Part shown: in pieces, positions 1 to 33,922 of the stretch
How the letters are laid out: each line of letters begins with the position of its first letter
Position numbering within the stretch: the stretch's first letter is position 1
IMG/VR virus record: IMGVR_UViG_2630968639_000008
Direction: 5' to 3' (one strand)
DNA length: 33,922 nucleotides
Source of the DNA: a virus
Taxonomy: Duplodnaviria > Heunggongvirae > Uroviricota > Caudoviricetes
The notes under the pieces: model-generated
The model's input: only the letters and a program-made list of their open reading frames with translations
What the model was told of the DNA's origin: nothing
Database searches by the model: none
Made by a program: the position numbers and the translations under genes

Positions 1-990
1 GGTCAGGTACGCATTACAGGCGATGCGCGGCTCCGTGCCGCCAAAGCCGTCCGGCACCGACTGGTCGCAATTCTGGCCGATGACATACAGCGCCCATTTA
101 TCCACATCCGCCGCACCAAGACGTTTCCCCATGCCGTAGCGCGGATGGGTCAGCATATCCCACAGACACCAGGCCATGTTGTTGCTGTATGCCGGTTTTA
201 ACGTTCCGTCCCAGATACCGCTGTATTGCCGCGTCTGCGGGTTATAGTTCGACGGCACCTGCAGAATGCGCCCGCGCAGATGATAATTACGGCTCACCTG
301 CTGGCTGCCGAACTGCTCCGAATCCACCTGCACGCCGACCAGTGCCGTGTTCGGGTAGCACTGTTTCACATCGATGATTTCGGTGTATGACGACCAGAGC
401 GTTTTGTTCTGCAGCTGGTCTGTGGTGCTGTCCGGCGTCATCCTGCGCATCCGTATATTGAACGGGCGCGGCGGCAGGTTATCCACCACCACCGAGGCCA
501 GATACTGCGAGGTGGTTTTGCCCTTAATGGTGATGTCTTTTTCCGTCACCCAGCCACCATTACGCTGTATCTGAACCAGCAGGCGGACTTCCGACGGATT
601 CCGGTCCCCCTTTGAGGTGGTTTCCACCAGTGCCTGTACACCGAAGGTAAAGCGCAGACGGTCGATGTTTGCCGACGTGATGGTCCGGGTGATCGGCGTG
701 TCATATTTCACTTCCGTACCCAGCACCGTCTCGGAGCCGGAGGATTCAAATCCCTCCGGCGGTGACTGCTCCTGCTCACCGGCCCGGAACACCACCGTGA
801 CGCCGGAGATGTTGGTATTCCCCTCACTGTCCAGCACCGGCGTACTGTTCAGCAGCACGCTTTTTAATCCGTCCACCGGACCTTCAACCGGCCCTTCGCT
901 GATGGCATCGATCACACTCAGCAGCTGCGTGGACTTCAGGTTGTCCTTCGCTTCGCGCGGGGTATGCCCCTTACTGCTGCCTTTACCCAT
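1..990 (-). CDS. J: Tail tip / host-specificity protein J, N-terminal 330 codons (partial; continues past window start)
   Basis: Minus-strand ATG at 990..988 just downstream of I; hand translation gives MGKGSSKGHTPREAKDNLKST... and ...SVPDGFGGTEPRIACNAYLT at the window edge in the same frame; matches recalled lambda J N-terminus. No complete ORF in the track because the stop lies outside the window. Confidence 0.85.
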   Translation of the reverse strand, partial: MGKGSSKGHTPREAKDNLKSTQLLSVIDAISEGPVEGPVDGLKSVLLNSTPVLDSEGNTNISGVTVVFRAGEQEQSPPEGFESSGSETVLGTEVKYDTPITRTITSANIDRLRFTFGVQALVETTSKGDRNPSEVRLLVQIQRNGGWVTEKDITIKGKTTSQYLASVVVDNLPPRPFNIRMRRMTPDSTTDQLQNKTLWSSYTEIIDVKQCYPNTALVGVQVDSEQFGSQQVSRNYHLRGRILQVPSNYNPQTRQYSGIWDGTLKPAYSNNMAWCLWDMLTHPRYGMGKRLGAADVDKWALYVIGQNCDQSVPDGFGGTEPRIACNAYLT

Positions 991-1012
991 TCCTCACGCT
1001 CCATAAACGACA

Positions 1013-1032
1013 AAACCGCCCGCAGGCGGTTT
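1013..1032 (-). other. 8-bp stem hairpin (AAACCGCC / GGCGGTTT) between I stop and J start
   Basis: Perfect inverted repeat seen in sequence, followed on the minus strand by a T-containing tract and the J ribosome-binding site; possible attenuator or RNA stability element. Confidence 0.35.
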
Positions 1033-1050
1033 CACATAAAACATTTTGCA

Positions 1051-1722
1051 TCAGCGACCAATCACCACAACCTGACCACCATCCCCTTCGTCTGCCGTGC
1101 TGATCTCCTGAGAAACCACGCGTGACCCCACGCGCATTTCCCCGTACAGAACAGGCAGAACATTGCCCTGGGCAACCATGTTATCCAGTGAGGAGAAATA
1201 GGTGTTCTGCTTACCGTTATCCGTTGTCTGTGTACGGGGAGTTCTGGCTTTCGGTGCCAGCATCTGCGCCACACCACCGAGCACCATACTGGCACCGAGA
1301 GAAAACAGGATGCCGGTCATACCACCGGCCCCAATGGCTGCCCCCCATGCTGCAAGGGTGGCTCCGGCGGTAAAGAATGATCCGGCAATGGCGGCAGCCC
1401 CCAGGACAATCTGGAATACGCCACCTGACTTGGCCCCGGCGACTCTGGGAACAATATGAATCACAGCGCCATCAGGCAGAGTCTCATGTAACTGCGCCGT
1501 TAACCCGGACGTGCTGACGTCCCGCCCGGCAATCCGTACCTGATACCAGCCGTCGCTCAGTTTCTGACGAAACGCCGGGAGCTGTGTGGCCAGTGCCCGG
1601 ATGGCTTCAGCCCCCGTTTTCACACGAAGGTCGATGCGGCGACCAAATCGTTGTAAATCCCCGTAAAGGCAGATGCGCGCCATGCCCGGTGACGCCAGAG
1701 GGAGTGTGTGCGTCGCTGCCAT
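1051..1722 (-). CDS. I: Tail assembly protein I
   Basis: 223-aa ORF with the same length and recalled sequence as lambda gpI; sits between K and J in lambda order. Confidence 0.9.
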   Translation of the reverse strand: MAATHTLPLASPGMARICLYGDLQRFGRRIDLRVKTGAEAIRALATQLPAFRQKLSDGWYQVRIAGRDVSTSGLTAQLHETLPDGAVIHIVPRVAGAKSGGVFQIVLGAAAIAGSFFTAGATLAAWGAAIGAGGMTGILFSLGASMVLGGVAQMLAPKARTPRTQTTDNGKQNTYFSSLDNMVAQGNVLPVLYGEMRVGSRVVSQEISTADEGDGGQVVVIGR

Positions 1723-2372
1723 TTGTCGGTGTACCTCTCTCGTTTGCTCAGTTGTTCAGGAATATGGTGCAGCAGCTCGCCGTCGCCGCAGTAAATTGCG
1801 GCGTGATTCGGCACCGATGAACCAAAACAGCACAGCAGCACATCGCCCGGCTGTGCCGCTGACAACGGCACCTGATACAGCCCCGTCGCCTCCAGATTAT
1901 CCAGATAGAGATTCTGGCCGTTACGCCACCAGTCATCCTCACGATGAAAGTCCGGCATCTCAATCCCCGCCAGATGATAAGCATCCCGGAACAGTGTGTA
2001 ACAGTCCGTCACACCGTGCTCAAAGCGCCGCCAGGTGAGATGCGGCACACAGCGGAACTTATGAATCGTCCCCCGGCAGACCAGCCACCACGGCAAATCA
2101 CTCTGCACCTGCAGCCGCCGGTCGGCCTCACTCAGCCAGGGCAGACCACCGGGATGGCTGTGGACCAGCGCCACAATCTCACCCTGCATTTCTGCCTGCA
2201 GCCAGTCTTCCGGCGACATCCGGAAATAATCCTCCGGCTCACCGGAGATATTCACGCAGGGAAAATATCTTTCCCCCTCCGGTGTTCTCACCACGAAGCC
2301 GCACGACTCCGCTGGCGCACATCGCCGGGCGTGCGCCAGAATCGCTGATTCTGTCTGTGTCATGGGATTCAC
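1620..2372 (-). CDS. K: Tail tip assembly protein K (JAB/MPN plus NlpC/P60-like)
   Basis: ORF contains HSHPGG...SEAD (JAMM-like) and a DCYTLF Cys motif; ATGA overlap with the L stop at 2369-2372. The true start may be the internal Met at 2219, giving 199 aa as I recall for lambda K. Confidence 0.8.
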   Translation of the reverse strand: MNPMTQTESAILAHARRCAPAESCGFVVRTPEGERYFPCVNISGEPEDYFRMSPEDWLQAEMQGEIVALVHSHPGGLPWLSEADRRLQVQSDLPWWLVCRGTIHKFRCVPHLTWRRFEHGVTDCYTLFRDAYHLAGIEMPDFHREDDWWRNGQNLYLDNLEATGLYQVPLSAAQPGDVLLCCFGSSVPNHAAIYCGDGELLHHIPEQLSKRERYTDKWQRRTHSLWRHRAWRASAFTGIYNDLVAASTFV

Positions 2373-3067
2373 TGCGAAAGTTTGTTAATGGAAAGGAAGC
2401 CGCCAAAGTTGCCGACGTTATTGCGAAACTTACAGCCGCTCAGGCATTTGCTGCATTTATCCTTCGTGATATCGGACGTCGGCTGATCATATTCATCCGC
2501 AACTGCCGGACCGTGATAACCGCACTCATCACCGCGATAGGTCCAGGTGCAGGTGTTGGCCAGCATGATACGTCCCGGAAAAACAGCGCCATCCGTTTCC
2601 GTCGGCGTGGACAGTACAAAGGAGGCACTCACCGCGCTCAGTTCGCTGCACTGCTCGATGCGCCAGCGGCTGATCACCTCCTGCTCCGGATCGGCGTCAC
2701 TGTTTCCGTTGATGAAGCTCACCGCATCCAGAAAACGGGCGTAAACCTTACGCCGGACCACCGTTCCGCCGACCAGACTCTGCAGATCTTCCGCCATCCC
2801 GGTGACCATACCGTACAGGTTAGAAACCGTCAGCGTGGGGCGCGTACTGGTGCCTTTGCCATTCAGTTCAAAACCACTCCCCTGAATGGGATACGGCTGA
2901 TACTGTCGCCGCTGCCAGGTGACCGGCTCACCTTTTTCGTTCTGCTCATTACAGAAAAAATAACGTTCTCCACCGACCTCTGTCAGGTCGATTTCCCAGA
3001 GCACCACGCTGGCCGACTGCTCCGCACGGGTGCATTCATTCAGTGTTTCCTGCCGGATATCCTGCAT
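2369..3067 (-). CDS. L: Tail tip assembly protein L (C-terminal Cys cluster)
   Basis: 232-aa ORF ending in CSKCLSGCKFRNN; length and order match lambda L. Confidence 0.9.
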   Translation of the reverse strand: MQDIRQETLNECTRAEQSASVVLWEIDLTEVGGERYFFCNEQNEKGEPVTWQRRQYQPYPIQGSGFELNGKGTSTRPTLTVSNLYGMVTGMAEDLQSLVGGTVVRRKVYARFLDAVSFINGNSDADPEQEVISRWRIEQCSELSAVSASFVLSTPTETDGAVFPGRIMLANTCTWTYRGDECGYHGPAVADEYDQPTSDITKDKCSKCLSGCKFRNNVGNFGGFLSINKLSQ

Positions 3068-3396
3068 CAGTTCACCACCTGTTCAAACTCTGCGCTGAAC
3101 TCAACACGCAGCATACTGACCCGCGACGACCATTTTGCGCAGGTCACCTTTATCTGCCTGTAACCATAAGGCGGCGTCCACAGAAAGGCCTTCCAGCCCC
3201 CGTGCTCAGCCAGAAACAACTCCAGCGCCGTGGCCTCCTCACGGGAGGCAGACAGCGTCACGCTGTACGTTTTCAGGTCAGCGTTCAGCCCGGCAGGCGC
3301 ACGCTGGGAATAGCCATCACCAAAGCGCACCTTTCTTACAGAAGGGGCCGAAGCCACATCCATACCGGGTTTCACTTTCCAGCGGAAGGTTTTCAT
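3067..3396 (-). CDS. M: Tail assembly protein M
   Basis: 109-aa ORF, same length and position as lambda M; 4-nt overlap with H. Confidence 0.9.
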   Translation of the reverse strand: MKTFRWKVKPGMDVASAPSVRKVRFGDGYSQRAPAGLNADLKTYSVTLSASREEATALELFLAEHGGWKAFLWTPPYGYRQIKVTCAKWSSRVSMLRVEFSAEFEQVVN

Positions 3397-5972
3397 CGTC
3401 CACCTCCGGAGAACAGGCCACCATCACGCATCTGTGTCTGAATTTCATCACGGGCACCCTTGCGGGCCATGTCATACACTGCCTTCATCATCTGTGGACC
3501 TGGCAGACCATTCGTACCGTCGTTCTGAATCACCACGTGATTGTTCTGATTAAAATTAATGCCTTCAGCCCGCCGCATCTGCGCCGGACTTCCGGCACCG
3601 CCCACATAACCACCTTCCGCATAGCCCCGCATCAGGCGGTACAGGTTGCCGACACCAATCCGGCTGGTTGCCTCCTTCGTGAAGACAAATTCACCACGGT
3701 GAACAATCCCCGCTGGCTCATATTTGCCGCCGGTTCCCGTAAATCCCCCGGTCGCAAAATGGAATTTCGCCGCAGCTGCCTGAATGGCTGTACCGCCTGA
3801 CGCGGATGCGCCGCCACCAACAGCCCCGCCAATGGCGCTGCCGATACTCCCGACAATCCCCACCATTGCCTGCTTAAGCAGAATTTCTGTCATCATGGAC
3901 AGCACGGAACGGGTGAAGCTGCGCCAGTTCTGCTCACTGCCGGTCAGCATCGCCGCCATATTCTGTGCAATACCATCAAAGGTCTGCGTGGCAGCACTTT
4001 TAACCTGCGACATACTGTCCGTGGCGCTCTCTTCCCACTCACTCCAGCCGGACTTCAGGCCTGCCATCCAGCTCCCGCGAAGCTGGTCTTCAGCCGCCCA
4101 GGTCTTTTTCTGCTCTGACATGACGTTATTCAGCGCCAGCGGATTATCGCCATACTGTTCCTTCAGGCGCTGTTCCGTGGCTTCCCGTTCTGCCTGCCGG
4201 TCAGTCAGCCCCCGGCTTTTCGCATCAATGGCGGCCCGTTTTGCCCGTTGCTGCTGTGCGAATTTATCCGCCTGCTGCGCCAGCGCGTTCAGGCGCTCCT
4301 GATACGTAACCTTGTCGCCAAGTGCAGCCAGCTGGCGTTTGTACTCCAGCGTCTCATCTTTATGCGCCAGCAGGGATTTCTCCTGTGCAGACAGCTGGCG
4401 ACGTTGCGCCGCCTCCTCCAGTACCGCGAACTGACTCTCCGCCTTCCACAAATCCCGGAGCTGCTGGCTGATTTTCTCATTTGCTCCGGCATGCCTCTCC
4501 AGCGTCCGGAGTTCAGCCTGAAGCGTCAGCAGGGCAGCATGAGCACTGTCTTCCTGACGATCGCCCGCAGACACCTTCACGCCGGACTGTTTCGGCTTTT
4601 TCAGCGTCGCTTCATAATCCTTTTTCGCTGCCGCCATCAGCGTGTTGTAATCTGCCTGCAGGATTTTTCCGTCTTTCAGTGCCTTGTTCAGTTCTTCCTG
4701 ACGGGCGGTATATTTCTCCAGCGGAGTCTGCAGACGTTCGTAAGCCTTCTGCGCCTCTTCGGTATATTTCAGCCGTGATGCCTCAGACTCAGCACGATCT
4801 TTTGCTGCCATCTCACTGGCCTTTTCAAGATCTGCCTGCAATGTGGCGGCTGAAAGACCAAGTTGCGCATTCGCCCTGTCCTCCCATGCGCCACGGAGAT
4901 TGGCAAGAAATGCTGAGGTTTTACCACGCCGGTGGCTCCGGCTCTGATACCACTGCCATTTCTTGTCCGCTTCATCAAAAGCCTTTTCTGCTTTCTCCAG
5001 CATTTCCCGGGCAGTGTCCGGGCGACCAATATCCAGCACCGAATCCCACATGGATTTAAATGCCCGTGCTGTCTTATCTGCCCAGGTCTCCAGCGTGCCC
5101 ATGTTATCTTTCAGGCGGCGGGTCTGGTCATCAAACCCTTTCCTTGCGGCCTCGTTCGCCGCCTGCAATGCCCCGGCTTCATCGCCGGAACGCTGCAACT
5201 GAGCAACATACGCAATCTGCTCCGCTGTCACGTTATGGAACTGGCGCGCCATCGCCGTCAGCCCCGACGTCGGGTCTGTGGTCAGCTTCCCGAAGGCTTC
5301 AGCAACCTTGTCCACCTCCACGCCCGATGCAGAGGAGAAACGCGCCACACTCTGGCTGATCGCCTCAAACTGCTCACCACCACGCACACCGGCATTCACC
5401 AGCGCCGTCAGAGACTCGCTGGTCTGGTTAAACGTCAGCCCTGCCGCCTGCCCGGCTCTGGACAGGACCAGCATACGATCTGCCGTCAGTCCCGCCTGAT
5501 TGCCGGAAAGGACCAGCGTTTTGTTGAAATCGGACAGGGTTGAGTTGCCCTGATACCAGGCATACGCCAGCGCACCGGTCGCCACCGCCAGCGAGGTGGC
5601 CCCCACCATCGGCAGGGTGATCGCACCGGCAAGCCCCCTGAACATGGGGATCATCCCGCCGAAGGAGTCCTTAACCTGACCACCCTGTTGCAGCAGGATC
5701 AGCCACGGACTTTGCCCGCCTGCAAGCTGCGTGGCCACGTCGGTGAACTGTGCAGGCAGCATACGCATGGCGGCTTTATACTGCCCGACGGAAATCCCCG
5801 CTTTCTGTGCAGCCAGCGCCTGTCGGCTCAGCGACTGTTCAACGACTGCCGCTGTTTTTTTCGCATCACTTTCCGTACCGGAAAAATGACGCCTGACTCT
5901 GGCCATCTGCTCGTCAAATCTGGCCGCATCCAGACTCAAATCAACGACCAGATCGCCTACCGGTTCAGCCAT
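3393..5972 (-). CDS. H: Tail tape measure protein H
   Basis: 859-aa ORF, coiled-coil rich with a Gly-rich C-terminal region; N- and C-terminal stretches match recalled lambda H. Numerous antisense ORFs inside it are treated as spurious. Confidence 0.9.
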   Translation of the reverse strand: MAEPVGDLVVDLSLDAARFDEQMARVRRHFSGTESDAKKTAAVVEQSLSRQALAAQKAGISVGQYKAAMRMLPAQFTDVATQLAGGQSPWLILLQQGGQVKDSFGGMIPMFRGLAGAITLPMVGATSLAVATGALAYAWYQGNSTLSDFNKTLVLSGNQAGLTADRMLVLSRAGQAAGLTFNQTSESLTALVNAGVRGGEQFEAISQSVARFSSASGVEVDKVAEAFGKLTTDPTSGLTAMARQFHNVTAEQIAYVAQLQRSGDEAGALQAANEAARKGFDDQTRRLKDNMGTLETWADKTARAFKSMWDSVLDIGRPDTAREMLEKAEKAFDEADKKWQWYQSRSHRRGKTSAFLANLRGAWEDRANAQLGLSAATLQADLEKASEMAAKDRAESEASRLKYTEEAQKAYERLQTPLEKYTARQEELNKALKDGKILQADYNTLMAAAKKDYEATLKKPKQSGVKVSAGDRQEDSAHAALLTLQAELRTLERHAGANEKISQQLRDLWKAESQFAVLEEAAQRRQLSAQEKSLLAHKDETLEYKRQLAALGDKVTYQERLNALAQQADKFAQQQRAKRAAIDAKSRGLTDRQAEREATEQRLKEQYGDNPLALNNVMSEQKKTWAAEDQLRGSWMAGLKSGWSEWEESATDSMSQVKSAATQTFDGIAQNMAAMLTGSEQNWRSFTRSVLSMMTEILLKQAMVGIVGSIGSAIGGAVGGGASASGGTAIQAAAAKFHFATGGFTGTGGKYEPAGIVHRGEFVFTKEATSRIGVGNLYRLMRGYAEGGYVGGAGSPAQMRRAEGINFNQNNHVVIQNDGTNGLPGPQMMKAVYDMARKGARDEIQTQMRDGGLFSGGGR

Positions 5973-6803
5973 ACCGGACTCCTCCTGCGATCCCTTCTGA
6001 TACTGTCATCAGCATTACGTCATCCTCCGTCATGTCCGCCACATCCGGGGAAGCGGGGATAACTTCATTCCCGTCCGGGCCAAAACGAACGCCTCCGGCA
6101 AGCCCTGCCGCTTTCTGCATCAGCACATCATCTTCAGGCTCTTCGTCAGCCTCGCGCCGGTTCAGCAGACTGAAATCCAGCGGATGCATCTCCGGATCGC
6201 TGAAAAACAGGCTGAGCACGGTGTACGTCAGCCCGGAAAAGTGCATATCCAGCAGAACATCATGAAAATAATGGGTACTGTAAAAGCGGTGCCAGTCGGC
6301 ATACTCCGTGGATGACATCCCGGCAAGCATGGCGCGCCAGTCGGGTCGCCCCATCTCACGCGCCAGTTTCAGGGCAAAACTCAGCTCACCGTCGAACACT
6401 TTCCCGCAGAAACAGGCTCTGCAGGCCCGGCGTCCTCTGCCTGTTCAGGAGCATCATTCACCACAAACTCATACATACCGGACAGCCGGTACACCACGTT
6501 TTCAGCATGAGAAATTGCCTCTGTGGGCCAGGTGGTAAGCACTTCCTGCTCAATCTGTTTAACGGCTTCATTCATGGAAGGCAGCTTTGTCTTCTTCGGA
6601 TGGTTATGCCACAGGGACATCGCCACCAGAAACGCGCCGGTTCTGATGGCGTCTTCCACAGTAAACTTCCGGTTGCTGTCTGACTCCGCCTGTTCTGCCT
6701 GCCGTTTCATCAGGTCGAGATGCTCAATACGCTGCAGGGCTGACAGTTCAGAAAGCGTGACGGTCACACCGTTATGTTCAAATGATTCGGTTTTCAGGAA
6801 CAT
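5965..6803 (-). CDS. T: Tail assembly chaperone G-T fusion made by programmed -1 ribosomal frameshift
   Basis: The -1 frame ORF 5965..6399 overlaps the 3' end of G; slippery heptamer GGGAAAG lies at minus-strand 6405..6399, 16 nt before the G stop; the -1 reading continues as ...FDGELSFALKLAREMG (the T domain). Confidence 0.8.
6381..6803 (-). CDS. G: Tail assembly chaperone G
   Basis: 140-aa ORF MFLKTESFEHNGVTVTLSEL...SAGKCSTVS, matching lambda G in length and sequence. Confidence 0.9.
   Translation of the reverse strand: MFLKTESFEHNGVTVTLSELSALQRIEHLDLMKRQAEQAESDSNRKFTVEDAIRTGAFLVAMSLWHNHPKKTKLPSMNEAVKQIEQEVLTTWPTEAISHAENVVYRLSGMYEFVVNDAPEQAEDAGPAEPVSAGKCSTVS
6399..6405 (-). other. Slippery heptamer G_GGA_AAG for the G/G-T -1 frameshift
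   Basis: Plus strand reads CTTTCCC at 6399-6405, i.e. GGGAAAG on the coding strand, in the 0 frame as G GGA AAG. Confidence 0.8.
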
Positions 6804-6818
6804 CGCTGACTCTCCGGA

Positions 6819-7559
6819 TTAACTGGCGGTGACGTTGATTTCTGCAACCGCAGCAAACTCACCATTACCAGATACGACCGGAATGTTGACCTTGCCTGCA
6901 GCAACACCTTTCACGGTGATGGTCATACCACTGACCGACACGGTGGCTTTTGTTTTATCCGCAGACACCGCACGGAAGCTCTTGTCGGTTGCGCCATCCG
7001 GCTGGAATGCCACGGTCAGCGTGGTGCTCTGCCCTTTCACTACGGAAGCACTGGCGGGTGTCACCGTCATGCCGGTCGTCGCCGTCACCGTGCTGCGATC
7101 TTCTGCCATCGACGGACGTCCCACATTGGTGACCTTCACCGTGCGGGTAATCACTTCCTTCGCCGTCACCGCCTTACCGATACTGCTGACCCAGCCACGG
7201 AACACATCGACCGTGCCGTTCGGGAAGCGGATTTTATAGGCACGGGTATCACCTTCATTAAACCACGCCAGCAGCGCCTGCTGCCCCTGCTCTCCGGGCA
7301 TCCACGCCAGCGTGAAGCTGGTATCTCCGGCAGATTTCTGCCCCTGCCCGGTCGCAGTCCAGTCTGCATCTTCATCATCGAGATAGCTGTCGTCATAGGA
7401 CTCAGCGGTCAGTTCGCCGGGCGTCAGGTCTTTAACTTTTGCCAGACGCGACCAGTCAACGTCTGAAAGCGGATTCGCATAAGGGTCACCGCTTCCCTTA
7501 TAAACCCACAGGGTGGTCCCGGCACCTTTCACCGGCATTACAGGATTTGGTACAGGCAT
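6819..7559 (-). CDS. V: Major tail tube protein V
   Basis: Track ORF trimmed to ATG at 7559 ([16 protein letters not shown]...), 246 aa as in lambda V; C-terminal Ig-like region present. Confidence 0.9.
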
Positions 7560-7566
7560 AGCGTCC

Positions 7567-7962
7567 TCACATTTCATAGGTAATGACATAAGTCAGATCG
7601 GCTGAACTCCACAGGCCCGCATCATCGTCGCGCCGGTAGTCATAGCCGCTGGCCACCATACTGGTGATCAAATCTGACAGTGCCGGGATATCGCTCATCA
7701 CCGGATAAATCCGGGACTCCATCCACGCATCCAGCTCTGAATCCGGCACCTGAGCAGGCAGGAAAACTTCAATATGCAGCTCCGCCTGCCAGGTATCGCT
7801 GTCCAGCTCTTCGCCCGTGTATTCAGCGCCGGTGAGATAAACGGCAATTGCCGGAAAATCTTCCTCATCAAAAACAGCGGGGCGACCATCAAAAAGCGTC
7901 GCCCCGGTGTCATGCTTCTCCAGTGCATCCAGTACGGCTGCACGGAGTTCAGTATGTTTCAT
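7567..7962 (-). CDS. U: Tail terminator protein U
   Basis: 131-aa ORF matching lambda U in length and position. Confidence 0.9.
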
Positions 7963-8537
7963 CGCTTTATTACCATTCTCAGTTGATGCTGCAGCGCATA
8001 GCCCAGCTCTTTCGGAAGACGTTCACGCCGTATCCGTTCAATATTTTGTTTAAACGCCGTGGTCAGCGGTACCGCCATCGGGATTTTCACCACATCAATG
8101 GGGTAACGGTTTTTCCCGGCCACACGCTGCATAACATGCCACCGGCCGTTTTTCAGTTGCTGAATAAACGCGCCGGGAATACGACGGTTACCCACCACAA
8201 GCACGCTGCCGCCACCTTTCAGGGATGAACGCTGCCCCTTTTTACGACGCCTGCGGCGGGACAGGACAACCCGCGCATTACCCAGCTTGATTACGGGCAA
8301 ATCCCCCCGGTTAACTTTGATTCTGGCCTGCGGATTTTTGACCGTGGCCCTTTTCAGCCTGGCCCTTTCCTTTACCAGTTTCCGGCGTACCTTTGTCTCA
8401 CGGGCAACCTGTGACGCAGACTGCGATATCGCGGATGAAGCAACGCGGTTAATGGCCATTGCGGCGGCACCGGGCACCGCCGTTTTGCTGATACGGCTGA
8501 GGTTTTCAACGGCCTGCTCAAGACCTTTTATGGCCAT
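7959..8537 (-). CDS. Z: Tail completion protein Z
   Basis: 192-aa basic ORF matching lambda Z. Confidence 0.9.
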   Translation of the reverse strand: MAIKGLEQAVENLSRISKTAVPGAAAMAINRVASSAISQSASQVARETKVRRKLVKERARLKRATVKNPQARIKVNRGDLPVIKLGNARVVLSRRRRRKKGQRSSLKGGGSVLVVGNRRIPGAFIQQLKNGRWHVMQRVAGKNRYPIDVVKIPMAVPLTTAFKQNIERIRRERLPKELGYALQHQLRMVIKR

Positions 8538-8548
8538 ACATCCCCCTT

Positions 8549-8902
8549 TCAGCGGCGACGGTTAACGGCAGGCGGTACGCCCCGTCCAAGCCAGAGATGA
8601 CAACTTCCGCCATCATCCGGCGAAACCCGATCTACCCAGAAATTTTCCTCACCGATGGTCAGCGTGTCTCCACGCCGCAGCTGCCGCACCTCATCAGTCC
8701 GGACAAACAGGGACGGGCTGGAGCCTTCAACGCGCACGCCCTGTCCGGCATAGCTGATATTTTCAGGGTCATCAAAAACACTACGTATCACAGCACCGGA
8801 CTGCTCACCGGATGTCATGGTGGCTGACGTTCCCATGTACCCGCGTATCGTTTCATCGGCGCGGGCAATGGCAGCATCGAACAGGTTATCGAAATCAGCC
8901 AC
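8549..8902 (-). CDS. FII: Head-tail joining protein FII
   Basis: 117-aa ORF MADFDNLFDAAIARADETIRGYMG..., matching lambda FII. Confidence 0.9.
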   Translation of the reverse strand: MADFDNLFDAAIARADETIRGYMGTSATMTSGEQSGAVIRSVFDDPENISYAGQGVRVEGSSPSLFVRTDEVRQLRRGDTLTIGEENFWVDRVSPDDGGSCHLWLGRGVPPAVNRRR

Positions 8903-8913
8903 AGCGCCTCCCG

Positions 8914-9312
8914 TTATTGCATTCTGGCCAGGCCGCGCGCTGTCATTTCAGCTGACACACCGGCAGAGACACGAAACGCCGTTCCCGGCAGCACAAATGC
9001 CACAGGTTCATCCCGCGTGGCGTGAAGTGCATCAGTATGCAGCGTCACCAGTGCCACGACCGTGACCAGTTCAGACGTATCCAGAATCACGGTATCCGGC
9101 TGCGCTGATCCCACCTCATTTTCATGTCCGGTCAGCACATTTTCCCGGCTGAGAGGGGTGTCCTGACCGGCAGTTTCATCCGTGTCATCAAGCTCCTCTT
9201 CCAGCTCTGCCACACGGAGCGCCAGTTCTTCTTTCGTCCCCGTCAGGCTGACATCACGGTTCAGTTGTTCACCCAGCGAGCGGAGACGGGCAATCAGTTC
9301 ATCTTTCGTCAT
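8914..9312 (-). CDS. FI: DNA packaging protein FI
   Basis: Track ORF trimmed to ATG at 9312 (MTKDELIARLRSLGEQ...), 132 aa; GGAGGAG lies just upstream. Confidence 0.85.
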   Translation of the reverse strand: MTKDELIARLRSLGEQLNRDVSLTGTKEELALRVAELEEELDDTDETAGQDTPLSRENVLTGHENEVGSAQPDTVILDTSELVTVVALVTLHTDALHATRDEPVAFVLPGTAFRVSAGVSAEMTARGLARMQ

Positions 9313-9353
9313 GGACTCCTCCACAGAGAGAAAATGGCCCCGAAGGGCCATGA

Positions 9354-10379
9354 TTACGCCAGTTGAACGGCCACGAACTCATCAGGATCAGCCAGCAGCA
9401 TCAGCGGTGCTGACTGAATCATGGTGAACTCTCGCGCCGGATCGCCGGATGTCTTCCAGTTTTTCGGATAACGGGGAGACGCATTAATACCCTCACTCAA
9501 TGCATCCGCATCCTGAATACAGCCATAGGTGCGCAGACCGCGTGCCTGAGTGTTCCCCAGCACCATCGTGTTGTCCGGCAGGAAGTTCTTTTTGACGCCG
9601 TTTTCCACGTACTGTCCGGAATACACGACGATGGCCACATCGCCATACATCCCCTTATAGGACACCGCTTTACCCAGGTCTTTCACCGCTGTCTCCAGCT
9701 CGGAATGAGAGCCACGACGGGTATCCAGCTTCTCCCTGACGGCTTTGAAGGAACGGAACAGCGCCCAGCCTTTCGGATCGAACACGATGATATTCACCAC
9801 ACCGCTGGCGTTCAGCGCGTAGGCTTCGATATCGTCGGTCGGGTCATACGTGGACTTGTCACGCTTGCTCCACTCCGTGCCGCCGGACTGCGTGATGTTA
9901 TTCTCCTCACTGCGGCCCATATCCACCTCAACCGGATCGAAGGCTTCACCGGTCATGGTGTATTTGCCCTTAAGCACGGCAGAAACTGCCTGCATCTCTT
10001 CGACCTGAGCAATGGCCAGCTCTTCGTCACGCATGTTCTGCATGATGATGCGACGGCGGCGGTAAGCCGGGTCCGCCAGATTCTGCGGATCTTCATCCGG
10101 CAGGCGACGCAGGGTCATCTGCGGATTCACTTCATGCTTCGGCTTGACATATCCCGGCGTAAATTCAGAGGTGGAGCCGCCACGGGAACGGATAACCTCA
10201 CCGGAAACAATCGGCGAAACGTACAGCGCCATGTTTACCAGTCCCGGAATTTGTGAGAGATAGACTTTCTCCGTGGTGAAGGGATAGCTCTCACGGAAAA
10301 AGAGACGCAGAAACAGCGGATCAAACTTAAATTTCTGCTCATTTGCCGCCAGCAGCTGGGCGGTTGTGTACATCGACAT
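9354..10379 (-). CDS. E: Major capsid protein E
   Basis: Trimmed to ATG at 10379 (MSMYTTAQLLAANEQKF...), 341 aa, matching lambda E. Confidence 0.9.
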   Translation of the reverse strand: MSMYTTAQLLAANEQKFKFDPLFLRLFFRESYPFTTEKVYLSQIPGLVNMALYVSPIVSGEVIRSRGGSTSEFTPGYVKPKHEVNPQMTLRRLPDEDPQNLADPAYRRRRIIMQNMRDEELAIAQVEEMQAVSAVLKGKYTMTGEAFDPVEVDMGRSEENNITQSGGTEWSKRDKSTYDPTDDIEAYALNASGVVNIIVFDPKGWALFRSFKAVREKLDTRRGSHSELETAVKDLGKAVSYKGMYGDVAIVVYSGQYVENGVKKNFLPDNTMVLGNTQARGLRTYGCIQDADALSEGINASPRYPKNWKTSGDPAREFTMIQSAPLMLLADPDEFVAVQLA

Positions 10380-10434
10380 AAAAAAATCCCGTAAAAAAAG
10401 CCGCACAGGCGGCCTTTAGTGATGAAGGGTAAAG

Positions 10435-10767
10435 TTAAACGATGCTGATTGCCGTTCCGGCAAACGCGGTCCGTTTTTTCGTCTCGTCGCTGGCAGCCTC
10501 CGGCCAGAGCACATCCTCATAACGGAACGTGCCGGACTTGTAGAACGTCAGTGTGGTGCTGGTCTGGTCAGCAGCAACTGCAAGAATGCCAACGGCAGCA
10601 CCGTCGGTGGTGCCATCCCACGCAACCAGCTTACGGGTGGAGGTGTCCAGCATCAGCGGGGTCATTGCAGGCGCTTTCGCACTCAATCCGCCGGGCGCGG
10701 TTGCGGTATGAGCCGGGTCACTGTTGCCCAGCGGCTGGTAATGGGTAAAGGTTTCTTTGCTCGTCAT
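10435..10767 (-). CDS. D: Head decoration protein D
   Basis: Trimmed to ATG at 10767 ([12 protein letters not shown]...), 110 aa, matching lambda D. Confidence 0.9.
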
Positions 10768-10776
10768 AAACATCCC

Positions 10777-12076
10777 TTACACTGGTGTGTTCAGCAAATC
10801 GTTAACGGCATCAGATGCCGGGTTACCTGCAGCCAGCGGTGCCGGTGCCCCCTGCATCAGACGATCCAGCGCAGTGTCACTGCGCGCCTGTGCACTCTGT
10901 GGTGCTGCGGCCAGAATGCGGCGGGCCGTTTCCACGGTCATACCGGGGGTTTCTGCCAGCACGCGGGCCTGTTCTTCGCGTCCGTGAGCCTCCTCACAGT
11001 TGAGGATCCCCATAATGCGGCTGTTTTCTGCCGCAACCGCTGCGGTGATCTGCGCGTTCACGTCCGGCTGCGCCGCGCTGGCGTTTTCGCCCTCCGTCGC
11101 TGGCACCACGTCAGTAACGTCAGCCTACGAAGCAGTGGCTGAAACAGTTGTTGATTGAGTCTCTTTGGTCATTCGCCCTCCTGAGAGACGGGATTTACGT
11201 GCATCCAGTGCATCACGCATGACGGTGATCGCATCGGTGCTGTTAACAAGTTCATCAGCCAGTCCGGCATCAATGGCCTCCTGACCGCTGTACACTGCAG
11301 CCTCGGTATCCAGCACAGCCTGCACGGACAGGCCGGTATATGCCGACACCTTCTGCGCAAACATCCGGCGGGTTGCATCCATCCGGGACTGCAGTGTCTC
11401 CCGGACGTCATCCGGAAGATGGCTGTAGGGGTTGCCATCCACCTTATGGCTGCCGCTGTAAATCAGCGTGATTTCCACGCCCTGTTTCTCCAGCGCAGCA
11501 CCGTAATTACTGTGAGCCATCATGACGCCGATGGAGCCTGTCCGGGCGGTCTGCGTGACCAGACGCCGGGAGGCGGCGCTGGCAAGCAGCTGACCTGCAC
11601 TGCAGTTCATGTCGTTGGCCAGCGCCCATACCGGTTTTATGTCTCGCACACGGGCGATGATGTCAGCACAGTCAAATGCTCCCGCCACCATCCCGCCCGG
11701 TGTGTCCATATCGAGCAGAATGCCGTCCACCATCGGATCGCTGGCAGCCTGTTGCAGACGGGCGATAATGCCGTTGTAACCGGTCATTCCCGAATACGGC
11801 TGCAGCGCCCGCGTCCGGCTGACCAGCGTACCGGACACCGGCAGCACGGCGATGCCGTTCATGACCTGATAACTGCGGGCCTGTCGTGGTCCGTCATCAT
11901 CACCGGATAACGCCAGCGCCGCGGGTGCCTCTCCGGCAGTCAGGCTGTCGCCGGACACCGCATCCGTCAGGCGACTGATCCCAAGCTGGCCTGCAAGCGC
12001 ACAAAAGAAAATCCGCGCATAGGCGGGTTCAAGCATCAGCGGCTCATTAAAAGCCATGCTGGCAATATGCGGGAGA

Positions 12077-12096
<20 letters not shown>
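10777..12096 (-). pseudogene. C: Prohead protease/scaffold gene C with nested Nu3, interrupted by a single in-frame TAG at 11127..11125
   Basis: GTG start at 12096..12094 preceded by GGAGGAG; the frame is otherwise continuous to the stop at 10777 (439 codons, lambda C length). Reading across the TAG gives ...TVSATAS*ADVTDVVPATEGE... Uninterrupted segments are 11125..12096 and 10777..11109. Would be functional only with amber suppression. Confidence 0.75.
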
Positions 12097-15777
<3,681 letters not shown>

Positions 15778-15803
<26 letters not shown>

Positions 15804-16323
15804 TCAGCAACCCCGGTATCAGTTCATCCAGCGCGGCTGCTTTGTTCATGGCTTTGATGATATCCCGTTTCAGGAAATCAACATGTCGGTTTTCCAGTTC
15901 CGGAAAACGCCGCTGCACCGACAGGGGGATCCCGTCGAGAATACTGGCAATTTCACCTGCGATCCGCGACAGCACGAAAGTACAGAATGCGGTTTCCACC
16001 ACTTCAGCTGAGTCTCTGGCATTCTTCAGTTCCTGTGCGTCGGCCTGCGCACGCGTAAGTCGATGGCGTTCGTACTCAATAGTCCCTGGCTGGAGATCTG
16101 CCTCGCTGGCCTGGCGCAGTTCTTCAACCTCCCGGCGCAGCTTTTCGTTCTCAATTTCAGCATCCCTTTCGGCATACCATTTTATAACGGCGGCAGAGTC
16201 ATAAAGCACCTCATTACCCTTGCCACCGCCTCGCAGAACGGGCATTCCCTGTTCCTGCCAGTTCTGAATGGTACGGATACTCGCACCGAAAATGTCAGCC
16301 AGCTGCTTTTTGTTGACTTCCAT
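15778..16323 (-). CDS. nu1: Terminase small subunit Nu1
   Basis: 181-aa ORF MEVNKKQLADIFGASIRTIQNWQEQGMPVLRGGGKGNEV..., matching lambda Nu1; first gene after cos. Confidence 0.92.
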
Positions 16324-16560
16324 TGTTCATTCCACGGACAAAAACAGAGAAAGGAAACGACAAAGGCCCAAAAGTTCGTTTTCAGCACCTGTCGTTTCCT
16401 TTCTTTTCAGGGGGTATTTTAAATAAAAACATTAAGTTACGACGAAGAAGAACGGAAACGCCTTAAACCGGAAAATTTTCATAAATAGCGAAAACCCGCG
16501 AGGTCGCCGCCCCGTAACCTGTCGGATCACCGGAAAGGACCCGTAAAGCGATAATGATTA
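16324..16560 (-). other. cos region: cosN 12-nt cohesive-end sequence at 16501-16512, cosB between cosN and Nu1, cosQ side at 16513-16560
   Basis: Plus strand reads AGGTCGCCGCCC at 16501-16512, the reverse complement of the lambda cohesive end GGGCGGCGACCT; flanking sequence matches the recalled lambda right end (...GTTACGGGGCGGCGACCTCG). Confidence 0.85.
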
Positions 16561-16711
16561 TCATCTACATATCACAACGTGCGTGGAGGCCATCAAACCA
16601 CGTCAAATAATCAATTATGACGCAGGTATCGTATTAATTGATCTGCATCAACTTAACGTAAAGACAACTTCAGACAATACAAATCAGCGACACTGAATAC
16701 AGGGCAACCTC

Positions 16712-16906
16712 ATGTCAACGAAGAACAGAACCCGCAGAACAACAACCCGCAACATCCGCTTTCCTAACCAAATGATTGAACAAATTAACATCGCTCTTGT
16801 TCAAAAAGGGTCCGGGAATTTCTCAGCCTGGGTCATTGAAGCCTGCCGTCGGAGACTAACGTCAGAAAAGAGAGCATATACATCAATCCAAAGTGATGAT
16901 GGATGA
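16712..16906 (+). CDS. Hypothetical small protein with ribbon-helix-helix-like pattern (possible DNA-binding protein)
   Basis: 64-aa ORF; RNIRFP strand-like segment followed by two short helices (NQMIEQINIALVQKG, NFSAWVIEACRRRL) resembles the Arc/CopG fold; same strand as bor. Weak RBS. Confidence 0.35.
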   Translation: MSTKNRTRRTTTRNIRFPNQMIEQINIALVQKGSGNFSAWVIEACRRRLTSEKRAYTSIQSDDG

Positions 16907-17268
16907 ACATCCCGGTTTCTTCCACCATCGCACCGGAAAAGCGACTATGAGGGTAACCCTGCGTCTGTCAGCACAGTAAAACCCGGTGTGCATCGTTTTT
17001 GATTATTCCCGCACACTCACGCAGAAGGAATTCCCCGTCGGGCTACGGTCATGGTTAATGCGGGAATACGGCGACGATACAGCGCAGCTAAAAGGGTAAT
17101 AGACGGATAGACCGATTTATTTCATTCCACAGGATTCTGAGTGTCCCCAACTTCCTCCAATAGTCTGAGCGTACACCTATATAGTTTTAATTTTCATCAA
17201 TCCATTTAACTATCGTTTAATTGTTGTCACATAGGATTCTGCCGTTTTTAACAATGCAGGATAATAAG

Positions 17269-17562
17269 ATGAAAAAAATGTTGTTTTCTGCCGCTCTGGC
17301 AATGCTTATTACAGGATGTGCTCAACAGACGTTTACTGTTGGAAACAAACCTACAGCAGTAACACCAAAGGAAACCATCACCCATCATTTCTTCGTTTCG
17401 GGAATTGGACAGGAGAAAACTGTTGATGCAGCCAAAATTTGTGGCGGCGCAGAAAATGTTGTTAAAACAGAAACCCAGCAAACATTCGTAAATGGATTTC
17501 TCGGTTTTATTACTTTAGGCATTTATACTCCGCTGGAAGCGCGTGTGTATTGCTCACAATAA
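17269..17562 (+). CDS. bor: Bor lipoprotein (serum-resistance type lysogenic-conversion protein)
   Basis: Track ORF trimmed to ATG at 17269: MKKMLFSAALAMLITGCAQQ... has a signal peptide and lipobox (LITGC); 97 aa; antisense to the lysis genes as in lambda. Confidence 0.85.
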   Translation: MKKMLFSAALAMLITGCAQQTFTVGNKPTAVTPKETITHHFFVSGIGQEKTVDAAKICGGAENVVKTETQQTFVNGFLGFITLGIYTPLEARVYCSQ

Positions 17563-17593
17563 TTGCATGAGTTGCCCATCGATATGGGCAGCT

Positions 17594-18055
17594 CTATCTG
17601 CACTGCTCATTAATATACTTCTGGGTTCCTTCCAGTTGTTTTTGCATAGTGATCAGCCTCTCTCTGAGGGTGAAATAATCCCATTCAGCGGTGTCTGCCA
17701 GTCGGGGGGAGGCTGCATTATCCACGCCGGAGGCGGTGGTGGCTTCACGCACTGACTGACAGACTGCTTTGATGTGCAACCGACGACGACCAGCGGCAAC
17801 ATCATCACGCAGAGCATCATTTTCAGCTTTCGCATTAGCTAACTCCTTCGTGTATTTTTCATCCAGTGCAGCAACATCACGCTGGCGCATCTGCATGTCA
17901 GTAATTGCCGCGTTCGCCAGCTTCAGTTCTCTGGCATTTTTGTCGCGCTGGGCTTTGTAGGTAATGGCGTTATCACGGTAATGATTAACAGCCCATGACA
18001 GGCAGACGATGATGCAGATAACCAGAGCGGAGATAATCGCGGTTACTCTGTTCAT
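17594..18055 (-). CDS. Rz: Spanin inner-membrane subunit Rz
   Basis: 153-aa ORF with an N-terminal TM segment and coiled coil; matches lambda Rz; ATGA overlap with R. Confidence 0.9.
17653..17835 (-). CDS. Rz1: Spanin outer-membrane lipoprotein Rz1 (embedded in the +1 frame of Rz)
   Basis: 60-aa [26 protein letters not shown]... with lipobox (VVGC) and a proline-rich stretch, lying wholly inside Rz. Confidence 0.85.
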
Positions 18056-18549
18056 TGCTTACCCCACAAACAGATTTCACGCTCAATCTCACGACGAGTC
18101 ATGAGACCTTTCCATTGCTTACCGCCAGCATATGTCCAGCGACGTAGCTGATCACATGCGCCTTTGATATCACCCTGGTTTATTTTGCGAAGAAGCGTCG
18201 ATATTCTGAAATTGCCAGCACCCACGTTGTAGACGAACGAGTAAAGAGCGCCGCGCGTTGTTTCCGGTATATCGACTTTGATGTACGGGTTAATTTGTCT
18301 GGCGACAGTGGCAAGGTCTTTATTCAGGAGGGCTTTGCATTCTGCTTCGGTATACGTTTTACCGGGAATGATGTCTTTTCCTGTATGCCCGTGACATACA
18401 GTCCATACGCCAACGATATCTTTATATGGTATGTAGCTGACACCTTCCAGACCATCGTCACCACTCGGACCAGTGATGAGCACAGACGCTATGGCAACAG
18501 CCCCACCACCAATAGCAGCTGCTACAGCCTTGCGTAATGATGGCGACAT
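18052..18549 (-). CDS. R: SAR endolysin (phage 21 R-type lysozyme)
   Basis: 165 aa; N-terminal Gly/Ala-rich weakly hydrophobic segment ([20 protein letters not shown]) typical of a signal-anchor-release domain, followed by a lysozyme core with the E...D...T motif region ([24 protein letters not shown]). Not the lambda R transglycosylase. Confidence 0.85.
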
Positions 18550-18764
18550 TATTCACCTCTCGCAGCCTTACGCTTATCTTCTTTAATCTTGAAATAAAGG
18601 TTTGTCAGGTACGTCAGCAGGCCAAATACCAGGCTACCCAGCACTCCAATTGCCGCCCACTGTGAGGGCGTGACTTTATCTAGCAGCTGTAAAAACCAGT
18701 ACCCGGCACTACCTGCTGAGGTGCCATAGGCGACACCCGTTGTTAACTTATCCATGGATTTCAT
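18549..18764 (-). CDS. S: Pinholin (phage 21 S-type), dual-start motif MKSM
   Basis: 71 aa with two TM segments and Met1/Met4 dual start (holin/antiholin); immediately upstream of the SAR endolysin. Confidence 0.85.
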
Positions 18765-18874
18765 AACCCCACCTCGCAGACAAAGCGGGTGTAAATTGAG
18801 GGAATACTACGAAACGTAACAGACTCGGAGTCAGTGAATAACTCAGGTATTGGGTTATCAGCTAATATCGAGAC

Positions 18875-18909
18875 TCAAAAAATGGAAAAACCCGCTCGAC
18901 GGCGGGTTT
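18875..18909 (-). terminator. Candidate intrinsic terminator or attenuator upstream of S on the late strand
   Basis: Stem AAACCCGC / GCGGGTTT (18888-18895, 18902-18909), loop TCGACG, followed on the minus strand by TTTCCATTTTTT. Confidence 0.4.
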
Positions 18910-19336
18910 AAGCTGTGTGACGAAGTAACCACTCTTAACAGCATAACCAATTTTTTACGTACGTAAACCACTAAATGATATTTGCGAGAATGCTACCGAG
19001 TATTGAAAACACCACTACAAATACATAAGCAAATCTCAACAAATAACCAACAAATAATTTCCAGTGTTATTTTCAGCCGGTTTAAATTGAACCTTCAAAT
19101 TATAGAGCACTTATAAATAACAGCCGTTAATATAAATTGGCTAATAGATTTATTTTTATTCAGCCAAGAGCCATGAATAGGATTCGATAGAAAAAAGTTC
19201 AGATAAAAATAGAGATCTACTTCACAAATCAAACGAGAAACCAAAACTTACATCTTGAAATAATCACATTGATTAGATGAATATTTATCGCGCAGTGACA
19301 TCATTTTTTAATAATAGTTCAAAAAAAGGGCTCACG

Positions 19337-20434
19337 ATGAAAAAATTAACAGTGGCAATTTCTGCTGTAGCTGCATCAGTACTGATGGCGATGTCTGCTC
19401 AGGCAGCTGAAATTTATAATAAAGACAGTAACAAGCTGGATCTGTACGGGAAAGTTAATGCTAAGCACTACTTCTCCTCTAATGATGCAGATGATGGTGA
19501 TACTACTTATGCCCGTCTTGGCTTCAAAGGTGAAACCCAAATCAACGATCAACTGACTGGTTTCGGTCAGTGGGAATATGAATTCAAAGGCAACCGCGCT
19601 GAATCTCAAGGTTCCTCCAAAGATAAAACCCGTCTTGCCTTCGCTGGCCTGAAATTCGGTGACTACGGCTCCATCGATTACGGCCGTAACTACGGTGTAG
19701 CATACGACATCGGTGCGTGGACTGACGTCCTGCCAGAATTCGGTGGTGACACTTGGACTCAAACCGACGTGTTCATGACTCAACGTGCAACTGGTGTTGC
19801 AACCTATCGTAACAACGACTTCTTTGGTCTGGTTGATGGTCTGAATTTTGCTGCTCAGTACCAAGGCAAAAACGATCGTAGCGATTTCGATAACTACACT
19901 GAAGGTAACGGTGATGGCTTCGGTTTCTCTGCTACCTATGAATACGAAGGATTCGGTATCGGTGCAACTTATGCGAAATCTGATCGTACCGACACTCAAG
20001 TTAATGCAGGGAAAGTTCTTCCTGAAGTATTTGCTTCCGGTAAAAATGCAGAAGTTTGGGCCGCAGGTCTGAAATATGACGCTAACAACATTTACCTGGC
20101 CACTACCTATTCTGAAACCCAGAATATGACTGTATTTGCTGATCACTTCGTTGCTAATAAAGCCCAAAACTTCGAAGCTGTTGCACAATATCAGTTCGAT
20201 TTCGGTCTGCGTCCGTCCGTTGCTTACCTGCAATCTAAAGGTAAGGATCTTGGAGTATGGGGCGATCAGGACTTAGTCAAATATGTTGATGTAGGTGCAA
20301 CCTATTACTTCAACAAAAATATGTCTACTTTCGTTGATTACAAAATCAACCTGCTTGACAAAAATGACTTCACTAAAGCACTCGGTGTAAGCACTGATGA
20401 CATCGTTGCTGTAGGTCTGGTTTACCAGTTCTAA
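19337..20434 (+). CDS. OmpC/OmpF-family general porin (prophage NmpC/Lc-type), apparently intact
   Basis: 365 aa from ATG 19337 (track ORF starts upstream): signal peptide [29 protein letters not shown], porin beta-barrel hallmarks, C-terminal ...VGLVYQF; long AT-rich promoter region upstream; antisense to Q and S as in DLP12 nmpC. Confidence 0.85.
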
Positions 20435-20571
20435 TCTGATTACGAAAAAGATATGTTGCGGGAGACGTTGCCTCCCCAACATATAAGTGGCTCCCTCAAG
20501 CCACTTCCTTTAGAAGCACAACCTTGCTTCTAACTATATAAACCTTCTGTTATATATTACCCTTTATTTTT

Positions 20572-20606
20572 GGGGGCGTCTCAACGCCCCATTTTTAATA
20601 ATTTTT
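20572..20606 (+). terminator. Rho-independent terminator downstream of the porin gene
   Basis: Stem GGGGCG / CGCCCC (20573-20578, 20585-20590) followed by ATTTTTAATAATTTTT. Confidence 0.55.
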
Positions 20607-20623
20607 AGTAAACAATTGGCATA

Positions 20624-21007
20624 TTAATTAGAGTTATTAACAACGATATCCATCTCTAACCGGATATCTAATGCCATTAACATCCCTTCAATTATGCCCT
20701 CAGCCTTCTGTAACCTTTTCCCGATATAACCATCAGAGCAGCAATGCTTACCTGCCAGTGACATGAATGTCATACCGACTACATAATAATCTACTAATAA
20801 ATCGTGCAAATCGCTGTTGTTCTTTTTCAGACGGGCCATGCACCCGCAAATGATCATCGCGTCATCGTCACAACATTGCGGGCGAGATTTTACTTTTGAA
20901 GTAATTAATCCCTTAAAACCGGCGGCAATGGACGACCAGGTCACATCTTCATGATTATTAGCCGCCCACGCTCCCCAACGCTCAAGAACCATCTGAATAT
21001 CACGCAT
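20624..21007 (-). CDS. Q: Late-gene antiterminator Q (phage 82 / DLP12 QuuD-like)
   Basis: Trimmed to ATG 21007 ([21 protein letters not shown]...), 127 aa, Cys-rich ([27 protein letters not shown]); upstream of the lysis cassette on the same strand. Confidence 0.7.
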
Positions 21008-21229
21008 CAACTTACTCCACAAAAATCAGACCAGAACGCCAATTACAAGCAAAAATCAATAAAACAGTATTAGTTGATTGTTATCTCTGACTTCATACTC
21101 CTGCTCCTGTCAGGGTTTTGGCGTAATTCCTCAGTATTCGGTAATCGGTCAAAACAGAACTGGGGAAACGATATAAGCGCAGGCGCATCCAGCGGTGGCG
21201 AAGAAGTTCTGCCATATAAAACTCAAACA

Positions 21230-21592
21230 TCATTCATCTCCCAGTTCAGTGATGGTCAGCTCCAGCTTTCCACCTTTGACAACCGGCATCTTCACAACGC
21301 GGTAATCAACGATCTGAGCATCATCCAGCCAGAAACCTGCTTTGGTGAGTGCGTCAAAAGAGGCTTTTTGTAGATTATCCAGGTCACGGCGACGGCGATC
21401 CGGCATGTGGCACTCAATGCGGATTTTCACAGGCATAGCCAGACCGATATCCAGCATTGAGCCTTTAATGATTCGGGCGACGTTATCGCGGTATGCCTGC
21501 CCTTCTGCGCTGATGTGCGTGCGCCCTCGATTATGGCGGTAGTAGCGGTTATTGCTCGGCGGCCAGGGTAGTGTGATGTGGTAAGTATTCAC
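21230..21592 (-). CDS. rusA: Holliday junction resolvase RusA
   Basis: 120-aa [29 protein letters not shown]... with the acidic catalytic region ([10 protein letters not shown]); matches recalled DLP12 RusA. Confidence 0.85.
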
Positions 21593-21879
21593 GCCTTAAT
21601 TACCCCCTCTTTCAGCCAGATAACCTGCGTTCTCGCCATACCTTCCAGCGCGCATTCTTTTGCATATCCAGCGTCAACAAAATGCGTGCGGCGGTCGATT
21701 TCGTCGTGGCAGGCAGAACATGCAATGGTGGCAATCAGGTCTGGCGGTTTCGTACCGGTGCCGCACAATCCAGTCAGCCGGATATGTGCCAGTACAGACG
21801 TTTCAGGGTTGCCATTACATACGCCAGGGATTCTTACCTGGCATTCCCGACCACGCGCTGCTTTTCTCAAATCAGCCAT
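21589..21879 (-). CDS. ybcO: YbcO-like nin-region protein (Cys-rich, putative nuclease)
   Basis: Trimmed to ATG 21879 with GGAGGAG upstream; 96 aa; CxxC...CxxC pattern; ATGA-type coupling with rusA. Confidence 0.6.
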
Positions 21880-22042
21880 GACTCCTCCTTGCTGCCAGTC
21901 GCAACCATTTTTTATCAACCAAGCTGGCGGTATATCCGAGCAGTGTTGGTATTTCGGATGGCTTCAGCTCAGGCTTACGCTTACGACGATTTGGTACTCT
22001 GTAGATGTGTCCGTTCATGACACGAATAAGCGGTGTAGCCAT
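21872..22042 (-). CDS. ninE: NinE-like small basic protein
   Basis: 56-aa reading from ATG 22042 (overlapping the ybcN stop as TAATG); C-terminal [10 protein letters not shown] resembles lambda NinE. Confidence 0.5.
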   Translation of the reverse strand: MATPLIRVMNGHIYRVPNRRKRKPELKPSEIPTLLGYTASLVDKKWLRLAARRSHG

Positions 22043-22497
22043 TACGCCTCCTGCTTGTCGCGGAGCTGCTGGAACTCGCAGCTCTGCGGAATAGTCAGAT
22101 GGCAACCAATATTCATCGCCCAGGCTTCAACCTTACACAGGAAGACATACATCTCTCCGGTATCAAGATCGGAGGTATGGCGTAACGACTGGATAGTGGT
22201 GATATCACCGGTTACGACATCAACCAGGTCTTTGGTTTCATAACCGAGATATGTGTGTTTGAGAGCATCTTTTACCCAAGCTGGAGTGGCGAACGTTTTA
22301 CCCTTGCTGATGAGGTATTCACTGATTTCGCTGTACCACATGTGGCTGAGTGCATTCTGGGAAAGACTGCGTCTCTCGCGCCACGGTTTAAGCACCATGC
22401 GAAAGCATTTGCCGTCCTCCAGATAAGGCTGGATCTGCTGGCCGATAGCGGTGAAGTTGCCGCGATGTAATTTGATGCCGTCTTGTGAAAGGTTCAC
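22042..22497 (-). CDS. ybcN: NinB / YbcN-family protein
   Basis: 151-aa ORF with the RSLSQN motif, as in the NinB family; first conserved gene right of the AT-rich island. Confidence 0.6.
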
Positions 22498-22616
22498 GCT
22501 TCACCTCCGCAGAGGTCAAACGCTGGATGCAAAGAATTGCAGGTGCATTTCTGCATCTGTGAAGGGAGAAGAGAGTTTGGATTGTATGTGCGCATAAACG
22601 TCCCCGTTTAGCGCAG

Positions 22617-22649
22617 AAGTCACCGGAGGAGTTCAAACTCCGGTGACTT
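22617..22649. repeat. Perfect 12-bp inverted repeat (AAGTCACCGGAG ... CTCCGGTGACTT) with a 9-nt loop
   Basis: Seen directly; lies at the junction between the nin genes and the AT-rich cargo; no clean U-tract on either strand. Confidence 0.7.
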
Positions 22650-22718
22650 AATTATGACAAGTTGATTATTGAAAATCAAAAGTCATTTAAACAATAATGA
22701 TACCCCGCAAGAGATTTC

Positions 22719-23120
22719 TTATTTTAACTCATAGATCAGACAGTCAACGATTTCTAAACCATTTACCATAGAATTAGAAACGCGAACTTTACCATCGTTG
22801 ACTCTAGCAAATCCTTTTAACATTTTATAAATAAAAGCTGAATCCCCCTTAGCCTCAATTGCTTCTAATGGTATCGGCTTATACTTTTTTGATATGCTAT
22901 TTCTATTTATCTCACTGATTTTTCTATATATTTCTGCCGGTCCACGTTCTGAGAAGTCACTGATAACTAAAATATATCTCCAAGATAGATCTGGGTAATA
23001 AAACCACATTGCAGCATCAATAGTTAAATTCTGTAACTTGAGTTTTTTTAATAAAAATTGACCTGAGAATTCCATATCTTTTGTCAACTCTCTGCCGATT
23101 ACCAGTGTGCTTTTACCCAT
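22719..23120 (-). CDS. Hypothetical protein, downstream partner of the HEPN-like gene (overlapping, translationally coupled)
   Basis: 133-aa ORF; ATG at 23120 with GGAG 9 nt upstream; overlaps the upstream gene by 22 nt; AT-rich codon usage; no motif recognised. Confidence 0.5.
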   Translation of the reverse strand: MGKSTLVIGRELTKDMEFSGQFLLKKLKLQNLTIDAAMWFYYPDLSWRYILVISDFSERGPAEIYRKISEINRNSISKKYKPIPLEAIEAKGDSAFIYKMLKGFARVNDGKVRVSNSMVNGLEIVDCLIYELK

Positions 23121-23515
23121 TTCAAAACTCCAGAATTTTGGTCACCTACAGCATCAAACAATTGTTCGGCCATAGCTTTACTTATGTTATTGTCGTATCT
23201 AAATTGCTCGCTCCAGTCTTTAACGACCGACCAGTTAATCTCCAACGAAACATCATTTTTTGCGTCAGCAATCAAAATTTGATGTAAGTTGGCAATTTTG
23301 AGAAGTTGCGACAAATCATGAGTATATGAATCATTTACGACTTTTTTGTTTGGAAACTCATGTTGTAAAAATGACTTGGCAATACAGGCCTTCAATGCAC
23401 ATTCAACTGCATACCCACAAAGATAATATGCACCATGAAAAAAGCCATGATCAAGCAAGCATTTGGCCTCATTAAGCCTAGTGTCAGATAATGCTTCAAG
23501 GTCGTTTTTATTCAT
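23099..23515 (-). CDS. HEPN-domain-like protein (candidate toxin or abortive-infection nuclease)
   Basis: 138-aa ORF; helical pattern GAYYLCGYAVECALKACIAKSF, THDLSQLL and C-terminal RYDNN resemble HEPN four-helix-bundle proteins; AT-rich; TATAAT sits immediately upstream of the ATG. Confidence 0.55.
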   Translation of the reverse strand: MNKNDLEALSDTRLNEAKCLLDHGFFHGAYYLCGYAVECALKACIAKSFLQHEFPNKKVVNDSYTHDLSQLLKIANLHQILIADAKNDVSLEINWSVVKDWSEQFRYDNNISKAMAEQLFDAVGDQNSGVLKWVKAHW

Positions 23516-23934
23516 ACAATTATAACTTGAATTATCCTAATTTTTATGATTATACCCTTATCAGGTATGATGTAGGAACTGAAAACAATATTGGATATCA
23601 TTTTCGGTATTTCTCTGCAAATTCCAGCCCACAGGATCTCGGTGTACAATCTGTCGCTGATCGCGCAAATTTAGGGTCAATCACTTCATTTTTTGCATCA
23701 AACCCTCACTAACATCGAACGATTATAGTACAAGTAGTGTTCTTGACTTCTCATTAAACCGTCAGCATTCAATTAATTACAAAATACTAGCGGCATTTCT
23801 CTCCCGCAACTTTATTACAGCCGTTCAGAACGTAAATGCGTCAATACTCGAATCAACTGATCATCCTGCCACGACTGAAATCTCAAATAGGCCGTTTCTC
23901 AAGTAAGAGATTTTGAATGCATTATTGGCTACTG

Positions 23935-23962
23935 AAATAAAAAACCCAGCGCCAACTGGGTT
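23935..23962 (-). terminator. Rho-independent terminator after the secreted-protein gene
   Basis: Minus strand: stem AACCCAG / CTGGGTT with loop TTGGCG, followed by TTTTTTATTT; 17 nt downstream of the stop at 23980. Confidence 0.6.
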
Positions 23963-23979
23963 CATATGAAATTTTTTTG

Positions 23980-24474
23980 TCATTTCCAATTGCAAGACTG
24001 TGAAATTTTTTCCACAACCTTATCAATCTCAGACAAGTCAAACTCAACTACTTGCATAGTTGATCCATAAGGTTCAAACCCAAAAATAGCTTTTTTATGC
24101 TTAGCCAAGGTCTTTATAAATTGTATTGGTTGTGGAGCAAATGCAGAATCACCGCCTTCCCCACCACCCCAAACACTCTTGACCGGCTTTCCGCCATCTA
24201 ACCGCACTGTAATTCTTGGGTTGTCCGAACCCATATAATCATTGAATGATAAATAGGCATCTGTTTTGTTATCACTACAACGCAACACCAGTGAAGTTGC
24301 ACGATCAGTACCTGCTTTGTTATATGAATCTGGTGATAAATTAAGAGCCACAAAGTCAGTCTGGTCAGTCATTTTATTTATCTCAGACTTTGTTATCCAC
24401 GGCCCTAACTTCTCTACACCAGCATTTGCTGTAAACGAGGCACTTATGACAAAGGCTAAAATAAATTTTCTCAT
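23980..24474 (-). CDS. Hypothetical secreted/periplasmic protein (moron)
   Basis: 164-aa ORF with a signal peptide (MRKFILAFVISASFTANA/GVEK), AGGAGA RBS 8 nt upstream, own terminator; AT-rich. Confidence 0.6.
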   Translation of the reverse strand: MRKFILAFVISASFTANAGVEKLGPWITKSEINKMTDQTDFVALNLSPDSYNKAGTDRATSLVLRCSDNKTDAYLSFNDYMGSDNPRITVRLDGGKPVKSVWGGGEGGDSAFAPQPIQFIKTLAKHKKAIFGFEPYGSTMQVVEFDLSEIDKVVEKISQSCNWK

Positions 24475-24620
24475 AACCCTATCTCCTTGGCTTCAAAGAA
24501 CTAAATATTATCAAGTCTCTTGCCACTAGAAAACCCACTTTATTTCCAAACTCTGATGGCATTCCTGAAAATCCGCTTCATACTCACTTGCCCCGCCCTA
24601 TCATCCTGAGTAGCTAACCG

Positions 24621-24794
24621 TTAAACAAACGTTCGCCAGACCTTACCATCAATGACCAGGATTCCTGCACGCGCCATTTTAGCTGCTGCCTGATTTATGC
24701 AGGTTACTGTCACACCTGTTGCCGCAGCAACGTCCTGCGCACAGAAGCTCTTATGCGTCCCCAGGTAATAAATAATTGCCTCTTTGCCCGTCAT
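24621..24794 (-). pseudogene. ren: Truncated ren-like gene (57 codons)
   Basis: ATG at 24794 overlapping the P stop; hand translation MTGKEAIIYYLGTHKSFCAQDVAAATGVTVTCINQAAAKMARAGILVIDGKVWRTFV then stop; matches the N-terminal part of lambda Ren as I recall it (full length about 96 aa). Below the track length cutoff. Confidence 0.5.
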
Positions 24795-25492
24795 ACACTT
24801 GCTCCTTTCAGCCCAAACTTAGCTTTGATTTCTGCGATCTTCGCCAGAGCCTGTGCACGATTTAGAGGTCTACCGCCCATGACAGGAAGCTGTTTTACTG
24901 GTTCAGGTATCGCCTCACCACGGTTAATTCGCGCGGTCATACAGGACAGTTCATCGGCAGCCTTGCGCCGTAATTCCGCATCAGGAAGCGCATTGGCCCG
25001 CATGTTCTGGTACAGGTTGGTAACCAGCCAGTAGTGCGCGTTTGATTTCCATGGATAAGACTCTGCGTCCGGATACAGGCCACGCTTCCGGCAATACTCG
25101 TAAACCATATCAACCAGCTCGCTGGCGTTTGGCAGCCCGGCGGTAACGGATGCTTCTTCCCGGCACCAGGCAACAAACTGCCCGGGTGATGGCAGGAATG
25201 GTCGATTCTGCCGACGGGCTACGCGCATTCCTGCGTTAACCTGTTCCATTGTGGTGATCCCGTTTTCCCGGAAAGCCAGAACCCACTGGCGGCGGATTTC
25301 GTTCAGTTCGTTCTGATCCCGGTTAGCCAGGCTCGCAGGGAAAGTTGCCAGTAACTGGCTGAACACACCGTTGATGATCTGCGCTACCTGCTGTACCTGC
25401 GGCTTTTCGTCGTACTGTTCCGGCATATTGTTGGCGATCCGGCGCATCTGCTCACGGTCAAAGTTAACCATCTGTGCGGCGATGTTTTTCAT
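24791..25492 (-). CDS. P: Replication protein P (DnaB helicase loader)
   Basis: 233-aa ORF matching lambda P in length and sequence. Confidence 0.92.
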   Translation of the reverse strand: MKNIAAQMVNFDREQMRRIANNMPEQYDEKPQVQQVAQIINGVFSQLLATFPASLANRDQNELNEIRRQWVLAFRENGITTMEQVNAGMRVARRQNRPFLPSPGQFVAWCREEASVTAGLPNASELVDMVYEYCRKRGLYPDAESYPWKSNAHYWLVTNLYQNMRANALPDAELRRKAADELSCMTARINRGEAIPEPVKQLPVMGGRPLNRAQALAKIAEIKAKFGLKGASV

Positions 25493-26418
25493 AAATCCAC
25501 CCCGTAAATCCAGTCAGTGTTCGTCAGGTCGAGTTTTGGTTTGCCGGCTGTCACGCCAGCCTGTTGCTTGTTTCGGTTGATTTCGAGCTGGGTCCACTTG
25601 TCGCGGAGTTTGGCCGGACTCAGCACGTTACCGGACCAGAAGTTGTCCTGGCATGCCCAGCGGAACAGCACGCACATGTCGCGGTGGTTACGTCCGTCAC
25701 GTTCACGCATCAGGCGGATATCGTTAGCCCACCCTGCAAAATTCGGTTTTCTGGCTGATGGCGCGATGGTCTTCACCATGTCAAACATCCACTCTGCGGC
25801 GGTCAGGTCTTCTGCTGTCCCCCACTTGCTGCCACTCTGAATTGCAGCATCCGGTTTCACCACAGGAAGGTCGTTTTCTGGCTGGTCAGAGGATTCGCCA
25901 GAATTCTCGGACGAAAAAGGTTTTATATTGTCTTTTGTTAGTTTGTCTTTTGTGTTTACCTGATTCGGGTAAACGCCTTTACCTGATTTGGGTAAACTTT
26001 TCTTACCTGATTCAGGTAAATTTACCTCTTTCAGGTAAACTTTATTTTTCTTACCTGATTCGGGTAATGTTGACCATTCACTGACCACATTATTAATGCC
26101 GATATTTCGCCCGCTCTGAATAAGAATCCCACGCTTTACCAGAACGCTTTTTGCAGCAGAACACTTGTGCGGCAATATCCCGGTCAATTCGGAAAGTTGC
26201 TCGTTGCTCACCCAATCCAGTCTTTTATTAAAGCCATATGTTTTGCGCATGACAGCCAGGAAGACCAGAAGCTGGTGCTGTGTTAATCCGGCCAGCATCA
26301 CAGCTTCCAGCAACTCATTTGCAATGCGCGTATAACCATCGTCGAGATCTGCCACGCGCCGCTCCTTTTGTGCCACATCCGGCACTGGAAAATTGAATAT
26401 CTCAGCAGTGTTTGCCAT
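25489..26418 (-). CDS. O: Replication initiator O (lambda-like C-terminal domain, divergent N-terminal origin-binding domain)
   Basis: Trimmed to ATG 26418 (GGAGG upstream): MANTAEIFNF...; C-terminal ...KWGTAEDLTAAEWMFDMVKTIAPSARKPNFAGWANDIRLMRERDG...TNTDWIYGVDL matches lambda O; iterons lie inside the coding region. Confidence 0.85.
   Translation of the reverse strand: MANTAEIFNFPVPDVAQKERRVADLDDGYTRIANELLEAVMLAGLTQHQLLVFLAVMRKTYGFNKRLDWVSNEQLSELTGILPHKCSAAKSVLVKRGILIQSGRNIGINNVVSEWSTLPESGKKNKVYLKEVNLPESGKKSLPKSGKGVYPNQVNTKDKLTKDNIKPFSSENSGESSDQPENDLPVVKPDAAIQSGSKWGTAEDLTAAEWMFDMVKTIAPSARKPNFAGWANDIRLMRERDGRNHRDMCVLFRWACQDNFWSGNVLSPAKLRDKWTQLEINRNKQQAGVTAGKPKLDLTNTDWIYGVDL
25956..26067. repeat. 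Origin of replication: five 17-bp palindromic iterons (TTACC-N7-GGTAA) with adjacent AT-rich region 25921-25955
   Basis: Iterons at 25956-25972, 25979-25995, 26003-26019, 26022-26038, 26051-26067, inside O; an AT-rich tract follows in the O reading direction, as in ori-lambda. Confidence 0.75.
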
Positions 26419-26504
26419 AATTCCTCCCGCAATGAGTGTGTTACGATTTGCACCTGAAAGTCGGTTCTGTTCGCGCAGACCGGCTTTCGCCATTTCCGAA
26501 CCTG

Positions 26505-27050
26505 TCATATTGCCCCCAGCATGGTGGTGACCATCGCCATCAGTGGACCAGCCAAATCCGGGTCCACACGAAACATCGACACAATGCCTTCACTCATCTC
26601 CTTCAGTTTCTGGTGGCGTGGTGCGTTGAGAATGACAGCCTGTTTTGCCTCACTGAGTTCCTTTTCCATTTCAGCCAGCCGAGCCATGTAGCTATCCTGC
26701 TCAACCAGGTGGCCGCGATATTCCAGCGGTAGTACCGCCAGAATTGCCGGGGTCAGTTCACGCACGTTATTTCGGTATTTTTCAGAATCGAATTTGTTAT
26801 CGAGGAAGCGGAACAGCTTCTGGCGTGCACGGCTGACATCATCAGGGAAATCGATGGTGCCGCCGCCCTGCTCCCGATACTCATTCACAATGAGTGCGGC
26901 AACAACATCCTGATTATCTGCAGCCGACCAGGCGCGAACGGCATCACGGATTTTTTCGTGGCCTGGCGCCTGTTTTGTTTGAGAACGATTTATCACCGCA
27001 GTCGGGCTAAATCCGCTAGTCTGTTGGTATGTAAGTGGTTGCATAGTCAT
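26505..27050 (-). CDS. Hypothetical protein in the cII position (possibly YdaT-family)
   Basis: 181-aa ORF between cro and O on the early-right strand; not lambda CII-like in size or sequence; family assignment is a tentative recollection. Confidence 0.4.
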   Translation of the reverse strand: MTMQPLTYQQTSGFSPTAVINRSQTKQAPGHEKIRDAVRAWSAADNQDVVAALIVNEYREQGGGTIDFPDDVSRARQKLFRFLDNKFDSEKYRNNVRELTPAILAVLPLEYRGHLVEQDSYMARLAEMEKELSEAKQAVILNAPRHQKLKEMSEGIVSMFRVDPDLAGPLMAMVTTMLGAI

Positions 27051-27074
27051 TGCCTTATCAGTTAACGCCGCAGT

Positions 27075-27302
27075 TTAGGCGGCAGAATTACTCGCGTTAA
27101 ACAATGGTGCGAGGTCGGGACGAATATCTGCTGGTTTAATCTTTCCACCAGTGGCTGAGACAATTTTCATTACATAGCGGGCATCAATTCCGCCACCGTG
27201 TAGCCAACGCCAAACTGTGGGTTGGGCTACACCGCATAGATCTGCCAGTCGTTTTTGACTACCTGTAATACTGATTGCGAGTTGAATGGTTTGATTTGTC
27301 AT
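27075..27302 (-). CDS. cro: Cro-like HTH repressor (YdaS/Cro family)
   Basis: 75 aa from ATG 27302; HTH region QKRLADLCGVAQPTVWRWL; divergent from cI across the operator region. Confidence 0.7.
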   Translation of the reverse strand: MTNQTIQLAISITGSQKRLADLCGVAQPTVWRWLHGGGIDARYVMKIVSATGGKIKPADIRPDLAPLFNASNSAA

Positions 27303-27412
27303 TATCAATTCCTATTGGTATTGCAATGAATAAATAATAGCAATGCGTATTAACCCAAGCAATAGCAAAACGTGTTTTGACCATCAATACGCAAGCGTAT
27401 AAATTAAAACTT
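27303..27412. promoter_or_regulatory. Right operator/promoter region (OR): three related 14-bp operator sites with candidate pR and pRM
   Basis: Sites ATAGCAATGCGTAT (27337-27350), ATAGCAAAACGTGT (27362-27375), ATACGCAAGCGTAT (27387-27400, perfect palindrome), spaced 25 bp. Candidate pR on minus strand: -35 TTGCTT (27362..27357), 17-bp spacer, -10 TATTAT (27339..27334). Candidate pRM on plus strand: -35 TTGACC (27377-27382), -10 TAAATT (27400-27405), placing the start near the cI ATG. Confidence 0.6.
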
Positions 27413-28105
27413 ATGAAAAAAGAAACTCTTGCTGATCGCTTAAACCTAGCGATGGAACAATCTGGAATGTCTCAAGGCGCTCTTGCAAAGGCGTCTGGCG
27501 TAGCTCAACCCACAATCTGGAGACTGACAAGCGGCAACGCGCGCGGCTCAACAAAAATTGTTGAAATAGCTAATGCATTGGGTGTTCGAACAGAATGGCT
27601 CTCATCAGGCATAGGCCCGATGAGAAATGACGGTCAACAATCAGGGAAGCCTGCTGTCAGCCATTCAAAATACTTCAAGATTGACGTTCTTGATATAGAA
27701 GTCAGTGCCGGACCGGGTGTCATCAACCGTGAGTTTGTGGAAGTTCTACGCTCGGTTGAGTACTCGTTTGACGATGCTCGTCACATGTTCGATGGCAGGA
27801 AGGCGGAAAATATCCGCATTATTAACGTGCGCGGTGACAGCATGTCAGGGACGATCGAACCAGGTGACCTGCTGTTCGTTGATATCACTGTTAAATCTTT
27901 CGACGGTGATGGCATCTATGCGTTTCTGTACGACGACACTGCCCATGTAAAACGTCTTCAAATGATGAAGGATAAGCTGCTGGTTATCTCTGATAACAAG
28001 AGCTACTCGCCGTGGGACCCGATCGAGAAAGACGAGATGAACCGGGTGTTCATATTCGGTAAGGTCATTGGAAGCATGCCGCAGACGTACAGGAAGCATG
28101 GTTAA
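27413..28105 (+). CDS. cI: CI-type prophage repressor (HTH plus S24 LexA-like autopeptidase domain)
   Basis: 230 aa from ATG 27413; N-terminal HTH (MSQGALAKASGVAQPTIWRL); Ala-Gly cleavage site (EVSAGPGV), Ser in RGDSMSG and Lys in HVKRLQ; divergent from cro. Confidence 0.85.
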   Translation: MKKETLADRLNLAMEQSGMSQGALAKASGVAQPTIWRLTSGNARGSTKIVEIANALGVRTEWLSSGIGPMRNDGQQSGKPAVSHSKYFKIDVLDIEVSAGPGVINREFVEVLRSVEYSFDDARHMFDGRKAENIRIINVRGDSMSGTIEPGDLLFVDITVKSFDGDGIYAFLYDDTAHVKRLQMMKDKLLVISDNKSYSPWDPIEKDEMNRVFIFGKVIGSMPQTYRKHG

Positions 28106-28334
28106 TTTATCTACGACTTAAGGGAGCGAAGGTTAAGGTTTATACCACTCGGATTAGATATTGCACTAAATTCTCTATAAGAACGCCAAATCTGTTTGCA
28201 TATTTCAGTAAATATTCTCGTTGTTAGCTGAGATTTGTTGCTACTGTCAGCAAAATGTCCCCCTATCTCGTAGCGGTTTTTATTTCGAATCATTATGTTA
28301 AGATGTTTCTGATTATAATGAATGGAAACATAAA

Positions 28335-28715
28335 ATGAGAAAAATCCTAATCGCTGCCATGATGGCATCTCTATTGGCTGGGTGTGCTTCTTCAGGCAAC
28401 CAGCAACTCAAAAATGAAACTGAAACTAGTGTCCAGTCTAAACTTCAGGAAGGTAAAACAACCAAGAATGAGGTTAAATCTTACTTTGGTTCTCCTGATG
28501 CTGTTTCATATACTGACAGTGGAAACGAGATCTGGAAGTACGCCTTTGCAAAAGTAAAAGTTAATGGCACCACTTTTATTCCATTCTATGGATTATTCCA
28601 TAATGGAACGAACGGTACGAAAAAAGAACTTACTATTCTTTTTAACGATGACACGATTAAGAAATACACAATGTCAGAAACCCAAATAAACTCGAAATCA
28701 GGTTGGGCTGACTGA
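28335..28715 (+). CDS. Hypothetical lipoprotein downstream of cI (rex-position moron)
   Basis: 126 aa; signal peptide and lipobox (LLAGC); AT-rich; same strand as cI; followed by a terminator; mid-region resembles a BamE/SmpA_OmlA-like fold only loosely. Confidence 0.6.
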   Translation: MRKILIAAMMASLLAGCASSGNQQLKNETETSVQSKLQEGKTTKNEVKSYFGSPDAVSYTDSGNEIWKYAFAKVKVNGTTFIPFYGLFHNGTNGTKKELTILFNDDTIKKYTMSETQINSKSGWAD

Positions 28716-28723
28716 TAATCATA

Positions 28724-28750
28724 CCCGGCAACCGCGCCGGGTTTTCTTTT
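28724..28750 (+). terminator. Rho-independent terminator after the lipoprotein gene
   Basis: Stem CCCGGC / GCCGGG (28724-28729, 28736-28741) followed by TTTTCTTTT. Confidence 0.65.
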
Positions 28751-28832
28751 CCTCCCCCTCATAACTCATACCGTCCAAAAAACCACCACACCTCACTTCA
28801 GTTATCGCTATGCGATTCAAGTCACAAAATTA

Positions 28833-28918
28833 ATTCTTTTTGCTATCAAACATTTAATATCAAAACACATCAACTAATAGCAATAAGTATTGATATCACC
28901 AATAGCAATAGCTATTAT
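28833..28918. promoter_or_regulatory. Left operator/promoter region (OL) with candidate pL
   Basis: Operator-like sites ATAGCAATAAGTAT (28877-28890) and ATAGCAATAGCTAT (28902-28915), 25 bp apart, plus an inverted copy ATAGCAAAAAGAAT (minus, 28846..28833). Candidate pL: -35 TTGATA (28890-28895), 17-bp spacer, -10 TATTAT (28913-28918), overlapping the operators. Confidence 0.55.
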
Positions 28919-29024
28919 CACCATATCGCAACAACACAACGATACGGCAACCACCTGATTCACCGTTGCGATGACCGCTTAGATCCGCAGCTTGAATTTC
29001 AGCTGGCTTCGGGGAGTGCGAGGG

Positions 29025-29402
29025 ATGAAACGGACGCGTGAACGTCGGTGTGACCAGCTGAAATCAACTCAACATTTCATACCTCAGTCGCTTCAACGAG
29101 GCGGCTTAGTTATGACAACCGGCGGCCATCCACCGCCTGAATACGCGCAGAAGTCTCTATATGTTCAGCAGCCCAGCTTACGGGCAGGAGTTTTTATGGT
29201 TCATCAACATTACGGAACACAGACCGTTAATCGCGGCGCGGTCATGCCAGGAATGCTGGTCAAACACAAAGATGGTACCTGGACTGCATCAGCTAATTTA
29301 CGCGGACGGCTTTATCTGCATCGCGGCATCGAGCGCACTTATACCCGTGATTTGCTCGTGGAAGTTTTTCTCGACGGACGCGGTAACGGCCTGAATCACT
29401 AA
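29025..29402 (+). CDS. Hypothetical first protein of the early-left operon (N position; not clearly N-like)
   Basis: The track ORF begins at TTG 28992; first ATG is 29025 (MKRTRERRCDQ...), Arg-rich N-terminus but the rest does not resemble N; the stop is immediately upstream of the gam leader. Confidence 0.35.
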   Translation: MKRTRERRCDQLKSTQHFIPQSLQRGGLVMTTGGHPPPEYAQKSLYVQQPSLRAGVFMVHQHYGTQTVNRGAVMPGMLVKHKDGTWTASANLRGRLYLHRGIERTYTRDLLVEVFLDGRGNGLNH

Positions 29403-29478
29403 CCCCCCTTTCCTGTTTTCCTAATCAGCCTGGCATTTCGCGGGCGATATTTTCACAGCCATTTTCAGGAGTTCAGCC

Positions 29479-29775
29479 ATGAACGCTTATTACATTCAGG
29501 ATCGTCTTGAGGCTCAGAGCTGGGCGCGTCACTACCAGCAGCTCGCCCGTGAAGAGAAAGAGGCAGAACTGGCAGACGACATGGAAAAAAGCCTGCCCCA
29601 GCACCTGTTTGAATCGCTATGCATCGATCATTTGCAACGCCACGGGGCCAGCAAAAAAGCCATTACCCGTGCGTTCGATGACGATGTTGAGTTTCAGGAG
29701 CGCATGGCAGAACACATCCGGTACATGGTTGAAACCATTGCTCACCATCAGGTTGATATTGATTCAGAGGTATAA
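29479..29775 (+). CDS. gam: Gam (RecBCD inhibitor), 98-aa GamS form
   Basis: [37 protein letters not shown]...; matches lambda Gam. Confidence 0.9.
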
Positions 29776-29780
29776 AACGG

Positions 29781-30566
29781 ATGAGTACAGCACTCGCAAC
29801 GCTGGCAGGGAAGCTGGCTGAACGTGTCGGCATGGATTCTGTCGACCCACAGGAACTGATCACCACTCTTCGCCAGACGGCATTTAAAGGTGATGCCAGC
29901 GATGCGCAGTTCATCGCATTGTTGATCGTCGCCAACCAGTACGGCCTTAATCCGTGGACGAAAGAAATTTACGCCTTCCCTGATAAGCAGAACGGCATCG
30001 TTCCGGTGGTGGGCGTTGATGGCTGGTCCCGCATCATCAATGAAAACCAGCAGTTTGATGGCATGGACTTTGAGCAGGACAATGAATCCTGTACATGCCG
30101 GATTTACCGCAAGGACCGCAATCATCCGATCTGCGTTACCGAGTGGATGGATGAATGCCGCCGCGAACCATTCAAAACCCGCGAAGGCAGAGAAATCACG
30201 GGGCCGTGGCAGTCGCATCCCAAACGGATGTTACGGCATAAAGCCATGATTCAGTGTGCCCGTCTGGCCTTCGGATTTGCTGGTATCTATGACAAGGATG
30301 AAGCCGAGCGCATTGTCGAAAATACTGCATACACTGCAGAACGTCAGCCGGAACGCGACATCACTCCGGTTAACGATGAAACCATGCAGGAGATTAACAC
30401 TCTGCTGATCGCCCTGGATAAAACATGGGATGACGACTTATTGCCGCTCTGTTCCCAGATATTTCGCCGCGACATTCGCGCATCGTCAGAACTGACACAG
30501 GCCGAAGCAGTGAAAGCTCTTGGATTCCTGAAACAGAAAGCCACTGAGCAGAAGGTGGCAGCATGA
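29781..30566 (+). CDS. bet: Bet (Red-beta single-strand annealing protein)
   Basis: 261-aa ORF matching lambda Bet. Confidence 0.92.
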
Positions 30567-31243
30567 TACCGGACATTATCCTGCAGCGTACCGGGATCGA
30601 CGTGAGAGCTGTCGAACAGGGGGATGATGCATGGCACAAATTACGGCTCGGCGTCATCACCGCTTCAGAAGTTCACAACGTGATAGCAAAGCCCCGCTCA
30701 GGAAAGAAGTGGCCTGACATGAAAATGTCCTACTTCCACACCCTGCTGGCTGAGGTTTGCACCGGTGTGGCTCCGGAAGTTAATGCTAAGGCGCTGGCCT
30801 GGGGAAAACAGTACGAGAACGACGCCAGAACCCTGTTTGAATTCACTTCCGGCGTGAATGTTACTGAATCCCCGATCATCTATCGCGACGAAAGTATGCG
30901 CACCGCCTGCTCTCCCGATGGTTTATGCAGTGACGGCAACGGCCTTGAACTGAAATGCCCGTTTACCTCCCGGGATTTCATGAAATTCCGGCTCGGTGGT
31001 TTCGAGGCCATAAAGTCGGCTTACATGGCCCAGGTGCAGTACAGCATGTGGGTGACGCGAAAAGATGCCTGGTACTTTGCCAACTATGACCCACGAATGA
31101 AGCGTGAAGGCCTGCATTATGTCGTGGTTGAGCGGGATGAAAATTACATGGCGAGTTTTGACGAGATGGTGCCGGAGTTCATCGAAAAAATGGACGAGGC
31201 ACTGGCTGAAATTGGTTTTGTATTTGGGGAGCAATGGCGATGA
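30563..31243 (+). CDS. exo: Exo (Red-alpha 5'-3' exonuclease)
   Basis: 226-aa ORF matching lambda Exo; ATGA overlap with bet. Confidence 0.92.
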
Positions 31244-31422
31244 AGCATCCTCACGATAATATCCGGGTAGGTGCGATCACTTTCGTCTACTCCGTTACAA
31301 AGCGAGGCTGGGTATTTCCCGGCCTTTCTGTTATCCAAAATCCACTGAAAGCCCAGCGGCTGGCTGAGGAGATAAATAATAAACGAGGGGCTGTATGCAC
31401 AAAGCATCTCCTGTTGAGTTAA
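31234..31422 (+). CDS. Small early-left accessory ORF (lambda orf60a-like)
   Basis: 62-aa ORF immediately after exo, as in lambda; function unknown. Confidence 0.5.
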
Positions 31423-31586
31423 GAACGAGCATTGAGATGGCACATAGCCTTGCTCAAATTGGAGTCAGGTTTGTGCCAATACCAGTAGAAACAGACGAAG
31501 AATTTCATACGTTAGCCGCATCCCTTTCACAAAAGCTGGAAATGATGGTGGCGAAAGCAGAAGCAGATGAGAGAGACCAGGTATGA
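31395..31586 (+). CDS. Small early-left accessory ORF (lambda orf63-like)
   Basis: 63-aa ORF, acidic C-terminus; position as in lambda. Confidence 0.5.
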   Translation: MHKASPVELRTSIEMAHSLAQIGVRFVPIPVETDEEFHTLAASLSQKLEMMVAKAEADERDQV

Positions 31587-31662
31587 CAACCACTGAATGC
31601 ATTTTTCTGGCAGCGGGCTTCATATTCTGTGTGCTTATGCTTGCCGACATGGGACTTGTTCA

Positions 31663-31878
31663 ATGACACCTCAGCAGGAAAACGCCCTTCGCAGTATTGC
31701 CCGTCAGGCTAATTCTGAAATCAAAAAAGCCAGACAGCAGTTTCCGGATAAAAACGTCGATGACATTTGCCGTAGCGTACTGAAGAAGCACCGCGAAACG
31801 GTAACGCTGATGGGATTCACACCGACTCATTTAAGCCTGGCGATCGGCATGTTAAACGGCGTCTTTAAGGAACGGTGA
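31663..31878 (+). CDS. Small early-left accessory ORF (lambda orf61-like)
   Basis: Track ORF trimmed to ATG 31663 (MTPQQENALRSIARQ...); start uncertain. Confidence 0.4.
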   Translation: MTPQQENALRSIARQANSEIKKARQQFPDKNVDDICRSVLKKHRETVTLMGFTPTHLSLAIGMLNGVFKER

Positions 31879-31976
31879 GCATGAAAAACAAAATCATCAT
31901 GGAGCTACAGGCTCCTTTTTTATTATTCGCATTCACCCTCAAGCGTATTAACCAACAATTCATGGATTAATGAAAG

Positions 31977-32198
31977 ATGGCAGACATCATTGATTCAGCA
32001 TCAGAAATTGAAGAATTACAGCGCAACACAGCAATAAAAATGCGCCGCCTGAACCACCAGGCTATATCTGCCACTCATTGTTGTGAGTGTGGCGATCCGA
32101 TAGATGAACGAAGACGCCTGGCCGTTCAGGGTTGTCGGACTTGTGCAAGTTGCCAGGAGGATCTGGAACTTATCAGTAAACAGAGAGGTTCGAAGTGA
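31977..32198 (+). CDS. TraR/DksA-type C4 zinc-finger protein (lambda orf73-like)
   Basis: 73 aa with CxxC-(17)-CxxC (CECGDPIDERRRLAVQGCRTCASC). Confidence 0.6.
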   Translation: MADIIDSASEIEELQRNTAIKMRRLNHQAISATHCCECGDPIDERRRLAVQGCRTCASCQEDLELISKQRGSK

Positions 32199-32408
32199 GC
32201 GAAATTAACTAGAAGCCAAAGATAAAATCATCGCTGAGCAGGAGAAAATCGCTAACGGAGAAAAGACAGTAAGTCAGTATATGAAAACCGCATGATATCA
32301 TCAGATAAAAATCGATCGTAAAGCGAAATATTCATACCAGAATAAACGAGTCGAGGTAAATTATATTACCTCGATAAATTAACTAAAACTTGCCCGCTAT
32401 ATACTATC

Positions 32409-33011
32409 TCATTCAGTATCATCACGCGCGGTCTGTGCATATGTCACTACCGCACCTAATGTATTAATTTTCTTTTCAACATAGATAATATTATCGTACT
32501 CATAATTGCCATACGGATAGCAAATGCGAATATTCTCATGTAGATCGGGGTCATCCACCTCAGCTCCAGAACAACTTTTTGAACTACCGGAAGTATACCG
32601 ATACGGTGCAACATAAGACGATGTCTCTCCAGGCAAAAAATAAGTTAGTGTTGTAAGGGGTATAATCAGAAAAAATCCAGAAAATATGCATATCCCTGCA
32701 TAAACCTTAAGGTATGCTGACAGACTCTTCCAGCCGCTTTGTTTTACTATCCCCTTCTTAACCCAAAACAGAGATAACAGAAAAGCTATTCCCATGCTAA
32801 ACAGAATGTAATAGTGGGATATACTCTGATTAAGAAACGTGACCCTGTAGATATCTGCCCGCCACCAGAAGAAAAGGAAAATAAAGATCAGCCCTGAAAC
32901 TGTCATGCAAATCAAATAAGGATACGAATCTTTTTTCATGTTTAGCGCCCATAAAATTTTTCCTGCCCCGGACAAATTTACCATCCATTTTTTGCGCAGA
33001 AAATAGCTCAT
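32409..33011 (-). CDS. Hypothetical multi-pass inner-membrane protein (moron, opposite to the early-left operon)
   Basis: 200-aa ORF with about four hydrophobic helices and a Cys/Tyr-rich C-terminal soluble part; AT-rich; start codon uncertain (candidates at 33011, 32984, 32939). Confidence 0.55.
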   Translation of the reverse strand: MSYFLRKKWMVNLSGAGKILWALNMKKDSYPYLICMTVSGLIFIFLFFWWRADIYRVTFLNQSISHYYILFSMGIAFLLSLFWVKKGIVKQSGWKSLSAYLKVYAGICIFSGFFLIIPLTTLTYFLPGETSSYVAPYRYTSGSSKSCSGAEVDDPDLHENIRICYPYGNYEYDNIIYVEKKINTLGAVVTYAQTARDDTE

Positions 33012-33253
33012 TACTTACTGCACAATAATACACAAAATTGCGTAAATTTTTTGCATGGATTTTAGCTCTTTCAGCCGACGTTTAAGGGGTAAATAGCATT
33101 TCCTAAAAGCAACTGCACCAACCCAACAGAATGAGCTACCGCTTACGTTGAGAGCAAAAAAGTGTATAGCAGCAATGAACAGCATCCTCGCACTGACGGG
33201 GATTTCTTTTATCTGAGCTCGCTACGGCGAGTTTTGTTTTATGGAGACAAGAA

Positions 33254-33598
33254 ATGTCAGATTTGGCTATGAAGGTTTTGAAATGGCAATCAACTGGCGA
33301 TGTCGGCATCAGTAGCGCAACTCTTGCCTCAATCGCATGTGGCCTGAAAAAGAATATCTATGGTCATCACTTCGGCGCTCCCCATGACGCAGCAGACTTT
33401 CGGCGATGCGTTGCACTTGTTGAGCAGATTCCAGAAATCAGAGATTCATTCGACAAGGTTGCAAAGCGCGTTCCGGCATTCAAAGGAATCCTCAACGAAT
33501 GGGATTCACTCGTTGCTCTGTTGAAGTCTGAAATGAAGGCGTACGGGAACAAAGCACCAGAGACTTACAGAAGAATCAGCGAGCTACGCAAGGACTAA
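33254..33598 (+). CDS. Hypothetical protein upstream of xis
   Basis: 114-aa ORF, no motif recognised; followed by two hairpin terminators. Confidence 0.4.
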   Translation: MSDLAMKVLKWQSTGDVGISSATLASIACGLKKNIYGHHFGAPHDAADFRRCVALVEQIPEIRDSFDKVAKRVPAFKGILNEWDSLVALLKSEMKAYGNKAPETYRRISELRKD

Positions 33599-33601
33599 CC
33601 C

Positions 33602-33676
33602 GCCTCACACTCGATGAGGCATTTTCATTTATCAAGATATCCAGACCTACCATCGCCGCATCAATGCGGTTTTTTT
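33602..33676 (+). terminator. Tandem rho-independent terminator hairpins
   Basis: GCCTCA / TGAGGC (33602-33607, 33615-33620) followed by ATTTTCATTT; CCGCA / TGCGG (33656-33660, 33665-33669) followed by TTTTTTT. Confidence 0.55.
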
Positions 33677-33721
33677 ATTACCTGATTTGCAGGTTCGATT
33701 CCATATTCGGAGATAGCACTC

Positions 33722-33922
33722 ATGCAACACGAACTACAACCTGATTCACTGGTTGATTTGAAATTCATCATGGCTGATACTGGCTTTGGTAAAACCTTCA
33801 TCTATGACCGGATTAAGTCCGGCGACCTGCCAAAAGCCAAAGTTATCCACGGGCGAGCAAGATGGTTATATCGTGACCATTGTGAATTCAAAAATAAGCT
33901 CTTAAGCCGCGCCAATGGGTAA
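33722..33922 (+). CDS. xis: AlpA/Xis-type excisionase or transcriptional regulator
   Basis: 66-aa ORF with an AlpA-like HTH (GFGKTFIYDRIKSGDLPKAKVIHGRARWLYRD); stop is the last codon of the window; an integrase is expected just beyond. Confidence 0.6.
   Translation: MQHELQPDSLVDLKFIMADTGFGKTFIYDRIKSGDLPKAKVIHGRARWLYRDHCEFKNKLLSRANG

Follow-up and report, generated by a model that had tools for sequence, protein, structure and literature searches.

The window, that is, the whole stretch of 33,922 nucleotides that was analysed, is a lambdoid phage in prophage gene order, with its late genes on the minus strand. Its genes succeed one another in the order tail, head, terminase, cos, lysis, porin gene, Q, nin, P/O, immunity and bet/exo. 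The genes V, G, T and H follow each other in that order on the minus strand, with the major tail gene V on one side of the G/T pair and the tape measure gene H on the other (Table 1). The G product covers 125 of the 126 positions of the PF06894 profile. Translation of G begins at an ATG at position 6803 with a predicted Shine-Dalgarno (SD) duplex of -6.6 kcal/mol, and its zero-frame product has the C-terminus ...PVSAGKCSTVS. At the other end of the pair, the start ATG of H overlaps the end of T by 8 nt.

Table 1. Features of the V-G-T-H region, with positions in the window
Feature	Position	Strand	Basis or remark
Gene V, major tail tube protein	7559..6819	minus	Pfam PF16461 and Big_2; lambda-equivalent start ATG 7559
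Gene G, tail assembly chaperone gpG, 140 aa	6803..6381	minus	Pfam PF06894 Phage_TAC_2, E 2.3e-59
TAA stop in the -1 (T) frame	6447..6445	minus	upstream limit of the productive -1 zone
Slippery heptamer G GGA AAG (Gly-Lys)	6405..6399	minus	sequence and phase; matches lambda
G stop codon TGA	6383..6381	minus	would be bypassed by ribosomes shifted to -1
T segment, 144 codons, C-terminal domain of predicted gpGT	6399..5965	minus	-1 relative to G; Pfam PF06223 Phage_tail_T, E 2e-14
Predicted GT fusion CDS, 279 aa	join(6803..6399, 6399..5965)	minus	same architecture as UMO75280.1 of phage 434
Gene H, tape measure protein	5972..3393	minus	Pfam PF06791 and PF09718; SD -10.3 kcal/mol

Two of the mechanically called open reading frames are longer than the genes they contain. 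The V frame (6819-7589, 256 aa) begins upstream of the lambda-equivalent start; among the V starts, an SD match was found only at ATG 7559 (-5.9 kcal/mol), which gives a protein of 246 aa, the lambda length. The E frame (9354-10406, minus strand, 350 aa) also begins upstream of its lambda-equivalent start.

The G/T locus is common in Escherichia coli, being present in 3,712 of 5,426 complete genomes. Over a 1-kb region, phages PhiR70_1 and 434 are 99.7 to 99.8% identical to the window and lambda-like isolates about 98%, and the G/T region is 100% identical to that of prophages of E. coli STEC409 and ETEC1746. The element carrying it is a lambdoid mosaic different from lambda, with a G/T locus closest to those of phage 434 and PhiR70_1. 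It also differs from lambda by a porin gene near the lysis genes and by the length of H, which is 859 aa in the window and 853 aa as annotated in lambda and phage 434; STEC409 carries the same 2580-nt H gene. An Rfam scan of the whole window (1-33922), slip site included, returned no family at gathering score, and a PDB sequence search with the GT fusion returned no solved relative.

The porin gene is a full-length Gram-negative porin (19277-20434, plus strand; PF00267, E 6e-157) on the strand opposite to the surrounding late genes. It lies between the antiterminator gene Q (20624-21022, minus strand) and the lysis genes R/Rz (17594-18549, minus strand). “OmpD” is annotated at this position in related phages, and the gene looks like a lysogenic-conversion “moron”.

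Anatomy of the G/T junction

The minus-strand sequence at the junction reads ...CCT GTT TCT GCG GGA AAG TGT TCG ACG GTG AGC TGA in the frame of G. The motif GGGAAAG starts at nucleotide 398 (0-based) of G. As 398 mod 3 = 2, the G frame divides it into G GGA AAG, the X XXY YYZ phase of a slippery heptamer. It is separated from the G stop by the five codons TGT TCG ACG GTG AGC, that is, by 15 nt. The -1 frame opens at 6444, 39 nt upstream of the heptamer, meets no stop until 5965 and continues for 138 aa beyond the G stop. Because a TAA closes this frame immediately upstream (Table 1), a slip could be productive only between 6444 and 6384, and the heptamer sits within this 61-nt overlap of G and the -1 frame. 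The predicted product of a -1 slip would join ...PVSAGK to VFDGELSF... at the junction. The first-pass annotation had described a G GGA AAG slippery heptamer near the end of G, and the heptamer is indeed present there and in phase. Its distance to the stop had been given as 16 nt, which is acceptable, as the first base of the stop is the sixteenth nucleotide past the heptamer. The extension of the -1 frame into T (ORF 5965..6399) was likewise borne out, the ORF being real and matching PF06223. The coordinates of the site had been correct, but the strand had been left unstated; it is the minus strand.

On its own, the motif has no significance in the window: GGGAAAG occurs 7 times against 4.0 +/- 2.1 expected, and at least 7 copies were obtained in 11 of 100 shuffles. 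The specificity of the heptamer comes from its context, not from motif counts. When all mechanical ORFs of at least 80 aa were considered on both strands, 56 in-phase XXXYYYZ heptamers were found, and 3 of these had a long -1 extension past the zero-frame stop. The G site is the only one of the three in a real gene; the other two belong to spurious ORFs, of which one lies inside the terminase gene and the other runs antisense to K/L.

Conservation of the slippery site and search for stimulatory elements

Homologous loci were collected from two sources. Thirteen phage records were picked from a tblastn ranking with G so as to spread over its divergence, and a contig scan with one genome per species gave 49 genome loci, of which 31 were analysed. 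A protein homologue search with G was not informative for conservation, as the 120 matches listed were all at least 86% identical. One phage record (phage 204576) and one genome locus (Shigella flexneri CP182557) were set aside, as G is disrupted in both. For relatives, the strict X XXY YYZ filter was replaced by an in-phase N NNA AAG. In a strict X XXY YYZ scan, the HK225, phi80 and Gifsy-1 types had seemed to lack the site; this was rejected, since G GAA AAG is found at the homologous position.

An in-phase N NNA AAG was present in the short overlap of G and the -1 frame in 34 of 34 relatives (a non-redundant set), with G identities as low as about 30%. Among phage-derived loci, it was found in all 15 that are intact, including the window, lambda and 434 (G identity from 100% to 30%). 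Among genome loci, it was found in 30 of 31, the lone exception being the Shigella locus with a disrupted G (29 aa). The genome loci with the site come from Enterobacter, Atlantibacter, Yokenella, Phytobacter, Morganella, Xenorhabdus, Serratia, Symbiopectobacterium and Citrobacter, among others. The forms seen in relatives are GGGAAAG, GGAAAAG and AAAAAAG, as well as AGAAAAG in Morganella. Away from the site, these G genes show the in-phase pattern at 13 of 1855 codon sites, a background of 0.7% per codon.

The conservation extends to the choice of synonymous codons. The A-site Lys codon of the site is AAG in 34 of 34 cases, compared with 41% elsewhere in the same genes. The same holds for the P-site codon, which is GAA in 23 of 23 cases when it encodes Glu (56% elsewhere) and GGA in 9 of 9 when it encodes Gly (12% elsewhere). 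In an alignment of 28 non-redundant junctions, the AAAG of columns 4 to 7 is invariant (28/28) and the next 11 columns vary freely. Fixed synonymous codons at the site reflect selection acting on the nucleotides and not on the G protein. This constraint on the nucleotides, like the anatomy, homology and conservation of the site, can be read directly from the sequences compared. The distance from the heptamer to the G stop is 15, 3 or 0 nt in relatives; as it varies, it is the slippery element that is held and not the context of the stop. In diverged relatives the zero-frame stop follows 0 or 3 nt past the heptamer, for example A GAA AAG TAA in Morganella morganii, which implies that the C-terminal tail of gpG after the slip site is dispensable and variable.

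Two further observations concern the loci collected. The disrupted G homologues are a 76-aa ORF with a frameshift in phage 204576 and a 29-aa ORF in Shigella flexneri CP182557, which suggests decaying prophages. A G about 96% identical to that of the window (lambda's own is 95.7% identical) was also found on contigs of unrelated genera, such as Neobacillus, Oceanobacillus, Kitasatospora, Leeuwenhoekiella, Shewanella, Pseudomonas, Chromatium and others. Coverage is very low (about 1x) for many of these contigs, and some are of whole-phage size (about 48.4-48.5 kb). They most likely represent lambda DNA contamination or spike-in of the assemblies.

We also looked for elements that could stimulate slippage. 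Upstream, no GGAGG-like element was found in the 20 nt before the heptamer (CCUGCAGAGCCUGUUUCUGC), and anti-SD pairing is possible only via the GGGA of the heptamer itself. Downstream, a single-sequence fold of 100 nt reached -40.6 kcal/mol (z -1.99, 7/200 shuffles), with its first pair 8 nt past the heptamer; a fold with the heptamer at its centre did not stand out from shuffles (z +0.36). Three helices were kept in an alignment of 11 sequences, with a weak covariation signal. On the 28 non-redundant junctions, RNAalifold gave no consensus structure (-1.5 kcal/mol), and pairs changed on both sides numbered 5, against 4.6 +/- 0.7 in shuffles (296/500). Several of the predicted pairs are broken in 8 to 10 of the 28 sequences. 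A downstream stimulatory structure was therefore rejected as an established part of the site, the 28-sequence set giving it no support save for one covarying unit of 3 bp, which is retained as a weak lead. This unit pairs T codon 4 (6390..6388, minus strand) with T codon 26 (6324..6322, minus strand), in alignment columns 16-18 and 82-84. Its states are GGY~GCC, AGY~GCU, CGG~UCG and CGU~GCG, reached via amino-acid-changing substitutions. That a short long-range helix between these two codons, extended to about 6 bp, might modestly tune frameshift efficiency in lambdoid phages is an idea we consider improbable. That no conserved structure was found is not an objection to frameshifting, since the comparative data are already explained by a conserved heptamer.

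Expression of T and alternative explanations

Judged on its sequence, the site is, with a probability of about 0.96, a programmed -1 ribosomal frameshift of lambda-type chaperone genes G/T, in a lambda-like E. coli phage or prophage. No feature of the sequence speaks against this reading. The first-pass annotation had called it a conserved programmed -1 site for G/G-T, and this description holds up: position and synonymous codons are kept in diverged relatives, and the site is identical in lambda and 434. Three other explanations were weighed.

The best placed of these takes T as an independent gene, initiated at GTG 6399 or ATG 6354, with the heptamer incidental. A nominal GTG of the T frame does exist at 6399, its first base being the last base of the heptamer, and both RefSeq/PGAP and NC_001416 annotate a stand-alone CDS from it; phage Turner has T annotated from an ATG at codon 16. 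However, the SD pairing available to this GTG (-4.3 kcal/mol) is provided solely by the heptamer's own GGGA, 2 nt away, and the next three ATGs of the T frame score from -1.9 to -2.3 kcal/mol, ATG 6354 being at -2.3. No credible SD was found before in-frame starts over T codons 1 to 120, where all candidates were weak or mis-spaced. For comparison, G, H, Z, FII, M and L of the window have SD energies of -6.6 to -10.8 kcal/mol. The real genes U and D are also weakly scored (-3.3 and -4.7), so a weak SD is not by itself decisive against a start at the T GTG.

The relatives also speak against an independent start. In place of the junction GTG they have GTC, GCC or GCA, and several lineages have no ATG, GTG or TTG in the T frame before codon 10, 16 or 24. 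Nevertheless, T-frame residues are conserved from the junction on (..ELxFxxxLAREfxRxDWRxMLxxM..). As these conserved residues precede any start codon, they could be translated only by ribosomes arriving from G. An independent T would also leave the fixed synonymous codons of the G frame at the heptamer unexplained, and the literature (Levin 1993, as cited in PMC3296357) ascribes T expression to frameshifting. Given the weak SD and a GTG that is not conserved, independent initiation of T is unlikely, and as an explanation of the locus as a whole we regard it as very improbable. The earlier statement that the T ORF has no conventional start thus stands as far as a usable SD and a conserved GTG are concerned; it does not stand for the nominal GTG at 6399, which exists and is used by the lambda and RefSeq annotations.

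Records of related phages differ in how T is annotated. It is a separate GTG-start CDS in the lambda RefSeq entry NC_001416 and in PGAP annotations, it begins at an internal ATG in phage Turner and in the CP-1639 type, and a joined GT CDS is given in only some records, such as that of 434.

A second explanation is that the G-T fusion originates with RNA polymerase, slipping on the A run during transcription, and not with the ribosome. There is a short homopolymer at the site, with six A's in some relatives (AAAAAAG, CP-1639 type). Efficient slippage of RNA polymerase, however, needs runs of about 7 or more; in the window there are just three G's followed by three A's, and the A run is four long in 23 of 34 relatives. 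Conservation falls on the phase of reading (N NNA AAG) and on the Lys codon AAG, which fits tRNA re-pairing and not run length. Transcriptional slippage does yield two protein forms in other systems (PMC4256274). The frameshift level in lambda responds to the modification of tRNA-Lys at U34 (PMC3296357). We give this explanation hardly any credence. The last, that the heptamer is there by chance and that G and T overlap through ordinary translational coupling or an artefact of annotation, is effectively refuted already: the motif count in the window would agree with it, but no other in-phase heptamer of a real gene has a long -1 extension, the site is kept at the homologous position in all intact relatives far above the per-codon background, and its codon choice is fixed.

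The lambda model and related systems

Programmed frameshifting at this site is well documented in lambda. When the window, phage 434 and lambda (NC_001416) are aligned over 141 nt, the three do not differ in the heptamer or in the next 64 nt. Compared with lambda over this stretch, the window has 4 substitutions upstream of the heptamer and 1 at 65 nt downstream. The proteins are 95.7% (G) and 99.3% (T) identical to those of lambda, and the heptamer, its phase, the 15-nt spacer to TGA, the 279-aa fusion and the V-G-T-H order are all shared. The phage 434 record carries a two-piece joined “tape measure protein chaperone” CDS (UMO75280.1) at exactly the same place. All features of the lambda G/GT frameshift that can be read from sequence are present in the window. 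By its sequence, the window site is the G/GT frameshift element of lambda itself, in a close relative of lambda, and is as such already known (Levin 1993; Xu 2004).

GGGAAAG is named as the lambda G/GT site in Table 1 of PMC3296357 and in PMC7618472; the body text of PMC3296357 misprints it as GGGTTTG. According to PMC3296357, which cites Levin et al. 1993, frameshifting on GGGAAAG in lambda yields gpGT in about 4% of translations, and about 96% stay in the zero frame. The tRNA-Lys involved (mnm5s2UUU) reads AAA as well as AAG; when it is hypomodified, slippage goes up and the phage yield goes down (PMC3296357, PMC7618472). In lambda, the tape measure protein is the binding partner of gpG and of the G part of gpGT, and the major tail protein that of the T domain; the G:GT ratio is about 30:1, and the virion contains neither gpG nor gpGT (PMC5009743). 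That the fusion protein is made rests on lambda experiments, for which PMC3296357, PMC5009743 and PMC7618472 all cite Levin et al. 1993.

As these experiments were done on an identical sequence, slippage, its rate and the roles of the chaperones in the window are proposed by analogy with them. Most ribosomes would keep their frame through G GGA AAG and terminate five codons further on, producing gpG. A small fraction, about 4% in lambda, would move one base back with tRNA-Gly on GGA in the P site and tRNA-Lys on AAG in the A site. The tRNA-Gly would then re-pair from GGA to GGG and the tRNA-Lys from AAG to AAA. The slipped ribosomes would read GTG TTC GAC ... in the T frame and produce gpGT, and T would not be translated separately. 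As described for lambda, gpG and the G part of gpGT would coat the tape measure protein H and the T domain would recruit the major tail protein V. The ratio of about 30:1, set by the slip frequency, would be required for correct tail assembly, with both proteins absent from the virion. In relatives with G GAA AAG, we suggest that the P-site tRNA-Glu would re-pair from GAA to GGA, with a U-G wobble in the middle position.

The arrangement is described as widely conserved in long-tailed phages in PMC5009743 and PMC10885494, the latter citing Xu et al. 2004. Within this class of double-stranded DNA phage chaperones (N15/HK225 gp14-15, phi80 and Gifsy-1 types), the window shares two overlapping ORFs between the major tail and tape measure genes, a slippery sequence near the end of the first ORF and a second ORF in the -1 frame. 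The N15/HK225, phi80 and Gifsy-1 types differ from it in using G GAA AAG or A AAA AAG, in having in some cases the stop after 0 to 3 nt, compared with 15 in the window, and in a G identity to the window of only 30 to 50%. A further comparison can be made with the dnaX gene of E. coli (A AAA AAG), with which the site has in common the slip of tRNA-Lys from AAG to AAA in the A site of X XXY YYZ. The -1 frameshift of dnaX has an SD-like element upstream and a hairpin downstream, and its efficiency is about 50%, compared with about 4% in lambda. At the window site, by contrast, there is no SD-like element in the roughly 20 nt upstream, and no conserved hairpin was found downstream.

The window adds nothing new on the mechanism of frameshifting, and its practical value lies in annotation, since the joined GT CDS is missing from many records, including RefSeq. 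The correct gene model would be G plus a joined G-T CDS as given in Table 1, and not a free-standing T. The biology it would serve is that of the textbooks, in which the frequency of the slip fixes the ratio of the two chaperone forms needed for a tail of correct length.

Follow-up and report, generated by a model that had tools for sequence, protein, structure and literature searches.

The head protease gpC and the scaffold protein Nu3 of phage lambda are encoded in one and the same reading frame: C (J02459, 4418..5737) runs for 439 codons from a GTG start, and nu3 (5132..5737) begins at an ATG nested at codon 239 of C, within the gene order B-C-D-E. This overlap, described by Shaw and Murialdo in 1980, is said to be a classic case of nested genes, and Medina et al. 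reportedly dealt with gpC as the protease in 2010 and with gpNu3 in 2011. Amber mutations in lambda C/Nu3 are expected to leave proheads absent or aberrant in sup0 hosts. Both genes are essential in lambda, since the efficiency of plating dropped below 2e-7 upon CRISPRi knock-down (PMC10695390). Polymerisation of E takes place on an initiator made up of the portal protein B, the protease C and the scaffold Nu3, and interactions of C with Nu3, of Nu3 with itself, of Nu3 with B and of Nu3 with E have been reported (PMC3224144).

Here we describe a C/Nu3 locus in a lambda-type prophage, contained in a DNA stretch of 33,922 nucleotides that was analysed as a whole and is referred to below as the window. 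The locus shares with lambda the 439 codons, the GTG start, the nested ATG at codon 239 and the B-C-D-E order, but differs in having TAG for CAG at codon 324, so that neither full-length product is possible. Its lesion, a CAG>TAG change affecting an essential head gene, is of the kind seen in the classical lambda amber (sus) mutants in C/Nu3, from which it is distinguished as a natural allele that is fixed in a wild E. coli clone and lies in a non-lambda backbone. The cryptic lambdoid prophages DLP12, Rac and Qin are also comparable, because they too are resident elements with an inactivating lesion in an essential morphogenesis gene, and the likeness extends to a second pseudogene (ren), to IS elements at or in the element of relatives and to retained cargo. 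However, in comparison with these K-12 prophages, decay is at a much earlier stage here.

The C/Nu3 gene and its amber codon

The gene aligned with lambda C over 1320/1320 bases without gaps, with 29 differing bases (97.8% nucleotide identity); besides the TAG, 28 bases differed, with an amino-acid change in 8 cases. A Peptidase_S49 domain (Pfam accession number, PF01343) was found at residues 150-297 (E 6e-44), and SppA structures (PDB chains), which were the sole solved relatives, matched residues 81-298 (E 1e-21). The neighboring genes, identified from the ORF map and from the RefSeq annotation of identical loci, were the portal gene B (12077-13678) on one side and the D and E homologues on the other. 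The ATG of Nu3 was conserved with that of lambda (lambda 5132) and was preceded by a Shine-Dalgarno-like GGGAG. Judged by its sequence, this is a lambda C/Nu3 pseudogene that has every feature of the family except an open frame. The features of the locus are as follows.

10777..12096, minus strand: C homologue, pseudogene, from GTG 12096 to TAA 10779..10777, with one TAG inside
11125..12096, minus strand: truncated gpC frame, 323 aa, with the whole protease domain kept
10777..11382, minus strand: nested Nu3 scaffold frame, with its ATG at C codon 239 (window 11382); corresponds to lambda nu3 5132..5737
11125..11127, minus strand: in-frame TAG, C codon 324 and Nu3 codon 86; CAG (Gln) in lambda and close relatives
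10777..11124, minus strand: untranslated remnant of 115 sense codons plus TAA, the shared gpC/Nu3 C-terminal part

When 10777-12096 of the minus strand was translated, we obtained 439 codons plus a stop, with a single internal stop that was preceded by ...TTVSATAS and followed by ADVTDVVPATEGE.... A first-pass annotation of this DNA had described a conserved C frame of 439 codons from GTG 12096 to the stop at 10777, interrupted by a TAG at 11127..11125 of the minus strand; the frame was borne out by the translation and the gap-free lambda alignment, and the location of the TAG by the translation. Its designation of the TAG as codon 369 was wrong, because (12096-11127)/3 gives 323 codons ahead of the TAG, which is thus codon 324. 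A mechanically called ORF of 368 aa (11125-12231, minus strand) extends from GTG 12231, which falls in the portal gene region, to the TAG, and a count from this GTG probably accounts for the earlier number. The sense codon that the same annotation had expected for lambda, CAG (Gln), was confirmed by comparison with J02459. Codon 324 was also CAG in PhiR70_1, a free phage, and in E. coli G5, which carries the nearest intact chromosomal copy. The presence of CAG in lambda and in the nearest intact relatives points to a single C>T transition as the origin of the TAG. A Dcm hotspot was considered as the source of the C>T change and rejected, the ancestral context being GCAGG and not CCWGG. Scanning for promoters and terminators around the C gene yielded nothing above chance.

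The stop leaves 323 of the 439 residues of gpC, including the complete S49 protease domain, and 85 of the 201 residues of Nu3, of which 58% is lost; the C-terminal 115 residues shared by the two proteins are missing from both. It had been proposed that the stop truncates gpC and Nu3 alike and removes the C-terminal scaffold part, and this part of the claim stood, but the extent of the loss had been underestimated: as the TAG is codon 324 and not 369, the truncation is larger than first implied, with 115 sense codons lost. The remnant located 3′ of the TAG was conserved, with one amino-acid change and two synonymous changes relative to lambda.

Carriers of the TAG allele and state of the prophage

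To determine the distribution of the allele, we used a 59-mer centred on the TAG as a query; homologues were present in 3145 of 5426 complete E. coli genomes (4425 places). The exact 59-mer with TAG occurred in only two of these 3145 genomes, STEC409 (from a diarrhoeal patient in Shanghai, China) and ETEC1746 (from pig faeces in Belgium), and 2412 records were one base off; the TAG is a specific mutation and not a chance occurrence. The first-pass annotation had named related functional phages with the same stop as evidence that would speak against a defect, but none was found: the TAG allele was present in 0 of 72 sequenced phage records containing the region, and a 37-mer with TAG had no match among the IMG/VR contigs scanned. 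When the variable base of the 37-mer was replaced by N, at least 120 IMG/VR loci were detected, with C at this position in all matches listed.

The whole C gene was 100% identical between the window and the complete RefSeq genomes of STEC409 and ETEC1746, in both of which the PGAP annotation reads S49 family peptidase, pseudogene, "internal stop". The pseudogene is thus already known from RefSeq, and the phenomenon is likewise a recognised one. Beyond the complete genomes, the exact 323-aa product was found on 87 contigs from NCBI and Logan, separate SRA-run assemblies among them; in the index of the assembly collection it occurred in 119 blocks. A 110-aa ORF called just 3′ of the TAG (GTG 11109) was found in its exact form on 192 contigs.

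Comparison of the window with STEC409 revealed 5 SNPs in 32,096 bases, and comparison with ETEC1746 revealed one SNP and one single-base deletion, together with an IS66 insertion of ETEC1746 that is absent from the window; the window is therefore neither of these two records. Codon 117 of tail gene L (window position 2718) is AGC (Ser) in the window, in contrast to AAC (Asn) in STEC409, ETEC1746 and two further carriers (L008 and L009). This SNP is private to the strain of the window or its sub-branch, confirming that the window represents one more genome, independent of the others. Over 13-21 kb, five more carriers (L008-L012) matched the window at 99.98-100% identity, and all sampled carriers were at least 99.98% identical to it over 13-32 kb. 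In addition, STEC409 and ETEC1746 share the left junction (dsdC|torI) and an IS1 located ~800 bp past the tail-fibre assembly gene. The high identity of the carriers, the common junction and the common IS1 indicate one recently diverged lineage of prophage plus host. On these sequence comparisons, the TAG allele appears to be passed on vertically within one E. coli lineage, being neither recurrent nor phage-borne. The TAG SNP can be used as a marker for one E. coli clone, and the prophage should be scored as head-assembly defective, not as intact and inducible, in roughly 90-190 carrier assemblies.

From the recombination genes through J, no gene of the window other than C and ren contained an internal stop. 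Two loci outside the head region are referred to below.

24526-24794, minus strand: ren homologue, pseudogene, directly downstream of P; has a frameshift, and its nominal frame contains two internal stops
17269-17562, plus strand: iss/bor lipoprotein gene, intact in the window and in STEC409

The ren gene, which is non-essential in lambda, is likewise annotated as a pseudogene in STEC409 and ETEC1746. Because all genes of the window but C and ren are intact, decay of the prophage is not far advanced, and the mutation is recent in evolutionary terms. Among seven members of the lineage, we found 10 distinct coding SNPs, all of which were nonsynonymous, and one intergenic SNP. Tail gene I (1051-1623, minus strand) carries a frameshift (C5>C4 at window position 1402) in ETEC1746 (L002) and in GCA_036681845.1 (L008), but not in the window. 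In ETEC1746, an IS66-family element (tnpA/tnpB/tnpC; L002 11823-14828) is inserted in iss/bor at a point corresponding to window position ~17393. The ren lesion, the frameshift in tail gene I, the IS66 insertion in bor and the nonsynonymous SNPs are signs of relaxed constraint. The variants within the lineage, which are small in number, fit unconstrained drift after inactivation and fit very recent divergence equally well. An apparent shortening of tail gene K in L009 (199 versus 247 aa) was dismissed, because the DNA was identical to that of the window and the difference was due to the start chosen by the gene caller.

Predicted functional consequence of the stop and competing explanations

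Loss of 58% of Nu3 and of the entire part of gpC that is homologous to the scaffold should abolish normal prohead assembly. Late transcription that is antiterminated by Q resists Rho-dependent polarity, and expression of D, E and the tail genes should thus continue in the TAG prophage, which should still be capable of lysis and of making tails. We found no residue-level mapping of capsid binding in the lost Nu3/gpC segment in the open literature. By analogy with other nested protease-scaffold genes, and given the essentiality of the gene, the lost 115 residues should be indispensable, and the prophage is most likely unable to build proheads or to yield infectious particles alone. The sequence evidence agrees with the head-assembly defect that the first-pass annotation had predicted for a non-suppressing host.

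We propose that a spontaneous C>T change in a lambda-type prophage turned codon 324 of C/Nu3 from CAG (Gln324) into TAG and that the mutation was then passed on vertically within one E. coli lineage. Translation of C would end after 323 residues, with the SppA-like protease domain kept and the C-terminal 115 residues gone, and translation of Nu3 would end after 85 of 201 residues. Proheads would not be built and no infectious particles would be made unaided, and the prophage would stay in the chromosome as a resident, slowly decaying element with its cargo (porin and Iss/Bor) intact. To this reading, a loss-of-function C>T mutation in a decaying prophage, inherited in one lineage and presumed to abolish head assembly, we assign a probability of about 0.9. 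The TAG is a case of ordinary early prophage decay, not of recoding, a split gene or a laboratory allele, and it illustrates how such decay begins, with a single nonsense mutation in a lambdoid genome that is complete in other respects.

Positive selection for the TAG is unlikely. It would require that a prophage unable to assemble heads is "grounded", with no risk of productive induction or spread and with its cargo kept, or that the element yields free tails, and both the intact state of the other structural, lysis and cargo genes of the window and the spread of the clone (at least 87 contigs, several countries and hosts) are compatible with this. However, the holin, lysozyme and Rz genes are also intact, and induction would still lyse the cell, leaving little gain for the host. 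The frameshift in tail gene I of two members and the nonsynonymous nature of 10/10 coding SNPs argue for drift rather than for maintenance of the tail, and a single neutral mutation that hitch-hiked with a successful clone accounts for the data just as well. We regard as very unlikely the specific case of a selected "grounding" amber in which induction would release complete lambda-type tails (J and side fibres), similar to F-type tailocins, or in which the cargo would be kept without phage spread.

The C gene would be functional if the UAG were decoded by a suppressor tRNA of the phage or the host, or by efficient programmed readthrough. The conserved frame 3′ of the TAG would agree with decoding, but is equally expected for a recent mutation. 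Suppressor alleles (supE, supF and supD) were looked for in complete relatives, supE being read directly in STEC409 only. ARAGORN detected no tRNA genes in the 33.9-kb window. In the glnX-glnV-metU-glnW-glnU cluster of STEC409, both tRNA-Gln(CUG) genes have the wild-type CTG anticodon, so supE is absent from this strain. The supF-type tyrT sequence had no exact match in any complete genome, and the only match of the supD-type serU sequence was DSM 498, a K-12-type strain. The supE allele occurred in 155 records, and among the matches listed 60/60 look like K-12 laboratory derivatives. Furthermore, the stop is limited to one clone and absent from the sequenced phages, and basal readthrough of UAG in E. 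coli is far under the need for a protein that acts as a stoichiometric scaffold. Dependence on an amber suppressor tRNA, which the first-pass annotation had offered as an alternative to a head-assembly defect, is disfavoured by the lack of tRNA genes in the window and of supE, supF and supD in STEC409, and we consider decoding highly improbable. STEC409 and ETEC1746 contain one copy of the C gene each, and therefore have no co-resident prophage to complement the defect.

It is just as hard to credit that the gene is purposely split into a truncated protease and a separately initiated C-terminal fragment that cooperate. The 110-aa ORF starting at GTG 11109 would be a suitable fragment, and its listing by gene callers, in the exact form on 192 contigs, lends some substance to this idea. 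Yet the pairing of the Shine-Dalgarno sequence with the anti-Shine-Dalgarno sequence, which amounted to -12.0 kcal/mol for the C start, -6.9 kcal/mol for Nu3 and -5.2 kcal/mol for D, was no better than -3.1 kcal/mol for any in-frame ATG, GTG or TTG after the TAG. Such an arrangement occurred in no phage or other prophage that we examined, and it would leave the N-terminal 85 residues of Nu3 still discontinuous with the rest of the protein.

A sequencing or assembly error at a true CAG codon, also raised by the first-pass annotation, merits hardly any weight: the TAG is one base off the consensus, but the identical allele was present in two complete genomes that were sequenced independently and differ in country and host, as well as in other assemblies of separate runs in NCBI and Logan (87 contigs altogether), and the site lies outside any homopolymer. 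The occurrence of the same allele in independent genomes and assemblies excludes this explanation. Finally, the first-pass annotation had also named a laboratory amber allele as an alternative. The notion of such an allele (a lambda Cam/Nu3am marker in an engineered lysogen), although lambda head-gene ambers are classical laboratory markers, has a negligible probability and was rejected, in view of 28 further mismatches of the gene to lambda J02459, immunity and replication modules that are not those of lambda, the position of the prophage next to dsdC and not at attB-lambda, and its carriage by STEC from a diarrhoeal patient and ETEC from a pig.

Junctions, cargo and other genes of the prophage

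The prophage adjoins dsdC, and torI, a KplE1-type excisionase gene, is located at that end. The two ends were found at the following positions.

L006 10132-10516 and L014 7211-7595: left junction, dsdC/torI
L007 5269-8482 (STEC409) and L002 39127-41320 (ETEC1746): IS1 region at the tail-fibre end

At the tail-fibre end, a truncated htrE comes after IS1 in STEC409, and other IS fragments lie beyond the same IS1 in ETEC1746. Because htrE is far from dsdC in K-12, this arrangement suggests an IS1-mediated rearrangement at the tail-fibre end of the STEC409 prophage. No integrase was annotated at either prophage end in the stretches read from STEC409 and ETEC1746, and an IS1-mediated rearrangement may have separated the integrase from the prophage.

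Several modules of the window are of the DLP12 type, namely ybcN-ninE-ybcO-rusA-ylcG-quuD and essD-rrrD-rzpD, in addition to the porin and Iss/Bor. The porin gene (19337-20434, plus strand) is full length (Pfam Porin_1, E 5e-157) and lies between the Q antiterminator and holin genes on the opposite strand, as does nmpC in the cryptic prophage DLP12; it carries different nonsynonymous SNPs in two members of the lineage. A 138-aa HEPN-domain protein is encoded at 23099-23515 (minus strand), and the 3′ end of its gene overlaps the start of a 133-aa ORF of the nin region (22719-23120, minus strand) that had no Pfam match; the two could form a toxin-antitoxin or defence pair. The product of 23980-24474 (minus strand) resembles VasI/TagO, with a Pfam match right at the threshold, and that of 28335-28715 (plus strand), encoded between the repressor gene and kil, is a BamE-like lipoprotein just under it. 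In place of lambda cII, the prophage encodes a protein with a YdaT toxin domain (26505-27044, minus strand).

Follow-up and report, generated by a model that had tools for sequence, protein, structure and literature searches.

The ribbon-helix-helix (RHH) proteins Arc and Mnt (P22), CopG and the N-terminal domain of NikR are small and share one order of elements: a strand, a helix, a G-x-S/T/N turn and a second helix. In the strand of Arc, N11 and R13 contact DNA, and L12 and W14 are core residues. Lambdoid prophages carry a small gene, ylcI, whose E. coli K-12 relative ynfO is still counted as uncharacterised (PMC11551758); a literature search found no functional work on ylcI, ynfO or DUF3950, the domain family to which they belong, and the two resequencing papers that report ylcI "mutations" give no functional information. 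Reviews of lambda list only cI, rexAB, lom and bor as genes expressed in the lysogen (PMC7067206).

The window analysed here is a stretch of 33,922 nucleotides from a tailed virus (Caudoviricetes; IMG/VR record IMGVR_UViG_2630968639_000008). It is a lambdoid prophage, reversed relative to the lambda map. An initial annotation, made from the letters alone, had placed a 64-aa ORF at 16712-16906 between cos and bor, on the bor strand, and this placement is exact; that the ORF is a catalogued gene, ylcI/DUF3950, present in lambda, had not been recognised. The features around it are as follows.

13878..15803, minus strand: terminase A
15778..16323, minus strand: nu1 (Phage_Nu1, E 9e-101)
16501-16512: cosN, AGGTCGCCGCCC; the linear right end of lambda aligns from window position 16513
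16536-16542: cosQ (AGGACCC), transferred from the phage 434 annotation
16712..16906, plus strand: ylcI coding sequence, ATG to TGA, 64 aa plus stop; by the alignments, codons 1-47 are the conserved DUF3950 / RHH-like domain and codons 48-64 a variable tail
17269..17562, plus strand: bor (Pfam Lambda_Bor, E 3.7e-30)
beyond bor, minus strand: Rz, a 165-aa lysozyme and a 71-aa holin

ylcI is divergent from nu1, with cos between the two, and its orientation is head-on to the late operon. The next gene on the plus strand is bor, 363 bp downstream; PGAP calls this bor homologue (17269-17562) "iss", increased serum survival lipoprotein. Two genes that part ylcI from bor in lambda and DLP12, ybcW/p79 and ybcV/p78 (DUF1398), are missing from the window and from phage 434, and window 16979-17089 corresponds to lambda 46865-46974, just upstream of lambda bor. 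Stx phage 2851 (L010 4393-4580) has likewise kept a wider block of 180 bp, window 16904-17086, within which lies a perfect 10-nt inverted repeat (17004-17013 / 17059-17068). On both strands downstream of ylcI, no Rfam family was matched at E <= 1, and the RNA folding z-scores were +0.5 and -0.3.

The product of ylcI matches Pfam DUF3950 (PF13132) with 69.8 bits against a cut-off of 25 (E 1.7e-19), the NCBIfam model YlcI/YnfO (NF041551) with 36.2 bits against a cut-off of 30, and PHROG 949, labelled "unknown function", with E 2.6e-34. The core motif of the family, K-x-I-R-F-P ... N-F-S-A-W-V-x-[DE]-A-C, appears in it as RNIRFP ... NFSAWVIEAC. Among 50 DUF3950 sequences R16, F37 and V41 are invariant, and N36, F37 and S38 are conserved. 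The entire segment from cos to the start of bor (821 bp, window 16480-17300) occurs at 100% identity in E. coli STEC409, where PGAP names the gene ylcI (WP_032084195.1). The STEC409 prophage may be defective, given that its S49 peptidase head protease/scaffold gene is a pseudogene with an internal stop (L003 298-1617). In E. coli K-12, ylcI adjoins nohD in DLP12 and ynfO adjoins nohA in Qin, nohD and nohA both being nu1 homologues. Comparison with the right end of lambda, which had been proposed as a check, places the ORF at 48109-48303 on the minus strand (L002 3110..3304) with 4 of its 64 residues different; the window copy has V30 for E30 and a tail ending ...IQSDDG, and otherwise nothing of substance sets it apart from lambda and K-12 YlcI. 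The lambda RefSeq record NC_001416 leaves the gene unannotated; phage 434 and several newer lambda-like RefSeq records annotate it.

The gene is very widespread. The 821-bp segment matches 5010 of the 5426 complete E. coli genomes, and a 321-bp query comprising the upstream block and codons 1-50 matches 4184, at up to 12 places each, or 3747 when coverage of 80% or more is required. Relatives with 35-55% identity occur in Serratia, Pectobacterium, Brenneria, Xenorhabdus, Proteus, Morganella, Pantoea, Tatumella, Buttiauxella and Salmonella arizonae, among others. Thus ylcI is an already catalogued prophage gene, very widespread and without an assigned function.

Apart from these, dozens of "homologues" sit on contigs that are about 3.5 kb long or lambda-sized and are assigned to Streptomyces, Cohnella, Pedobacter, Brevibacillus, Arcanobacterium, Staphylococcus, a spider and others, many with frameshifted tails. 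The 3.6-kb nanopore control amplicon derives from the lambda right end, and these odd-host copies look like lambda control or spike-in DNA and not true diversity; they inflate the cluster counts of DUF3950. In the Pasteurella phage/satellite Pmp7 (L098), a DUF3950-like ORF at 4853-5011 on the plus strand is unannotated, and a 224-aa "transcriptional repressor" is called across it on the opposite strand (4435-5109); either of the two may be a shadow ORF.

The size of the ORF is no evidence that it is a gene, since 61 ORFs of at least 25 aa overlap the 4 kb around it. It might be a chance frame that owes its conservation to cis-acting DNA near cos or to an opposite-strand gene: lambda, 434 and the window agree just as closely in the non-coding DNA around it, and the ORF goes unannotated in the lambda RefSeq record. 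The Stx phages separate these readings. With window positions 16513-16930 as the query, their DNA is homologous at positions 200-340 alone, a stretch that opens at the ATG and closes near codon 47, and the DNA on either side of it is unrelated. Within it, 15-22 of the 21-27 differences from ylcI fall in third positions, and 12-18 codons are changed synonymously against 5 non-synonymously. The motif persists in the 35-55% identical relatives of other genera, orthologue pairs in other Enterobacterales have a dN/dS of 0.02-0.2, and no antisense ORF in the ORF list spans codons 1-47. The tails are modular, with YlcI, YnfO and the Stx copies carrying unrelated C-termini. Family matches, homology confined to codons 1-47 and the bias to third positions and synonymous changes together show that ylcI is a real gene under purifying selection. 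The chance-frame reading, which the initial annotation had named as an outcome that would sink its proposal, is on this substitution pattern already refuted, and we give it almost no weight.

The initial annotation had ascribed to the ORF the strand-helix-helix pattern of Arc/CopG-type repressors. The pattern itself is borne out by the AlphaFold2 model, computed from a 24-sequence alignment: residues 1-18 are extended, a helix covers residues 19-32, a turn is formed by G33-S34-G35-N36 and a second helix covers residues 37-59. This is the RHH order of an N-terminal strand region, helix A, a tight turn and helix B. Two features of the coding sequence correspond to it.

16745..16762, plus strand: codons 12-17 (T-R-N-I-R-F), putative DNA-reading beta-strand, placed by the hhalign register with Arc N11, L12, R13 and W14
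16808..16819, plus strand: codons 33-36 (G-S-G-N), inter-helix turn in the model, compare G-x-S/T/N of RHH proteins

The monomer was predicted with a mean pLDDT of 69 and no beta-strand; as a model it resembles an RHH monomer outside its dimer, in which alone the strand would exist. Foldseek searches of the PDB with this model gave as top match the StnY/CopG-family structure 9kkd (probability 0.90), followed by NikR, Arc (1par), MazE9 and CopG (1ea4), and further MatP, YiiF, HicB and an RHH ParB. These matches have an rmsd of 1.8-2.1 A over 37-42 residues, with a best E of 0.21. Against BFVD the best E was 0.095, and the named matches were mostly "ribbon-helix-helix DNA binding domain protein" or "Arc-type".

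Profile comparisons run in the same direction and likewise fall short of significance. In a profile search of the PDB (hmmsearch), CopG-family 9kkd was matched in register at E 0.5-0.8; nothing in the PDB was significant with the single protein or with two profiles. When 24 family members were scanned against Pfam at E <= 10, no second family recurred consistently, and the only Pfam RHH family to appear was RHH_6, at E 0.09 in one of the 24. The hhalign alignment with Arc (E 0.017, probability 2.7%) places T11-Q20 on Arc P8-E17 (TTRNIRFPNQ / PQFNLRWPRE). It pairs I15 and F17 with Arc L12 and W14, and N14 and R16 with Arc N11 and R13; in the DUF3950 alignments I15, R16 and F17 vary little or not at all. 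In a profile search of a set of 5.8 billion proteins, meant as a bridge to RHH families, the best 120 matches were all DUF3950. The RHH reading is therefore supported in three ways, by sequence pattern, predicted secondary structure and Foldseek lists, none of which is statistically decisive. The profile and structure searches that had been suggested thus settled the family, with DUF3950 and YlcI/YnfO above their cut-offs, and left the Arc/CopG-type assignment with RHH-dominated lists of matches short of significance. With this qualification, YlcI is very probably an RHH protein.

The surroundings of ylcI bear on what such a protein might do. A ylcI-type gene stands at the junction of the lysis and packaging genes, alone on its strand, in three packaging systems: i) lambda nu1-A, as in the window; ii) a prophage with unrelated cosB and terS and a homologous cosN-cosQ-spacer-ylcI segment; and iii) Stx phages with HNH-terS-terL, in which it starts 42 bp from the divergent HNH gene. 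The lambda-type ylcI is always linked to cosN-cosQ, and this linkage outlasts the replacement of cosB and terS. YlcI might accordingly be a DNA-binding factor associated with cos or packaging that shields the prophage cos, represses leaky nu1-A in lysogens or modulates terminase specificity, a reading to which the recurrence of the gene just before and divergent from the packaging genes of the HNH-terS-terL phages also lends itself, as do certain satellite fusions described below. HK225 argues otherwise: its lambda-like cosQ/cosN end leads straight to Rz without ylcI, so that ylcI is accessory and dispensable for a lambda-type cos. Moreover, the late transcript from which terminase is expressed runs antisense to ylcI, many relatives have no packaging genes nearby, short cos fragments suffice for lambda packaging, and the lysis/packaging junction is a generic insertion site for accessory genes, bor being an example. 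A role at cos or in packaging is for these reasons considered quite unlikely.

In the manner of a moron, ylcI lies opposite the late operon and is not present in all related phages, HK225 having the same cos end but no ylcI; mosaic break-points bound it at the ATG and close to codon 47. A gene placed alone opposite the late operon at this junction is expected to be expressed mainly in the prophage state. In E. coli K-12, ybcW-ylcI is among the convergent overlapping transcript pairs (excludon) found in at least 50% of RNA-seq samples (PMC12288877). The DNA upstream of ylcI has three features to be considered here.

16590..16711: conserved non-coding block of 122 bp, candidate promoter, operator or 5' UTR
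16610..16642: inverted repeat ATCAATTATGACG-n7-CGTATTAATTGAT, 13-nt arms, 85% complementary
16701..16704, plus strand: probable Shine-Dalgarno sequence AGGG (GGGG in lambda), 7 nt before the ATG; the phage 434 equivalent is annotated as an RBS

In the most divergent lambda-type copy, that of the prophage with unrelated cosB/terS, the block 16590-16711 is 89.3% identical to the window, compared with 86.5% for codons 1-47 and 80-83% for the cosQ-proximal stretch 16521-16589. Judged by sequence, the inverted repeat is the best operator candidate for the lambda-type protein. The lambda-type and Stx-type upstream sequences are non-homologous and have no 10-mer or longer word in common, although the strand residues of their proteins are identical. 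Sigma-70 consensus and PWM scans of the plus strand upstream of ylcI found nothing above shuffled sequences, and no terminator was found downstream. The proposal that the ORF lies outside the main operons and could be expressed in the lysogen fits the head-on orientation and the K-12 transcript listing, although these scans turned up neither a promoter nor a terminator for it.

Several other signals in this stretch were considered. A perfect TTGACA on the minus strand (16713-16718) overlaps the start codon of ylcI and faces cos; with the best -10, CAGTGT, it scores 9.6 by PWM, which is within the range of shuffles. The "CII site" marks of phage 434 were left unused, being bare consensus matches on the other strand. 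A 37-aa ORF at 16583..16696, which takes up the conserved block, was rejected as a leader peptide: its GTG start is absent in phage 434, in the ynfO-type copy and in the MMC-J-0066 copy, and of its codon changes relative to the divergent copy 4 are synonymous and 5 non-synonymous.

The initial annotation had offered two roles for the protein, a regulator of bor or host genes and an antitoxin-like element. Nothing was found that favours the former. The latter hangs on the Qin prophage, where ydfO (DUF1398) follows ynfO after 58 bp on the same strand and in the same frame (L013 4757-5458). The pairing recurs in another E. coli, and read-through fusions of DUF3950 and DUF1398 occur (P0165; P0258, a 233-aa cluster with 761 member sequences). 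Lambda and DLP12 also have a DUF1398 gene downstream of ylcI on the same strand; antitoxins commonly have the RHH fold, and one weak PHROG match (E 0.12) is HicB-like. YlcI could on this evidence be an antitoxin-like or regulatory partner of the DUF1398 protein (YdfO, YbcV, lambda p78), with the window copy orphaned by loss of that partner. Against such a partnership, no DUF1398 gene accompanies it in the window, in phage 434, in the Stx phages or in any of the satellites, and in lambda and DLP12 the oppositely oriented ybcW/p79 intervenes. The NMR structure of YdfO (2HH8) is labelled only "hypothetical protein", and no toxic activity is known for DUF1398 even with this structure solved. The C-terminal tail of an antitoxin usually binds the toxin; here the conserved part is the DNA-binding-like domain, and the tails of YlcI and YnfO are unrelated. 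PADLOC gave no defence or toxin-antitoxin match for YlcI, YnfO, YdfO, lambda p78 or p79, and the adjacent co-directional toxin gene of a type II system does not occur in the window. We regard a partnership with DUF1398 as distinctly improbable.

Hints at the mechanism come from distant relatives in satellites. About 20 of the 39 divergent genomic loci examined are P4/PICI-like satellites of a common layout: an integrase, AlpA, often an AntA or Rha antirepressor, an unknown gene and a primase-helicase lie on one strand, and the DUF3950 gene stands alone on the other, between the antirepressor and the primase operon. A 2026 survey counts YlcI/YnfO among the accessory genes of Enterobacter cf-PICIs (PMC13612085). 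At twelve satellite loci, the stretch of about 170 bp preceding the DUF3950 gene was read. Palindromes of 13 bp, rGTG-N7-CAC, are found at -100, -77 and -31 from the ATG, with a phasing of 23 bp. The one at -31 overlaps the TATAGT -10 box of the DUF3950 gene, and the one at -77 abuts ACGTCAA, which on the other strand is a TTGACG -35 facing the primase operon. A conserved GC-rich hairpin also occurs in the satellites at about -150.

The outer GTG/CAC and residue R16 are constant in the satellites, and the centres of the palindromes co-vary with residues 12 and 14, in the following classes.

Residues 11-14 TTKG: centre CACAAA, CACATA or CATATA
Residues 11-14 xYKG: centre TTTAAA
Residues 11-14 AKKN: centre TGCGCA
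Residues 11-14 ATKK: centre CGGCCA
Residues 11-14 AKKH: centre TGCACC or TGTACC

The co-variation is suggestive of a repressor/operator pair of diverging specificity, and would fit an RHH ribbon with alternate residues facing the DNA. It is confounded by common ancestry and the small number of classes, and another satellite protein could bind the sites. Gram-negative PICIs are described as AlpA-controlled (PMC6092414), so that a DUF3950 switch would be an additional layer of control. In two satellite fusions (P0184 and P0303; L004 4714-5103), DUF3950 is joined to a segment of 50 residues that shares 60% identity with the phage 2851 TerS in its N-terminal (Terminase_2) part; in phage 2851 itself the DUF3950 gene adjoins HNH-terS-terL. 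These are the fusions that speak for a tie to packaging, as mentioned above.

Taking these lines together, we lean, with modest confidence, towards YlcI being an RHH repressor or autoregulator that is expressed when late transcription is off. Its dimerization and DNA binding are presumed from the RHH reading, and its role as a repressor is suggested by the satellite relatives, which sit at a divergent promoter with three phased palindromes. YlcI would fold as an RHH dimer and act as a sequence-specific repressor or autoregulator. A beta-ribbon made of residues 12-17 from both chains would read the major groove. In it the invariant R16 and the variable positions 12 and 14 would face the DNA, and helices 19-32 and 37-59 would form the dimer core. 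Expression would be mainly confined to the prophage state, in which late transcription is off, and head-on late transcription would silence the gene. For the lambdoid protein the best candidate target is the 122-bp upstream block with its inverted repeat.

A broader reading can be drawn from the same material, for which we see an outside chance: DUF3950 proteins would be previously unrecognised RHH switch repressors common to helper phages and satellites, and the lambdoid copy would serve in helper-satellite cross-talk or in control of the prophage cos and terminase. The satellite proteins, some of them fused to a helper-type TerS DNA-binding domain, would then control the replication operon through three phased palindromic operators, and phage lambda would gain an unannotated regulatory gene. 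The gene is in lambda itself and, with a probe that includes the upstream block, in about 70% of complete E. coli genomes. If YlcI is a DNA-binding regulator expressed by the prophage, it adds to the established list of lambda lysogen genes. The satellite relatives supply a concrete model for it, with three operators and a reading head made up of residues 12, 14 and 16. In practical terms its value is limited, since ylcI is accessory and nothing ties it to bor or virulence; what merits attention is the satellite switch, together with the TerS fusions.

Compared with the described systems, YlcI is, like Arc, Mnt, CopG and the N-terminal domain of NikR, a small protein with their order of strand, helix, turn and helix. 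As in Arc, its putative strand alternates hydrophobic (I15, F17) with polar or basic residues (N14, R16), and its gene is phage-borne. It differs from all four in a longer helix 2 with conserved W40 and C45, in a 12-residue basic N-terminal arm and in a sequence and profile similarity that is not significant, and from Arc and Mnt in that its gene adjoins cos and is not in an immunity region. With the antitoxins ParD, RelB and the C-terminal domain of HicB it has in common that it is a small RHH-like protein, of which the Qin copy lies directly upstream of a second small gene; in contrast to these, the window ylcI has no adjoining toxin gene, its tail is not conserved, and toxin-antitoxin and defence matches are absent. 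The satellite DUF3950 gene, as in Stl of the SaPIs and the cI/cro switches, is the sole leftward gene at a divergent promoter with three operator-like palindromes, although its fold is unrelated to those of Stl and cI and its sites are putative operators recognised from sequence. The window ylcI differs from these satellite relatives in turn: it does not have the divergent three-palindrome architecture, and GTG-N5-9-CAC sites are absent from 16300-17300.

Follow-up and report, generated by a model that had tools for sequence, protein, structure and literature searches.

The lysis cassette of a lambda-like Escherichia coli prophage is probably a complete module of the phage-21/DLP12 type with an old R/Rz boundary

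Results

Organization of the lysis cassette and its neighbourhood

The window analysed here is a stretch of 33,922 nucleotides from the IMG/VR virus record IMGVR_UViG_2630968639_000008 (Caudoviricetes), and all coordinates refer to positions in the window unless another sequence is named. The lysis cassette occupies positions 17594-18764 of the minus strand, where the list of open reading frames contains the S, R, Rz and Rz1 reading frames exactly within the limits that a preliminary description of this DNA had given for the cassette. The features of the cassette and its surroundings are listed below in the direction of late transcription, together with the evidence on which each of them is based.

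20624-21007, minus strand: quuD-type gene for a late antiterminator, located upstream of the lysis genes (PGAP annotation of STEC409, identical in sequence)
19337-20434, plus strand: intact porin gene (NmpC/Lc-like), antisense, between quuD and S (PF00267, 523 bits; PGAP 'porin')
18549-18764, minus strand: S (EssD-type), 71 aa, starting with MKSMDK (open reading frame list and Pfam)
18549-18755, minus strand: S68 reading frame from Met4, the second start of the MKSM motif (read from the sequence)
18547-18551, minus strand: TAATG overlap of the S stop and the R start, with one base in common (read from the sequence)
18052-18549, minus strand: R (RrrD-type), 165 aa, T4-type (GH24) lysozyme (PF00959, PDB matches and identity to R21)
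18450-18549, minus strand: initial 100 nt of R, whose allele history differs from that of the flanking segments (mismatch counts and Fisher tests)
18472-18528, minus strand: predicted signal-anchor-release (SAR) segment of R, codons 8-26 (composition and hydropathy)
18052-18055, minus strand: ATGA, in which the stop codon of R and the start codon of Rz overlap (read from the sequence)
17594-18055, minus strand: Rz (RzpD-type), 153 aa, inner-membrane spanin subunit (PF03245)
17653-17835, minus strand: Rz1 (RzoD-type), 60 aa, outer-membrane lipoprotein spanin subunit (PF06085)
17269-17562, plus strand: bor/iss gene for a lipoprotein, oriented convergently to the lysis genes and outside the lysis mechanism (PF06291, 104 bits)

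The start codon of Rz1 is located 220 nt from that of Rz (1 modulo 3), so Rz1 is read in the +1 frame, and it is completely contained in Rz. Upstream of S, a single terminator-like hairpin was found on the late strand, at 18909-18888. A simple promoter scan yielded fewer sigma-70-like sites than expected by chance and no convincing late promoter. The scores of S, R, Rz and Rz1 in the Pfam searches were all far above the curated cut-offs, and a search with the NCBIfam models yielded no useful names, as four proteins were without a match and R gave just sub-threshold matches to the GTA endolysin and SpmX models.

The pinholin and the SAR endolysin

The deduced S protein was assigned to the Pfam family PF04971 'Bacteriophage P21 holin S' with 121 bits (cut-off 26). 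Its amino acid sequence is 100% identical to that of EssD of DLP12, represented by the copy in phage 434B, and 85.9% identical to S21, whereas an alignment with the S protein of lambda had to be forced and gave an identity of about 22%. At the nucleotide level, the S gene is 97.7% identical to its counterpart in DLP12, 79.5% to that of wild-type 434 and 77% to that of phage 21. Two uncharged stretches, comprising residues 7-28 and 31-58, yield two predicted membrane segments as opposed to three in lambda S; the first of them is weakly hydrophobic and only residues 31-58 pass the hydropathy threshold, while the C-terminus is predicted to be charged and basic. S is classified here as a predicted two-TM class II holin and not as a holin of the three-TM lambda type.

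The dual-start motif MKSM can be read directly from the sequence and provides the start codons Met1, followed by the extra Lys2, and Met4. The homologous starts in the records of phage 21 and 434B are annotated as antiholin (S71) and holin class II (S68). By analogy with S21, the S71 product would be the antiholin and the S68 product the pinholin proper. A hairpin covering the ribosome-binding site of S was predicted, yet it was no stabler than shuffled controls (z = -1.2, with 21 of 200 shuffles as good).

The R protein matched the family PF00959 Phage_lysozyme with 154 bits. The best matches among solved structures extended over the full length of the protein with E values of about 1e-106 and were 4zpu, which represents RrrD of DLP12, and 3hde/3hdf, which carry just the label 'Lysozyme' in the search and which we take to be the phage 21 R protein (R21). 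R shares 94.5% of its amino acids with R21 and likewise 94.5% with the DLP12 copy (434B), as against 21% with lambda R. The residues E35, D44 and T50 are present with the spacing of T4 lysozyme, and they presumably correspond to the catalytic Glu-Asp-Thr positions of R21.

The N-terminal part of R contains a TM-like segment that is preceded by basic residues and is devoid of a signal-peptidase or lipobox site. Residues 8-26 consist of Gly, Ala, Ser or Thr to 63% and have a mean Kyte-Doolittle value of 2.09, with Arg6-Lys7 situated just before them; the lambda R protein, which served as control, lacks a hydrophobic segment (maximum 0.04). A single residue distinguishes this part of R from the SAR segment of R21, namely V18 in place of I18. 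By composition and hydropathy, residues 8-26 carry the signature of a predicted SAR segment. The proposal of the preliminary description that S with its MKSM dual start belongs to the phage 21 pinholin type, and that R begins with a Gly/Ala-rich SAR sequence, is thus in agreement with the family assignments and with the predicted topologies: R is not a soluble transglycosylase of the lambda type, nor is S a three-TM holin of that type.

The spanin genes Rz and Rz1

Rz was recognized by PF03245 'Bacteriophage Rz lysis protein' with 181 bits and Rz1 by PF06085 'Lipoprotein Rz1 precursor' with 72 bits. Rz contains an N-terminal TMD at residues 4-22 as well as Cys99 and Cys152. Rz1 contains the lipobox VVVGC with Cys20, followed by Cys29, and the mature part of 41 residues includes 10 proline residues. 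The cysteine positions of both proteins are assumed here to be those of the disulfide-linked dimers known from the lambda literature.

The Rz gene shows 98.1% nucleotide identity to lambda, 98.1% to phage 21 and 95.9% to the DLP12 copy (434B), and the respective values for Rz1 are 98.9%, 99.5% and 98.9%. The deduced Rz protein is 97.4% identical to that of lambda and 96.1% identical to that of phage 21, and the deduced Rz1 protein is 100% identical to that of phage 21 and 98.3% identical to that of lambda. A direct comparison of lambda with phage 21 revealed 98.7% nucleotide identity for Rz and 99.5% for Rz1. Because the two Rz genes are 98.7% identical, the Rz gene of the window is not assignable to lambda over phage 21. 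The spanin genes are indeed lambda-like, as the preliminary description had stated, but the distinction between a lambda-type and a 21-type that it drew does not hold, since both terms denote the same thing for Rz and Rz1. Phage 21 itself already combines S21 and R21 with lambda-like Rz/Rz1 genes. Both lambda and phage 21 use RzRz1 (PMC6139136).

Comparison with the lysis modules of named phages and prophages

The cassette of phage 21 (OL657228, 39866-41036) displays the same order of the four genes, the same overlaps, the MKSM dual start, a SAR endolysin and an embedded Rz1, its S gene being a diverged allele with respect to that of the window. The two sequences differ upstream of S, where phage 21 has a pair of tRNA genes in addition to a Q gene of its own, whereas the window contains the porin gene and quuD; a tRNA scan of the window found none, and the homology to phage 21 stops in this direction at the start codon of S.

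The module essD-rrrD(ybcS)-rzpD/rzoD of the K-12 prophage DLP12, which is also present in phage 434B, occurs in the same context of quuD, antisense porin, S, R, Rz/Rz1 and bor. The lysis region of 434B is a replacement by DLP12 sequence (PMC9119081), and the identity values of 434B equal those of DLP12 across S, R and Rz. Wild-type 434 (OL657226) was used as the 434 comparator for this reason. Several differences between the window and DLP12 were detected. The porin gene is intact in the window, whereas nmpC at the same place in K-12 DLP12 is split by IS5. The window lacks the ybcV-ybcW segment of DLP12; its stretch 16979-17214 is phage-21/434-like and aligns to DLP12 over positions 16979-17089 alone, with 83% identity. 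Moreover, unlike DLP12, the prophage that harbours the module in the window possesses a full head and tail region resembling that of lambda.

Wild-type 434 likewise contains a cassette (45754-46915) with a pinholin, a SAR endolysin, lambda-like Rz/Rz1 genes and the same R/Rz joint. It supplies the closest relative of the first 100 nt of R among the named references, but its S gene is a 933W-like allele of 68 codons with a single annotated start, and its upstream region contains a gene of the SASA esterase family and no porin gene. The likeness to lambda comprises the Rz/Rz1 genes (98-99% nucleotide identity), bor (93%), the ATGA overlap of R and Rz and the embedded position of Rz1. The lambda S protein, on the other hand, is a class I holin of 107 aa and lambda R a soluble transglycosylase of 158 aa, and its lysis pathway differs in that large holes free a cytoplasmic endolysin.

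With a probability of about 95%, region 17594-18764 represents a complete and apparently functional phage-21/DLP12-type lysis cassette of a lambda-like prophage in the E. coli chromosome. The cassette fits this already known family in every testable feature, and nothing in the sequence was found to speak against this reading.

The prophage and the present use of the cassette

A search with positions 16500-20500 of the window (4 kb) identified a 100% identical sequence in the chromosome of E. coli STEC409. The STEC409 copy belongs to a lambdoid prophage beside dsdC/torI, and its late-strand gene order is quuD, antisense porin, essD, rrrD, rzpD, iss (bor) and ylcI, followed by the terminase, head and tail genes; the lysis genes are annotated as essD, rrrD and rzpD in this identical RefSeq record. 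The structural genes at window positions 1-16512 are 96.9% identical to lambda 16494-1 according to BLAST, in accordance with the lambda-like character ascribed to them in the preliminary description, whereas the head genes of phage 21 are just about 66-69% identical to the window. Positions 17215-22681, including quuD and the porin gene, are DLP12-like (96-97%), and the identity to the quuD-containing segment of DLP12 amounts to 97.2%. The bor product, annotated as iss in STEC409, is 100% identical in amino acid sequence to the DLP12-derived copy of 434B. A simple hybrid prophage of lambda and phage 21 was considered and rejected, with the Q-porin region being DLP12-like and the immunity region being unlike either parent.

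Codon 336 of the minus-strand gene C/Nu3 (10777-12096), which encodes the head protease/scaffold, is an in-frame stop, and ren is frameshifted according to the STEC409 annotation. The prophage may therefore be defective, and the cassette may no longer serve the release of phage particles. Such a cassette could be a domesticated or stranded remnant that is either kept for a host function, such as the effects on cell-wall turnover, vesicles or biofilm reported for the DLP12 module, or has not yet decayed. Copies of the module are extremely common in E. coli chromosomes, and its homologue in K-12 DLP12 is reported to be conserved, to be transcribed and to influence the production of outer-membrane vesicles; for this homologue, a function for the host in the physiology of envelope and vesicles has been put forward (PMC7918800). 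We nevertheless regard this explanation as rather unlikely, as all four genes of the cassette are intact, as is almost the entire lambda-like morphogenesis region, at 97% identity to lambda, and a lone stop codon may have arisen recently or reflect an error of sequencing. Moreover, it concerns the present use of the cassette alone, so that a possible defect of the prophage would leave the identity of the cassette and the action of its proteins undisputed.

The R/Rz joint as an old module boundary

The homology to lambda in the vicinity of the cassette, after its end at 16512, is confined to positions 17215-18055 (94.1% by BLAST). This alignment ends at window position 18055, equivalent to lambda 45966, which is the A of the Rz start codon, and the identity to lambda in 50-nt bins rises from 42% to 98% at 18051/18050. 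The ATGA overlap at 18052-18055 had been noted before and is present, and the preliminary description had regarded it as a mosaic joint. The abrupt end of lambda homology at exactly this site is consistent with that view, but phage 21 crosses the site unbroken: its alignment extends from 16978 to 18765 with 94.4% identity and covers S, R, Rz, Rz1, bor and the sequence beyond, and the 50-nt bins on both sides of the joint are 98-100% identical.

The gene order and the R/Rz joint are common to phage 21, 434B, wild-type 434 and the K-12 DLP12 module (essD-rrrD-rzpD/rzoD). Of 5426 complete E. coli genomes, 3817 (about 70%) contained an intact match to a 300-nt probe centred on the joint, counted as at least 80% coverage. 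At least 80% of the 4-kb block composed of porin, S, R, Rz and bor was present in 1619 genomes, and at least 80% of the whole cassette in 51 phage records. Among a spread of phage matches, many phages with unrelated endolysins (lambda, O276, mEp234, Sf101, IME10 and others) have a homology to the cassette that starts exactly at query position 710, which is the Rz ATG. The start codon of Rz is a recurrent module boundary among phages.

Fisher tests on the mismatch densities of the R body and Rz revealed no difference with respect to phage 21 (p=0.28) or DLP12 (p=0.16). A nominal p of 0.022 was obtained with wild-type 434, reflecting a small difference between the rates of R and Rz for this phage. 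The joint is real as a boundary between the lambda module and that of the 21 family, but it is old and ancestral to the 21-type cassettes. Since it occurs in phage 21, wild-type 434 and DLP12, it is not a recombination scar of the present prophage, and it is uninformative on the history of this prophage.

The claim that the prophage itself joined a 21-type S-R pair to lambda-type Rz/Rz1 genes, with ATGA as the scar, could draw on the start of lambda homology exactly at the Rz ATG and on a late region from Nu1 to J that is far closer to lambda than to phage 21 with its head genes, but it is highly improbable in view of the identical joint in phage 21, DLP12, 434 and some 70% of the E. coli genomes, the flat divergence from phage 21 and DLP12 at this site, the near-identity of the lambda and phage 21 Rz genes and the continuation of the phage 21 alignment past bor, and it was abandoned.

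A patchwork of alleles within the cassette

Allele changes specific for this copy were detected at other places. The first 100 nt of R, which include the part coding for the SAR segment, are 95% identical to wild-type 434, 85% to phage 21 and 81% to DLP12, whereas the rest of R is 96.7% identical to phage 21 and 93.7% to both DLP12 and wild-type 434. The closest references for Rz are phage 21 and lambda with about 98% identity. When compared with the flanking segments, the shift in allele where S meets R and the one within R, after about 100 nt, were significant (Fisher tests, p from 9e-7 to 2e-4). The copy-specific allele switches are therefore located at the S/R boundary and inside R, and not at the R/Rz joint.

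On the basis of these identity values, the cassette can be described as a patchwork of alleles: S agrees with DLP12, the 5' part of R with wild-type 434, and the remaining R sequence together with Rz with phage 21. In the environmental phage PhiR30_1, the alleles of S and of the 5' part of R are 100% identical to those of the window, so even this combination is not unique. This fine patchwork inside the cassette is the sole feature that is not already in the textbooks.

Discussion

A model of lysis by the cassette

The mode of action proposed here is deduced throughout from the studied proteins of phage 21 and lambda, to which the proteins of the cassette are 86-100% identical. The pathway of pinholin and SAR endolysin has been described for phage 21 and lambda (PMC6139136). 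Late transcription would be switched on by the QuuD-type antiterminator, whose role here is predicted, and would lead to the expression of S, R, Rz and Rz1; QuuD would presumably act by allowing read-through of the antisense porin gene and of the terminator-like hairpin at 18909-18888. Owing to its 94.5% identity to R21, for which export, tethering and release have been described (PMC6139136), the R protein is expected to be exported by the Sec system and to be kept on the inner membrane in an inactive form by the weakly hydrophobic SAR segment, and to be released from the membrane upon loss of the membrane potential.

Meanwhile, S68, translated from Met4, would build up in the inner membrane, and S71, translated from Met1 and carrying the extra Lys2, would act as antiholin and delay the triggering. 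At a set time, S68 would form many small heptameric pinholes and thereby depolarize the membrane. The holes made by S21 are small (about 2 nm), so that the membrane is depolarized and a folded soluble endolysin is not released (PMC6139136). Depolarization of the membrane would allow the SAR segment to exit the bilayer, and R would then refold into its active form and degrade the peptidoglycan. In the last step, a complex of Rz in the inner membrane and the lipoprotein Rz1 in the outer membrane would fuse both membranes and thus remove the barrier of the outer membrane.

Implications for annotation and for lysis module evolution

The importance of these data lies mainly in a correct annotation of the region, which should be labelled as a phage-21/DLP12-type module of pinholin, SAR endolysin and Rz/Rz1 spanin. 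The label 'endopeptidase', which is used in several database records, and the designation as a novel hybrid should be avoided for this cassette. The case of the R/Rz joint also demonstrates that a break of homology with respect to one reference, here lambda, is no evidence of recent recombination in the genome under study.

If the exchange points within the cassette are real, the SAR segment might be exchanged as a unit, apart from the pinholin and from the catalytic domain of the endolysin, although we put this forward only as a tentative suggestion. Should it prove true, large sets of E. coli genome sequences could show whether the alleles of pinholin and SAR segment co-vary, which would bear on the timing of lysis.

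Homology boundaries and allele patches in the lysis cassette

The alignments of other phages to the lysis cassette (S, R, Rz and Rz1; 17594-18764, minus strand) were compared by their end points, which are given here as query positions counted from the S side of the cassette, with position 710 being the Rz start codon (18055). Across the spread of phage matches, many alignments stop within Rz at one of two places, query position 826 (approximately 17939 in the window) or query positions 954-957 (approximately 17808-17811). Alignments of Stx phages begin at query positions 771/779. This distribution suggests that Rz contains recurrent intragenic homology boundaries at 17808-17939 on the minus strand, past the TMD-coding part of the gene and close to the start of Rz1.

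The 5' end of R carries a separate allele patch. The first 100 nt of the gene, representing the SAR-coding region (18450-18549, minus strand), share 95% identity with wild-type phage 434 (OL657226) but only 81-85% with the E. coli K-12 cryptic prophage DLP12 and phage 21, and the patch is flanked by a DLP12-like S gene and a 21-like remainder of R. The same alleles of S and 5' R are present with 100% identity in the environmental phage PhiR30_1, the closest phage, the cassette of which is 1 nt shorter than that of the window (1170 versus 1171 nt). The Rz gene of PhiR30_1 (locus L010, 3710-4111) is annotated with a length of only 402 nt. Both differences suggest either a frameshift in this Rz or a sequencing error. 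A stretch of 185 nt with 90.8% identity to the S gene was also detected in the 254-kb record of Aeromonas phage AP1 (MT713136.1, 240470-240654), a host and genome type unexpected for an E. coli pinholin gene.

Two features are located between the late antiterminator gene quuD and S:

19337-20434, plus strand: intact porin gene of 365 aa (Porin_1, 523 bits), antisense
18888-18909, minus strand: late-strand hairpin resembling a terminator, consisting of AAACCCGCCGTCGAGCGGGTTT and a subsequent run of T, about 125 nt upstream of S

The place of the intact porin gene is occupied in DLP12 of K-12 by nmpC, which is disrupted by IS5. The hairpin stretch is 100% identical to DLP12 (50-nt bins), and late transcription would need to read through it.

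Genetic composition of the prophage outside the cassette

The nin region (22719-24474, minus strand) carries cargo genes that may have defence or toxin-antitoxin functions:

22719-23120, minus strand: unknown ORF of 133 aa, overlapping the HEPN-domain gene
23099-23515, minus strand: HEPN-domain protein
23980-24474, minus strand: protein annotated as 'TagO'

The immunity region, located within 26505-28715, is unlike those of both lambda and phage 21, and presumably resembles that of the Rac prophage. No homologue of the N gene of lambda or phage 21 was seen in the BLAST comparison of the window.

26505-27044, minus strand: YdaT-domain protein
27075-27302, minus strand: small HTH protein
27413-28105, plus strand: XRE-family repressor
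28335-28715, plus strand: BamE-like lipoprotein gene, adjoining the immunity region

The window terminates with torI, which adjoins dsdC in the chromosome of E. coli STEC409:

33722-33922, plus strand: torI, excisionase-like response-regulator inhibitor

We take this end to be the KplE1/CPS-53 integration module at the argW-dsdC site, a module which appears to be used by this lambda-like prophage.

Lesions were found in two further genes. The ren homologue (24526-24794, minus strand) is frameshifted and contains an internal stop according to the annotation of the identical STEC409 record. In gene C, which encodes a lambda-like head protease/scaffold and has Nu3 nested within it (10777-12096, minus strand), codon 336 is an in-frame stop (…SATAS*ADVT…), and PGAP annotates the identical STEC409 copy as a pseudogene. 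The prophage may accordingly have lost head production despite its intact lysis genes.

Follow-up and report, generated by a model that had tools for sequence, protein, structure and literature searches.

nmpC/lc, the general-diffusion porin gene considered here, is a self-contained cassette ('moron') of lambdoid phages, such as PA-2 and the cryptic prophage DLP12, and it has been described since the 1970s-80s. For PA-2 a lysogenic conversion phenotype has been shown; in the prophage analysed in this study it is putative. Expression of Lc (outer membrane protein 2) lowers OmpC, which is the PA-2 receptor, and thereby excludes PA-2. The morons bor and lom of phage lambda resemble this cassette as independently transcribed lysogenic conversion genes within the late region, but differ from it in product class (lipoprotein or small barrel against porin) and in position. 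In Salmonella, ompD is chromosomal and is not known to lie in a lambdoid late region. The phage copies of the porin gene are labelled 'OmpD' by annotation pipelines. Similarity of the E. coli gene nmpC to ompD has been described, and nmpC mRNA is a reported target of RybB (PMC3333887). In K-12, a sigma-70 start of nmpC has been mapped by 5'RACE and CRP, OmpR and IHF sites are listed for the gene; removal of exactly the 199 bp in front of its start codon, or a terminator placed after them, abolishes the nmpC-driven transcription (PMC11677980). The late control unit relevant to our locus is best described in Stx phages, where the Q933-pR'-tR' unit (StxS locus) abuts Q, and the stx cargo follows tR' on the late strand. 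The pR' transcript StxS of these phages has an RNase E site at +173 and a 3' end at +258, as determined by dRNA-seq, Term-seq and RNase E mapping (PMC7547250).

The DNA analysed here, called the window, is the whole 33,922-nucleotide stretch of IMG/VR record IMGVR_UViG_2630968639_000008, a virus of the Caudoviricetes. It has been found to contain an uninterrupted open reading frame of 365 amino acids, as seen in the ORF list and the translation of the window, and this frame is an intact allele of the already known nmpC/lc gene. The porin lies between Q and the S-R-Rz lysis genes on the strand opposite to both, which agrees with the placement between Q and S given in the preliminary description, as Q, holin, lysozyme and Rz on its two sides are all on the minus strand (Table 1). 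We consider it highly probable that the locus represents an intact NmpC/Lc porin cassette which is expressed from its own promoter and which was inserted between Q and the late promoter pR'.

Table 1. Features of the porin locus and its neighbours, in positions of the window (a dot in the strand column stands for a feature without strand)
Feature	Position	Strand	Basis
Bor/Iss lipoprotein gene	17266-17562	+	Pfam
Rz spanin	17594..18055	-	ORF list, Pfam
Rz1 lipoprotein ORF embedded in Rz	17653-17835		ORF list
Endolysin (lysozyme, RrrD type) R	18052..18549	-	Pfam, twin locus
S21-type (phage 21) holin/antiholin S, essD in the twin locus	18549..18764	-	Pfam, twin-locus annotation
Conserved early transcribed block and tR'-like hairpin, AAACCCGC...GCGGGTTT and T-run	18880..18933	-	Homology, terminator scan
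pR'-like late promoter, -35 TTTACG (18967-18962), 16-nt spacer, -10 TATGCT (18945-18940)	18940..18967	-	Q933 pR' homology
Divergent control region from the pR'-like promoter to nmpC, AT-rich (30% GC)	18971..19336	.	GC count
nmpC promoter region (-199..-1), 100% identical to K-12 PnmpC	19138..19336	+	Alignment
Putative second CRP site of the PA-2 record, TAGAGATCTACTTCACAAATC	19209..19229	.	Mapped from J02580 feature 1363-1383
nmpC/lc porin CDS, intact	19337..20434	+	Full-length Porin_1, alignment to NmpC and Lc
Signal peptide, 23 codons, cleavage between AQA and AE	19337..19405	+	Same as sig_peptide feature of J02580
CTAA, IS5 target occupied in K-12 and phage 434B, uninterrupted in the window	20373..20376	+	Sequence comparison
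Spacer of 189 bp between convergent nmpC and Q, five consecutive predicted hairpins	20435..20623	.	Folding
Terminator-like hairpin and CTTTTT on the Q-transcript strand, adjoining the nmpC 3' end	20445..20484	-	Sequence and fold
Intrinsic terminator of nmpC, GGGGCGT-CTCA-ACGCCCC then ATTTTTAATAATTTTT	20573..20606	+	Hairpin and T-run scan, fold
Antiterminator Q, QuuD type, 127 aa, Q933 family, Phage_antitermQ	20624..21007 (RefSeq start)	-	Pfam and comparison

The mechanical ORF list starts the porin at an upstream ATG (19277), and the start used here (19337, MKKL) has been taken from the PA-2 record and RefSeq. The protein covers the Pfam profile Porin_1 (PF00267) completely, from 1 to 337 of 337, with 523 bits against a threshold of 23.7. 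It also exceeds the NCBIfam cut-off of the OmpC subfamily (529.8 against 484) and stays below the NCBIfam cut-offs of the PhoE and OmpF equivalogs. As the K-12 gene (b0553) is split, a reference NmpC was obtained by translating the K-12 fragments on either side of IS5B (NC_000913.3) and joining them in silico. All 365 of 365 residues of the porin are identical to this IS5-cured DLP12 protein, and no internal defect was found on the alignment. The comparison with PA-2 Lc (J02580) gave 361 of 365 identical residues (98.9%), the differences being R99H, Q149G, A151T and V154F, and the comparison with OmpC, PhoE and OmpF gave about 62-66% identity. At the DNA level the 1859-bp Q-S interval is 99.7% identical to that of K-12, with the same neighbours (quuD-type Q, essD/rrrD/rzpD and borD), and 96.9% identical to that of PA-2, where the porin gene likewise has the lysis genes on one flank and the Q side on the other and where a 16-nt indel is found near S. 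The full-length OmpC/OmpF-family porin of 365 residues with a signal peptide, and the PA-2 Lc / DLP12 nmpC arrangement, both claimed earlier from the sequence, are thus borne out by these alignments.

The N-terminal Sec signal peptide is the same as in Lc and shows the AXA pattern at its cleavage site, and solved mature porins align from residue 24. In a PDB sequence search, residues 24-365 align end to end with the solved chains of OmpC, OmpK36, PhoE and OmpF (E about 1e-137), and no NmpC/Lc entry was among the PDB sequence matches. The PEFGG motif of the constriction loop L3 (LPEFGGDTW) is kept and aligns with OmpC, OmpF and PhoE, as does the C-terminal VYQF with its terminal aromatic residue (beta-signal). 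With these three porins the window protein shares family, length, the L3 motif, the C-terminal YQF and the full-length alignment to solved structures. It differs from them in its surface loops, in the lack of the long OmpC L4 insertion, and in being prophage-borne with an AT-rich control region of its own. From the alignment with the solved porins, we would expect the protein to be exported and to form trimers of 16-stranded beta-barrels with pore activity.

Comparison of five phage and prophage alleles has shown that the first ~170 residues of the porin are almost invariant. The differences between these five alleles are grouped at residues 182-190, 219-236, 268-272, 308-315 and 340-352, and these variable segments are the places of the OmpC/OmpF insertions and deletions. 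From porin topology we take them to be the surface loops L4-L8. An invariant N-terminal half together with variable surface loops would be the typical pattern of an exposed protein under selection. The coding sequence has 44% GC against 51% in the window, and its frequency of optimal codons (Fop) is 0.74 against 0.44-0.59 in ten neighbouring phage genes; in codon usage it resembles highly expressed E. coli genes.

The limits of the module can be seen in phages which lack the porin. In these the homology at S ends 16 nt upstream of the S ATG and the homology at Q ends about 50 nt before the Q stop, from which it follows that the stretch from ~18781 to ~20650 belongs to the porin module. The porin has its own promoter region and terminator, a distinct composition, and is missing from otherwise homologous phages, as is characteristic of a moron. 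The window resembles lambda also in having a bor/iss homologue, here on the plus strand.

On the downstream side, the nmpC terminator begins 139 nt past the porin stop, and the hairpin with its T-run on the plus strand substantiates the downstream terminator that had been noticed earlier. The second, minus-strand hairpin of this spacer (20445-20484) was missed by the simple terminator scan because of a bulge in its stem. The whole spacer (20435-20623) folds far more stably than shuffled controls, with z = -7.54 on the plus and -6.05 on the minus strand. This cluster of hairpins and terminators would separate nmpC from the transcription of the Q gene. An Rfam search of positions 17000-22000 (E <= 1) found no known RNA family in the spacers, and it returned just two sub-threshold chance matches, Trp_leader (20.8 bits) and a plant miRNA.

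The position of the late promoter decides how the porin gene is related to late transcription. In the canonical lambda arrangement pR' is directly downstream of Q, and if this held in the window, a Q-modified transcript would run antisense through the porin gene and the segment 18968-18880 would be a mere terminator or remnant. The homology evidence points to the other end of the cassette. The segment 18968-18886 matches the unit directly downstream of Q933 over 83 nt (E = 5e-14) and includes the -35, the -10 and the early region, whereas a search of the spacer adjoining the window Q (20435-20623) with the Stx pR'-tR' unit matched no part of it. The pR' core motif is present as a single exact copy in the window, and its distance to the Q stop is 1699 nt against 30 nt in an Stx2c phage, so that the pR' homologue does not follow directly after Q. 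The predicted transcription start is A18933 on the minus strand. The tR'-like hairpin occupies 18909-18888 with its T-run extending to about 18880, and about 115 nt separate it from the S start codon.

The assignment of the promoter within this block has been derived from the Stx phages. In an Stx2c phage carrying the q933 allele, the match to the block already begins within Q, 14 nt from its 3' end, and on the late strand it reads TTTACG-N16-TATCAT, then the conserved sequence TAAGAGTGGTTAC... and finally a hairpin with its T-run. When the start is set 7 nt after the -10 in this phage, +173 falls on the junction between GU and AUU, and the second terminator ends at +258. The promoter assignment is thus validated for the Stx phage, as both positions agree with the mapped RNase E site and 3' end of StxS. 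In unrelated phages too, the block 18886-18968 adjoins Q or lies shortly downstream of it. Moreover, it is 100% invariant in six porin modules which are otherwise 87-99.7% identical, and such constancy is not in favour of a remnant. The block also accompanies Q proteins of the same family where other cargo intervenes: in phiP27 and mEp460_4F5 (Q of 45-48% identity) it is found 1377 and 1577 nt from Q, the intervening cargo being a 409-aa protein annotated as GIY-YIG nuclease in phiP27 and a 308-aa opposite-strand ORF in mEp460_4F5.

Promoter scanning is less informative than homology at this locus. A consensus scan found no minus-strand promoter at 9/12 in either porin spacer, and the relaxed scan at 8/12 gave candidates in both spacers, which cannot place pR'. 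Two of these weak 8/12 hexamer pairs are near Q, and the minus-strand hairpin 20484-20445 could act as tR' there; both observations are in line with a promoter next to Q. The pR'-like promoter on the S side itself reaches 8/12 overall, with a weak -10 (TATGCT), and pR' was placed by homology instead of by the consensus scan. The record of phage 434B, though detailed, carries no annotation of pR' or tR'.

A reporter fragment of the DLP12 lysis cassette ('-121 to +650') gives information from K-12. Its forward primer maps to 19390-19409 on the minus strand and its reverse primer matches K-12 essD approximately, so that the fragment, which drives expression of the lysis genes, lies wholly within the porin-S spacer and the first 73 nt of nmpC, which speaks against a promoter at Q. 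The numbering of the reporter implies a '+1' at ~19288 on the minus strand, which is ~355 nt upstream of the predicted start at 18933 and still inside the porin-S spacer, outside the porin coding sequence. This mismatch is a caveat: the predicted start and promoter structure of the porin-S spacer are provisional, and the antisense reading is not rescued by it. With all these points weighed, a pR' directly downstream of Q is improbable in the window.

The Q protein itself is compatible with an insertion next to it. It has 78% identity to Q933 through residue 120 (126 residues aligned), then diverges and ends 17 residues sooner, as we would expect if the insertion of the cassette had replaced the end of Q; it is also a distant match to Q21 structures. 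In comparison with the Stx unit, the -35, the -10, the early block and the first hairpin are conserved. The window differs in that 1.7 kb of opposite-strand cargo precedes pR', and in that it lacks the 3' part of the 258-nt StxS RNA including the 74-nt sRNA. Only the first hairpin is kept and the second StxS terminator is missing. The reported StxS RNA of 258 nt runs past the first hairpin to the second terminator in Stx phages, which makes the termination efficiency at the first hairpin uncertain.

Most likely, then, the porin cassette sits between Q and its cognate pR' (18967-18940 on the minus strand, start at ~18933, followed shortly before S by the tR'-like hairpin 18909-18880), with PnmpC and pR' diverging over the 30%-GC region. 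The Q-dependent late transcript would in that case most likely start downstream of the porin gene and never cross it, and early read-through of the Q gene (pR-type) alone would cross or converge on nmpC. The earlier statement that the porin is antisense to late transcription therefore holds for the orientation, the gene being on the plus strand; it probably does not hold for a minus-strand late transcript crossing the gene, as the sole pR' homologue is on the S side (18968-18880).

The spacer upstream of the porin measures 572 bp and has 35% GC compared with 51% in the window, and the GC content falls to 30% over 18971-19336, in keeping with the long AT-rich promoter region remarked upon in the preliminary description. 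The three differences between the window and K-12 spacers (18985, 19051 and 19074) are all further upstream than the 199 promoter-proximal bp. The PA-2 record lists two CRP sites, of which the second is given in Table 1. The first was considered as a porin regulator and rejected: it maps to ~18913-18933, within the conserved +1..+21 of the pR'-type transcript, and it is more likely a part of the Q/pause region, judging from this position.

These features suggest that nmpC is functional in the window and is probably expressed from its own promoter in the lysogen. The host sigma-70 RNA polymerase would transcribe the gene from this promoter free of phage repression, and NmpC would then add to or replace OmpC/OmpF, with an altered permeability and surface receptor set as the possible outcome. 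The gene could instead be intact yet silent ('quiescent') in the lysogen, a passenger kept by recent descent which leaves the outer membrane unaffected. The title of Prilipov et al. 1998 names nmpC a quiescent porin gene in E. coli B, from which it follows that an intact copy may be silent in some conditions, and the decay in the surrounding prophage, e.g. the stop within its head protease gene, would suit a passenger. We judge this to be very improbable, since the promoter-proximal 199 bp are those of the promoter active in K-12, the Fop of 0.74 is biased toward highly expressed genes, and the changes between alleles are found in the surface loops while the N-terminal half is invariant. Further, NmpC is present in the outer-membrane proteomes of 89% of UPEC isolates (PMC9609314), and the nmpC genes of CFT073 are thermoregulated, with strong induction at 37 C at both the RNA and the protein level (PMC12890032).

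Of 5426 complete E. coli genomes, 4044 have a match to the 1859-bp Q-S interval, 2465 of them with at least 80% coverage; it is also in 43 phage records, including PA-2, 434B, mEp332 and many recent lambdoid phages. About 45-75% of complete E. coli genomes, together with many sequenced phages, thus have the Q-porin-S arrangement. The phage records which carry the porin name propagation hosts such as E. coli C, ECOR13 and MG1655, and the exact porin protein is found on at least 1000 contigs, under names such as 'outer membrane porin protein LC' and 'putative outer membrane porin protein NmpC'. That the porin is a chromosomal paralogue of host ompC which came to lie in a prophage remnant by chance is hardly credible, for all its ~65% identity to OmpC/PhoE, host-like codon usage and NCBIfam OmpC subfamily membership, as the gene is inside a near-complete lambdoid prophage and the Q-porin-S unit occurs in at least 36 sequenced phage genomes and in PA-2, which refutes such an origin.

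The disruption known from K-12 is absent from the window. In K-12 nmpC and in the laboratory phage 434B, IS5 sits after codon 346 at the sequence CTAA, whereas the target is intact here, and the claim that the K-12 copy is broken by an insertion sequence and this one reads through has proved correct. A probe for the nmpC::IS5 junction matched 285 genomes; the 40 matches listed are all at 100% and look like K-12 or laboratory strains by name. A 100-bp probe over the intact IS5 target was found in 746 genomes at 80% coverage or more, a figure which is too low owing to allelic variation in the probed segment. The IS5 disruption appears to be a feature of the K-12 laboratory lineage, with intact copies being the rule elsewhere.

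Outside the porin module, the prophage is distinct from DLP12. A prophage of strain ETEC1746 shares 99.99% identity with the window; it lies beside dsdC, not at the DLP12 site, and ends with a TorI-type excisionase; the ETEC1746 copy has IS66 in the bor/iss gene, and the window is free of this element. Resemblance to DLP12 is limited to the bor-lysis-porin-Q-nin segment and some short patches of the window, at 96-97% identity. These comparisons indicate a different, nearly full-length lambdoid prophage with the same late-control and porin module as DLP12. The head protease/scaffold gene of the window carries an in-frame stop, owing to which the prophage may not yield virions.

A wider reading of the locus is that the junction between a Q933-family Q and pR' serves as a recurrent cargo-insertion site, and that the shared control region and the short late transcript have roles of their own. 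As a combined proposal this is tentative and on the whole unlikely. If it is true, the same site would hold the porin in the window, the GIY-YIG-type protein in phiP27 and the opposite-strand ORF in mEp460. Host regulators acting at the shared 30%-GC region (CRP, OmpR, IHF) could then co-regulate the porin and the basal expression of the lysis genes. The ~50-nt pR' transcript, which would stop at the first hairpin, might also be a small RNA other than StxS.

The discovery value of this locus is small, as the gene has long been known, is very common, and is intact as a norm outside the K-12 lineage. For the annotation of DLP12-type prophages, our study indicates that the Q-dependent late promoter is most likely located between the porin gene and S. 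For the strain which carries this prophage, an extra general porin can alter the permeability to antibiotics and nutrients, the surface antigenicity, and the sensitivity to porin-dependent phages and colicins.

The S21-type holin gene S was found to lie directly downstream of a late promoter unit of the Q933 type, and Q itself is placed 1.7 kb away from this unit with the porin cassette intervening. In comparison to the StxS RNA of the Stx phages, the unit of the window is missing the 3' part. The numbering of the published K-12 lysis-cassette reporter (-121 to +650) implies a start site at window ~19288 on the minus strand; this position overlaps the nmpC promoter region and lies ~355 nt upstream of the transcription start of pR' predicted by homology. 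The first 'CRP binding site' of the 1986 PA-2 record was mapped to window 18913-18933, which corresponds to the conserved +1 to +21 of the pR'-type transcript (late strand GTGGTTACTTCGTCACACAGC). This site may be part of a Q-binding or pause region and not a CRP site for the porin. The features located are collected in the table.

Features of the window and of two comparison phages
Feature	Location	Strand	Details
Q933-type late promoter unit	window 18880-18968	-	-35 TTTACG, -10 TATGCT, conserved early transcribed block, hairpin and T-run
S49-family head protease/scaffold gene	window 10777-12231	-	single in-frame stop (...TVSATAS*ADVTDV...)
bor/iss serum-resistance lipoprotein gene	window 17266-17562	+	intact; second lysogenic-conversion gene
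HEPN-domain protein (138 aa) and overlapping 133-aa ORF	window 22719-23515	-	nin region
164-aa protein	window 23980-24474	-	replication/nin region; marginal VasI/TagO match
126-aa protein, RefSeq name BamE	window 28335-28715	+	adjoins CI-type repressor (27377-28105)
phiP27 cargo, Q to conserved pR' block	L009 2501-3917		409-aa protein, annotated GIY-YIG nuclease
mEp460_4F5 cargo, Q to conserved pR' block	L010 2501-4117	opposite	308-aa ORF without annotation

The head protease/scaffold gene carries an in-frame stop and is annotated as a pseudogene in the identical RefSeq prophage, hence this prophage may not be capable of head formation. The bor/iss gene is interrupted by an IS66 element in the ETEC1746 prophage, which is otherwise 99.99% identical, whereas the window copy is intact. 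The HEPN-domain protein scored 27.8 bits against Pfam and no Pfam match was found for the ORF overlapping it; together the two may form a toxin-antitoxin or defence pair of the HEPN type. The 164-aa protein matched the type VI secretion-associated VasI/TagO with 26.7 bits against a cut-off of 26.5, and the BamE-named protein reached 22 bits against Pfam BamE, slightly under the cut-off. The latter, a possible envelope lipoprotein expressed by the prophage, is encoded at the position which in lambda is occupied by rexAB.

The porin alleles of other phages (L011, L012 and L013) are ~92% identical to window 19337-20434, with an invariant N-terminal half and the differences gathered in five patches (residues 182-190, 219-236, 268-272, 308-315 and 340-352). 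From the OmpC/OmpF topology, these patches are presumably the surface loops L4-L8. In phage 434B (L007, OL657227), a sequenced laboratory isolate of phage 434, positions 2208-5799 hold the K-12-type Q-nmpC::IS5-S region, for which the record gives the label 'region of 434 nonhomology'. The phage apparently gained this region by recombining with DLP12 while it was propagated on K-12.

The Q of the window is 17 residues shorter than Q933 and diverges from it past residue 120 (residues 121-127 = window 20624-20650), and this point falls at the border of the porin module. Since phiP27 and mEp460_4F5, whose Qs belong to the same family as that of the window, likewise have their Q separated from the conserved pR' block by cargo, the sequence comparison suggests that the Q/pR' junction is a recurrent insertion site.

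Follow-up and report, generated by a model that had tools for sequence, protein, structure and literature searches.

In the usual description, the nin region is transcribed passively from pR while N overcomes its terminators. The stretch of DNA analysed here (33,922 nucleotides, hereafter the window) carries a conspicuous palindrome at the head of such a region, and the question is what this palindrome does there. At positions 22617 to 22649, the inverted repeat AAGTCACCGGAG-GAGTTCAAA-CTCCGGTGACTT consists of two perfect 12-bp arms around a 9-nt spacer, exactly as the original prediction described it. That prediction offered several roles: a terminator or processing site insulating two sets of genes from each other, a protein-binding palindrome, or a recombination scar.

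The palindrome is unique in the window even when up to 3 mismatches are tolerated (0/100 shuffles gave a match), and no other perfect inverted repeat of at least 12 bp with a short spacer exists in the whole window. Folded as RNA, the minus (sense) strand gives -19.6 kcal/mol and the plus strand -21.0 kcal/mol, with z-scores of about -5 to -6. Its 12-bp stem holds 8 G-C pairs, as expected for the GC-rich stem-loop of an intrinsic terminator. Neither strand shows a T-run behind it, and the terminator scan makes no call there. In Rfam, no family passed the gathering threshold and no meaningful hit appeared at E-values up to 10, and the hairpin sequence was not found in the literature searched. 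The exact arms recur elsewhere only in 6 IMG/VR loci, which share the same 10-bp arms with other spacers in unrelated sequence contexts. The GenBank record for phage 82 (X92588) contains a repeat_region equivalent to window positions 22619-22647, labelled 'possible regulator-binding site'.

The genes around the palindrome all lie on the minus strand. The upstream order is O, P, a ren pseudogene, a VasI/TagO-like gene and a HEPN gene overlapping a 133-codon ORF (the 'cargo'), followed by the palindrome. Downstream are orf33 (ylcH), ybcN (ninB-like), ninE, ybcO, rusA, ylcG and the Q antiterminator gene. The first long gene of this operon, ybcN (22042 to 22497, minus strand), encodes a distant member of the NinB/Orf family of recombination mediators (Curtis 2014, PMC4118853); the operon that it leads ends with Q (21022-20624, minus strand).

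The palindrome is part of the downstream module

E. coli STEC409 carries a DLP12-like prophage to which the window is 100% identical. Of 5,426 complete E. coli genomes, 2,959 match a 1.6-kb probe including ybcN, and only 190 have the window's cargo arrangement. The homology shared with phage 82, DLP12 and over 100 further phages crosses the palindrome and ends about 30 bp upstream. Among isolated phages such as phage 82, the matches extend over ybcN, orf33 and the palindrome, and end at window positions 22680-22683. The mosaic boundary, which has no strand, is therefore placed at 22680-22684, immediately upstream of a -35 box. The palindrome had been predicted to sit at the nin/cargo junction itself; instead, the phage homology runs through it and the junction lies beside this -35 box.

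Loci for comparison were gathered in two ways, with the palindrome arms as the query and with a conserved stretch inside ylcH, the latter carrying no bias towards the arms. The conserved block always starts at TTGATT, and upstream of this point there are 83 unrelated contexts among 200 loci. Given this constant start and the diverged contexts upstream, the palindrome is part of the downstream orf33(ylcH)-ybcN...Q module. The search for the same palindrome at other module junctions, suggested with the original prediction, has this outcome: it recurs solely at the head of the ylcH-ybcN module, in any upstream context.

In several upstream contexts, a separate canonical terminator (a hairpin with a T-run) stands just upstream of the module promoter. 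In L008, L021 and E. coli genomes of the GF47 type, the cargo is flanked by two copies of a cassette composed of the promoter, the palindrome hairpin (H1), a second hairpin (H2) and ylcH'. Between the two copies, the cargo encodes an Ant-like protein together with the HEPN gene and the 133-codon ORF of the window. In the first copy, H1 is a compensatory variant (GTCATCGGAG/CTCCGATGAC) and ylcH has a premature stop. These two-copy prophages show that the cassette is able to head other genes and that it is a preferred recombination point.

Such arrangements bear on the proposal that the palindrome acts as a factor-dependent terminator or processing site, insulating the cargo (the HEPN pair and the VasI/TagO-like gene) from nin in early-right transcripts. 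The cargo lying between two leader copies in some relatives would agree with this, as would the full 12-bp hairpin (-19.6 kcal/mol) expected in read-through RNA. However, the element moves with the downstream module through the 83 unrelated upstream contexts, many of which are cargo-free, and in the several contexts where a separate canonical terminator is already present a second insulator would be redundant.

A conserved promoter, with its start mapped inside the K-12 palindrome

A promoter scan found a sigma-70 promoter, TTGATT-17 nt-CATAAT, at 22679-22651 on the minus strand. Its -35 hexamer TTGATT (22674 to 22679) and its -10 hexamer CATAAT (22651 to 22656, preceded by TG in the window) are also marked as putative -35 and -10 in X92588. 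Among 85 distinct promoter versions, the -35 hexamer is TTGATT or TTGATA in 73, with a fixed 17-nt spacing, and the -10 hexamer is CATAAT in 66, the remainder being AATAAT, TATAAT, CATACT and GATAAT. The spacing of 17 nt persists even in versions whose spacers have entirely unlike sequences.

Another inverted repeat, TTGAT-N8-ATCAA (22662 to 22679, no strand), spans the -35 box and the promoter spacer. It is exact in 56 of the 85 distinct promoters and has at most one mismatch in 71; a subgroup whose promoter is of another, extended -10 type retains it further upstream. This repeat is not transcribed from the module promoter, so that any constraint on it must act at the DNA level, and it is a candidate protein operator.

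Published data locate the start of transcription in the homologous locus of E. coli K-12. Kim 2012 (Table S1) lists a transcription start site (TSS) in DLP12 at NC_000913.2 571542, with 247 reads, assigned to ylcH and with an upstream sequence ending in ...CATAATTATGTCA; the adjacent ybcM and ybcQ TSSs have 2 and 3 reads, respectively. Transcription starts there at the A of a GTCA within the palindrome's left arm, seven nt past the -10 hexamer. The module promoter thus works in the K-12 DLP12 copy. By homology, the predicted TSS of the window is the A at 22644 (minus strand), the 7th nt after the -10 hexamer. Both this start and the RNA 3' end presented below are data on the K-12 DLP12 copy, the loop of which (CCUGAACAA) differs from the window loop (UUUGAACUC) at 4 of 9 positions. 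The palindrome had been proposed as a possible insulator between two transcription units; it starts instead at about +1 of a conserved promoter driving the ninB-like operon. The read counts in K-12, 2 at the upstream gene versus 247 at the local promoter, likewise speak against insulation.

The palindrome is maintained as a hairpin in the sense-strand RNA

In RNA from the local promoter, H1 (palindrome 22617 to 22649, minus strand) would form a stem of 22644-22638 with 22628-22622, enclosing the loop 22637-22629 (UUUGAACUC). The outer 2-3 pairs (AAG/CTT) are upstream of the likely start, leaving a predicted hairpin of about 7 bp with a folding energy of -10.5 kcal/mol. The original description, which fits the full palindrome at about -20 kcal/mol on either strand, is corrected to this shorter hairpin for the RNA from the local promoter.

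We identified 41 stem versions among 108 distinct leaders, nearly all with 8-14 contiguous pairs. Examples are GTCATCGGAG/CTCCGGTGAC, TTGCTGACGG/CCGTCAGTGA, GTCGCAGTCGG/CCGGTTGCGAC, TGCCGCCGG/CCGGCGGTA and, in L124, GGTTGTCAG/CTGACAACC. The loop is constant across these versions, being CCUGAACAA or a close variant. In an alignment of 47 distinct sequences, standard pairs occupy 91.5% of the cells, a level reached by 0/500 shuffles; the shuffled alignments give 81.3%, and sliding the partner gives no more than 44%. Double-sided changes are found in 9 of the 11 pairs, and the cells changed on both sides number 55 where 17.8 are expected (0/500 shuffles). RNAalifold independently gives the same helix, with compensatory changes in 7/7 of its pairs. 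The sequences of this set are related to each other; with 41 stem versions and the slid-partner control, a phylogenetic artefact appears unlikely to lie behind the covariation. A recombination scar, another of the predicted origins, is excluded by the covariation of the stem.

The non-Watson-Crick cells of the transcribed stem are 50 G.U versus 6 A.C, an excess which indicates that pairing is selected on the sense (minus) strand only. The two outermost pairs, upstream of the mapped TSS, are the least conserved (unpaired in 15/47 and 7/47 sequences). Pairing is therefore best kept from the TSS inward and not in the outer pairs specific to read-through RNA, which is again at variance with an insulator. 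The stem starts 0-5 nt past the -10 hexamer in 107 of the 108 leaders, so that an RNA begun at the 7th nt would have 0 unpaired 5' nucleotides and a stem of typically 7-8 bp. With the K-12 TSS in the left arm, the stem begins within the approximately 0-2 nt of the primary 5' end that is expected of a 5'-terminal stem. That the palindrome is the template of a 5'-terminal stem-loop, in the leader RNA made from the module's own promoter, is firmly supported. Its loop core T-G-A-R-C is invariant in the 47 distinct aligned sequences, whereas all stem positions vary; Y-U-G-A (a YUNR motif) is present in 207 of 208 loci, and the loop length is kept at about 7-10 nt.

These patterns can be set against the label in X92588. 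In that reading, the palindrome would be a DNA operator, on which a dimeric repressor centred at about +12 would block the promoter. A site covering +1 to +26 is classically placed for a repressor, the 12-bp symmetry that is perfect in the window reaches beyond the transcribed part, and the X92588 annotation as a regulator-binding site points the same way. Nevertheless, the 41 arm versions include some that share no base (GGTTGTCAG/CTGACAACC in L124) while the spacer is conserved, the reverse of the conserved half-sites and free spacer of an operator. The mismatches are also strand-specific (in DNA terms, 50 G.T versus 6 A.C), contrary to what a constraint on the symmetry of double-stranded DNA would produce, and TTGAT-N8-ATCAA in the promoter is a better candidate for an operator. 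With arms that vary freely, a conserved spacer and strand-asymmetric G.U pairs, the protein-binding palindrome of the original prediction is unlikely, and we consider a repressor acting at this site extremely improbable. The comparative sequence data indicate that H1 is under selection as a sense-strand RNA hairpin, not as a protein operator.

Other identities of the hairpin were considered and rejected. A tRNA or tmRNA remnant might be read from the spacer, which is T-loop-like on the plus strand, but ARAGORN found nothing, the K-12 spacer lacks an equivalent of T-loop A58, and the G.U bias belongs to the other strand. Anti-sRNAs of the AgvB/AsxR type lie downstream of pR', not at this site. 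A search by eye for a pseudoknot between the loop and the downstream leader gave only inconsistent 4-bp matches, and inspection of the loop for a sigma-dependent pause element (a -10-like hexamer) found no xAxxxT.

The rest of the leader

H1 is joined to H2 by a linker that is well conserved and reads GACUUCUGCGC in most versions. H2 (22589 to 22615, minus strand) has a predicted folding energy of -14.4 kcal/mol (z-score -5.5). It presents a Shine-Dalgarno sequence, GGGGA, in a GGGA tetraloop and holds the AUG of orf33/ylcH (22595) in its 3' arm. H2 exists in 10 different covarying stem versions, each of 10-11 bp, with an identical loop. The 33-codon leader ORF orf33/ylcH (22494 to 22595, minus strand, ATG at 22595; annotated in RefSeq and in phage 82) contains a third hairpin, H3 (22557-22526, minus strand), and overlaps the ybcN start at GUGA. 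A fourth, H4 (22523-22496, minus strand), sequesters the ybcN Shine-Dalgarno sequence GGAGGU. The fold of the whole leader with H1-H4 has a z-score of -3.4. With H2, H4 and the GUGA overlap, the modelled leader looks built for tight translational control, with ylcH as a coupling ORF.

An RNA 3' end maps just behind H1 in K-12

A Term-seq study of K-12 (Adams 2021, Suppl. file 1) lists curated 'orphan' 3' ends at NC_000913.3 572349 and 572350 on the plus strand, after ...CTCCGGTGACTTCTG^C. They lie 5-6 nt past the palindrome, that is, 8 nt past the 7-bp RNA stem, at +31/+32; by homology, the equivalent window positions are 22613 to 22614 (minus strand). This is the only curated plus-strand 3' end in the K-12 ylcH-quuD stretch of that listing. 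Its score is low (about 1.6-1.9 thousand, versus 10^4-10^7 for typical ends), and it is absent from the listed Rho-dependent regions as searched by gene name. An end at this place is equally compatible with exonuclease trimming and with intrinsic release. The idea of a terminator or processing site thus has a real observation behind it: a hairpin without a U-tract is followed by an RNA end in K-12, although the insulating role attached to the idea is not supported. The end does lie just after the K-12 homologue of the hairpin, as insulation would have it, and yet, with the evidence of the preceding sections, we regard an insulator between the cargo and nin as improbable.

The main rival to the explanation that we prefer (see below) is a promoter-proximal attenuator or pause. 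H1 would form as the polymerase clears the promoter and cause termination or a long-lived pause at about +31. Mostly 31-nt hairpin RNAs would then be made, with nin and Q near silent unless a factor, perhaps one recognising the loop, frees the polymerase. The distance of 8 nt between the RNA stem and the Term-seq end is the canonical one for intrinsic release, the end is the sole one on the plus strand of the K-12 operon, the linker GACUUCUGCGC is conserved, and lambda tR2 occupies the same map position. Moreover, Curtis 2014 (PMC4118853) reports that K-12 rusA is adequately expressed only with a promoter inserted. Attenuation would explain why this is so despite an active ylcH promoter, with a strong TSS of 247 reads and a rusA reported as poorly expressed from its native context.

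The sequence behind the stem is less favourable. The tail after the 7-bp RNA stem is GACUUCUG, with only 3 U, and the tail after the 10-bp stem GTCACCGGAG/CTCCGGTGAC is UUCUGCGC; this falls short of the U-run (about 5 or more of 8 after the stem) of an intrinsic terminator, consistent with the negative terminator scan. In the divergent L124, L125, L132 and L146, the tail is neither U-rich nor conserved. Their hairpin is retained and followed, for instance, by the U-poor CUGAGCAUC (L124) or GGGGUUGC (L132). The low score of the 3' end and its absence from the Rho-dependent regions count against attenuation as well. The consensus of the elemental pause, G-10/Y-1/G+1, predicts a stop at U30, 1-2 nt off the mapped end, and such a pause is not claimed here. 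Attenuation or pausing at H1 is therefore a tentative possibility.

A protective stem-loop as the preferred explanation

The explanation that we prefer, at about even chances, is that H1 serves as a 5'-terminal stem-loop protecting the leader and as a nuclease barrier, perhaps with a recognition loop. The sigma-70 promoter starting near 22644 would make the RNA of the orf33(ylcH)-ybcN-ninE-ybcO-rusA-ylcG-Q operon. In the ompA 5' hairpin, a paired 5' end impedes RppH and 5'-end-dependent RNase E, and by analogy the paired 5' end of H1 may hinder attack by the same enzymes. H1 would also block 3'-exonucleases, leaving over the 31-32-nt hairpin fragment seen by Term-seq. It would thereby stabilise a leader that is otherwise presumably poorly translated, H2 burying the ylcH AUG and H4 the ybcN Shine-Dalgarno sequence. 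The Y-U-G-A-R-C loop, with its YUNR U-turn, probably marks an added recognition step by an RNA or a protein. Protection would account for the coupling of the stem to the transcription start, for the free stem sequence and for the hairpin-only RNA fragment.

Some observations fit protection less well. The invariance of the loop is unexplained by protection alone, since a pure stabiliser needs no loop conservation; it is this invariance that suggests the added recognition step. The K-12 promoter is active and yet rusA reportedly depends on an inserted promoter, which attenuation fits at least equally well. The mapped 3' end could be a product of termination or pausing and not a decay intermediate. 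Finally, the perfect pairing of the outer AAG/CTT, outside the predicted RNA, would be explained only if read-through transcripts from upstream also matter.

Alternatively, the stem may do nothing but display the Y-U-G-A-R-C U-turn to a partner in trans, either an sRNA or antisense RNA or an RNA-binding protein, from the host or the phage. This partner would set RNA stability, ylcH-ybcN translation or elongation; such a role is compatible with 5' protection and may add to it. The contrast between the T-G-A-R-C core, invariant in the 47 distinct sequences, and a stem variable at every position is what this reading would expect, as are the YUNR motif in all but one of the 208 loci and the restricted loop length. 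The loop U-GAACA-A also resembles lambda boxB, U-GAAAA-A, a likeness that serves as a lead only. On the other hand, neither the window nor the flanking phage DNA, covered to about 10 kb at most, contained a complement that co-varies with the two main types of loop. The closing pair and the fifth base, on which the likeness to boxB depends, vary between loops (UUUGAACUC, CCUGAACAC, AUUGAGCCC). Neither a boxA nor a match to any known RNA family was found. As the sole role of H1, display of the loop seems rather doubtful.

A broader reading may be ventured, which we hold to be possible but not probable. H1, the linker and H2 together would form an undescribed promoter-proximal regulatory RNA heading the nin-to-Q operon. 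Its loop would be read by a specific RNA or protein partner that gates polymerase and ribosomes towards the recombination genes and Q, the 31-nt hairpin RNA being the off-state product. Together with TTGAT-N8-ATCAA, it would open a second route to Q that needs neither N nor pR. The range of this reading is a large lambdoid group to which phage 82 and the DLP12 prophage of E. coli K-12 belong.

Whatever the function of H1, a widespread module (in more than 100 phages and prophages), running from a NinB/Orf-like mediator via RusA to Q, stands under its own, experimentally active promoter. The covariation of its first leader hairpin is among the clearest that can be expected for a 30-nt element. 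The leader offers a handle on the silence versus activation of Q and rusA in lysogens, on the silence of K-12 rusA despite an active promoter upstream, and on why mosaic exchange and cargo insertion favour a boundary at this point. The results correct a database annotation of 1996, give an 'orphan' Term-seq 3' end of K-12 an explanation, and add a candidate cis-regulatory RNA motif absent from Rfam.

Comparison with known systems

The ompA 5' UTR hairpin is reportedly one of the 5'-terminal stabilising stem-loops of E. coli mRNAs (work attributed to Emory, Bouvet and Belasco, 1992). H1 is like stem-loops of this type in that the hairpin begins at the first transcribed nucleotide, has no single-stranded overhang, and is free in its stem sequence as long as it is paired. 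It differs from them in its conserved loop sequence and in a detectable hairpin-only RNA, and its stabilising role is proposed by likeness. In lambda, the intrinsic terminator tR2 lies between ren and ninB. It has the same map position immediately upstream of a ninB/orf-type gene and is also a GC-rich hairpin with a 3' end just downstream. In contrast to H1, which lacks a U-tract and is joined to its own promoter, tR2 has a canonical tail (TTTTTATTT) and no promoter. In several relatives, a tR2-like terminator exists in addition to H1, upstream of the module promoter.

The put sites of HK022 (putL and putR) are cis-acting antiterminator RNAs of about 55-70 nt, with two stem-loops, following a lambdoid promoter (PMC9378689). 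H1 and H2 together span 56 nt from +1 in a similar layout, but H2 carries a Shine-Dalgarno sequence and an AUG, which put RNA does not. Neither a YUGARC-loop hairpin nor put similarity was found in the 22-36 kb part of HK022, and Rfam gave no hit, so that homology with put is not indicated.

The boxB loops of the lambda and P22 nut sites are U-GAAAA-A, U-GAAGA-A and U-GACAA-A. The likeness of H1 to them is confined to the purine-rich loop U-GAACA-A. Unlike that of a nut site, the H1 loop has 7-10 nt (9 in the window) on a stem of 7-12 bp, with a variable closing U-A pair and fifth base, and H1 heads the nin operon instead of following pL or pR. A hairpin starting at +1 leaves no room for a boxA upstream, and the nut combination of a 5-bp stem, a GNRA-like pentaloop and boxA is absent. 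YUNR U-turn recognition loops are said to operate in the antisense-RNA systems hok/Sok and CopA/CopT (an account attributed to Franch, 1999). H1 shares with these the Y-U-N-R on the 5' side of the loop and the variable stem sequence; in contrast to them, it has no partner RNA co-varying with its loop in the flanking phage DNA or in the window.

The closest counterpart is the nin region of phage 82 (X92588; orf33-orf151-orf56-orf96-rus-orf45-Q), which contains the same element with identical positions of the -10 and -35 boxes. X92588 proposes protein binding to the repeat; the comparative data favour an RNA stem-loop instead, and the public TSS and Term-seq data support the promoter.

Hairpins in the ylcH leader

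The second leader hairpin, H2 (22589-22615, minus strand), encloses the translation start of ylcH, the 33-codon leader ORF. Its loop is a GGGA tetraloop of the GNRA type and contains the Shine-Dalgarno sequence, while the AUG of ylcH lies in its 3' arm. The stem occurs in ten covarying versions, one of which has a GUG start. H2 looks like a translational gate for ylcH.

Two further predicted hairpins, H3 and H4, occupy 22496-22557 on the minus strand. H3 (AUGCAGAAAUGCACCUGCAAUUCUUUGCAU) is located within ylcH, and its inner part, UGCA-GAAA-UGCA, shows a compensatory change in one of the compared loci (L124). H4 would sequester the Shine-Dalgarno sequence (GGAGGU) of ybcN, the ninB-like gene that overlaps the end of ylcH. 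A weak terminator-like site was also called by the scan at 22555-22538. Because nucleotide conservation in the part of ylcH at 22496-22557 is far above that of its ends, ylcH may serve as a leader or coupling ORF, or may in part act as an RNA element.

The 10-bp arms GTCACCGGAG/CTCCGGTGAC of the first leader hairpin, H1, recur in six unrelated viral contigs (L028, L065, L067, L068, L083 and L089) with different spacers (GAGG, ATGGTGGAGC and ACTTGCCTT). None of these six carries the operon promoter or the ylcH leader.

Terminators near the module

Many of the upstream contexts hold a canonical intrinsic terminator, with 5-25 nt between its end and the promoter. L123, L137, L152, L163, L124, L125 and L004 have it directly ahead of the TTGATT box; one example is GGCCTCTTCGGAGGCC followed by TTTTT. 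This terminator is a tR2-like insulator, distinct from the palindrome H1, the first leader hairpin. For E. coli K-12, Adams 2021 lists, antisense to quuD/ybcQ, a strong 3' end together with a region of Rho termination (NC_000913.3, 574331-574367, minus strand). The equivalent segment of the window is at about 20573-20590 on the plus strand, and downstream of its porin gene the window has the corresponding terminator, GGGGCGTCTCAACGCCCC with a T-run.

Cargo genes and duplicated leader cassettes

Upstream of the operon promoter, the window carries on its minus strand a HEPN-domain gene (23099-23515) and a 133-codon ORF (22719-23120) overlapping by 22 nt. The latter had no match in Pfam. The two may work together as a toxin-antitoxin pair of the HEPN kind or as a defence pair. 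Upstream of them are a gene for a VasI/TagO-like lipoprotein (23980-24474) and a ren with a frameshift.

In locus L008 the cargo is flanked by two copies of a cassette comprising the promoter, H1, H2 and a partial ylcH (2215-2480 and 4516-4780), and the cargo of L021 likewise lies between two copies. The flanked genes encode a P22AR/Ant-like protein together with the window's own HEPN gene and 133-codon ORF. In cassette copy 1, H1 reads GTCATCGGAG/CTCCGATGAC, the changes being compensated, and ylcH has a premature TAG. This arrangement suggests that cargo was inserted by recombination within the leader and that the leader promoter drives its expression.

A candidate operator over the -35 box

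The -35 box and half of the promoter spacer are spanned by an inverted repeat, TTGAT-N8-ATCAA (22662-22679, both strands). It is exact in 56 of the 85 distinct promoter versions, and 71 of the 85 have at most one mismatch. One subgroup (L138, L139, L160, L221 and L236) has a different promoter, of the extended -10 type, and keeps the repeat at a position further upstream. A divergent promoter-like match, TTGAAA-18-AATAAT (22669-22698, plus strand, 10/12), overlaps the same region and faces into the cargo ORF at its 3' end. Part of this match falls within window-specific upstream context. In L027, at least eight tandem copies of a repeat, (GTTTGATT)n, lie upstream of the -35 box and extend into the TTGATT hexamer. 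The inverted repeat TTGAT-N8-ATCAA is probably the actual protein operator of the ylcH-ybcN operon promoter. Its half-sites are identical to those of FNR, but the FNR spacing is 4 rather than the 8 observed here.

What the first reader, a model, noticed from the sequence alone, without database searches (positions are those of the whole stretch)
22719..23515. Overlapping two-gene module with a HEPN-like protein in an AT-rich nin-region island: candidate toxin-antitoxin or anti-phage system
Two minus-strand genes (23515->23099, then 23120->22719) overlap by 22 nt, with GGAG 9 nt before the second ATG, so they look translationally coupled. They sit in a visibly AT-rich block (about 22650-24600) that interrupts the otherwise conserved P-ren-nin-Q backbone. 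The first product has HEPN-like helices (AVECALKA, THDL, C-terminal RY); the 133-aa partner has no motif I recognise and lacks the GS...DxD nucleotidyltransferase signature, so this is not a canonical HEPN/MNT pair. The nin region is a known moron hotspot for prophage-encoded defence and exclusion genes.
Basis: partly seen in the sequence, partly recalled or inferred. Interest (0 to 1): 0.8.

Follow-up and report, generated by a model that had tools for sequence, protein, structure and literature searches.

The report
Conserved HEPN-plus-unknown-partner gene cassette
An E. coli prophage carries a real, tightly coupled two-gene cassette (a HEPN-fold protein plus an uncharacterised partner) that occurs unchanged in architecture in hundreds of distantly related microbes and looks like a toxin-antitoxin or phage-exclusion module, but no function has been tested.

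Summary
Two minus-strand genes (23515->23099, 138 aa; 23120->22719, 133 aa) overlap by 22 nt. They lie in a 32-41% GC island that replaces the 3' end of ren in a lambdoid E. coli prophage.

The main new result is that the pair is an ancient fixed unit. In 125 of 130 HEPN loci the partner lies directly downstream, nearly always with the same 22-nt overlap. These loci span over 12 bacterial phyla (plus one archaeal MAG), plasmids and prophages; flanking genes are unrelated.

In Enterobacteriaceae and Acinetobacter it occupies prophage cargo slots. In other E. coli, the same slot holds a BstA-domain protein.

Best reading: a self-contained toxin-antitoxin-like or abortive-infection cassette whose partner binds the HEPN effector without modifying it. 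Toxicity, neutralisation and phage defence are all untested. Verdict: a new variant of a known kind, of moderate interest.

The parts
23099..23515 (-). Gene 1: a 138-aa HEPN-T (PF05168-type) protein, RefSeq WP_001038620 'HEPN domain-containing protein'. Invariant family residues are R13, Y30, Y31, E38, K42, H66, N94, W95, W101, R106 and Y107. There is no Rx4-6H motif.
22719..23120 (-). Gene 2: a 133-aa partner protein of an uncharacterised family, RefSeq WP_000520499 'hypothetical protein'. It is an alpha/beta protein with the order a1-b1-b2-a2-b3-a3-b4-b5. Family-conserved residues are G20, L27, W39, W47, G60, Y65, R113, G121, D126 and Y130.
23099..23131 (-). Translational-coupling junction. 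The internal Shine-Dalgarno GGAG (23131->23128) is formed by HEPN codons G129-V130. A 7-nt spacer follows. The partner ATG (23120) is embedded in the K-W codons of the HEPN C-terminus (GVLKWVKAHW*). The overlap is 22 nt.
   Evidence: The sequence is shown. The same arrangement (GGNGT..N7..ATG, -22 overlap) is seen in about 68 of 83 genome loci and in 41 of 42 viral loci.
23549..23578 (-). Putative module-borne sigma-70 promoter. It has a perfect -10 TATAAT (23554->23549) and a weak -35 TTCCTA (23578->23573, 18-nt spacer), about 35 nt upstream of the HEPN ATG.
   Evidence: The sequence is. The roughly 60 nt upstream of the start, including GGGTATAATCA, is shared with the Klebsiella module even though the sequence further upstream is unrelated. 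The generic promoter scan did not call this site, because its -35 falls below the scan's threshold. This is an inference only.
22684..24620 (-). AT-rich cargo island between the truncated ren gene and the phage-82-like nin region. It holds a VasI/TagO-like secreted-protein gene with its terminator, followed by the HEPN pair.
   Evidence: Composition is and annotation. Homology to the phage 82 nin-region leader starts at window 22600-22683. The ren ORF is cut after 57 aa. The island is mosaic: in other E. coli the pair sits next to a P22AR-C gene instead.

Best explanation
The two genes form a self-contained, horizontally mobile cassette.

Gene 1 encodes a small HEPN-T protein. It is probably a dimer whose conserved cleft residues (R106-Y107, H66, E38/K42, N94) bind or cut RNA, or bind a nucleotide ligand.

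Gene 2 is translated by ribosomes that re-initiate inside the last codons of gene 1, which would be expected to tie production of the two proteins closely together. The partner most likely binds the HEPN protein directly and holds it inactive. It would do so stoichiometrically rather than by AMPylation, because it has no nucleotidyltransferase catalytic residues.

In the E. coli lysogen the cassette is probably expressed from its own promoter as a prophage 'moron'. Loss or displacement of the partner, through phage infection, host shut-off or loss of the element, would free the HEPN protein to arrest translation. The outcome would be abortive infection or post-segregational stabilisation of the element.

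Shown here: the HEPN fold, the absence of Rx4-6H, the coupling architecture, the obligate co-occurrence and co-evolution of the two genes, occasional gene fusion, mobility, and placement in prophage cargo slots.

Inferred only: physical binding, HEPN toxicity, neutralisation by the partner, the trigger, and the RNA target.
For: 1. The HEPN fold and family are firm.
2. The linkage is obligate. In 83 of 88 genome loci and 42 of 42 viral loci the partner lies directly downstream. The exceptions are four truncated contigs and one in-frame HEPN-partner fusion, L080.
3. The -22 overlap, with the SD and ATG built into conserved HEPN codons, is kept across bacterial phyla including Acidobacteriota, Desulfobacterota, Chloroflexota, Planctomycetota, Bacteroidota and Proteobacteria, plus one archaeal MAG.
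4. The two proteins co-evolve: pairwise identities correlate at r = 0.70. HEPN is the more conserved (49% against 34% mean identity), as is usual, from my own knowledge, for a toxin relative to its antitoxin.
5. The partner domain can be fused to other modules, such as DUF3800 in Deinococcus, while keeping the same overlap. This fits an adaptor or binding role.
6. Distribution is sporadic and the flanks are unrelated: 171 Pfam families among 144 neighbours, none seen more than three times. The pair is found next to PIN, HicB and BrnTA toxin-antitoxin genes, on a 13.9-kb plasmid, and in two different prophage cargo slots.
7. Only 190 of 5426 complete E. coli genomes carry it. All copies are at least 99% identical and single-copy.
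8. The same slot carries a BstA-domain protein in other E. coli prophages.
9. An O157:H7 strain has a frameshifted HEPN with an intact partner, which is the tolerated direction of decay for a toxin-antitoxin pair.
10. The literature reports that HEPN proteins lacking Rx4-6H can still be toxic, and that the small RnlB protein neutralises the HEPN toxin RnlA by binding it (PMC3710099).
Against: - No experiment and no complex model was available.
- The HEPN lacks the catalytic Rx4-6H motif, so RNase activity is uncertain.
- The closest solved relatives (TT1696, AF0298, ST0689, sacsin HEPN) have, to my knowledge, no demonstrated nuclease activity.
- One genome assembly (Catalinimonas, L002) has a nonsense codon in the partner with an intact HEPN, and L061 has a truncated partner. 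Neither is expected if free HEPN were lethal, although assembly error is possible.
- Many copies are embedded co-directionally with very short gaps inside housekeeping operons, for example between purM and purH, overlapping the purH start by 4 nt (gaps). This is unusual for an autoregulated toxin-antitoxin module.
- The immediate neighbours show no defence-island enrichment.
- The two proteins show no consistent acidic/basic charge split.
- The cassette is rare in sequenced phages (1 of 50,697 records) and in IMG/VR (43 of 2.9 million contigs).
Confidence: 0.5

Rival explanations
1. The pair is a non-toxic accessory heterocomplex. The HEPN-T protein, with no nuclease motif, and its partner form a constitutive RNA- or nucleotide-binding factor, for example one that modulates translation or senses nucleotides. 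Such a factor could give a modest fitness benefit, and prophages would carry it as ordinary cargo rather than as a conflict system.
For: - There is no Rx4-6H motif.
- The nearest solved structures are HEPN proteins with, to my knowledge, no demonstrated nuclease activity, and the sacsin HEPN domain.
- HEPN conservation is very high, about 50% identity across phyla.
- The pair is often embedded co-directionally in housekeeping operons with tiny gaps.
- Neighbours are not defence genes.
- There are cases with a damaged partner and an intact HEPN.
Against: - Occurrence is patchy: 3.5% of E. coli genomes, and at least 594 of 185,579 species representatives.
- GC content is foreign to the host.
- The pair is carried on plasmids and in prophage cargo slots, and sits beside toxin-antitoxin genes.
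All of these fit a selfish or conflict element better than a physiological factor.
Confidence: 0.27
2. The roles are reversed. The downstream partner is the effector or toxin, and the upstream, non-catalytic HEPN protein is its antitoxin or regulator. This would follow the usual antitoxin-first gene order of type II systems.
For: - HEPN is encoded first.
- HEPN lacks the RNase motif.
- The partner domain is the one that becomes fused to extra putative effector domains such as DUF3800.
Against: - HEPN is the more conserved protein.
- The partner has few conserved polar residues that could form an active site.
- A natural frameshift destroys HEPN while leaving the partner intact in an O157:H7 strain. 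That would be lethal if the partner were the toxin.
Confidence: 0.1
3. This is a cryptic but canonical type VII HEPN/MNT system. The partner would be a highly diverged yet active nucleotidyltransferase that AMPylates the conserved Tyr107 of the HEPN protein.
For: - The Tyr next to the conserved Arg is invariant.
- PF05168-type HEPN proteins are typically paired with MNTs (PMC3710099).
Against: - The family has no GS motif, no DxD motif and no set of conserved carboxylates.
- None of 109 members hits any NTase Pfam model even at E<=1.
- Foldseek finds nothing significant.
- hhalign against three real MNTs gives 0.2% probability.
- The gene order is opposite to the MNT-first rule.
Confidence: 0.05

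Closest known systems
MNT-HEPN gene dyads of the PF05168 'HEPN-T' type (Anantharaman et al. 2013, PMC3710099)
   Different: Here the partner is not a recognisable nucleotidyltransferase. The gene order is HEPN first. The partner family has no database model. The overlap architecture is fixed at 22 nt.
[quoted passage not shown] Shewanella SO_3166/SO_3165, Aphanizomenon HEPN/MNT)
   Same: Both have a HEPN-fold effector plus a small alpha/beta partner encoded in one operon. A conserved Tyr lies near the conserved Arg.
RnlA-RnlB / LsoA-LsoB
   Same: A HEPN toxin is neutralised by direct binding of a small, non-enzymatic, unstable protein. The systems are carried on mobile elements and act against phage (as summarised in PMC3710099).
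HepS of Salmonella prophage Gifsy-1 (PMC13043305)
   Same: It is a HEPN protein encoded as cargo between the replication and late-regulatory genes of a lambdoid prophage. It is constitutively expressed and acts by abortive infection.
PADLOC candidate PDC-M28 (Payne et al. 2024 preprint, 10.1101/2024.01.29.577857)
   Same: All 29 HEPN family members tested hit the 138-position PDC-M28A model (best E 7.5e-12; the window protein scores 1.8e-7).
   Different: PDC-M28 is a three-family cassette predicted by 'guilt-by-embedding' and is untested. No member of the partner family matches its other components.

Membership tests
HEPN superfamily, HEPN-T / PF05168 | Match to the Pfam HEPN model above the gathering threshold | tested here: met
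   The score is 27.8 bits against a cutoff of 22, E 3e-6, covering residues 12-118. Many homologues carry a precomputed PF05168 assignment.
HEPN superfamily, HEPN-T / PF05168 | All-alpha HEPN fold | tested here: met
   [not shown]
Catalytic HEPN RNases | Rx4-6H motif at the start of the last core helix | tested here: not met
   R106 is invariant, but the positions 4-6 residues after it are variable or gapped in 29 diverse homologues. Y107, H66, E38 and K42 are invariant instead.
Type VII HepT/MntA (HEPN/MNT) TA | The partner is a minimal nucleotidyltransferase with hG[GS]...D[x]D motifs | tested here: not met
   The motif is absent from the window protein and from the 109-member consensus. No member hits NTP_transf_2 or Polbeta at E<=1, whereas genuine MNTs from the same loci hit at 2e-14.
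Type VII HepT/MntA (HEPN/MNT) TA | The partner has the pol-beta nucleotidyltransferase fold | tested here: inconclusive
   [not shown]
Type VII HepT/MntA (HEPN/MNT) TA | The MNT gene lies 5' of the HEPN gene; the toxin is DUF86-type with Rx4HxY | tested here: not met
   HEPN is the upstream gene in every locus examined. There is no DUF86 hit.
Type II-like toxin-antitoxin module (generic) | Two small adjacent co-transcribed genes with strict co-occurrence and sporadic, mobile distribution | tested here: met
   The partner is directly downstream in 125 of 130 loci. Flanks are unrelated. The pair occurs on plasmids and in prophages.
Type II-like toxin-antitoxin module (generic) | One product is toxic and the other neutralises it by binding | not testable with these tools
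   No expression assay was possible.
Known anti-phage defence systems (PADLOC-DB v2) | All components match the models of one described system | tested here: not met
   The only hit is a weak one to PDC-M28A, an untested candidate. The partner matches nothing.
HepS-type solo prophage HEPN | A single-gene system with a canonical Rx4-6H motif | tested here: not met
   [not shown]

The most novel reading that the evidence does not exclude
The cassette is the E. coli representative of an unrecognised, very widespread class of HEPN-based conflict system. It is found in at least 594 species across more than a dozen bacterial phyla, plus one archaeal MAG. In this reading, a HEPN-T protein with a non-canonical active or binding site is controlled by a previously undescribed partner fold, possibly a catalytically dead descendant of the MNT antitoxin. 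Prophages deploy the pair for abortive infection or superinfection exclusion.
Probability: 0.3. Interest if true: 0.7.

Novelty: new variant of a known kind. Interest (0 to 1): 0.5.

Why it matters
HEPN proteins are recurrent effectors of bacterial immunity and toxin-antitoxin systems. However, to my knowledge the large PF05168 branch that lacks the Rx4-6H motif has no known mechanism.

This cassette offers a clean and genetically tractable entry point:
- It is small: two genes in about 800 bp.
- It is present in E. coli.
- Its architecture is fixed.
- Its conserved residues (R106, Y107, H66, E38, K42) are obvious targets for mutation.

If the pair proves to be a toxin-antitoxin or abortive-infection system, three things would follow. 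It would define a new partner family that is missing from Pfam, NCBIfam and PADLOC. It would show how a motif-less HEPN acts. It would add a defence gene to the ren-nin cargo slot of lambdoid prophages, including those of O157, O26, O103 and O111 STEC strains.

If it is not toxic, it would be a counter-example warning against reading every small HEPN pair as a toxin.

Tried and rejected
- Canonical HEPN/MNT. Rejected on the missing motif, the Pfam result and the gene order. Only a weak fold echo remains.
- hhalign of the partner profile against three genuine MNTs taken from the fetched loci gave no signal. A deeper MNT profile was not built, to spare the last large protein search.
- Sequence searches of both family profiles against all PDB chains found nothing.
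- Foldseek of the partner model against the PDB found nothing significant. The afdb50 library was unavailable.
- The partner alignment was too divergent to seed a genome scan. The HEPN alignment was used instead.
- Known defence systems. PADLOC gave only PDC-M28A. A literature search for 'PDC-M28', WP_001038620 and WP_000520499 found no paper, and neither accession appears in the DefensePredictor supplements.
- A third conserved gene or a defence-island context was not found among 144 flanking ORFs.
- The VasI/TagO-like gene as part of the module. Rejected, because the pair occurs without it in other E. coli, in Klebsiella and in Acinetobacter.
- A structured RNA in or around the module. Rfam gave only sub-threshold noise.
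- An acidic-antitoxin / basic-toxin charge pattern. None is consistent across the family.
- An intrinsic terminator just after the partner gene. None was called. The 10-bp inverted repeat at 22619-22647 belongs to the phage-82-type nin leader.

Full report
**Observation**

The window region holds two minus-strand ORFs exactly as described. One runs 23515->23099 (138 aa) and the other 23120->22719 (133 aa). They share 22 nt. GGAG lies at 23131-23128, 7 nt before the second ATG.

GC content falls to 0.32-0.41 between about 22600 and 24550, against 0.49-0.57 on both sides.

The window is 100% identical over this stretch to E. coli STEC409. RefSeq annotates that region as a lambdoid prophage: replication genes, P, a ren pseudogene, a 'TagO' (VasI-like) gene, 'HEPN domain-containing protein' (WP_001038620), 'hypothetical protein' (WP_000520499), then orf33, ybcN, ninE, ybcO, rusA, ylcG and quuD. 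The ren ORF is cut after 57 codons. Homology to the phage 82 nin leader resumes at 22683. The island therefore spans about 22684-24620.

**Gene 1 is a real HEPN protein, but not a canonical RNase**

It passes the Pfam HEPN (PF05168) threshold with 27.8 bits against a cutoff of 22. Its AlphaFold model (pLDDT 93.5) superposes best on small stand-alone HEPN proteins:

The family is strikingly conserved, at about 50% identity between E. coli and Chloroflexota, Bacteroidota or Acidobacteriota. Invariant residues are R13, Y30, Y31, E38, K42, H66, N94, W95, W101, R106 and Y107. The positions where the His of Rx4-6H should lie are variable.

This fits what Anantharaman et al. wrote about HEPN-T. The canonical His is often missing, a conserved His lies elsewhere, and HEPN proteins lacking the motif were nevertheless toxic in a genome-scale screen (PMC3710099).

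**Gene 2 belongs to an undescribed family**

It has no Pfam, NCBIfam or PADLOC match, either for the window protein or for 109 diverse relatives scanned one by one. PHROGs lists it only as an unknown.

A word-indexed search found just 32 close relatives in Enterobacteriaceae and Acinetobacter. An exhaustive profile search found 773 representative clusters, nearly all of 120-150 aa.

The conserved positions are G20, L27, W39, W47, G60, Y65, R113, G121, D126 and Y130. There is no GS...DxD signature.

Foldseek finds nothing significant. hhalign against genuine MNTs from the fetched loci is negative. Descent from an MNT is therefore possible but unproven. Nucleotidyltransferase activity is very unlikely.

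**The pair is an ancient, fixed unit**

This is the main new result.

The hits cover Acidobacteriota, Desulfobacterota, Chloroflexota, Planctomycetota, Bacteroidota, Verrucomicrobiota, Nitrospirota, Gemmatimonadota, Latescibacterota, Methylomirabilota, Gamma- and Betaproteobacteria, and one Aenigmatarchaeota MAG.

Of the 88 loci then in hand, 83 carry the partner immediately downstream. Four others end too early to tell. One (L080) encodes an in-frame HEPN-partner fusion.

In about 68 of the 83 loci the overlap is exactly 22 nt. The partner's ATG sits inside the x-Trp codons of the conserved HEPN C-terminus GVLxW[IV]KxxW*. The Shine-Dalgarno GGAG is supplied by the invariant Gly129-Val130 codons.

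In IMG/VR, 42 of 42 evaluable loci have the partner, and 41 show the same overlap.

The two proteins co-evolve: pairwise identities correlate at r = 0.70. HEPN is the slower-evolving of the two, at 49% against 34% mean identity.

On a Deinococcus plasmid the partner domain is fused to a DUF3800 domain while keeping the 22-nt overlap.

**Context**

The 144 ORFs that flank the cassette in the genome loci fall into 171 Pfam families, none seen more than three times. Most are housekeeping genes. Few hit PADLOC models, and those hits are mostly to generic domains.

Particular contexts include:
- inside a purN-purM-[pair]-purH operon in Chloroflexota;
- among PIN, HicB and Fic genes in a Woeseiaceae MAG;
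- beside BrnT/BrnA on a 13.9-kb Acinetobacter plasmid;
- between the replication and nin genes of unrelated Klebsiella lambdoid prophages;
- at the lysis-integrase end of Acinetobacter prophages.

In E. coli, 190 of 5426 complete genomes carry it. These include O157:H7, O26, O103 and O111 strains. It is always single-copy, chromosomal and at least 99% identical.

Many of these genomes have a different upstream neighbour, a P22AR-C gene rather than the VasI-like gene, so the mobile unit is the two genes.

The same ren-orf33 slot in other E. coli holds emrE-ybcK, a hydrolase plus an inverse autotransporter, or a BstA-C-terminal-domain protein. From my own knowledge, BstA is a prophage abortive-infection protein.

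The roughly 60 nt upstream of the HEPN start, including a perfect TATAAT (23554-23549), is shared between the E. coli and Klebsiella modules even though the sequence further upstream is unrelated. This suggests the module carries its own promoter. A terminator-like hairpin (23963-23942) separates it from the VasI-like gene.

**Interpretation**

The anatomy is that of a self-contained mobile two-gene cassette whose products act together in fixed proportion. I judge it most likely (about 0.5) to be a toxin-antitoxin-like or abortive-infection module. In this reading the HEPN-T protein is the effector, and the partner holds it in check by binding, without chemical modification.

In favour:
- the conservation asymmetry between the two proteins;
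- the mobility and the company it keeps;
- the placement in prophage cargo slots;
- an O157:H7 strain with a frameshifted HEPN but an intact partner;
- precedents for motif-less HEPN toxins and for neutralisation by binding, as in RnlB.

Against:
- the missing catalytic motif;
- relatives with, to my knowledge, no demonstrated nuclease activity;
- a Catalinimonas assembly with a nonsense codon in the partner but an intact HEPN, and a truncated partner in L061;
- frequent tight embedding in housekeeping operons;
- no defence-island signal;
- no charge dichotomy between the two proteins.

The rivals are a non-toxic RNA- or nucleotide-binding heterocomplex (about 0.27), reversed roles (about 0.1), and a cryptic AMPylating MNT (about 0.05).

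**Comparison with known systems**

The cassette works most like the MNT-HEPN dyads of the HEPN-T branch and like RnlA/RnlB. It is not a member of the type VII HepT/MntA family: the motif, the partner chemistry and the gene order were all tested and not met.

It is not HepS, which is a solo protein with Rx4-6H (PMC13043305). It matches no known PADLOC system.

The HEPN does weakly match the A component of PDC-M28. That is an untested three-family candidate derived by 'guilt-by-embedding' (10.1101/2024.01.29.577857). The partner matches none of its components.

A literature search for 'PDC-M28', WP_001038620 and WP_000520499 found no paper, and the DefensePredictor supplements do not list either accession.

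**Verdict**

This is a new variant of a known kind: a HEPN-T protein with an uncharacterised, non-MNT partner in a deeply conserved, translationally coupled cassette. Its function is untested.

Interest is moderate (0.5). HEPN pairs are familiar. What stands out here is the breadth of distribution, the invariance of the architecture, the unannotated partner family and the ready testability in E. coli.

Noticed in passing
window 23980-24474 (-), hairpin 23942-23963: The gene just upstream encodes a 164-aa protein with an N-terminal signal-peptide-like sequence. It gives a borderline Pfam VasI (type VI secretion) match of 26.7 bits against a cutoff of 26.5, and RefSeq calls it TagO. It is followed by a terminator-like hairpin with a T-run. 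It is separate cargo, not part of the HEPN pair.
   Followed up: partly
window 24526-24794 (-): ren is a pseudogene here. The ORF stops after 57 codons, exactly where the AT-rich island begins, so arrival of the island probably replaced the 3' end of ren.
   Followed up: partly
L100 4245-5174 (E. coli 1410D004), also L101-L103: The same ren-to-orf33/ybcN slot in other E. coli prophages carries a BstA-C-terminal-domain protein. Alternatives seen are emrE plus the ybcK recombinase, or an alpha/beta hydrolase plus an inverse autotransporter. The slot is a variable cargo hotspot.
   Followed up: partly
L080 7953-8777 (Bryobacterales MAG): HEPN and partner are fused in a single 274-aa ORF. This is either a natural fusion or a 1-nt assembly error. 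If real, it is direct evidence that the two proteins work as one unit.
   Followed up: partly
L099 4995-6763 (Deinococcus plasmid NZ_CP140099): A HEPN homologue (42% identity) is followed, with the same 22-nt overlap, by a 460-aa protein. Its first 126 residues are the partner domain (E 1e-25) and its C-terminal part matches DUF3800. Another relative, P0241, has a C-terminal extension of about 60 aa that looks YegP/DUF1508-like; that resemblance was not tested.
   Followed up: partly
[not shown]
   Followed up: partly
window 22619-22647: A perfect 10-bp inverted repeat (GTCACCGGAG ... CTCCGGTGAC) lies just downstream of the module. It corresponds to the 'possible regulator-binding site' annotated after a putative promoter in the phage 82 nin region (X92588). 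It belongs to the backbone, not to the module.
   Followed up: partly
L009 (contig assigned to a Sphingobacterium MAG), L018 (Aenigmatarchaeota MAG): A 3.6-kb contig binned to Sphingobacterium carries a module 83% identical to the E. coli one, which suggests mis-binning or recent transfer from an enterobacterium. One archaeal MAG also carries the pair. Neither taxonomic assignment was verified.
   Followed up: no

Follow-up and report, generated by a model that had tools for sequence, protein, structure and literature searches.

Why should a lambda-like prophage carry, between its replication genes and its nin genes, an AT-rich gene for a protein that appears to be exported? This question is raised by the 33,922-nt stretch of DNA analysed here (the whole stretch is referred to as the window). 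A first-pass annotation, made from the sequence alone, had described at this place an independently terminated gene for a secreted protein of unknown function inside a cargo island that also holds a HEPN module, and had suggested that the protein might act on the envelope or in the periplasm, for example as a lysozyme inhibitor or a virulence factor. We asked what the gene consists of, how it is spread among phages, to which family its product belongs and what the product may do.

A one-gene cassette between ren and the nin genes

The window represents a lambda-like prophage which differs at 5 of 31,323 aligned positions from the prophage adjoining dsdC/torI in E. coli STEC409. Its early-right genes are found on the minus strand in the order cro-like, YdaT/cII-like, O, P, a ren pseudogene and the gene of interest, which is called the VasI/TagO-like gene here after the family of its product. 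This gene is read in the same direction as the early operon O-P-ren. Downstream of it lie about 460 nt of non-coding DNA, followed by a HEPN gene with a 133-aa partner, ninB/ybcN, ninE, ybcO, rusA and Q. A search of positions 22500-24900 against Rfam found no RNA family. The features relevant to the following are:

22719..23515, minus strand: HEPN gene and its 133-aa partner
23830..24525, no strand assigned: mobile cassette, approximate extent in the E. coli clade, with its upstream edge abutting the ren remnant
23933..23963, minus strand: intrinsic terminator (9-bp stem, 4-nt loop, T-run) starting 16-17 nt after the stop codon, based on conservation and covariation
23980..24474, minus strand: coding sequence of the 164-aa VasI/TagO-superfamily protein (RefSeq WP_001224618.1, phrog_1848), ATG start, TGA stop
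24421..24474, minus strand: predicted Sec signal peptide MRKFILAFVISASFTANA, codons 1-18, cleavage after ANA, read from the sequence
24483..24488, minus strand: Shine-Dalgarno sequence AAGGAG, 8 nt 5' of the ATG, read directly from the sequence
24505..24513, minus strand: candidate extended -10 element TGATAATAT containing TAATAT, 30 nt 5' of the start codon, based on consensus match and positional conservation
24526..24794, minus strand: flanking ren pseudogene with a frameshift and an internal stop, accompanying the cassette in every E. coli copy listed
24621..24794: open reading frame with the N-terminus of Ren, part of the ren remnant

The open reading frame of 164 codons and the ribosome binding site in front of it agree with the first-pass annotation. 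When the gene was compared with homologues of 75-81% identity, dN/dS values of 0.10-0.14 were obtained. A ratio of about 0.1 indicates a real gene under purifying selection.

A strict scan for the sigma-70 consensus found no promoter upstream of the gene. A conserved element emerged only in a relaxed comparative analysis: most of 40 distinct upstream regions, taken from different phage backgrounds, contained a -10-like hexamer 30-40 nt before the ATG. Most regions had TAGGAT, those of the E. coli clade TAATAT, and others TACTCT or TAACAT. In 24 of the 40 regions the hexamer was preceded by TGn, as in an extended -10 element. Many of these regions also possessed TTGTCG or TTGCGC 16-17 nt further upstream; the corresponding -35 in the window is weak (TTTTCT, 17-nt spacer). 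Beyond the promoter-like element the loci had unrelated sequences, namely the end of a tail-chaperone gene, the terminator of another cassette, or ren. There is thus good comparative evidence that a putative promoter travels with the gene, and the candidate element in the window is consensus-like with a weak -35. The window gene is also part of the early-right transcript from pR, and it could be mainly a lytic-cycle gene.

The terminator has the sequence GAACCCAGT-TGGC-GCTGGGTTT, followed by TTTATTT, and a dG of -12.2 kcal/mol. Taken alone, the hairpin of the window is statistically unremarkable: 32 of 200 shuffled sequences folded as well, and the 2.5-kb region contained two terminator-like sites against 1.6 expected. 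What makes the terminator convincing is the comparison across loci. Of 80 homologue-bearing viral loci from IMG/VR, 73 showed a hairpin with a T-run no more than 90 nt from the stop codon. Among the seven that did not, two are truncated contigs and five belong to a single subclade with a 171-aa protein. The stems vary by subclade (AACCCAG/CTGGGTT, AACCCTC/GAGGGTT, AACCCGC/GCGGGTT and AACCTCGC/GCGGGGTT). In an alignment of the 15 distinct versions 96.7% of the cells pair, compared with 33-60% in controls with a slid register. Compensatory double changes occur in three stem pairs, and none of 500 shuffles reached the covariation score. The first-pass annotation had placed a terminator with stem and T-tract 17 nt past the stop codon, and on this comparative evidence it was right.

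The base composition sets the gene apart from its surroundings, as had been noticed earlier. Its G+C content is 39%, against 51-52% in the flanking P/O and ninB-rusA regions, and the homologues lie 4-14 points below their own flanks. In the viral loci of the E. coli clade the shared sequence stops 143-150 nt past the stop codon and is followed by at least four different downstream neighbours. The cassette (23900-24625) was found in 85 of 5426 complete E. coli genomes, STEC and ETEC isolates among them; 82 of the copies are full-length and 81 have at least 99% identity. The isolated phage IdasGreatGrand carries an identical gene, again in an O-P-ren' setting. The HEPN pair lies downstream of the cassette in only 8 of the 85 genomes, so that about 77 carry the VasI/TagO-like gene without HEPN, while O26/O103 STEC possess the HEPN pair without the VasI/TagO-like gene. 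Because each occurs without the other, the two are separable. The view that this is an independently terminated cargo gene for an exported protein is supported; the gene is distinct from the HEPN module and has a ribosome binding site, a terminator and a conserved promoter-like element of its own.

Morons in the sense of Juhala and Hendrix are genes of this kind. The VasI/TagO-like gene has its own terminator, a base composition unlike that of its flanks, and is present in some and absent from other related phages. It is well supported that the cassette is a self-contained one-gene moron of about 0.7 kb, composed of a promoter-like element, a strong ribosome binding site, one open reading frame and an intrinsic terminator, and that its place in the prophage is between the decayed ren gene and the nin region.

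Predicted export, family and fold of the product

The N-terminus shows the typical layout of a Sec signal peptide, MRK-FILAFVISASF-TANA with GVEK after the cleavage site: a positively charged n-region, a hydrophobic core of 11 residues and a cleavage site of the A-x-A type. All 25 close homologues share this layout, and the signal peptide reported in the first-pass annotation can be accepted. There is no lipobox cysteine in the N-terminus. A cleavable Sec signal peptide without a lipobox predicts a soluble periplasmic protein, and this prediction for the product is strongly supported by its sequence. The mature protein would comprise about 146 aa. Five residues are invariant across diverse relatives (R65, C66, D93, F145 and C161), and an RC motif and a C-terminal Cys-x-Trp are conserved throughout the superfamily. 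C66 and C161 probably form a disulfide in the exported protein.

The window protein itself matches the Pfam family VasI (PF11319) marginally, reaching 26.7 bits over residues 56-163 (E 5.3e-6) where the gathering score is 26.5. The family is matched by 29 of 32 diverse relatives (best E 2.4e-18), and a profile of 25 close homologues reached PF11319 proteins at E 1e-21 to 1e-9. When the profile of the clade was run against 1.84 billion proteins, it retrieved 3829 cluster representatives at E<=1e-3 and only 7 at E<=1e-30. As judged from these profile searches the phage clade forms a small and compact branch within a very large superfamily. In most proteins of this superfamily, which are about 200 aa long or longer, the domain is C-terminal; the window protein lacks an N-terminal extension.

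The gene as such is already known. It has a RefSeq annotation, with the product name 'type VI secretion system-associated protein TagO', and a PHROG entry (phrog_1848, E 2.7e-70). The PHROGs label is 'unknown function', in agreement with the first-pass annotation, but the family can be assigned, both by PF11319 and by the fold. The RefSeq name is misleading for this clade since the domain travels without any type VI secretion system (T6SS).

The AF2 model (pLDDT 78.7, pTM 0.75, with low pLDDT for residues 1-17) has an IalB-like fold, a beta-sandwich with two helices. When the PDB was searched by sequence, neither the protein nor the family profile produced matches above chance level, and Foldseek found nothing in the PDB at E<=0.001. 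The structure prediction and fold search proposed in the first-pass annotation thus yielded a recognisable fold in the model and no Foldseek match in the PDB at that threshold. Together the profile matches and the model strongly support a member of the VasI/TagO superfamily with an IalB-like fold. The likeness to IalB, from the invasion-associated locus B of Bartonella (PDB 3dtd, PF06776), a chromosomal alphaproteobacterial gene, is one of fold only, with 9% identity.

Two of the functions suggested earlier can be considered at this point. An inhibitor of periplasmic lysozyme or of other peptidoglycan hydrolases would be a small, exported and prophage-carried protein, as this one is predicted to be. 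However, it has no sequence or fold match to the known inhibitors Ivy, PliC/MliC and PliG, and such an activity now seems very improbable. A role in T6SS immunity was likewise rejected for want of any sequence or fold match.

The other suggestion was a virulence factor. An exported IalB-like protein might alter the cell surface or aid adhesion or invasion, a case of lysogenic conversion like that by Lom or Bor. The fold hints at this. Pfam IalB does not match the window protein but one of the 32 relatives matches it weakly (8e-4), the window prophage also carries iss/bor and a porin gene, and pathogenic E. coli (STEC and ETEC) are among the carriers. On the other side, the mechanism of IalB itself is undefined, and the IalB-domain protein RgsG acts in envelope growth in non-pathogens (PMC7327166). 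The gene is also present in Pantoea and Xenorhabdus, that is in environmental, plant- and insect-associated hosts, and in a phage from swamp mud. Nor does the protein possess an anchor or a secretion signal that would take it past the periplasm. We regard a function in virulence as unlikely, the hint from the fold being weak.

Genomic settings of the relatives and possible functions

All close homologues that could be placed belong to temperate phages and none lies in a T6SS cluster. In prophages of Klebsiella, Enterobacter-like hosts, Citrobacter, Pantoea and Xenorhabdus the gene occupies a slot bounded by the gene for a tail assembly chaperone (DUF6246) on one side and by the tape-measure gene on the other. 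The Klebsiella version, listed in 515 blocks of the assembly index, is very common. Homologues in the tail operon are often located 42-94 nt upstream of an open reading frame of 730-1220 aa. One and the same gene variant precedes open reading frames of 732, 1087 and 1122 aa, so that, on an informal look, there is no obvious coupling to the type of tape measure. The slot is sometimes shared with other cargo, such as KilA-N/ANT, pRha, Arc, a P22 antirepressor, SocA/Panacea or a cI-like repressor.

More distant phage relatives (25-28% identity) occur in other places. In the Brucella phage BiPBO1 the homologue has the same orientation as the repressor gene and follows it after 9 nt, and in P2-like phages of E. 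coli and Klebsiella it lies between ogr and attR; Pasteurella phages also hold such relatives. Four remote PF11319 homologues could be placed. None of the four is in a T6SS cluster and all adjoin defence-type genes: HNH and a KAP NTPase; a KAP NTPase; a HigBA-like pair and SIR2; Mrr and an HTH gene.

These positions bear on the possibility that the protein is a helper of the lytic cycle. Expressed early from the right operon or late, it would aid lysis, release or tail function of the phage, and the terminator would be comparable to tR2 of a nin region. The orientation of the gene with the O-P-ren early operon is consistent with this, as is its location in most other phages, where it immediately precedes the tape-measure gene within the tail operon. 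Moreover, the window terminator is at the position of tR2 on the established lambda map. Yet the gene is missing from most related phages, as the 85 carriers among 5426 E. coli genomes illustrate, and its function is therefore not essential. Its position differs with the type of phage (nin region, tail operon, beside the repressor, beside attR), whereas the promoter-like element in most backgrounds and the terminator in the 73 loci mentioned above travel with it. The signal peptide rules out a role in cytoplasmic virion assembly. Hence a lytic helper, too, is improbable. A structural or assembly role was ruled out by the signal peptide together with the patchy distribution and the variable genomic position. 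Homology that would make the protein an ordinary structural or assembly protein, a point on which the first-pass annotation had hung its interpretation, was not found.

The main rival to the explanation we favour is a modulation of T6SS activity. A phage-supplied paralogue of VasI/TagO might boost or retune the T6SS of the lysogen, or it might counteract T6SS attack from other cells. T6SSs are common in carrier genera such as Escherichia, Klebsiella, Enterobacter, Citrobacter, Pantoea, Serratia and Xenorhabdus, which speaks for such a role, and PF11319 is common to the window protein and VasI. VCA0118/VasI of Vibrio cholerae, the only family member studied experimentally, is needed for full T6SS killing of amoebae and E. 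coli (PMC3166118). However, the NCBIfam model TIGR03360, the equivalog of T6SS VasI, is far from matched, the window protein reaching 14.4 bits (E 0.026) where the cut-off is 124.2; it is thus a member of the superfamily and no orthologue of T6SS VasI. No T6SS gene is near any examined locus, and the N-terminal extension of typical members is absent. The family name, furthermore, predicts little. Since 2011 VasI/TagO has counted as a T6SS accessory protein without a known function, and a review of 2026 still gives its function as 'unknown' (PMC13584744). On balance we consider a T6SS role doubtful.

Our preferred, if tentative, explanation is by analogy: the protein may be a periplasmic factor which protects the lysogen against superinfecting phages by disturbing the delivery of their genomes through the periplasm. 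We infer that the gene would be transcribed in the lysogen from its own promoter. The exported protein might then bind part of an envelope-crossing machine in the periplasm, the likeliest target being the conduit formed by the tape-measure or ejection proteins of the incoming phage, or a host factor which this conduit needs. Genome entry would be blocked, and the protein would act in superinfection exclusion or as an anti-phage factor at the level of the envelope, to the benefit of prophage and host alike.

Several observations lead us to favour exclusion. Two concern position, namely the slot which the homologues share with gp15 of HK97 and the place next to the repressor in the Brucella phage. 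Two others are the precedent of the anti-phage protein SDIC4B, described below, and the defence-type neighbours of the four remote relatives. A further one is the use of the fold in periplasmic parts of machines that span the envelope, such as a T6SS accessory protein and a component of the flagellar T-ring. PADLOC gave no match to the window protein. Against exclusion it must be said that purifying selection is strong and conservation within E. coli very high, unlike the arms-race pattern of many exclusion proteins. Should exclusion be true, it would matter for the prediction of host range in phage therapy of Klebsiella and E. coli.

A bolder extension of the exclusion model would embrace the whole superfamily. 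Stand-alone VasI/TagO proteins of phages would be periplasmic 'gatekeepers' that recognise tail-like puncturing devices and block phage conduits, perhaps also T6SS spikes, whereas VasI encoded in T6SS clusters would assist a machine firing outwards. We think this generalisation rather unlikely as it stands, but it would have considerable consequences. It would give the first mechanistic handle on the VasI/TagO/IalB fold, and it would reveal a widespread family of phage exclusion proteins whose PF11319 relatives number in the thousands, many being encoded near defence genes rather than in T6SS clusters.

Whatever the function, a T6SS-accessory protein has here been pared down to its domain behind a signal peptide and has spread as a mobile one-gene moron through several types of temperate Enterobacterales phage. 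Text searches of the literature found no account of VasI/TagO-family proteins as phage morons. A moron of one gene, which can be tested from a plasmid, offers a simple route to the periplasmic role of this fold, a question that has been open for 15 years.

Comparison with known systems

The homology of the domain to VasI/TagO of T6SS clusters (PF11319, formerly DUF3121; TIGR03360) and the predicted export are common to both groups of proteins. VCA0118/VasI of V. cholerae has 227 aa, is predicted to be exported and is dispensable for the secretion of Hcp and VgrG-1 (PMC3166118). The window protein is shorter (164 aa), with the domain directly after the cleavable signal peptide. The genetic setting differs as well. 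In the Vibrio T6SS vasI is located between vasH and tssA (PMC5371669, PMC3166118), while the window gene is a self-contained phage moron without T6SS genes nearby.

SDIC4B from defence islands of Serratia confers 10-200-fold protection against phages on its own and has a VasI-like fold according to HHpred, without BLAST similarity to VasI (bioRxiv 10.1101/2024.01.28.577318). Its sequence, taken from the plasmid table, comprises 157 aa; like the window protein it begins with a Sec-type signal peptide and contains a pair of cysteines. In both proteins one cysteine appears to lie where a beta-strand ends and the other where the C-terminal helix ends; the order of secondary structure elements also seems to be the same, and IalB is the best PDB match of both. 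Neither protein is linked to a T6SS, and SDIC4B acts alone. Sequence homology between the two was not detected (BLASTP E 0.07; hhalign probability 4% and <1%). Membership of the window protein in the SDIC4 family (PF27224) was dropped after profile-profile homology tests had failed twice. BrxR and SDIC4A accompany SDIC4B in its chromosomal defence islands; the window moron has no such neighbours. The anti-phage activity of SDIC4B has been demonstrated, whereas that of the window protein is proposed by analogy.

Other prophage cargo genes, Bor/Iss, Lom, Cor and Llp, likewise encode envelope proteins which alter the surface of the lysogen or its susceptibility to phages. Those proteins are lipoproteins or outer-membrane proteins of unrelated families, in contrast to the soluble periplasmic protein predicted here.

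The original moron, gene 15 of HK97, is a further point of reference. Its product gp15 (YebO family) blocks the entry of superinfecting genomes in a tail-dependent manner (PMC3594210). It is a small inner-membrane protein whose sequence and fold are unrelated to those of the window protein. The likeness lies in the anatomy of the moron and in the location of the product in the envelope, which for the window protein is a prediction. Gene 15 also occupies the tail-operon slot in which homologues of the VasI/TagO-like gene are found in other phages, while the window copy has its place in the nin region instead.

The cassette and its neighbours in the early region

Two features flank the cassette, the roughly 0.7-kb moron around the TagO-like gene:
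24526..24794, minus strand: ren pseudogene, with a frameshift and an internal stop
22719..23515, minus strand: HEPN gene (138 aa) and an overlapping gene for a 133-aa partner; PF05168 and PADLOC matches for HEPN

Among the 85 E. coli genomes that carry the cassette, the ren pseudogene accompanied every copy listed, so the cassette and the decayed ren are passed on as one block together with the P/O replication module. In NZ_CP174001.1 (E. coli SZQ1), a record of 43,337 bp annotated as 'plasmid', one cassette copy lay at 35114..35839; this molecule may be a phage-plasmid, or else a phage genome in circular form.

The HEPN protein matched PF05168 with 27.8 bits and the PADLOC candidate PDC-M28A at 1.8e-7, and its 133-aa partner showed no match to any family. 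In O26/O103 STEC the pair was present without the TagO-like gene, there adjoining a P22AR-C gene. HEPN and its partner form a cassette of their own.

Variant and distant relatives of the TagO-like gene

Only one group of homologues, a subclade of 171-aa proteins (57% identity) at five IMG/VR loci (L088-L091 and L093), broke the moron pattern: its genes were without a downstream terminator, and 377 nt separated them from the start of the next long ORF. More distant TagO-like genes were located in other temperate phages:
L015, 4235..5465: locus in the P2-like Escherichia phage 500465-2, between ogr and attR
L016, 4001..4429: locus in the P2-like Klebsiella phage 3LV2017, between ogr and attR
L017, 3012..4429: gp67 (TagO-like, 201 aa) and gp68 (transcriptional repressor) of Brucella phage BiPBO1, on the same strand

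The TagO-like product of phage 500465-2 comprises 297 aa. Its gene is preceded by a zinc-ribbon gene, with a MokW-like toxin gene nearby, and this arrangement may represent a two-gene variant of the cassette. In BiPBO1 gp67 starts 9 nt after the repressor gene, an arrangement which suggests that the two are co-transcribed in lysogens.

At four loci with remote PF11319 (VasI-domain) genes (L019, L104, L021 and L103) the neighbours encoded a KAP NTPase (twice), SIR2 with a HigBA-like pair, Mrr with an HTH protein, and HNH; T6SS genes were not among them. Genes for many 'VasI' proteins may be part of defence islands.

Other exported products and the state of the prophage

Further genes of the prophage are relevant here (porin and iss/bor coordinates are annotation positions shifted by +2599):
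19337..20434, plus strand: porin gene, envelope cargo, between Q and the lysis genes
17269..17562, plus strand: iss/bor, envelope cargo, after the lysis genes
~10777..12096, minus strand: S49 head protease/scaffold gene
27413..28105, plus strand: cI-like repressor gene
28335..28715, plus strand: lipoprotein gene (126 aa)

In STEC409, whose prophage is near-identical, PGAP calls the S49 gene a pseudogene because of an internal stop. Since none of the five mismatches between the window and STEC409 falls within this gene, the prophage may be defective.

The 126-aa lipoprotein (N-terminus MRKILIAAMMASLLAGC..., lipobox LAGC), named 'BamE' by PGAP, joins the TagO-like protein as a second candidate in this prophage for an exported factor of lysogenic conversion or superinfection exclusion. 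Its gene lies directly 3' of the cI-like repressor gene, on the same strand, in the position occupied by rexAB in lambda.

Follow-up and report, generated by a model that had tools for sequence, protein, structure and literature searches.

The 57-codon open reading frame (ORF) that follows the replication gene P in the prophage analyzed here constitutes the first half of a ren gene that has been disabled. Judged from its alignments, this ren gene does not break off at codon 57; its remainder is still present as a divergent, disabled 3′ end. Our explanation, which is considered highly probable as a whole, is that the slot behind ren would hold a composite of two independently circulating modules. 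The 57-codon ORF would have come with the first of them (module A), and an insertion in this prophage would not be its cause.

The analyzed stretch of DNA (33,922 nucleotides, in the following called the window) constitutes an E. coli prophage of the lambda-like, DLP12 type, with an early-right region as in DLP12 and a lambda-like structural module. Chromosomal segments from E. coli STEC409 and ETEC1746 are 100% identical to it. The genes relevant here are encoded on the minus strand, as are all features described below unless stated otherwise. The early genes are arranged in the order cI-like repressor (plus strand), cro-like gene, YdaT-domain gene, O and P. P is followed by the ren locus, a TagO-like gene, a HEPN gene, the gene of a 133-aa partner protein and ylcH, and from ylcH the order continues with ybcN, ninE, ybcO, rusA, ylcG and quuD; it ends with a porin gene, which is encoded on the plus strand. 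The replication gene P (24791..25492; Pfam Phage_lambda_P, E = 4e-61; named "replication protein P" by PGAP) is conserved backbone on the right-hand side, with DNA identities of 92–97% to lambda, PhiR26_1, C21 and others (BLAST). Its stop codon and the ATG of ren overlap as ATGA at 24791–24794, which is the same overlap as in lambda (P at 39582–40283, ren at 40280–40570).

In the ORF list, the short ORF is found at 24621..24794 and comprises ren codons 1–57 and a TAA at 24621–24623. A preliminary description of this DNA had rightly reported an ORF of 57 codons that overlaps the P stop codon and has a Ren-like start. Besides the ATGA overlap, this is supported by the profile phrog_142 ("Ren-like exclusion protein"), which matches residues 1–55 of the ORF with an E-value of 1.2e-19, and by an alignment with lambda ren, in which residues 1–55 of lambda Ren are ~84% identical to the ORF of the window. 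In lambda, Ren reportedly gives resistance to Rex exclusion.

The homology to ren does not end with the stop codon. Alignments with lambda, Lambda_2E9, PhiR26_1 and PhiR30_1 extend for ~100 nt beyond it, to ~24526–24529. The locus accordingly consists of a lambda-type head (nucleotides 1–166, codons 1–55; 24629..24794), delimited by its identity to intact alleles, and of a divergent, disabled tail (24526..24628), delimited by the alignments and by the PGAP pseudogene at 24526–24794. Two lesions are found in the latter: codon 58 is TAA in the window and TAC in intact ren alleles, and a 1-nt deletion is located near 24566–24567. With both lesions repaired, the frame translates as ...WRTFV(Y)RLATQDDRAGQVSMKRIF(x)ECHQSLEIKWVF, up to a TAG at 24526–24528. 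Repaired in this way, the gene would have ~91 codons, compared with 96 in lambda. The intact alleles examined encode 94–100 aa, and the window lacks an intact Ren frame of ~94–100 codons with the conserved C-terminal 40 residues. Whereas lambda has an intact Ren of ~96 aa, the window has 57 codons followed by the divergent, disabled tail. That ren is a pseudogene is already flagged by standard annotation, in which NCBI's PGAP independently lists 24526–24794 as "protein ren, frameshifted; internal stop".

The preliminary description had also proposed that part of ren was replaced. This does not hold, as the rest of the gene is still there up to the TAG at 24526–24528, with the TAA at codon 58 and the 1-nt deletion in it. 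The alignment to lambda ren, which it had suggested for placing the breakpoints, does reveal a joint at ~24629, at most ~8 nt from the stop codon, but the homology persists beyond this joint to ~24526. The 57-codon ORF exists because a stop codon lies two codons past the joint between the lambda-type head and the foreign tail. In intact alleles the final 8–10 ren codons vary between phages, and the usual right-hand cargo junction is therefore placed at ren codons 88–90, which is where the tail of the window ends. At most, therefore, ren has lost a few of its final codons.

The joint itself is sharply defined. At nucleotide 166 of ren (~24629) the identity to intact alleles steps down from 88–92% to 65–70%. 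The head shares 88–92% DNA identity with lambda, PhiR26_1, PhiR30_1 and K-12 renD, with a pS of 0.20–0.27. For the tail, the comparison with intact alleles yields a pS of 0.73 and a pN of 0.27–0.29, the synonymous sites being nearly saturated. This synonymous excess over the neutral expectation (p = 0.003–0.005) is read from only 32 codons, and the once-functional origin of the tail is deduced from the substitution pattern over these. As the changes in the tail are biased toward synonymous sites, it would therefore have diverged mainly while it was still protein-coding. In intact Ren proteins, purifying selection acts on the C-terminal 40 residues (lambda versus PhiR26_1 tail: pN 0.025, pS 0.22). 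The tail thus appears to represent a ren 3′ end of distant relationship, disabled afterwards, and not a lambda-type ren which decayed in place. The relationships of head and tail are also discordant. Between the window, C21 and IdasGreatGrand, the tails share 95–99% identity and the heads only 90–92%, and the head of IdasGreatGrand is 97.6% identical to K-12 renD. Such a discordance would be expected from repeated homologous recombination within the ren head.

Decay in place would mean that a lambda-type ren acquired a nonsense mutation and that the sequence downstream of it drifted neutrally toward AT, without any joint in ren. The tail does have a lower GC content than the head (44.6% vs. 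50.6%) and carries two inactivating lesions, as would be expected from such a process. Neutral decay would, however, not give a pS of 0.73 at a pN of 0.27–0.29. Neither does it agree with a synonymous divergence that jumps from 0.20–0.27 to 0.73 at one point, nor with the discordant relationships of head and tail, and this alternative is considered very improbable. Against the preferred reading as a foreign ren end, a tblastn search of 50,697 phage records with the peptide of the repaired tail found no intact progenitor of the tail. In these records the same dead tail occurred in IdasGreatGrand only, all other hits being below 60% identity. Likewise, a search with the repaired 89-aa protein against 5.8 billion proteins yielded no intact tail-type allele, and a single 84-aa read-through variant with the frameshift retained was present on one 894-nt contig.

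As an allele, the 57-codon form is fixed and widespread; it did not arise as an event in this prophage. The profile phrog_7054, which has 57 positions, matches the ORF from end to end (E = 4.6e-41), and a protein search returned numerous clusters of 57-aa proteins, all ending in ...WRTFV. One of these clusters is represented on 261 contigs and bears the NCBI name "MarR family transcriptional regulator". In the isolated phage IdasGreatGrand, too, the 174-nt ORF is present, with the 495-nt gene behind it as in the window. The preliminary description had itself named a natural Ren length of about 57 aa in this lineage as an argument against truncation. This argument holds in part: the 57-aa length does recur in phrog_7054, in the 57-aa clusters and in IdasGreatGrand.

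Constancy of length and wide occurrence (phrog_7054, the 57-aa clusters, the MarR name) might also be expected if the 57-aa product were a functional short protein, that is, a Ren-derived winged-helix domain that stands alone and is maintained by selection. Its translational coupling to P by the ATGA overlap, its presence in the isolated phage IdasGreatGrand and dN/dS values of 0.12–0.35 between the three truncated heads would be in line with this idea. Against it stands that repeated recombination with intact alleles can account for the conservation of the head, and that the constant length reflects only a common ancestral stop codon. Furthermore, the C-terminal 40 residues, which this product would lack, are selected in intact Ren and so are probably important, and the locus is a pseudogene in PGAP. 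A function of the 57-aa peptide is accordingly regarded as unlikely.

The DNA behind ren differs from its surroundings in composition. The GC content is 36.6% across 22691–24525, compared with 49.5% in the left and 51.6% in the right backbone. Calculated over 50-nt intervals, GC remains at 0.44–0.54 down to ~24550 and is 0.32–0.38 thereafter; cargo other than ren begins at ~24525. The shift toward AT that the preliminary description had noticed is hence real, but it had been placed exactly at the ORF stop, and the drop at ~24550 lies ~70 nt beyond the stop codon.

Although AT-rich, variable cargo of ~1.8–2.0 kb is indeed found between ren and the nin-type genes, as the preliminary description of an island of about 2 kb had it, this cargo is made up of two modules and not of one. 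Module A (~23822–24628) consists of the dead ren tail and a TagO/VasI-like gene, module B (~22691–23900) of the overlapping HEPN and partner genes with, ahead of them, the final 86 nt of a rha-like gene. Out of 5426 complete E. coli genomes, 84 contain the stretch of module A from 23900 to 24640, with at least 99% identity in 81 of the 84, and "TagO" and "protein ren" are both annotated under the match in nearly all listed records. Module B is present in 263 genomes of the complete E. coli set, usually with the adjoining rha-like gene, and the two modules are combined in eight genomes.

How the two modules are joined can be seen from the comparison with C21 and GF47. A BLAST analysis with six comparators revealed that strain C21 is collinear with the window over 23822–26600 and strain GF47 over 21001–23900, so that the two overlap by 79 bp; this stretch (23822..23900) is part of both module types. 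In C21 the order is P, dead ren, TagO-like gene and other DNA, and in GF47 it is P, other DNA, a rha/P22AR-like gene, the HEPN gene with its partner, and ylcH. A rha/P22AR-C-terminal-domain gene has its final 86 nt at positions equivalent to 23815–23900, the end of the GF47 gene being equivalent to 23815, and genomes with only the TagO module match 23822/23830–23900 of it. The 79-bp stretch is thus the probable crossover point joining modules A and B. If one C21-type and one GF47-type phage underwent a single crossover within these 79 bp, exactly the arrangement found in the window would result.

At the opposite end of the cargo, the left junction of the variable slot (22681..22690) is the place where the homology with five differently loaded relatives ends. 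The BLAST end points are 22681 for K-12 DLP12, 22682 for PhiR30_1, 22683 for PhiR26_1 and 22690 for both C21 and IdasGreatGrand. The 12-bp perfect inverted repeat reported by the preliminary description at 22617..22649 exists (arms AAGTCACCGGAG and CTCCGGTGACTT at 22617–22628 and 22638–22649, respectively, with a 9-nt loop; repeat scan, shuffles and fold). It is also not random, being the sole perfect hairpin-type repeat of at least 12 bp in the 33.9-kb window, where 200 shuffles had a mean of 0.04. Its proposed role as the other edge of the island does not stand, though. As the homology ends at 22681–22690, the repeat lies 32–41 nt inside the conserved backbone, with both arms on the backbone side of the junction, and it is present in relatives with different cargo. 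It is a conserved stem-loop of the backbone and not an island terminus.

This stem-loop is located upstream of ylcH-ybcN in K-12 DLP12, PhiR26_1, PhiR30_1, C21, GF47 and IdasGreatGrand. The RNA fold of 22590–22690 (101 nt) has a free energy of −40.3 kcal/mol (z −7.5), and among ten aligned copies the stem comprises 8–12 bp in all backbone copies, including that of K-12 DLP12. The right arm of the stem is invariant. Changes in the left arm are mostly C-to-T and keep G-U pairing in the minus-strand RNA, and one internal copy of the stem exhibits a swap from G-C to C-G. In the direction of transcription, the first backbone feature beyond the junction is a promoter-like element, TTGATT-17 nt-CATAAT with a TG extension (22651..22679), that matches 9 of 12 positions plus TG in a scan which was not enriched over shuffles and whose promoter calls are consistent with chance. 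Its hexamers are better conserved than its spacer in eight backbone copies, and it may function as a promoter. A second hairpin (22590–22614; identical in eight of ten copies) includes the ribosome-binding site and the ATG of the ylcH homologue (22494–22595, 33 codons, PGAP CDS), which overlaps the start of ybcN in the same layout as in K-12. A tR2-like intrinsic terminator was considered for the stem-loop and dismissed: it is not a canonical terminator because no T-run follows the stem on either strand, and it was absent from the terminator scan. An Rfam scan of 22300–24900 gave nothing relevant. Our best guess for the stem-loop is a 5′-leader structure of a putative transcript of ylcH-ybcN.

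Promoter-like element, stem-loop and second hairpin form a linker of ~140–180 bp, and all relatives examined have it at the left edge of their slot. Copies of the linker also stand within the cargo arrays of GF47, IdasGreatGrand and PhiR26_1, where a rha-like gene follows each time; we know of no description of such a recurrence inside the cargo arrays of other phages. Beyond the linker, the first gene of the nin block is ybcN (22042..22497, PGAP name), a NinB-family gene whose Pfam NinB match is below the family cut-off and which is 94–97% identical to relatives. The DLP12-type nin block ylcH-ybcN-ninE-ybcO-rusA-ylcG-quuD is intact, and nothing has been replaced on this side. The preliminary description had assumed a replacement of the ninA side of the nin region, but even in lambda the spacer between ren and ninB measures only 73 bp.

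Taken together, the evidence from both edges bears on the model behind the preliminary description, namely one insertion of ~2 kb that deleted the 3′ end of ren and the ninA side and that ends at codon 57 and at the inverted repeat. It rightly captures an AT-rich block of about the claimed size, a break in similarity at most 8 nt from the stop codon and an inverted repeat that is not random. However, ren sequence continues for ~100 nt, and the E-values and the PGAP annotation oppose a spurious similarity. The cargo consists of two modules with separate distributions, and the inverted repeat belongs to the backbone of relatives with other cargo, including K-12 DLP12. The short ren-ninB spacer of lambda also argues against it, as does the same truncated allele in 84 genomes and a free phage. 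We therefore regard a single insertion as scarcely credible and favor the composite of two modules. No transposase or recombinase was found within 22691–24525 (ORF list, Pfam, PGAP). A transposon- or IS-type island with terminal inverted repeats was rejected, both 12-bp arms being on one side and in the backbone. The only repeat spanning the island, an imperfect inverted one (22707–22717 and 24513–24523; 10 of 11 nt), was attributed to chance, its ends belonging to separate modules.

The cargo gene of module A encodes a TagO/VasI-like protein of 164 aa (23980..24474; Pfam VasI, phrog_1848, PGAP "TagO"). The match to phrog_1848 is strong (E = 3e-70). The Pfam VasI match is borderline (E = 5e-6; 26.7 bits against a cut-off of 26.5) and covers only the C-terminal 108 residues, and the neighborhood of this gene with its borderline PF11319 match is that of a prophage and not of a type VI secretion cluster. 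The N-terminus of the protein is hydrophobic and resembles a signal peptide. The TagO-like gene is an accessory ("moron") gene with a predicted secreted product. Upstream of it, reading of the sequence revealed a candidate extended −10 element TGATAATAT (24505..24513), followed by an AAGGAG ribosome-binding site. TGATAATAT is a possible promoter of the TagO-like gene, which was not listed by the consensus scan. The gene is followed, 17 nt past its stop codon, by an intrinsic-terminator-like hairpin (23942..23963), in which the scan detected a 9-pair stem and then TTTATTT. No terminator-like site was found after the HEPN pair.

The first gene of this pair in module B encodes a HEPN-domain protein of 138 aa (23099..23515; Pfam, PADLOC, phrog_5737), with a PF05168 match of 27.8 bits against a cut-off of 22 (E = 3e-6) and a match to the PADLOC candidate PDC-M28A (E = 1.8e-7); no mention of PDC-M28 was found in a literature search. 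The gene of the 133-aa partner protein (22719..23120) overlaps the HEPN gene by 22 nt. Searches in Pfam, PADLOC, PHROGs and NCBIfam assigned the partner to no family beyond a PHROG of unknown function, and NCBIfam had no name for any of the cargo proteins. PDB sequence searches with the HEPN protein and the partner gave nothing significant, and a Foldseek search of the partner against the PDB gave nothing. The AlphaFold2 model of the partner has a pLDDT of 93.5, and its best structural neighbors are minimal nucleotidyltransferases, at the level of a distant resemblance only. In Acinetobacter prophages the pair, again overlapping by 22 nt, stands next to lysis genes and an integrase, and 82 of the 138 residues (59%) of the HEPN protein are identical there. 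Clearly, the HEPN gene and its partner form a unit that moves among prophages.

In this, the pair resembles HEPN-MNT pairs, which likewise combine a small HEPN protein with an overlapping small partner and form a unit conserved across genera and found in prophages. As a canonical HEPN-MNT pair it was nevertheless rejected on motifs and gene order. A motif search did not find the Rx4-6H motif in the 138-aa HEPN protein, and in the segments where it would be located the Acinetobacter homologue does not differ from the E. coli protein. An MNT antitoxin would have the MNT fold with G[SG] and DxD motifs and a gene upstream of the HEPN gene, and the partner does not agree with this description. The pair might plausibly act against phages or as toxin and antitoxin.

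The interval from ren to ylcH-ybcN is, in all probability, an exchangeable slot for AT-rich accessory genes. In lambda a 73-bp spacer with tR2 occupies the interval between ren and ninB. K-12 DLP12 carries emrE-ylcJ-ybcK-ybcL-ybcM (~4 kb) between renD, which is broken by IS3, and ylcH. In PhiR26_1 the slot holds PD-lambda-1 (= SNIPE), a Rha gene and a hypothetical gene, in PhiR30_1 an acyltransferase and a lipoprotein gene, and in strain PEB20-37-A two small ORFs of ~750 bp. The fillings have a GC content of 36–41%, that of K-12 being 36.3%. At the sites in lambda, PhiR26_1, PhiR30_1, K-12 and PEB20-37-A, the TagO-like gene and the HEPN pair are absent. The comparison with related prophages, which the preliminary description had recommended, thus confirms the site, at which other cargo is found, but the stem-loop stays whatever the cargo is. 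A query in which ren was joined to the linker matched roughly 3,600 E. coli genomes and detected no empty ren-ylcH site, the shortest filling being ~750 bp; because no empty reference site was seen, the slot is deduced from the diversity of its cargo.

A closely similar layout is that of K-12 DLP12, with a ren homologue on one side, the stem-loop, ylcH to quuD and the porin gene on the other, and AT-rich cargo between them. There, ren is also a pseudogene, but renD is broken by IS3 and the ren of the window by a stop codon and a frameshift. Moreover, K-12 DLP12 lost O and P, whereas the prophage of the window keeps both as well as a lambda-like structural module. As for lambda, in place of its 73-bp spacer with the tR2 hairpin and T-run, the window has 1.8 kb of cargo, and the stem-loop of the window has no sequence similarity to tR2. 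In lambda, cro-cII-O-P-ren form one pR transcript that ends at tR2 (PMC3640518).

The arrangement is an ordinary lambdoid mosaic and thereby another instance of a well-known organization. Lambdoid phages exchange their modules as mosaics and carry "morons". The cargo resembles such morons in several respects. Extra genes stand between neighbors that are adjacent in relatives, their composition differs, the junctions recur at the same points, and one cargo gene has a terminator-like site of its own; in nothing essential does the window differ from them. A likeness also exists to the hotspots for accessory and defense loci known from P2/P4 prophages (PMC9122126), which share conserved flanks and variable content. 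PD-lambda systems come from lambdoid prophages (PMC9519451), and the slot of PhiR26_1 contains PD-lambda-1, since renamed SNIPE (PMC13190303). Unlike at such defense hotspots, the cargo of the window includes no validated defense gene.

The homology map would be accounted for if modules were swapped by homologous recombination between conserved stretches. On the right this stretch would be the ren head with P, on the left the promoter-like/stem-loop/ylcH linker and in the middle the 79-bp rha 3′ stretch, the ren head being probably the right-hand homology anchor. Module A would then consist of a once-functional distant ren 3′ end, now dead, followed by the TagO/VasI-like gene.

As it stands, the finding adds one mosaic joint and one pseudogene to the lambdoid prophages and by itself matters little. 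It does illustrate that an apparent truncation of an ORF by an insertion can be a nonsense codon in a swapped, divergent gene end, and that a striking inverted repeat beside an island can be part of the conserved backbone. For E. coli prophages, the interval between ren and ylcH/ninB is a place to seek accessory, possibly anti-phage genes. The HEPN/partner pair and the predicted secreted TagO-like protein are candidates at this slot, in which one relative has SNIPE/PD-lambda-1. Only tentatively do we consider two linked readings, in which the linker is a recurrent cassette boundary and the HEPN/partner pair a new defense or toxin-antitoxin module. If this is true, the linker could be an expression signal for what follows it and at the same time a homology patch by which lambdoid phages shuffle accessory and defense cassettes.

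The backbone linker, the conserved stretch at the left edge of the cargo slot upstream of ylcH, comprises at 22590-22690 a promoter-like element, a stem-loop and a hairpin over the ylcH start. Three further phages carry a second, internal copy of this linker, with an identity of 78-88%, within their cargo arrays, namely the phage of strain GF47 (L009 3061-3198), IdasGreatGrand (L007 2591-2728) and PhiR26_1 (L010 4592-4772). In all three of them a rha/P22AR-like gene lies downstream of the internal copy. These findings suggest that the linker is reused, either to delimit cassettes or as an expression signal.

The AT-rich cargo block has an 11-nt imperfect inverted repeat a short way inside each of its ends (22707-22717 and 24513-24523; 10 of 11 nt matching). 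It was judged to be coincidental, because the two ends of the block sit in modules which occur separately in other genomes.

In the interval 23516-23620 (minus strand), a perfect TATAAT is located within GGGTATAATCAT, about 35 nt upstream of the start codon of the HEPN gene (23099-23515, minus strand), and represents a possible promoter for this gene and its overlapping partner. As its -35 match is poor, it was not listed by the consensus promoter scan.

In GF47 no ren is annotated. Directly after P (L009 2307-2400), past the first 13 nt of ren, one frame nevertheless reads KILRYLKKYSVYCSFEMLRKQELPR, which is similar to the Ren N-terminus. Possibly, a further remnant of a broken and highly divergent ren was brought here by a different cargo module. 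Protein P0028, from one 894-nt ENA contig, is an 84-aa version of tail-type ren, the allele with the divergent 3′ end found in the window. There, an Asn sense codon replaces the TAA, while the downstream frameshift is still present; it is the sole read-through form of the tail-type ren seen.

Accessory genes of the prophage include an iss/bor-type serum-survival lipoprotein gene (17269-17562, plus strand), a BamE-like lipoprotein gene adjoining the repressor (28335-28715, plus strand) and, after quuD, an nmpC-like porin gene (19337-20434, plus strand), which is intact, whereas its K-12 counterpart is broken by IS5. Where lambda has cII, the window encodes a 181-aa YdaT-domain protein (26505-27050, minus strand), annotated by PGAP as 'toxin YdaT domain-containing protein' and labeled cII in phage records. 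PGAP reports an internal stop in the gene for the head protease/scaffold protein, an S49 family peptidase (about 10777-12096, minus strand), and classifies it as a pseudogene. Given this stop, the prophage may be incapable of making particles, despite its complete-looking gene set.

Follow-up and report, generated by a model that had tools for sequence, protein, structure and literature searches.

Does the replication origin of this lambda-like prophage belong to lambda, or does its O gene carry a different origin specificity? The window, the whole stretch of 33,922 nucleotides that we analysed, contains a lambda-like prophage in reverse orientation. An earlier note had described iterons inside its O gene, in an ori-lambda architecture, together with a chimeric O protein, which it took as consistent with a swapped origin-specificity module. 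Our analysis indicates that the locus is very probably a lambdoid prophage replication origin, built like ori-lambda and furnished with a different origin-specificity cassette, its function being predicted from homology and conservation. We set out below how the array is built, where its module ends, how widely it occurs and how it compares with known origins.

Iterons within the O gene

The pattern TTACCNNNNNNNGGTAA has five matches in the 33.9-kb window, each with zero mismatches and all within 25956-26067. The same count in 100 dinucleotide-preserving shuffles of the whole window averaged 0.44 with a maximum of 2, and five or more matches occurred in 0 of the 100. Each of the five iterons is a 17-bp palindrome of the form TTACC-N7-GGTAA, and in the copy at 26003-26019 (TTACCTGA-T-TCAGGTAA) the palindrome is perfect over all 17 bp. 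Start-to-start distances are 23, 24, 19 and 29 bp on the plus strand, which reads as 29/19/24/23 in the direction of the minus-strand O gene, and the array occupies O nucleotides 352-463, in the middle of the gene. The GC fraction is 0.28-0.43 across the iterons and 0.25-0.30 at 25900-25959, directly past the last iteron in the O direction, compared with 0.5-0.6 in the flanks. Thus five 17-bp iterons with irregular 19-29 bp phasing were recovered, inside an O open reading frame at 25489-26418 and followed in the O direction by an AT-rich stretch, as the earlier note had proposed; its coordinates for the feature, 25921-26067, were also accurate (iterons at 25956-26067, AT-rich tract at about 25915-25955). 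The features of the locus are listed in Table 1.

Table 1. Positions of the origin and neighbouring features in the window (iterons numbered in the O direction; iteron and tract sequences as read on the O strand)
Feature	Position	Strand	Description
S24 repressor	27377-28105	+	bet and exo lie beyond
Cro/YdaS-like gene	27075-27308	-	77 aa
YdaT-like gene in the cII position	26505-27050	-	181 aa
Candidate pO-like antisense promoter	26393-26421	+	TTGAAT-17-tgCATAAT, from a consensus scan; overlaps the O start codon
O gene	25489-26418	-	309 aa from MANTAEIF; ORF open upstream to 26508 (339 aa)
O N-terminal origin-binding domain (PF04492), predicted	26074-26358	-	about O residues 21-115; non-lambda specificity type
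Iteron 1	26051-26067	-	TTACCCGAATCAGGTAA; codon phase 0 (LPESGK)
Iteron 2	26022-26038	-	TTACCTGAAAGAGGTAA; codon phase 2 (YLKEVN); pairs with lambda iteron 1
Iteron 3	26003-26019	-	TTACCTGAATCAGGTAA; codon phase 0 (LPESGK); pairs with lambda iteron 2
Iteron 4	25979-25995	-	TTACCCAAATCAGGTAA; codon phase 0 (LPKSGK); pairs with lambda iteron 3
Iteron 5	25956-25972	-	TTACCCGAATCAGGTAA; codon phase 2 (YPNQVN); adjoins the AT-rich tract; pairs with lambda iteron 4
AT-rich tract, presumed DNA-unwinding element	25915-25955	-	ACACAAAAGACAAACTAACAAAAGACAATATAAAACC
O lambda-type C-terminal part (P-interacting)	25489-25914	-	27-30 of 30 nt per block as in lambda
P gene (helicase loader)	24791-25492	-	Phage_lambda_P (PF06992), E 4e-61; start overlaps the O stop
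ren remnant	24621-24794	-	57-aa ORF only

Repeats within a coding sequence raise the question of whether they act as DNA or as protein. The array could be merely a repeated peptide (LPESGKK-like) in a flexible linker of O, with no role as DNA sites, and it does lie in a segment of O predicted to be disordered, in which the repeat number varies by in-frame 24-bp units. However, the five units start at O nucleotides 352, 381, 400, 424 and 447, and hence in two codon phases, so that one and the same DNA motif is translated as LPESGK or LPKSGK in three units and as the unrelated peptides YLKEVN and YPNQVN in the other two. Every unit is, moreover, palindromic. The iteron arms match those of the window at 50 of 50 positions in an E. 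coli relative (L005) and at 49 of 50 in relatives from Salmonella (L007) and from Klebsiella phage GZ7 (L012), a conservation of 98-100%, whereas nearby synonymous sites, scored as third codon positions of the N-terminal region, are only 56-62% identical in the same three relatives; their N-terminal coding region as a whole is 78-83% identical to that of the window. These three relatives also have the iteron number and spacing of the window (29/19/24/23), the phasing is kept in five relatives, and the spacing matches the iteron arrays of lambda and P22. We therefore rejected the peptide explanation on the codon-phase and synonymous-site evidence, and consider it barely credible. Because the motif occurs in two codon phases, its arms are conserved, number and spacing are kept and the array is in register with that of lambda, the repeats are, on these sequence comparisons, DNA elements and not a peptide repeat.

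The size of the array varies within this O type. An O gene from a Salmonella prophage (L006, 3352-3511) has seven iterons, and the extra two are perfect 24-bp units, each consisting of an iteron and a spacer and encoding LPESGKKS, so that the array grows in frame-preserving steps. An E. coli match (H151) is about 23 bp shorter across the iteron region and may have four iterons.

Two modules of O and their boundary

The O protein matches the Pfam family Phage_rep_O (PF04492) over the full profile (positions 1-95) with an E-value of 3.6e-34 and a score of 117.6 bits, against a cut-off of 28.7. Together with the five iterons in mid-gene, the AT-rich tract, the lambda-like phasing and the P gene downstream, this places the locus in the ori-lambda family, and the ori-lambda architecture claimed for it is borne out by an O-family initiator, mid-gene iterons, an AT-rich tract and P directly downstream.

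Compared with lambda, O is 68% identical over its full length, but this value is split sharply in two. The N-terminal domain and the iteron-encoded linker are about 45% identical to lambda O, and the part from SSENSGESSDQ to the end is about 99% identical; P is 98% identical to lambda P. In the DNA alignment, 30-nt blocks agree with lambda at 4-23 of 30 positions up to the AT-rich tract, at 20-23 inside the tract, and at 27-30 from about 25914 onward, over the rest of O and almost the whole of P, and identity steps from about 50-60% to 93-100% at about 25914. Among other O proteins, the N-terminal domain is 50% identical to P22 gp18, 40% to HK97 gp54 and about 43-45% to the lambda, 434 and 933W proteins.

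That origin and O are simply those of lambda, the lambda iterons having been misremembered in the earlier note, would agree with the lambda-type C-terminal half of O and the wholly lambda-type P. We give this reading no credence, given that the window contains no lambda-type iteron (TCCCTC..GAGGGA, TCCCTCAAAACGAGGGA) at up to 3 mismatches and that its N-terminal domain shares no more than about 45% identity with the lambda one. The earlier note had named identity of iterons and N-terminus with those of lambda as its own refutation; on alignment they are not identical, and neither belongs to the lambda specificity type (lambda, 434, 21 and the Stx phages). Identity with lambda, 434 or 21 was accordingly rejected on the difference in iterons and N-terminus. 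Identity with phi80 was likewise rejected: no phi80-type iteron (TTCCCG..CGGGAA, TTCCCGAAAACGGGAA) is present in the window at up to 3 mismatches, and full-length O is 44% identical to phi80 gp15, which sets it apart from the phi80 specificity type. These results uphold the earlier reading of a lambda-like C-terminal domain and a divergent N-terminal domain and iteron set, and they support the swap of the specificity module, since a specificity part of non-lambda type is here combined with a lambda part for the interaction with P.

No relative of O in the PDB was detected by sequence. The AlphaFold2 model of O is poor (mean pLDDT 44, from a shallow alignment of 16 sequences); it shows only helices plus a beta-hairpin over residues 28-108 and leaves residues 110-190 unstructured. 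This latter stretch, for which the iterons and the AT-rich tract code, is predicted to be disordered. The winged-helix fold of the O N-terminus is accordingly a prediction from the Pfam match and the secondary-structure pattern. The start of O is ambiguous between 26418 (309 aa) and 26508 (339 aa), and both forms are found in NCBI. The ATG at 26508 overlaps the stop of the upstream gene; the ATG at 26418 is favoured, as it aligns with the O starts of lambda, phi80 and P22 and has GGAGG 5 nt upstream.

The AT-rich tract is the zone in which the non-lambda module meets the lambda-like one. It is homologous to the AT-rich tracts of lambda and P22, and the motif ACACAAAAGACA..ACAAAAGA at its start is common to the window, lambda, P22 and HK97 origins. 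At this shared motif the similarity of the window switches from the P22/284-aa type to the lambda type. We infer that the motif is where modules swap by homologous recombination, which would make it a plausible crossover point.

A database search with the N-terminal 168 residues of O as query returned 1658 proteins at E<=1e-10. N-terminal domains of this type, 73-88% identical and accompanied by these iterons, are found fused to unrelated C-terminal regions. In E. coli (an O of 284 aa) and in Klebsiella phage GZ7, O is followed by a DnaC/IstB-like loader, in Salmonella (O proteins of 278 and 294 aa) by a P-family protein only 35% identical to lambda P, and in the window by lambda P. Other O N-terminal types come with other palindromes, namely TCCCTC..GAGGGA in lambda, 434 and 21, TTCCCG..CGGGAA in phi80 (four iterons TTCCCGAAAACGGGAA), TTAGC-N7-GCTAA in HK97 and TTTACC-N5-GGTAAA in P22. 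This co-variation bears on a second alternative, that the palindromes are operators of another DNA-binding protein, such as a repressor, a host factor or an exclusion function, rather than sites for O. Palindromic 17-mers are typical of dimeric helix-turn-helix regulators generally, and cloned copies of the lambda origin can hamper phage growth (PMC3349717, PMC4488673). Yet changes in the repeats go with the type of O N-terminus rather than with the immunity region, these iterons stand beside different repressor and cII-position genes in four relatives (L005, L006, L007 and L012), and the window holds no copy of TTACC-N7-GGTAA beyond the five in O. An operator function is therefore highly improbable. 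To judge from these comparisons, the N-terminal domain and the iterons instead behave as a single co-inherited cassette whose boundary would lie in the AT-rich tract.

Two of the relatives, the O proteins P0028 and P0086 (loci L005 3001-4712, L007 3001-4529 and L012 1713-3421), share 85% identity across residues 1-259 and diverge only in the final 20-25 residues. The gene that follows encodes a DnaC/IstB-like loader in one case and a P-family protein in the other. As they differ only at the tail, the extreme C-terminus may select the helicase-loading partner.

Proposed function, prophage setting and occurrence

By homology with lambda, N-terminal winged-helix dimers of O would bind the repeats and assemble an O-some, which would strain the neighbouring AT-rich tract until it opens. 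The lambda-type C-terminal domain would then recruit the P-DnaB complex and so load the host DnaB, and transcription running rightward from the cro-side promoter would serve twice, for the expression of O and P and for origin activation. These steps follow the published model, in which the O N-terminus binds each iteron as a dimer, the C-terminus binds P and a flexible linker lies between them, and in which the O-some stresses AT-rich DNA and P delivers DnaB (PMC6022878). The first iteron of the window is extra relative to the four-iteron lambda array and sits in a 30-nt insertion of the lambda alignment. In Stx phages, lambda-type origins with six iterons work, and the extra, AT-distal iterons matter there (PMC7466680); by analogy, the fifth, AT-distal iteron of the window origin would fit this pattern.

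The surroundings are those of a lambda-like prophage. Leftward of P lie a ren remnant, a DLP12/82-like nin region, Q, lysis genes and ORFs of a size expected for morphogenesis. The O N-terminal and iteron segment (25900-26421) is 100% identical in E. coli STEC409, in which the same gene series is found in a prophage beside dsdC/torI. RefSeq marks ren in that prophage as frameshifted, with an internal stop. Because ren is a pseudogene there, the prophage may be partly decayed and its origin perhaps unused. The window origin could then be an origin by descent only, a well-preserved fossil lying silent in the host within a defective prophage, a reading to which the short ren ORF of the window also lends itself, as does the fact that many DLP12/82-like E. 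coli prophages are cryptic. However, lambda can do without ren, both O and P are intact and nearly identical to those of sequenced phage isolates, and the window has a repressor, recombination genes, Q, lysis genes and ORFs of terminase and tail size. We consider a silent origin unlikely.

Several neighbouring features deserve mention. The YdaS-like and YdaT-like genes occupy the cro and cII positions (26505-27308) as in the Rac prophage, in place of lambda Cro and cII; in phage PhiR70_1 the homologue is labelled "cII". The candidate pO-like promoter, predicted from a pattern match and homology, has pO, the promoter of oop, as its lambda counterpart in the alignment. Some 30 nt further on, the plus strand has a strong hairpin (26455-26487) that is not followed by a T-run (minimum free energy -27.2 kcal/mol for 26428-26515, z -2.4). 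This arrangement points to an antisense RNA of the oop kind, which would target the ydaT-like gene at its 3' end; an Rfam scan of the whole window at gathering thresholds returned no oop-like or other RNA match. Between the ren remnant and the nin region lies cargo on the minus strand, at 22719-23515 and 23980-24474. It includes a HEPN-domain protein of 138 aa and, overlapping it, a 133-aa ORF that has no Pfam match; the two may act as a toxin-antitoxin or defence pair. The cargo further includes a VasI/TagO-like secreted protein of 164 aa. An intact porin gene of the OmpC/NmpC family (19277-20434) is located on the plus strand, opposite to its neighbours, and separates Q from the lysis genes, an arrangement that DLP12 also has.

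O proteins with swapped domains are textbook knowledge. The two-domain model itself first rested on hybrid O proteins, lambda-phi80 and lambda-82 (Furth & Yates 1978, cited in PMC6022878). Public collections already contain the O protein of the window in both exact forms, 339 aa and 309 aa; the longer occurs on 164 contigs and belongs to a 90%-identity cluster of 7825 members. Names in this cluster and among the homology matches are limited to "replication protein (O)", with no named phage type. In 15 sequenced phage genomes the whole O gene is 97-99% identical to that of the window and the iteron and AT-rich region 97.7-99.1%. They include PhiR70_1, Lambda_4C10, 4A7, 1W, 3W, Perceval, Turner and IdasGreatGrand, all annotate replication protein O, and several of the records give laboratory E. 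coli C or K-12 strains as host. Among 5426 complete E. coli genomes, the N-terminal and iteron segment is present in 2297-2453, and a probe spanning the junction of the iterons with the lambda C-terminus is covered to at least 80% in 2371 (about 44%).

The word chimeric, used by the earlier note, fits the bipartite identity to lambda but holds only relative to lambda. With its junction in 2371 genomes, its O proteins in public collections and its close counterparts in 15 phages, the apparent chimera is among the O alleles that are standard in E. coli prophages, and the feature is ordinary and effectively already known. Its iterons or rep_origin are nonetheless unannotated in all inspected records that carry the O type of the window. 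Because these records leave the iterons unannotated, the signature (five TTACC-N7-GGTAA units, 19/24/23-bp phasing and an AT-rich tract) should be useful for annotation, and it could be transferred to thousands of prophages of E. coli, Salmonella and Klebsiella. The window origin also confirms that lambdoid replication regions are modular, consisting of an origin-recognition cassette and a helicase-recruitment cassette.

Among the classical phages, phage 82 offers a possible identity for this type. Its origin, ori82, has a distinct non-lambda iteron set in the O gene, with a C-terminal half that is interchangeable with that of lambda. It was reportedly described by Grosschedl and Hobom in 1979 and by Moore, Denniston and Blattner in 1981. 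The nin region of the window (21092-22681) is 96.4% identical to that of phage 82 (X92588). Given this identity and these traits of ori82, the window origin may be of the phage 82 type, an assignment made through the neighbouring nin region. In the phage collection that we searched, phage 82 is represented by the nin fragment X92588 and by no origin record, and a full-text literature search with the iteron sequences and "ori82" returned nothing relevant. Homology to X92588 stops exactly at the start of Q, so the window Q is not that of phage 82; it is of a different, QuuD-like type. We also entertain, tentatively and as the less probable case, that TTACC-N7-GGTAA and the O N-terminus represent a biochemically uncharacterised class other than ori82. 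With about 44% of complete genomes carrying it, this class would be commoner in E. coli than any other lambdoid origin type. It would move as a self-contained cassette, joined by recombination at the shared AT-rich motif to at least three helicase-recruitment modules, which are those with lambda P, with a DnaC-like loader and with a distant P family.

Comparison with known origins

Lambda, together with 434 and 21, shares with the window the order (cII position)-O-P and an origin inside O in which an AT-rich tract comes after palindromic iterons. Iterons 1-4 of lambda pair in register with iterons 2-5 of the window, and the last three intervals are nearly equal (20/24/23 in lambda, 19/24/23 in the window). 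The two differ in the iterons themselves, which in lambda are four copies of (A)TCCCTCAAAACGAGGGA, of the form TCCCTC-N5-GAGGGA, and in the window five of the form TTACC-N7-GGTAA. They also differ upstream of O, where lambda has cII and the window the YdaT-like gene.

The Stx phages 933W and P27 likewise have lambda-like O and P modules, and the C-terminal half of their O gene is 95% identical in DNA. Unlike the window, they carry six iterons of the lambda type and lambda-type N-terminal domains, 43% identical to that of the window. The extra iterons of Stx phage origins are on the side away from the AT-rich tract (PMC7466680).

In P22, the origin lies inside gene 18, whose product gp18 has, among the classical phages, the N-terminal domain nearest to that of the window (50% identity). 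The half-sites of P22 differ little (TTTACC and GGTAAA), its spacing is 21/24/23, and its AT-rich tract opens with the same ACACAAAAGACAATA..ACAAAAGACAATA motif as that of the window. On the other hand, the four iterons of P22 are less regular and have N5 in place of N7, which brings their half-sites nearer by 2 bp; gp18 has an unrelated C-terminal domain and, as partner, a DnaB-type helicase (gp12) instead of P.

Phi80 gp15 and HK97 gp54 show the same architecture, with type-specific palindromic iterons in mid-gene. The HK97 iterons, TTAGC-N7-GCTAA, are one base per half-site away from those of the window. HK97 is about 40% identical over the N-terminal region and pairs with a DnaB-like helicase, whereas phi80 gp15 is 44% identical over its full length, with a C-terminus that is only moderately lambda-like. 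Taken as a set, the O types of the window, P22, HK97, lambda and phi80, with their slightly different palindromes, form a data set for how the N-terminal domain reads DNA, and they could help to predict cross-activation or initiator titration between co-resident prophages.
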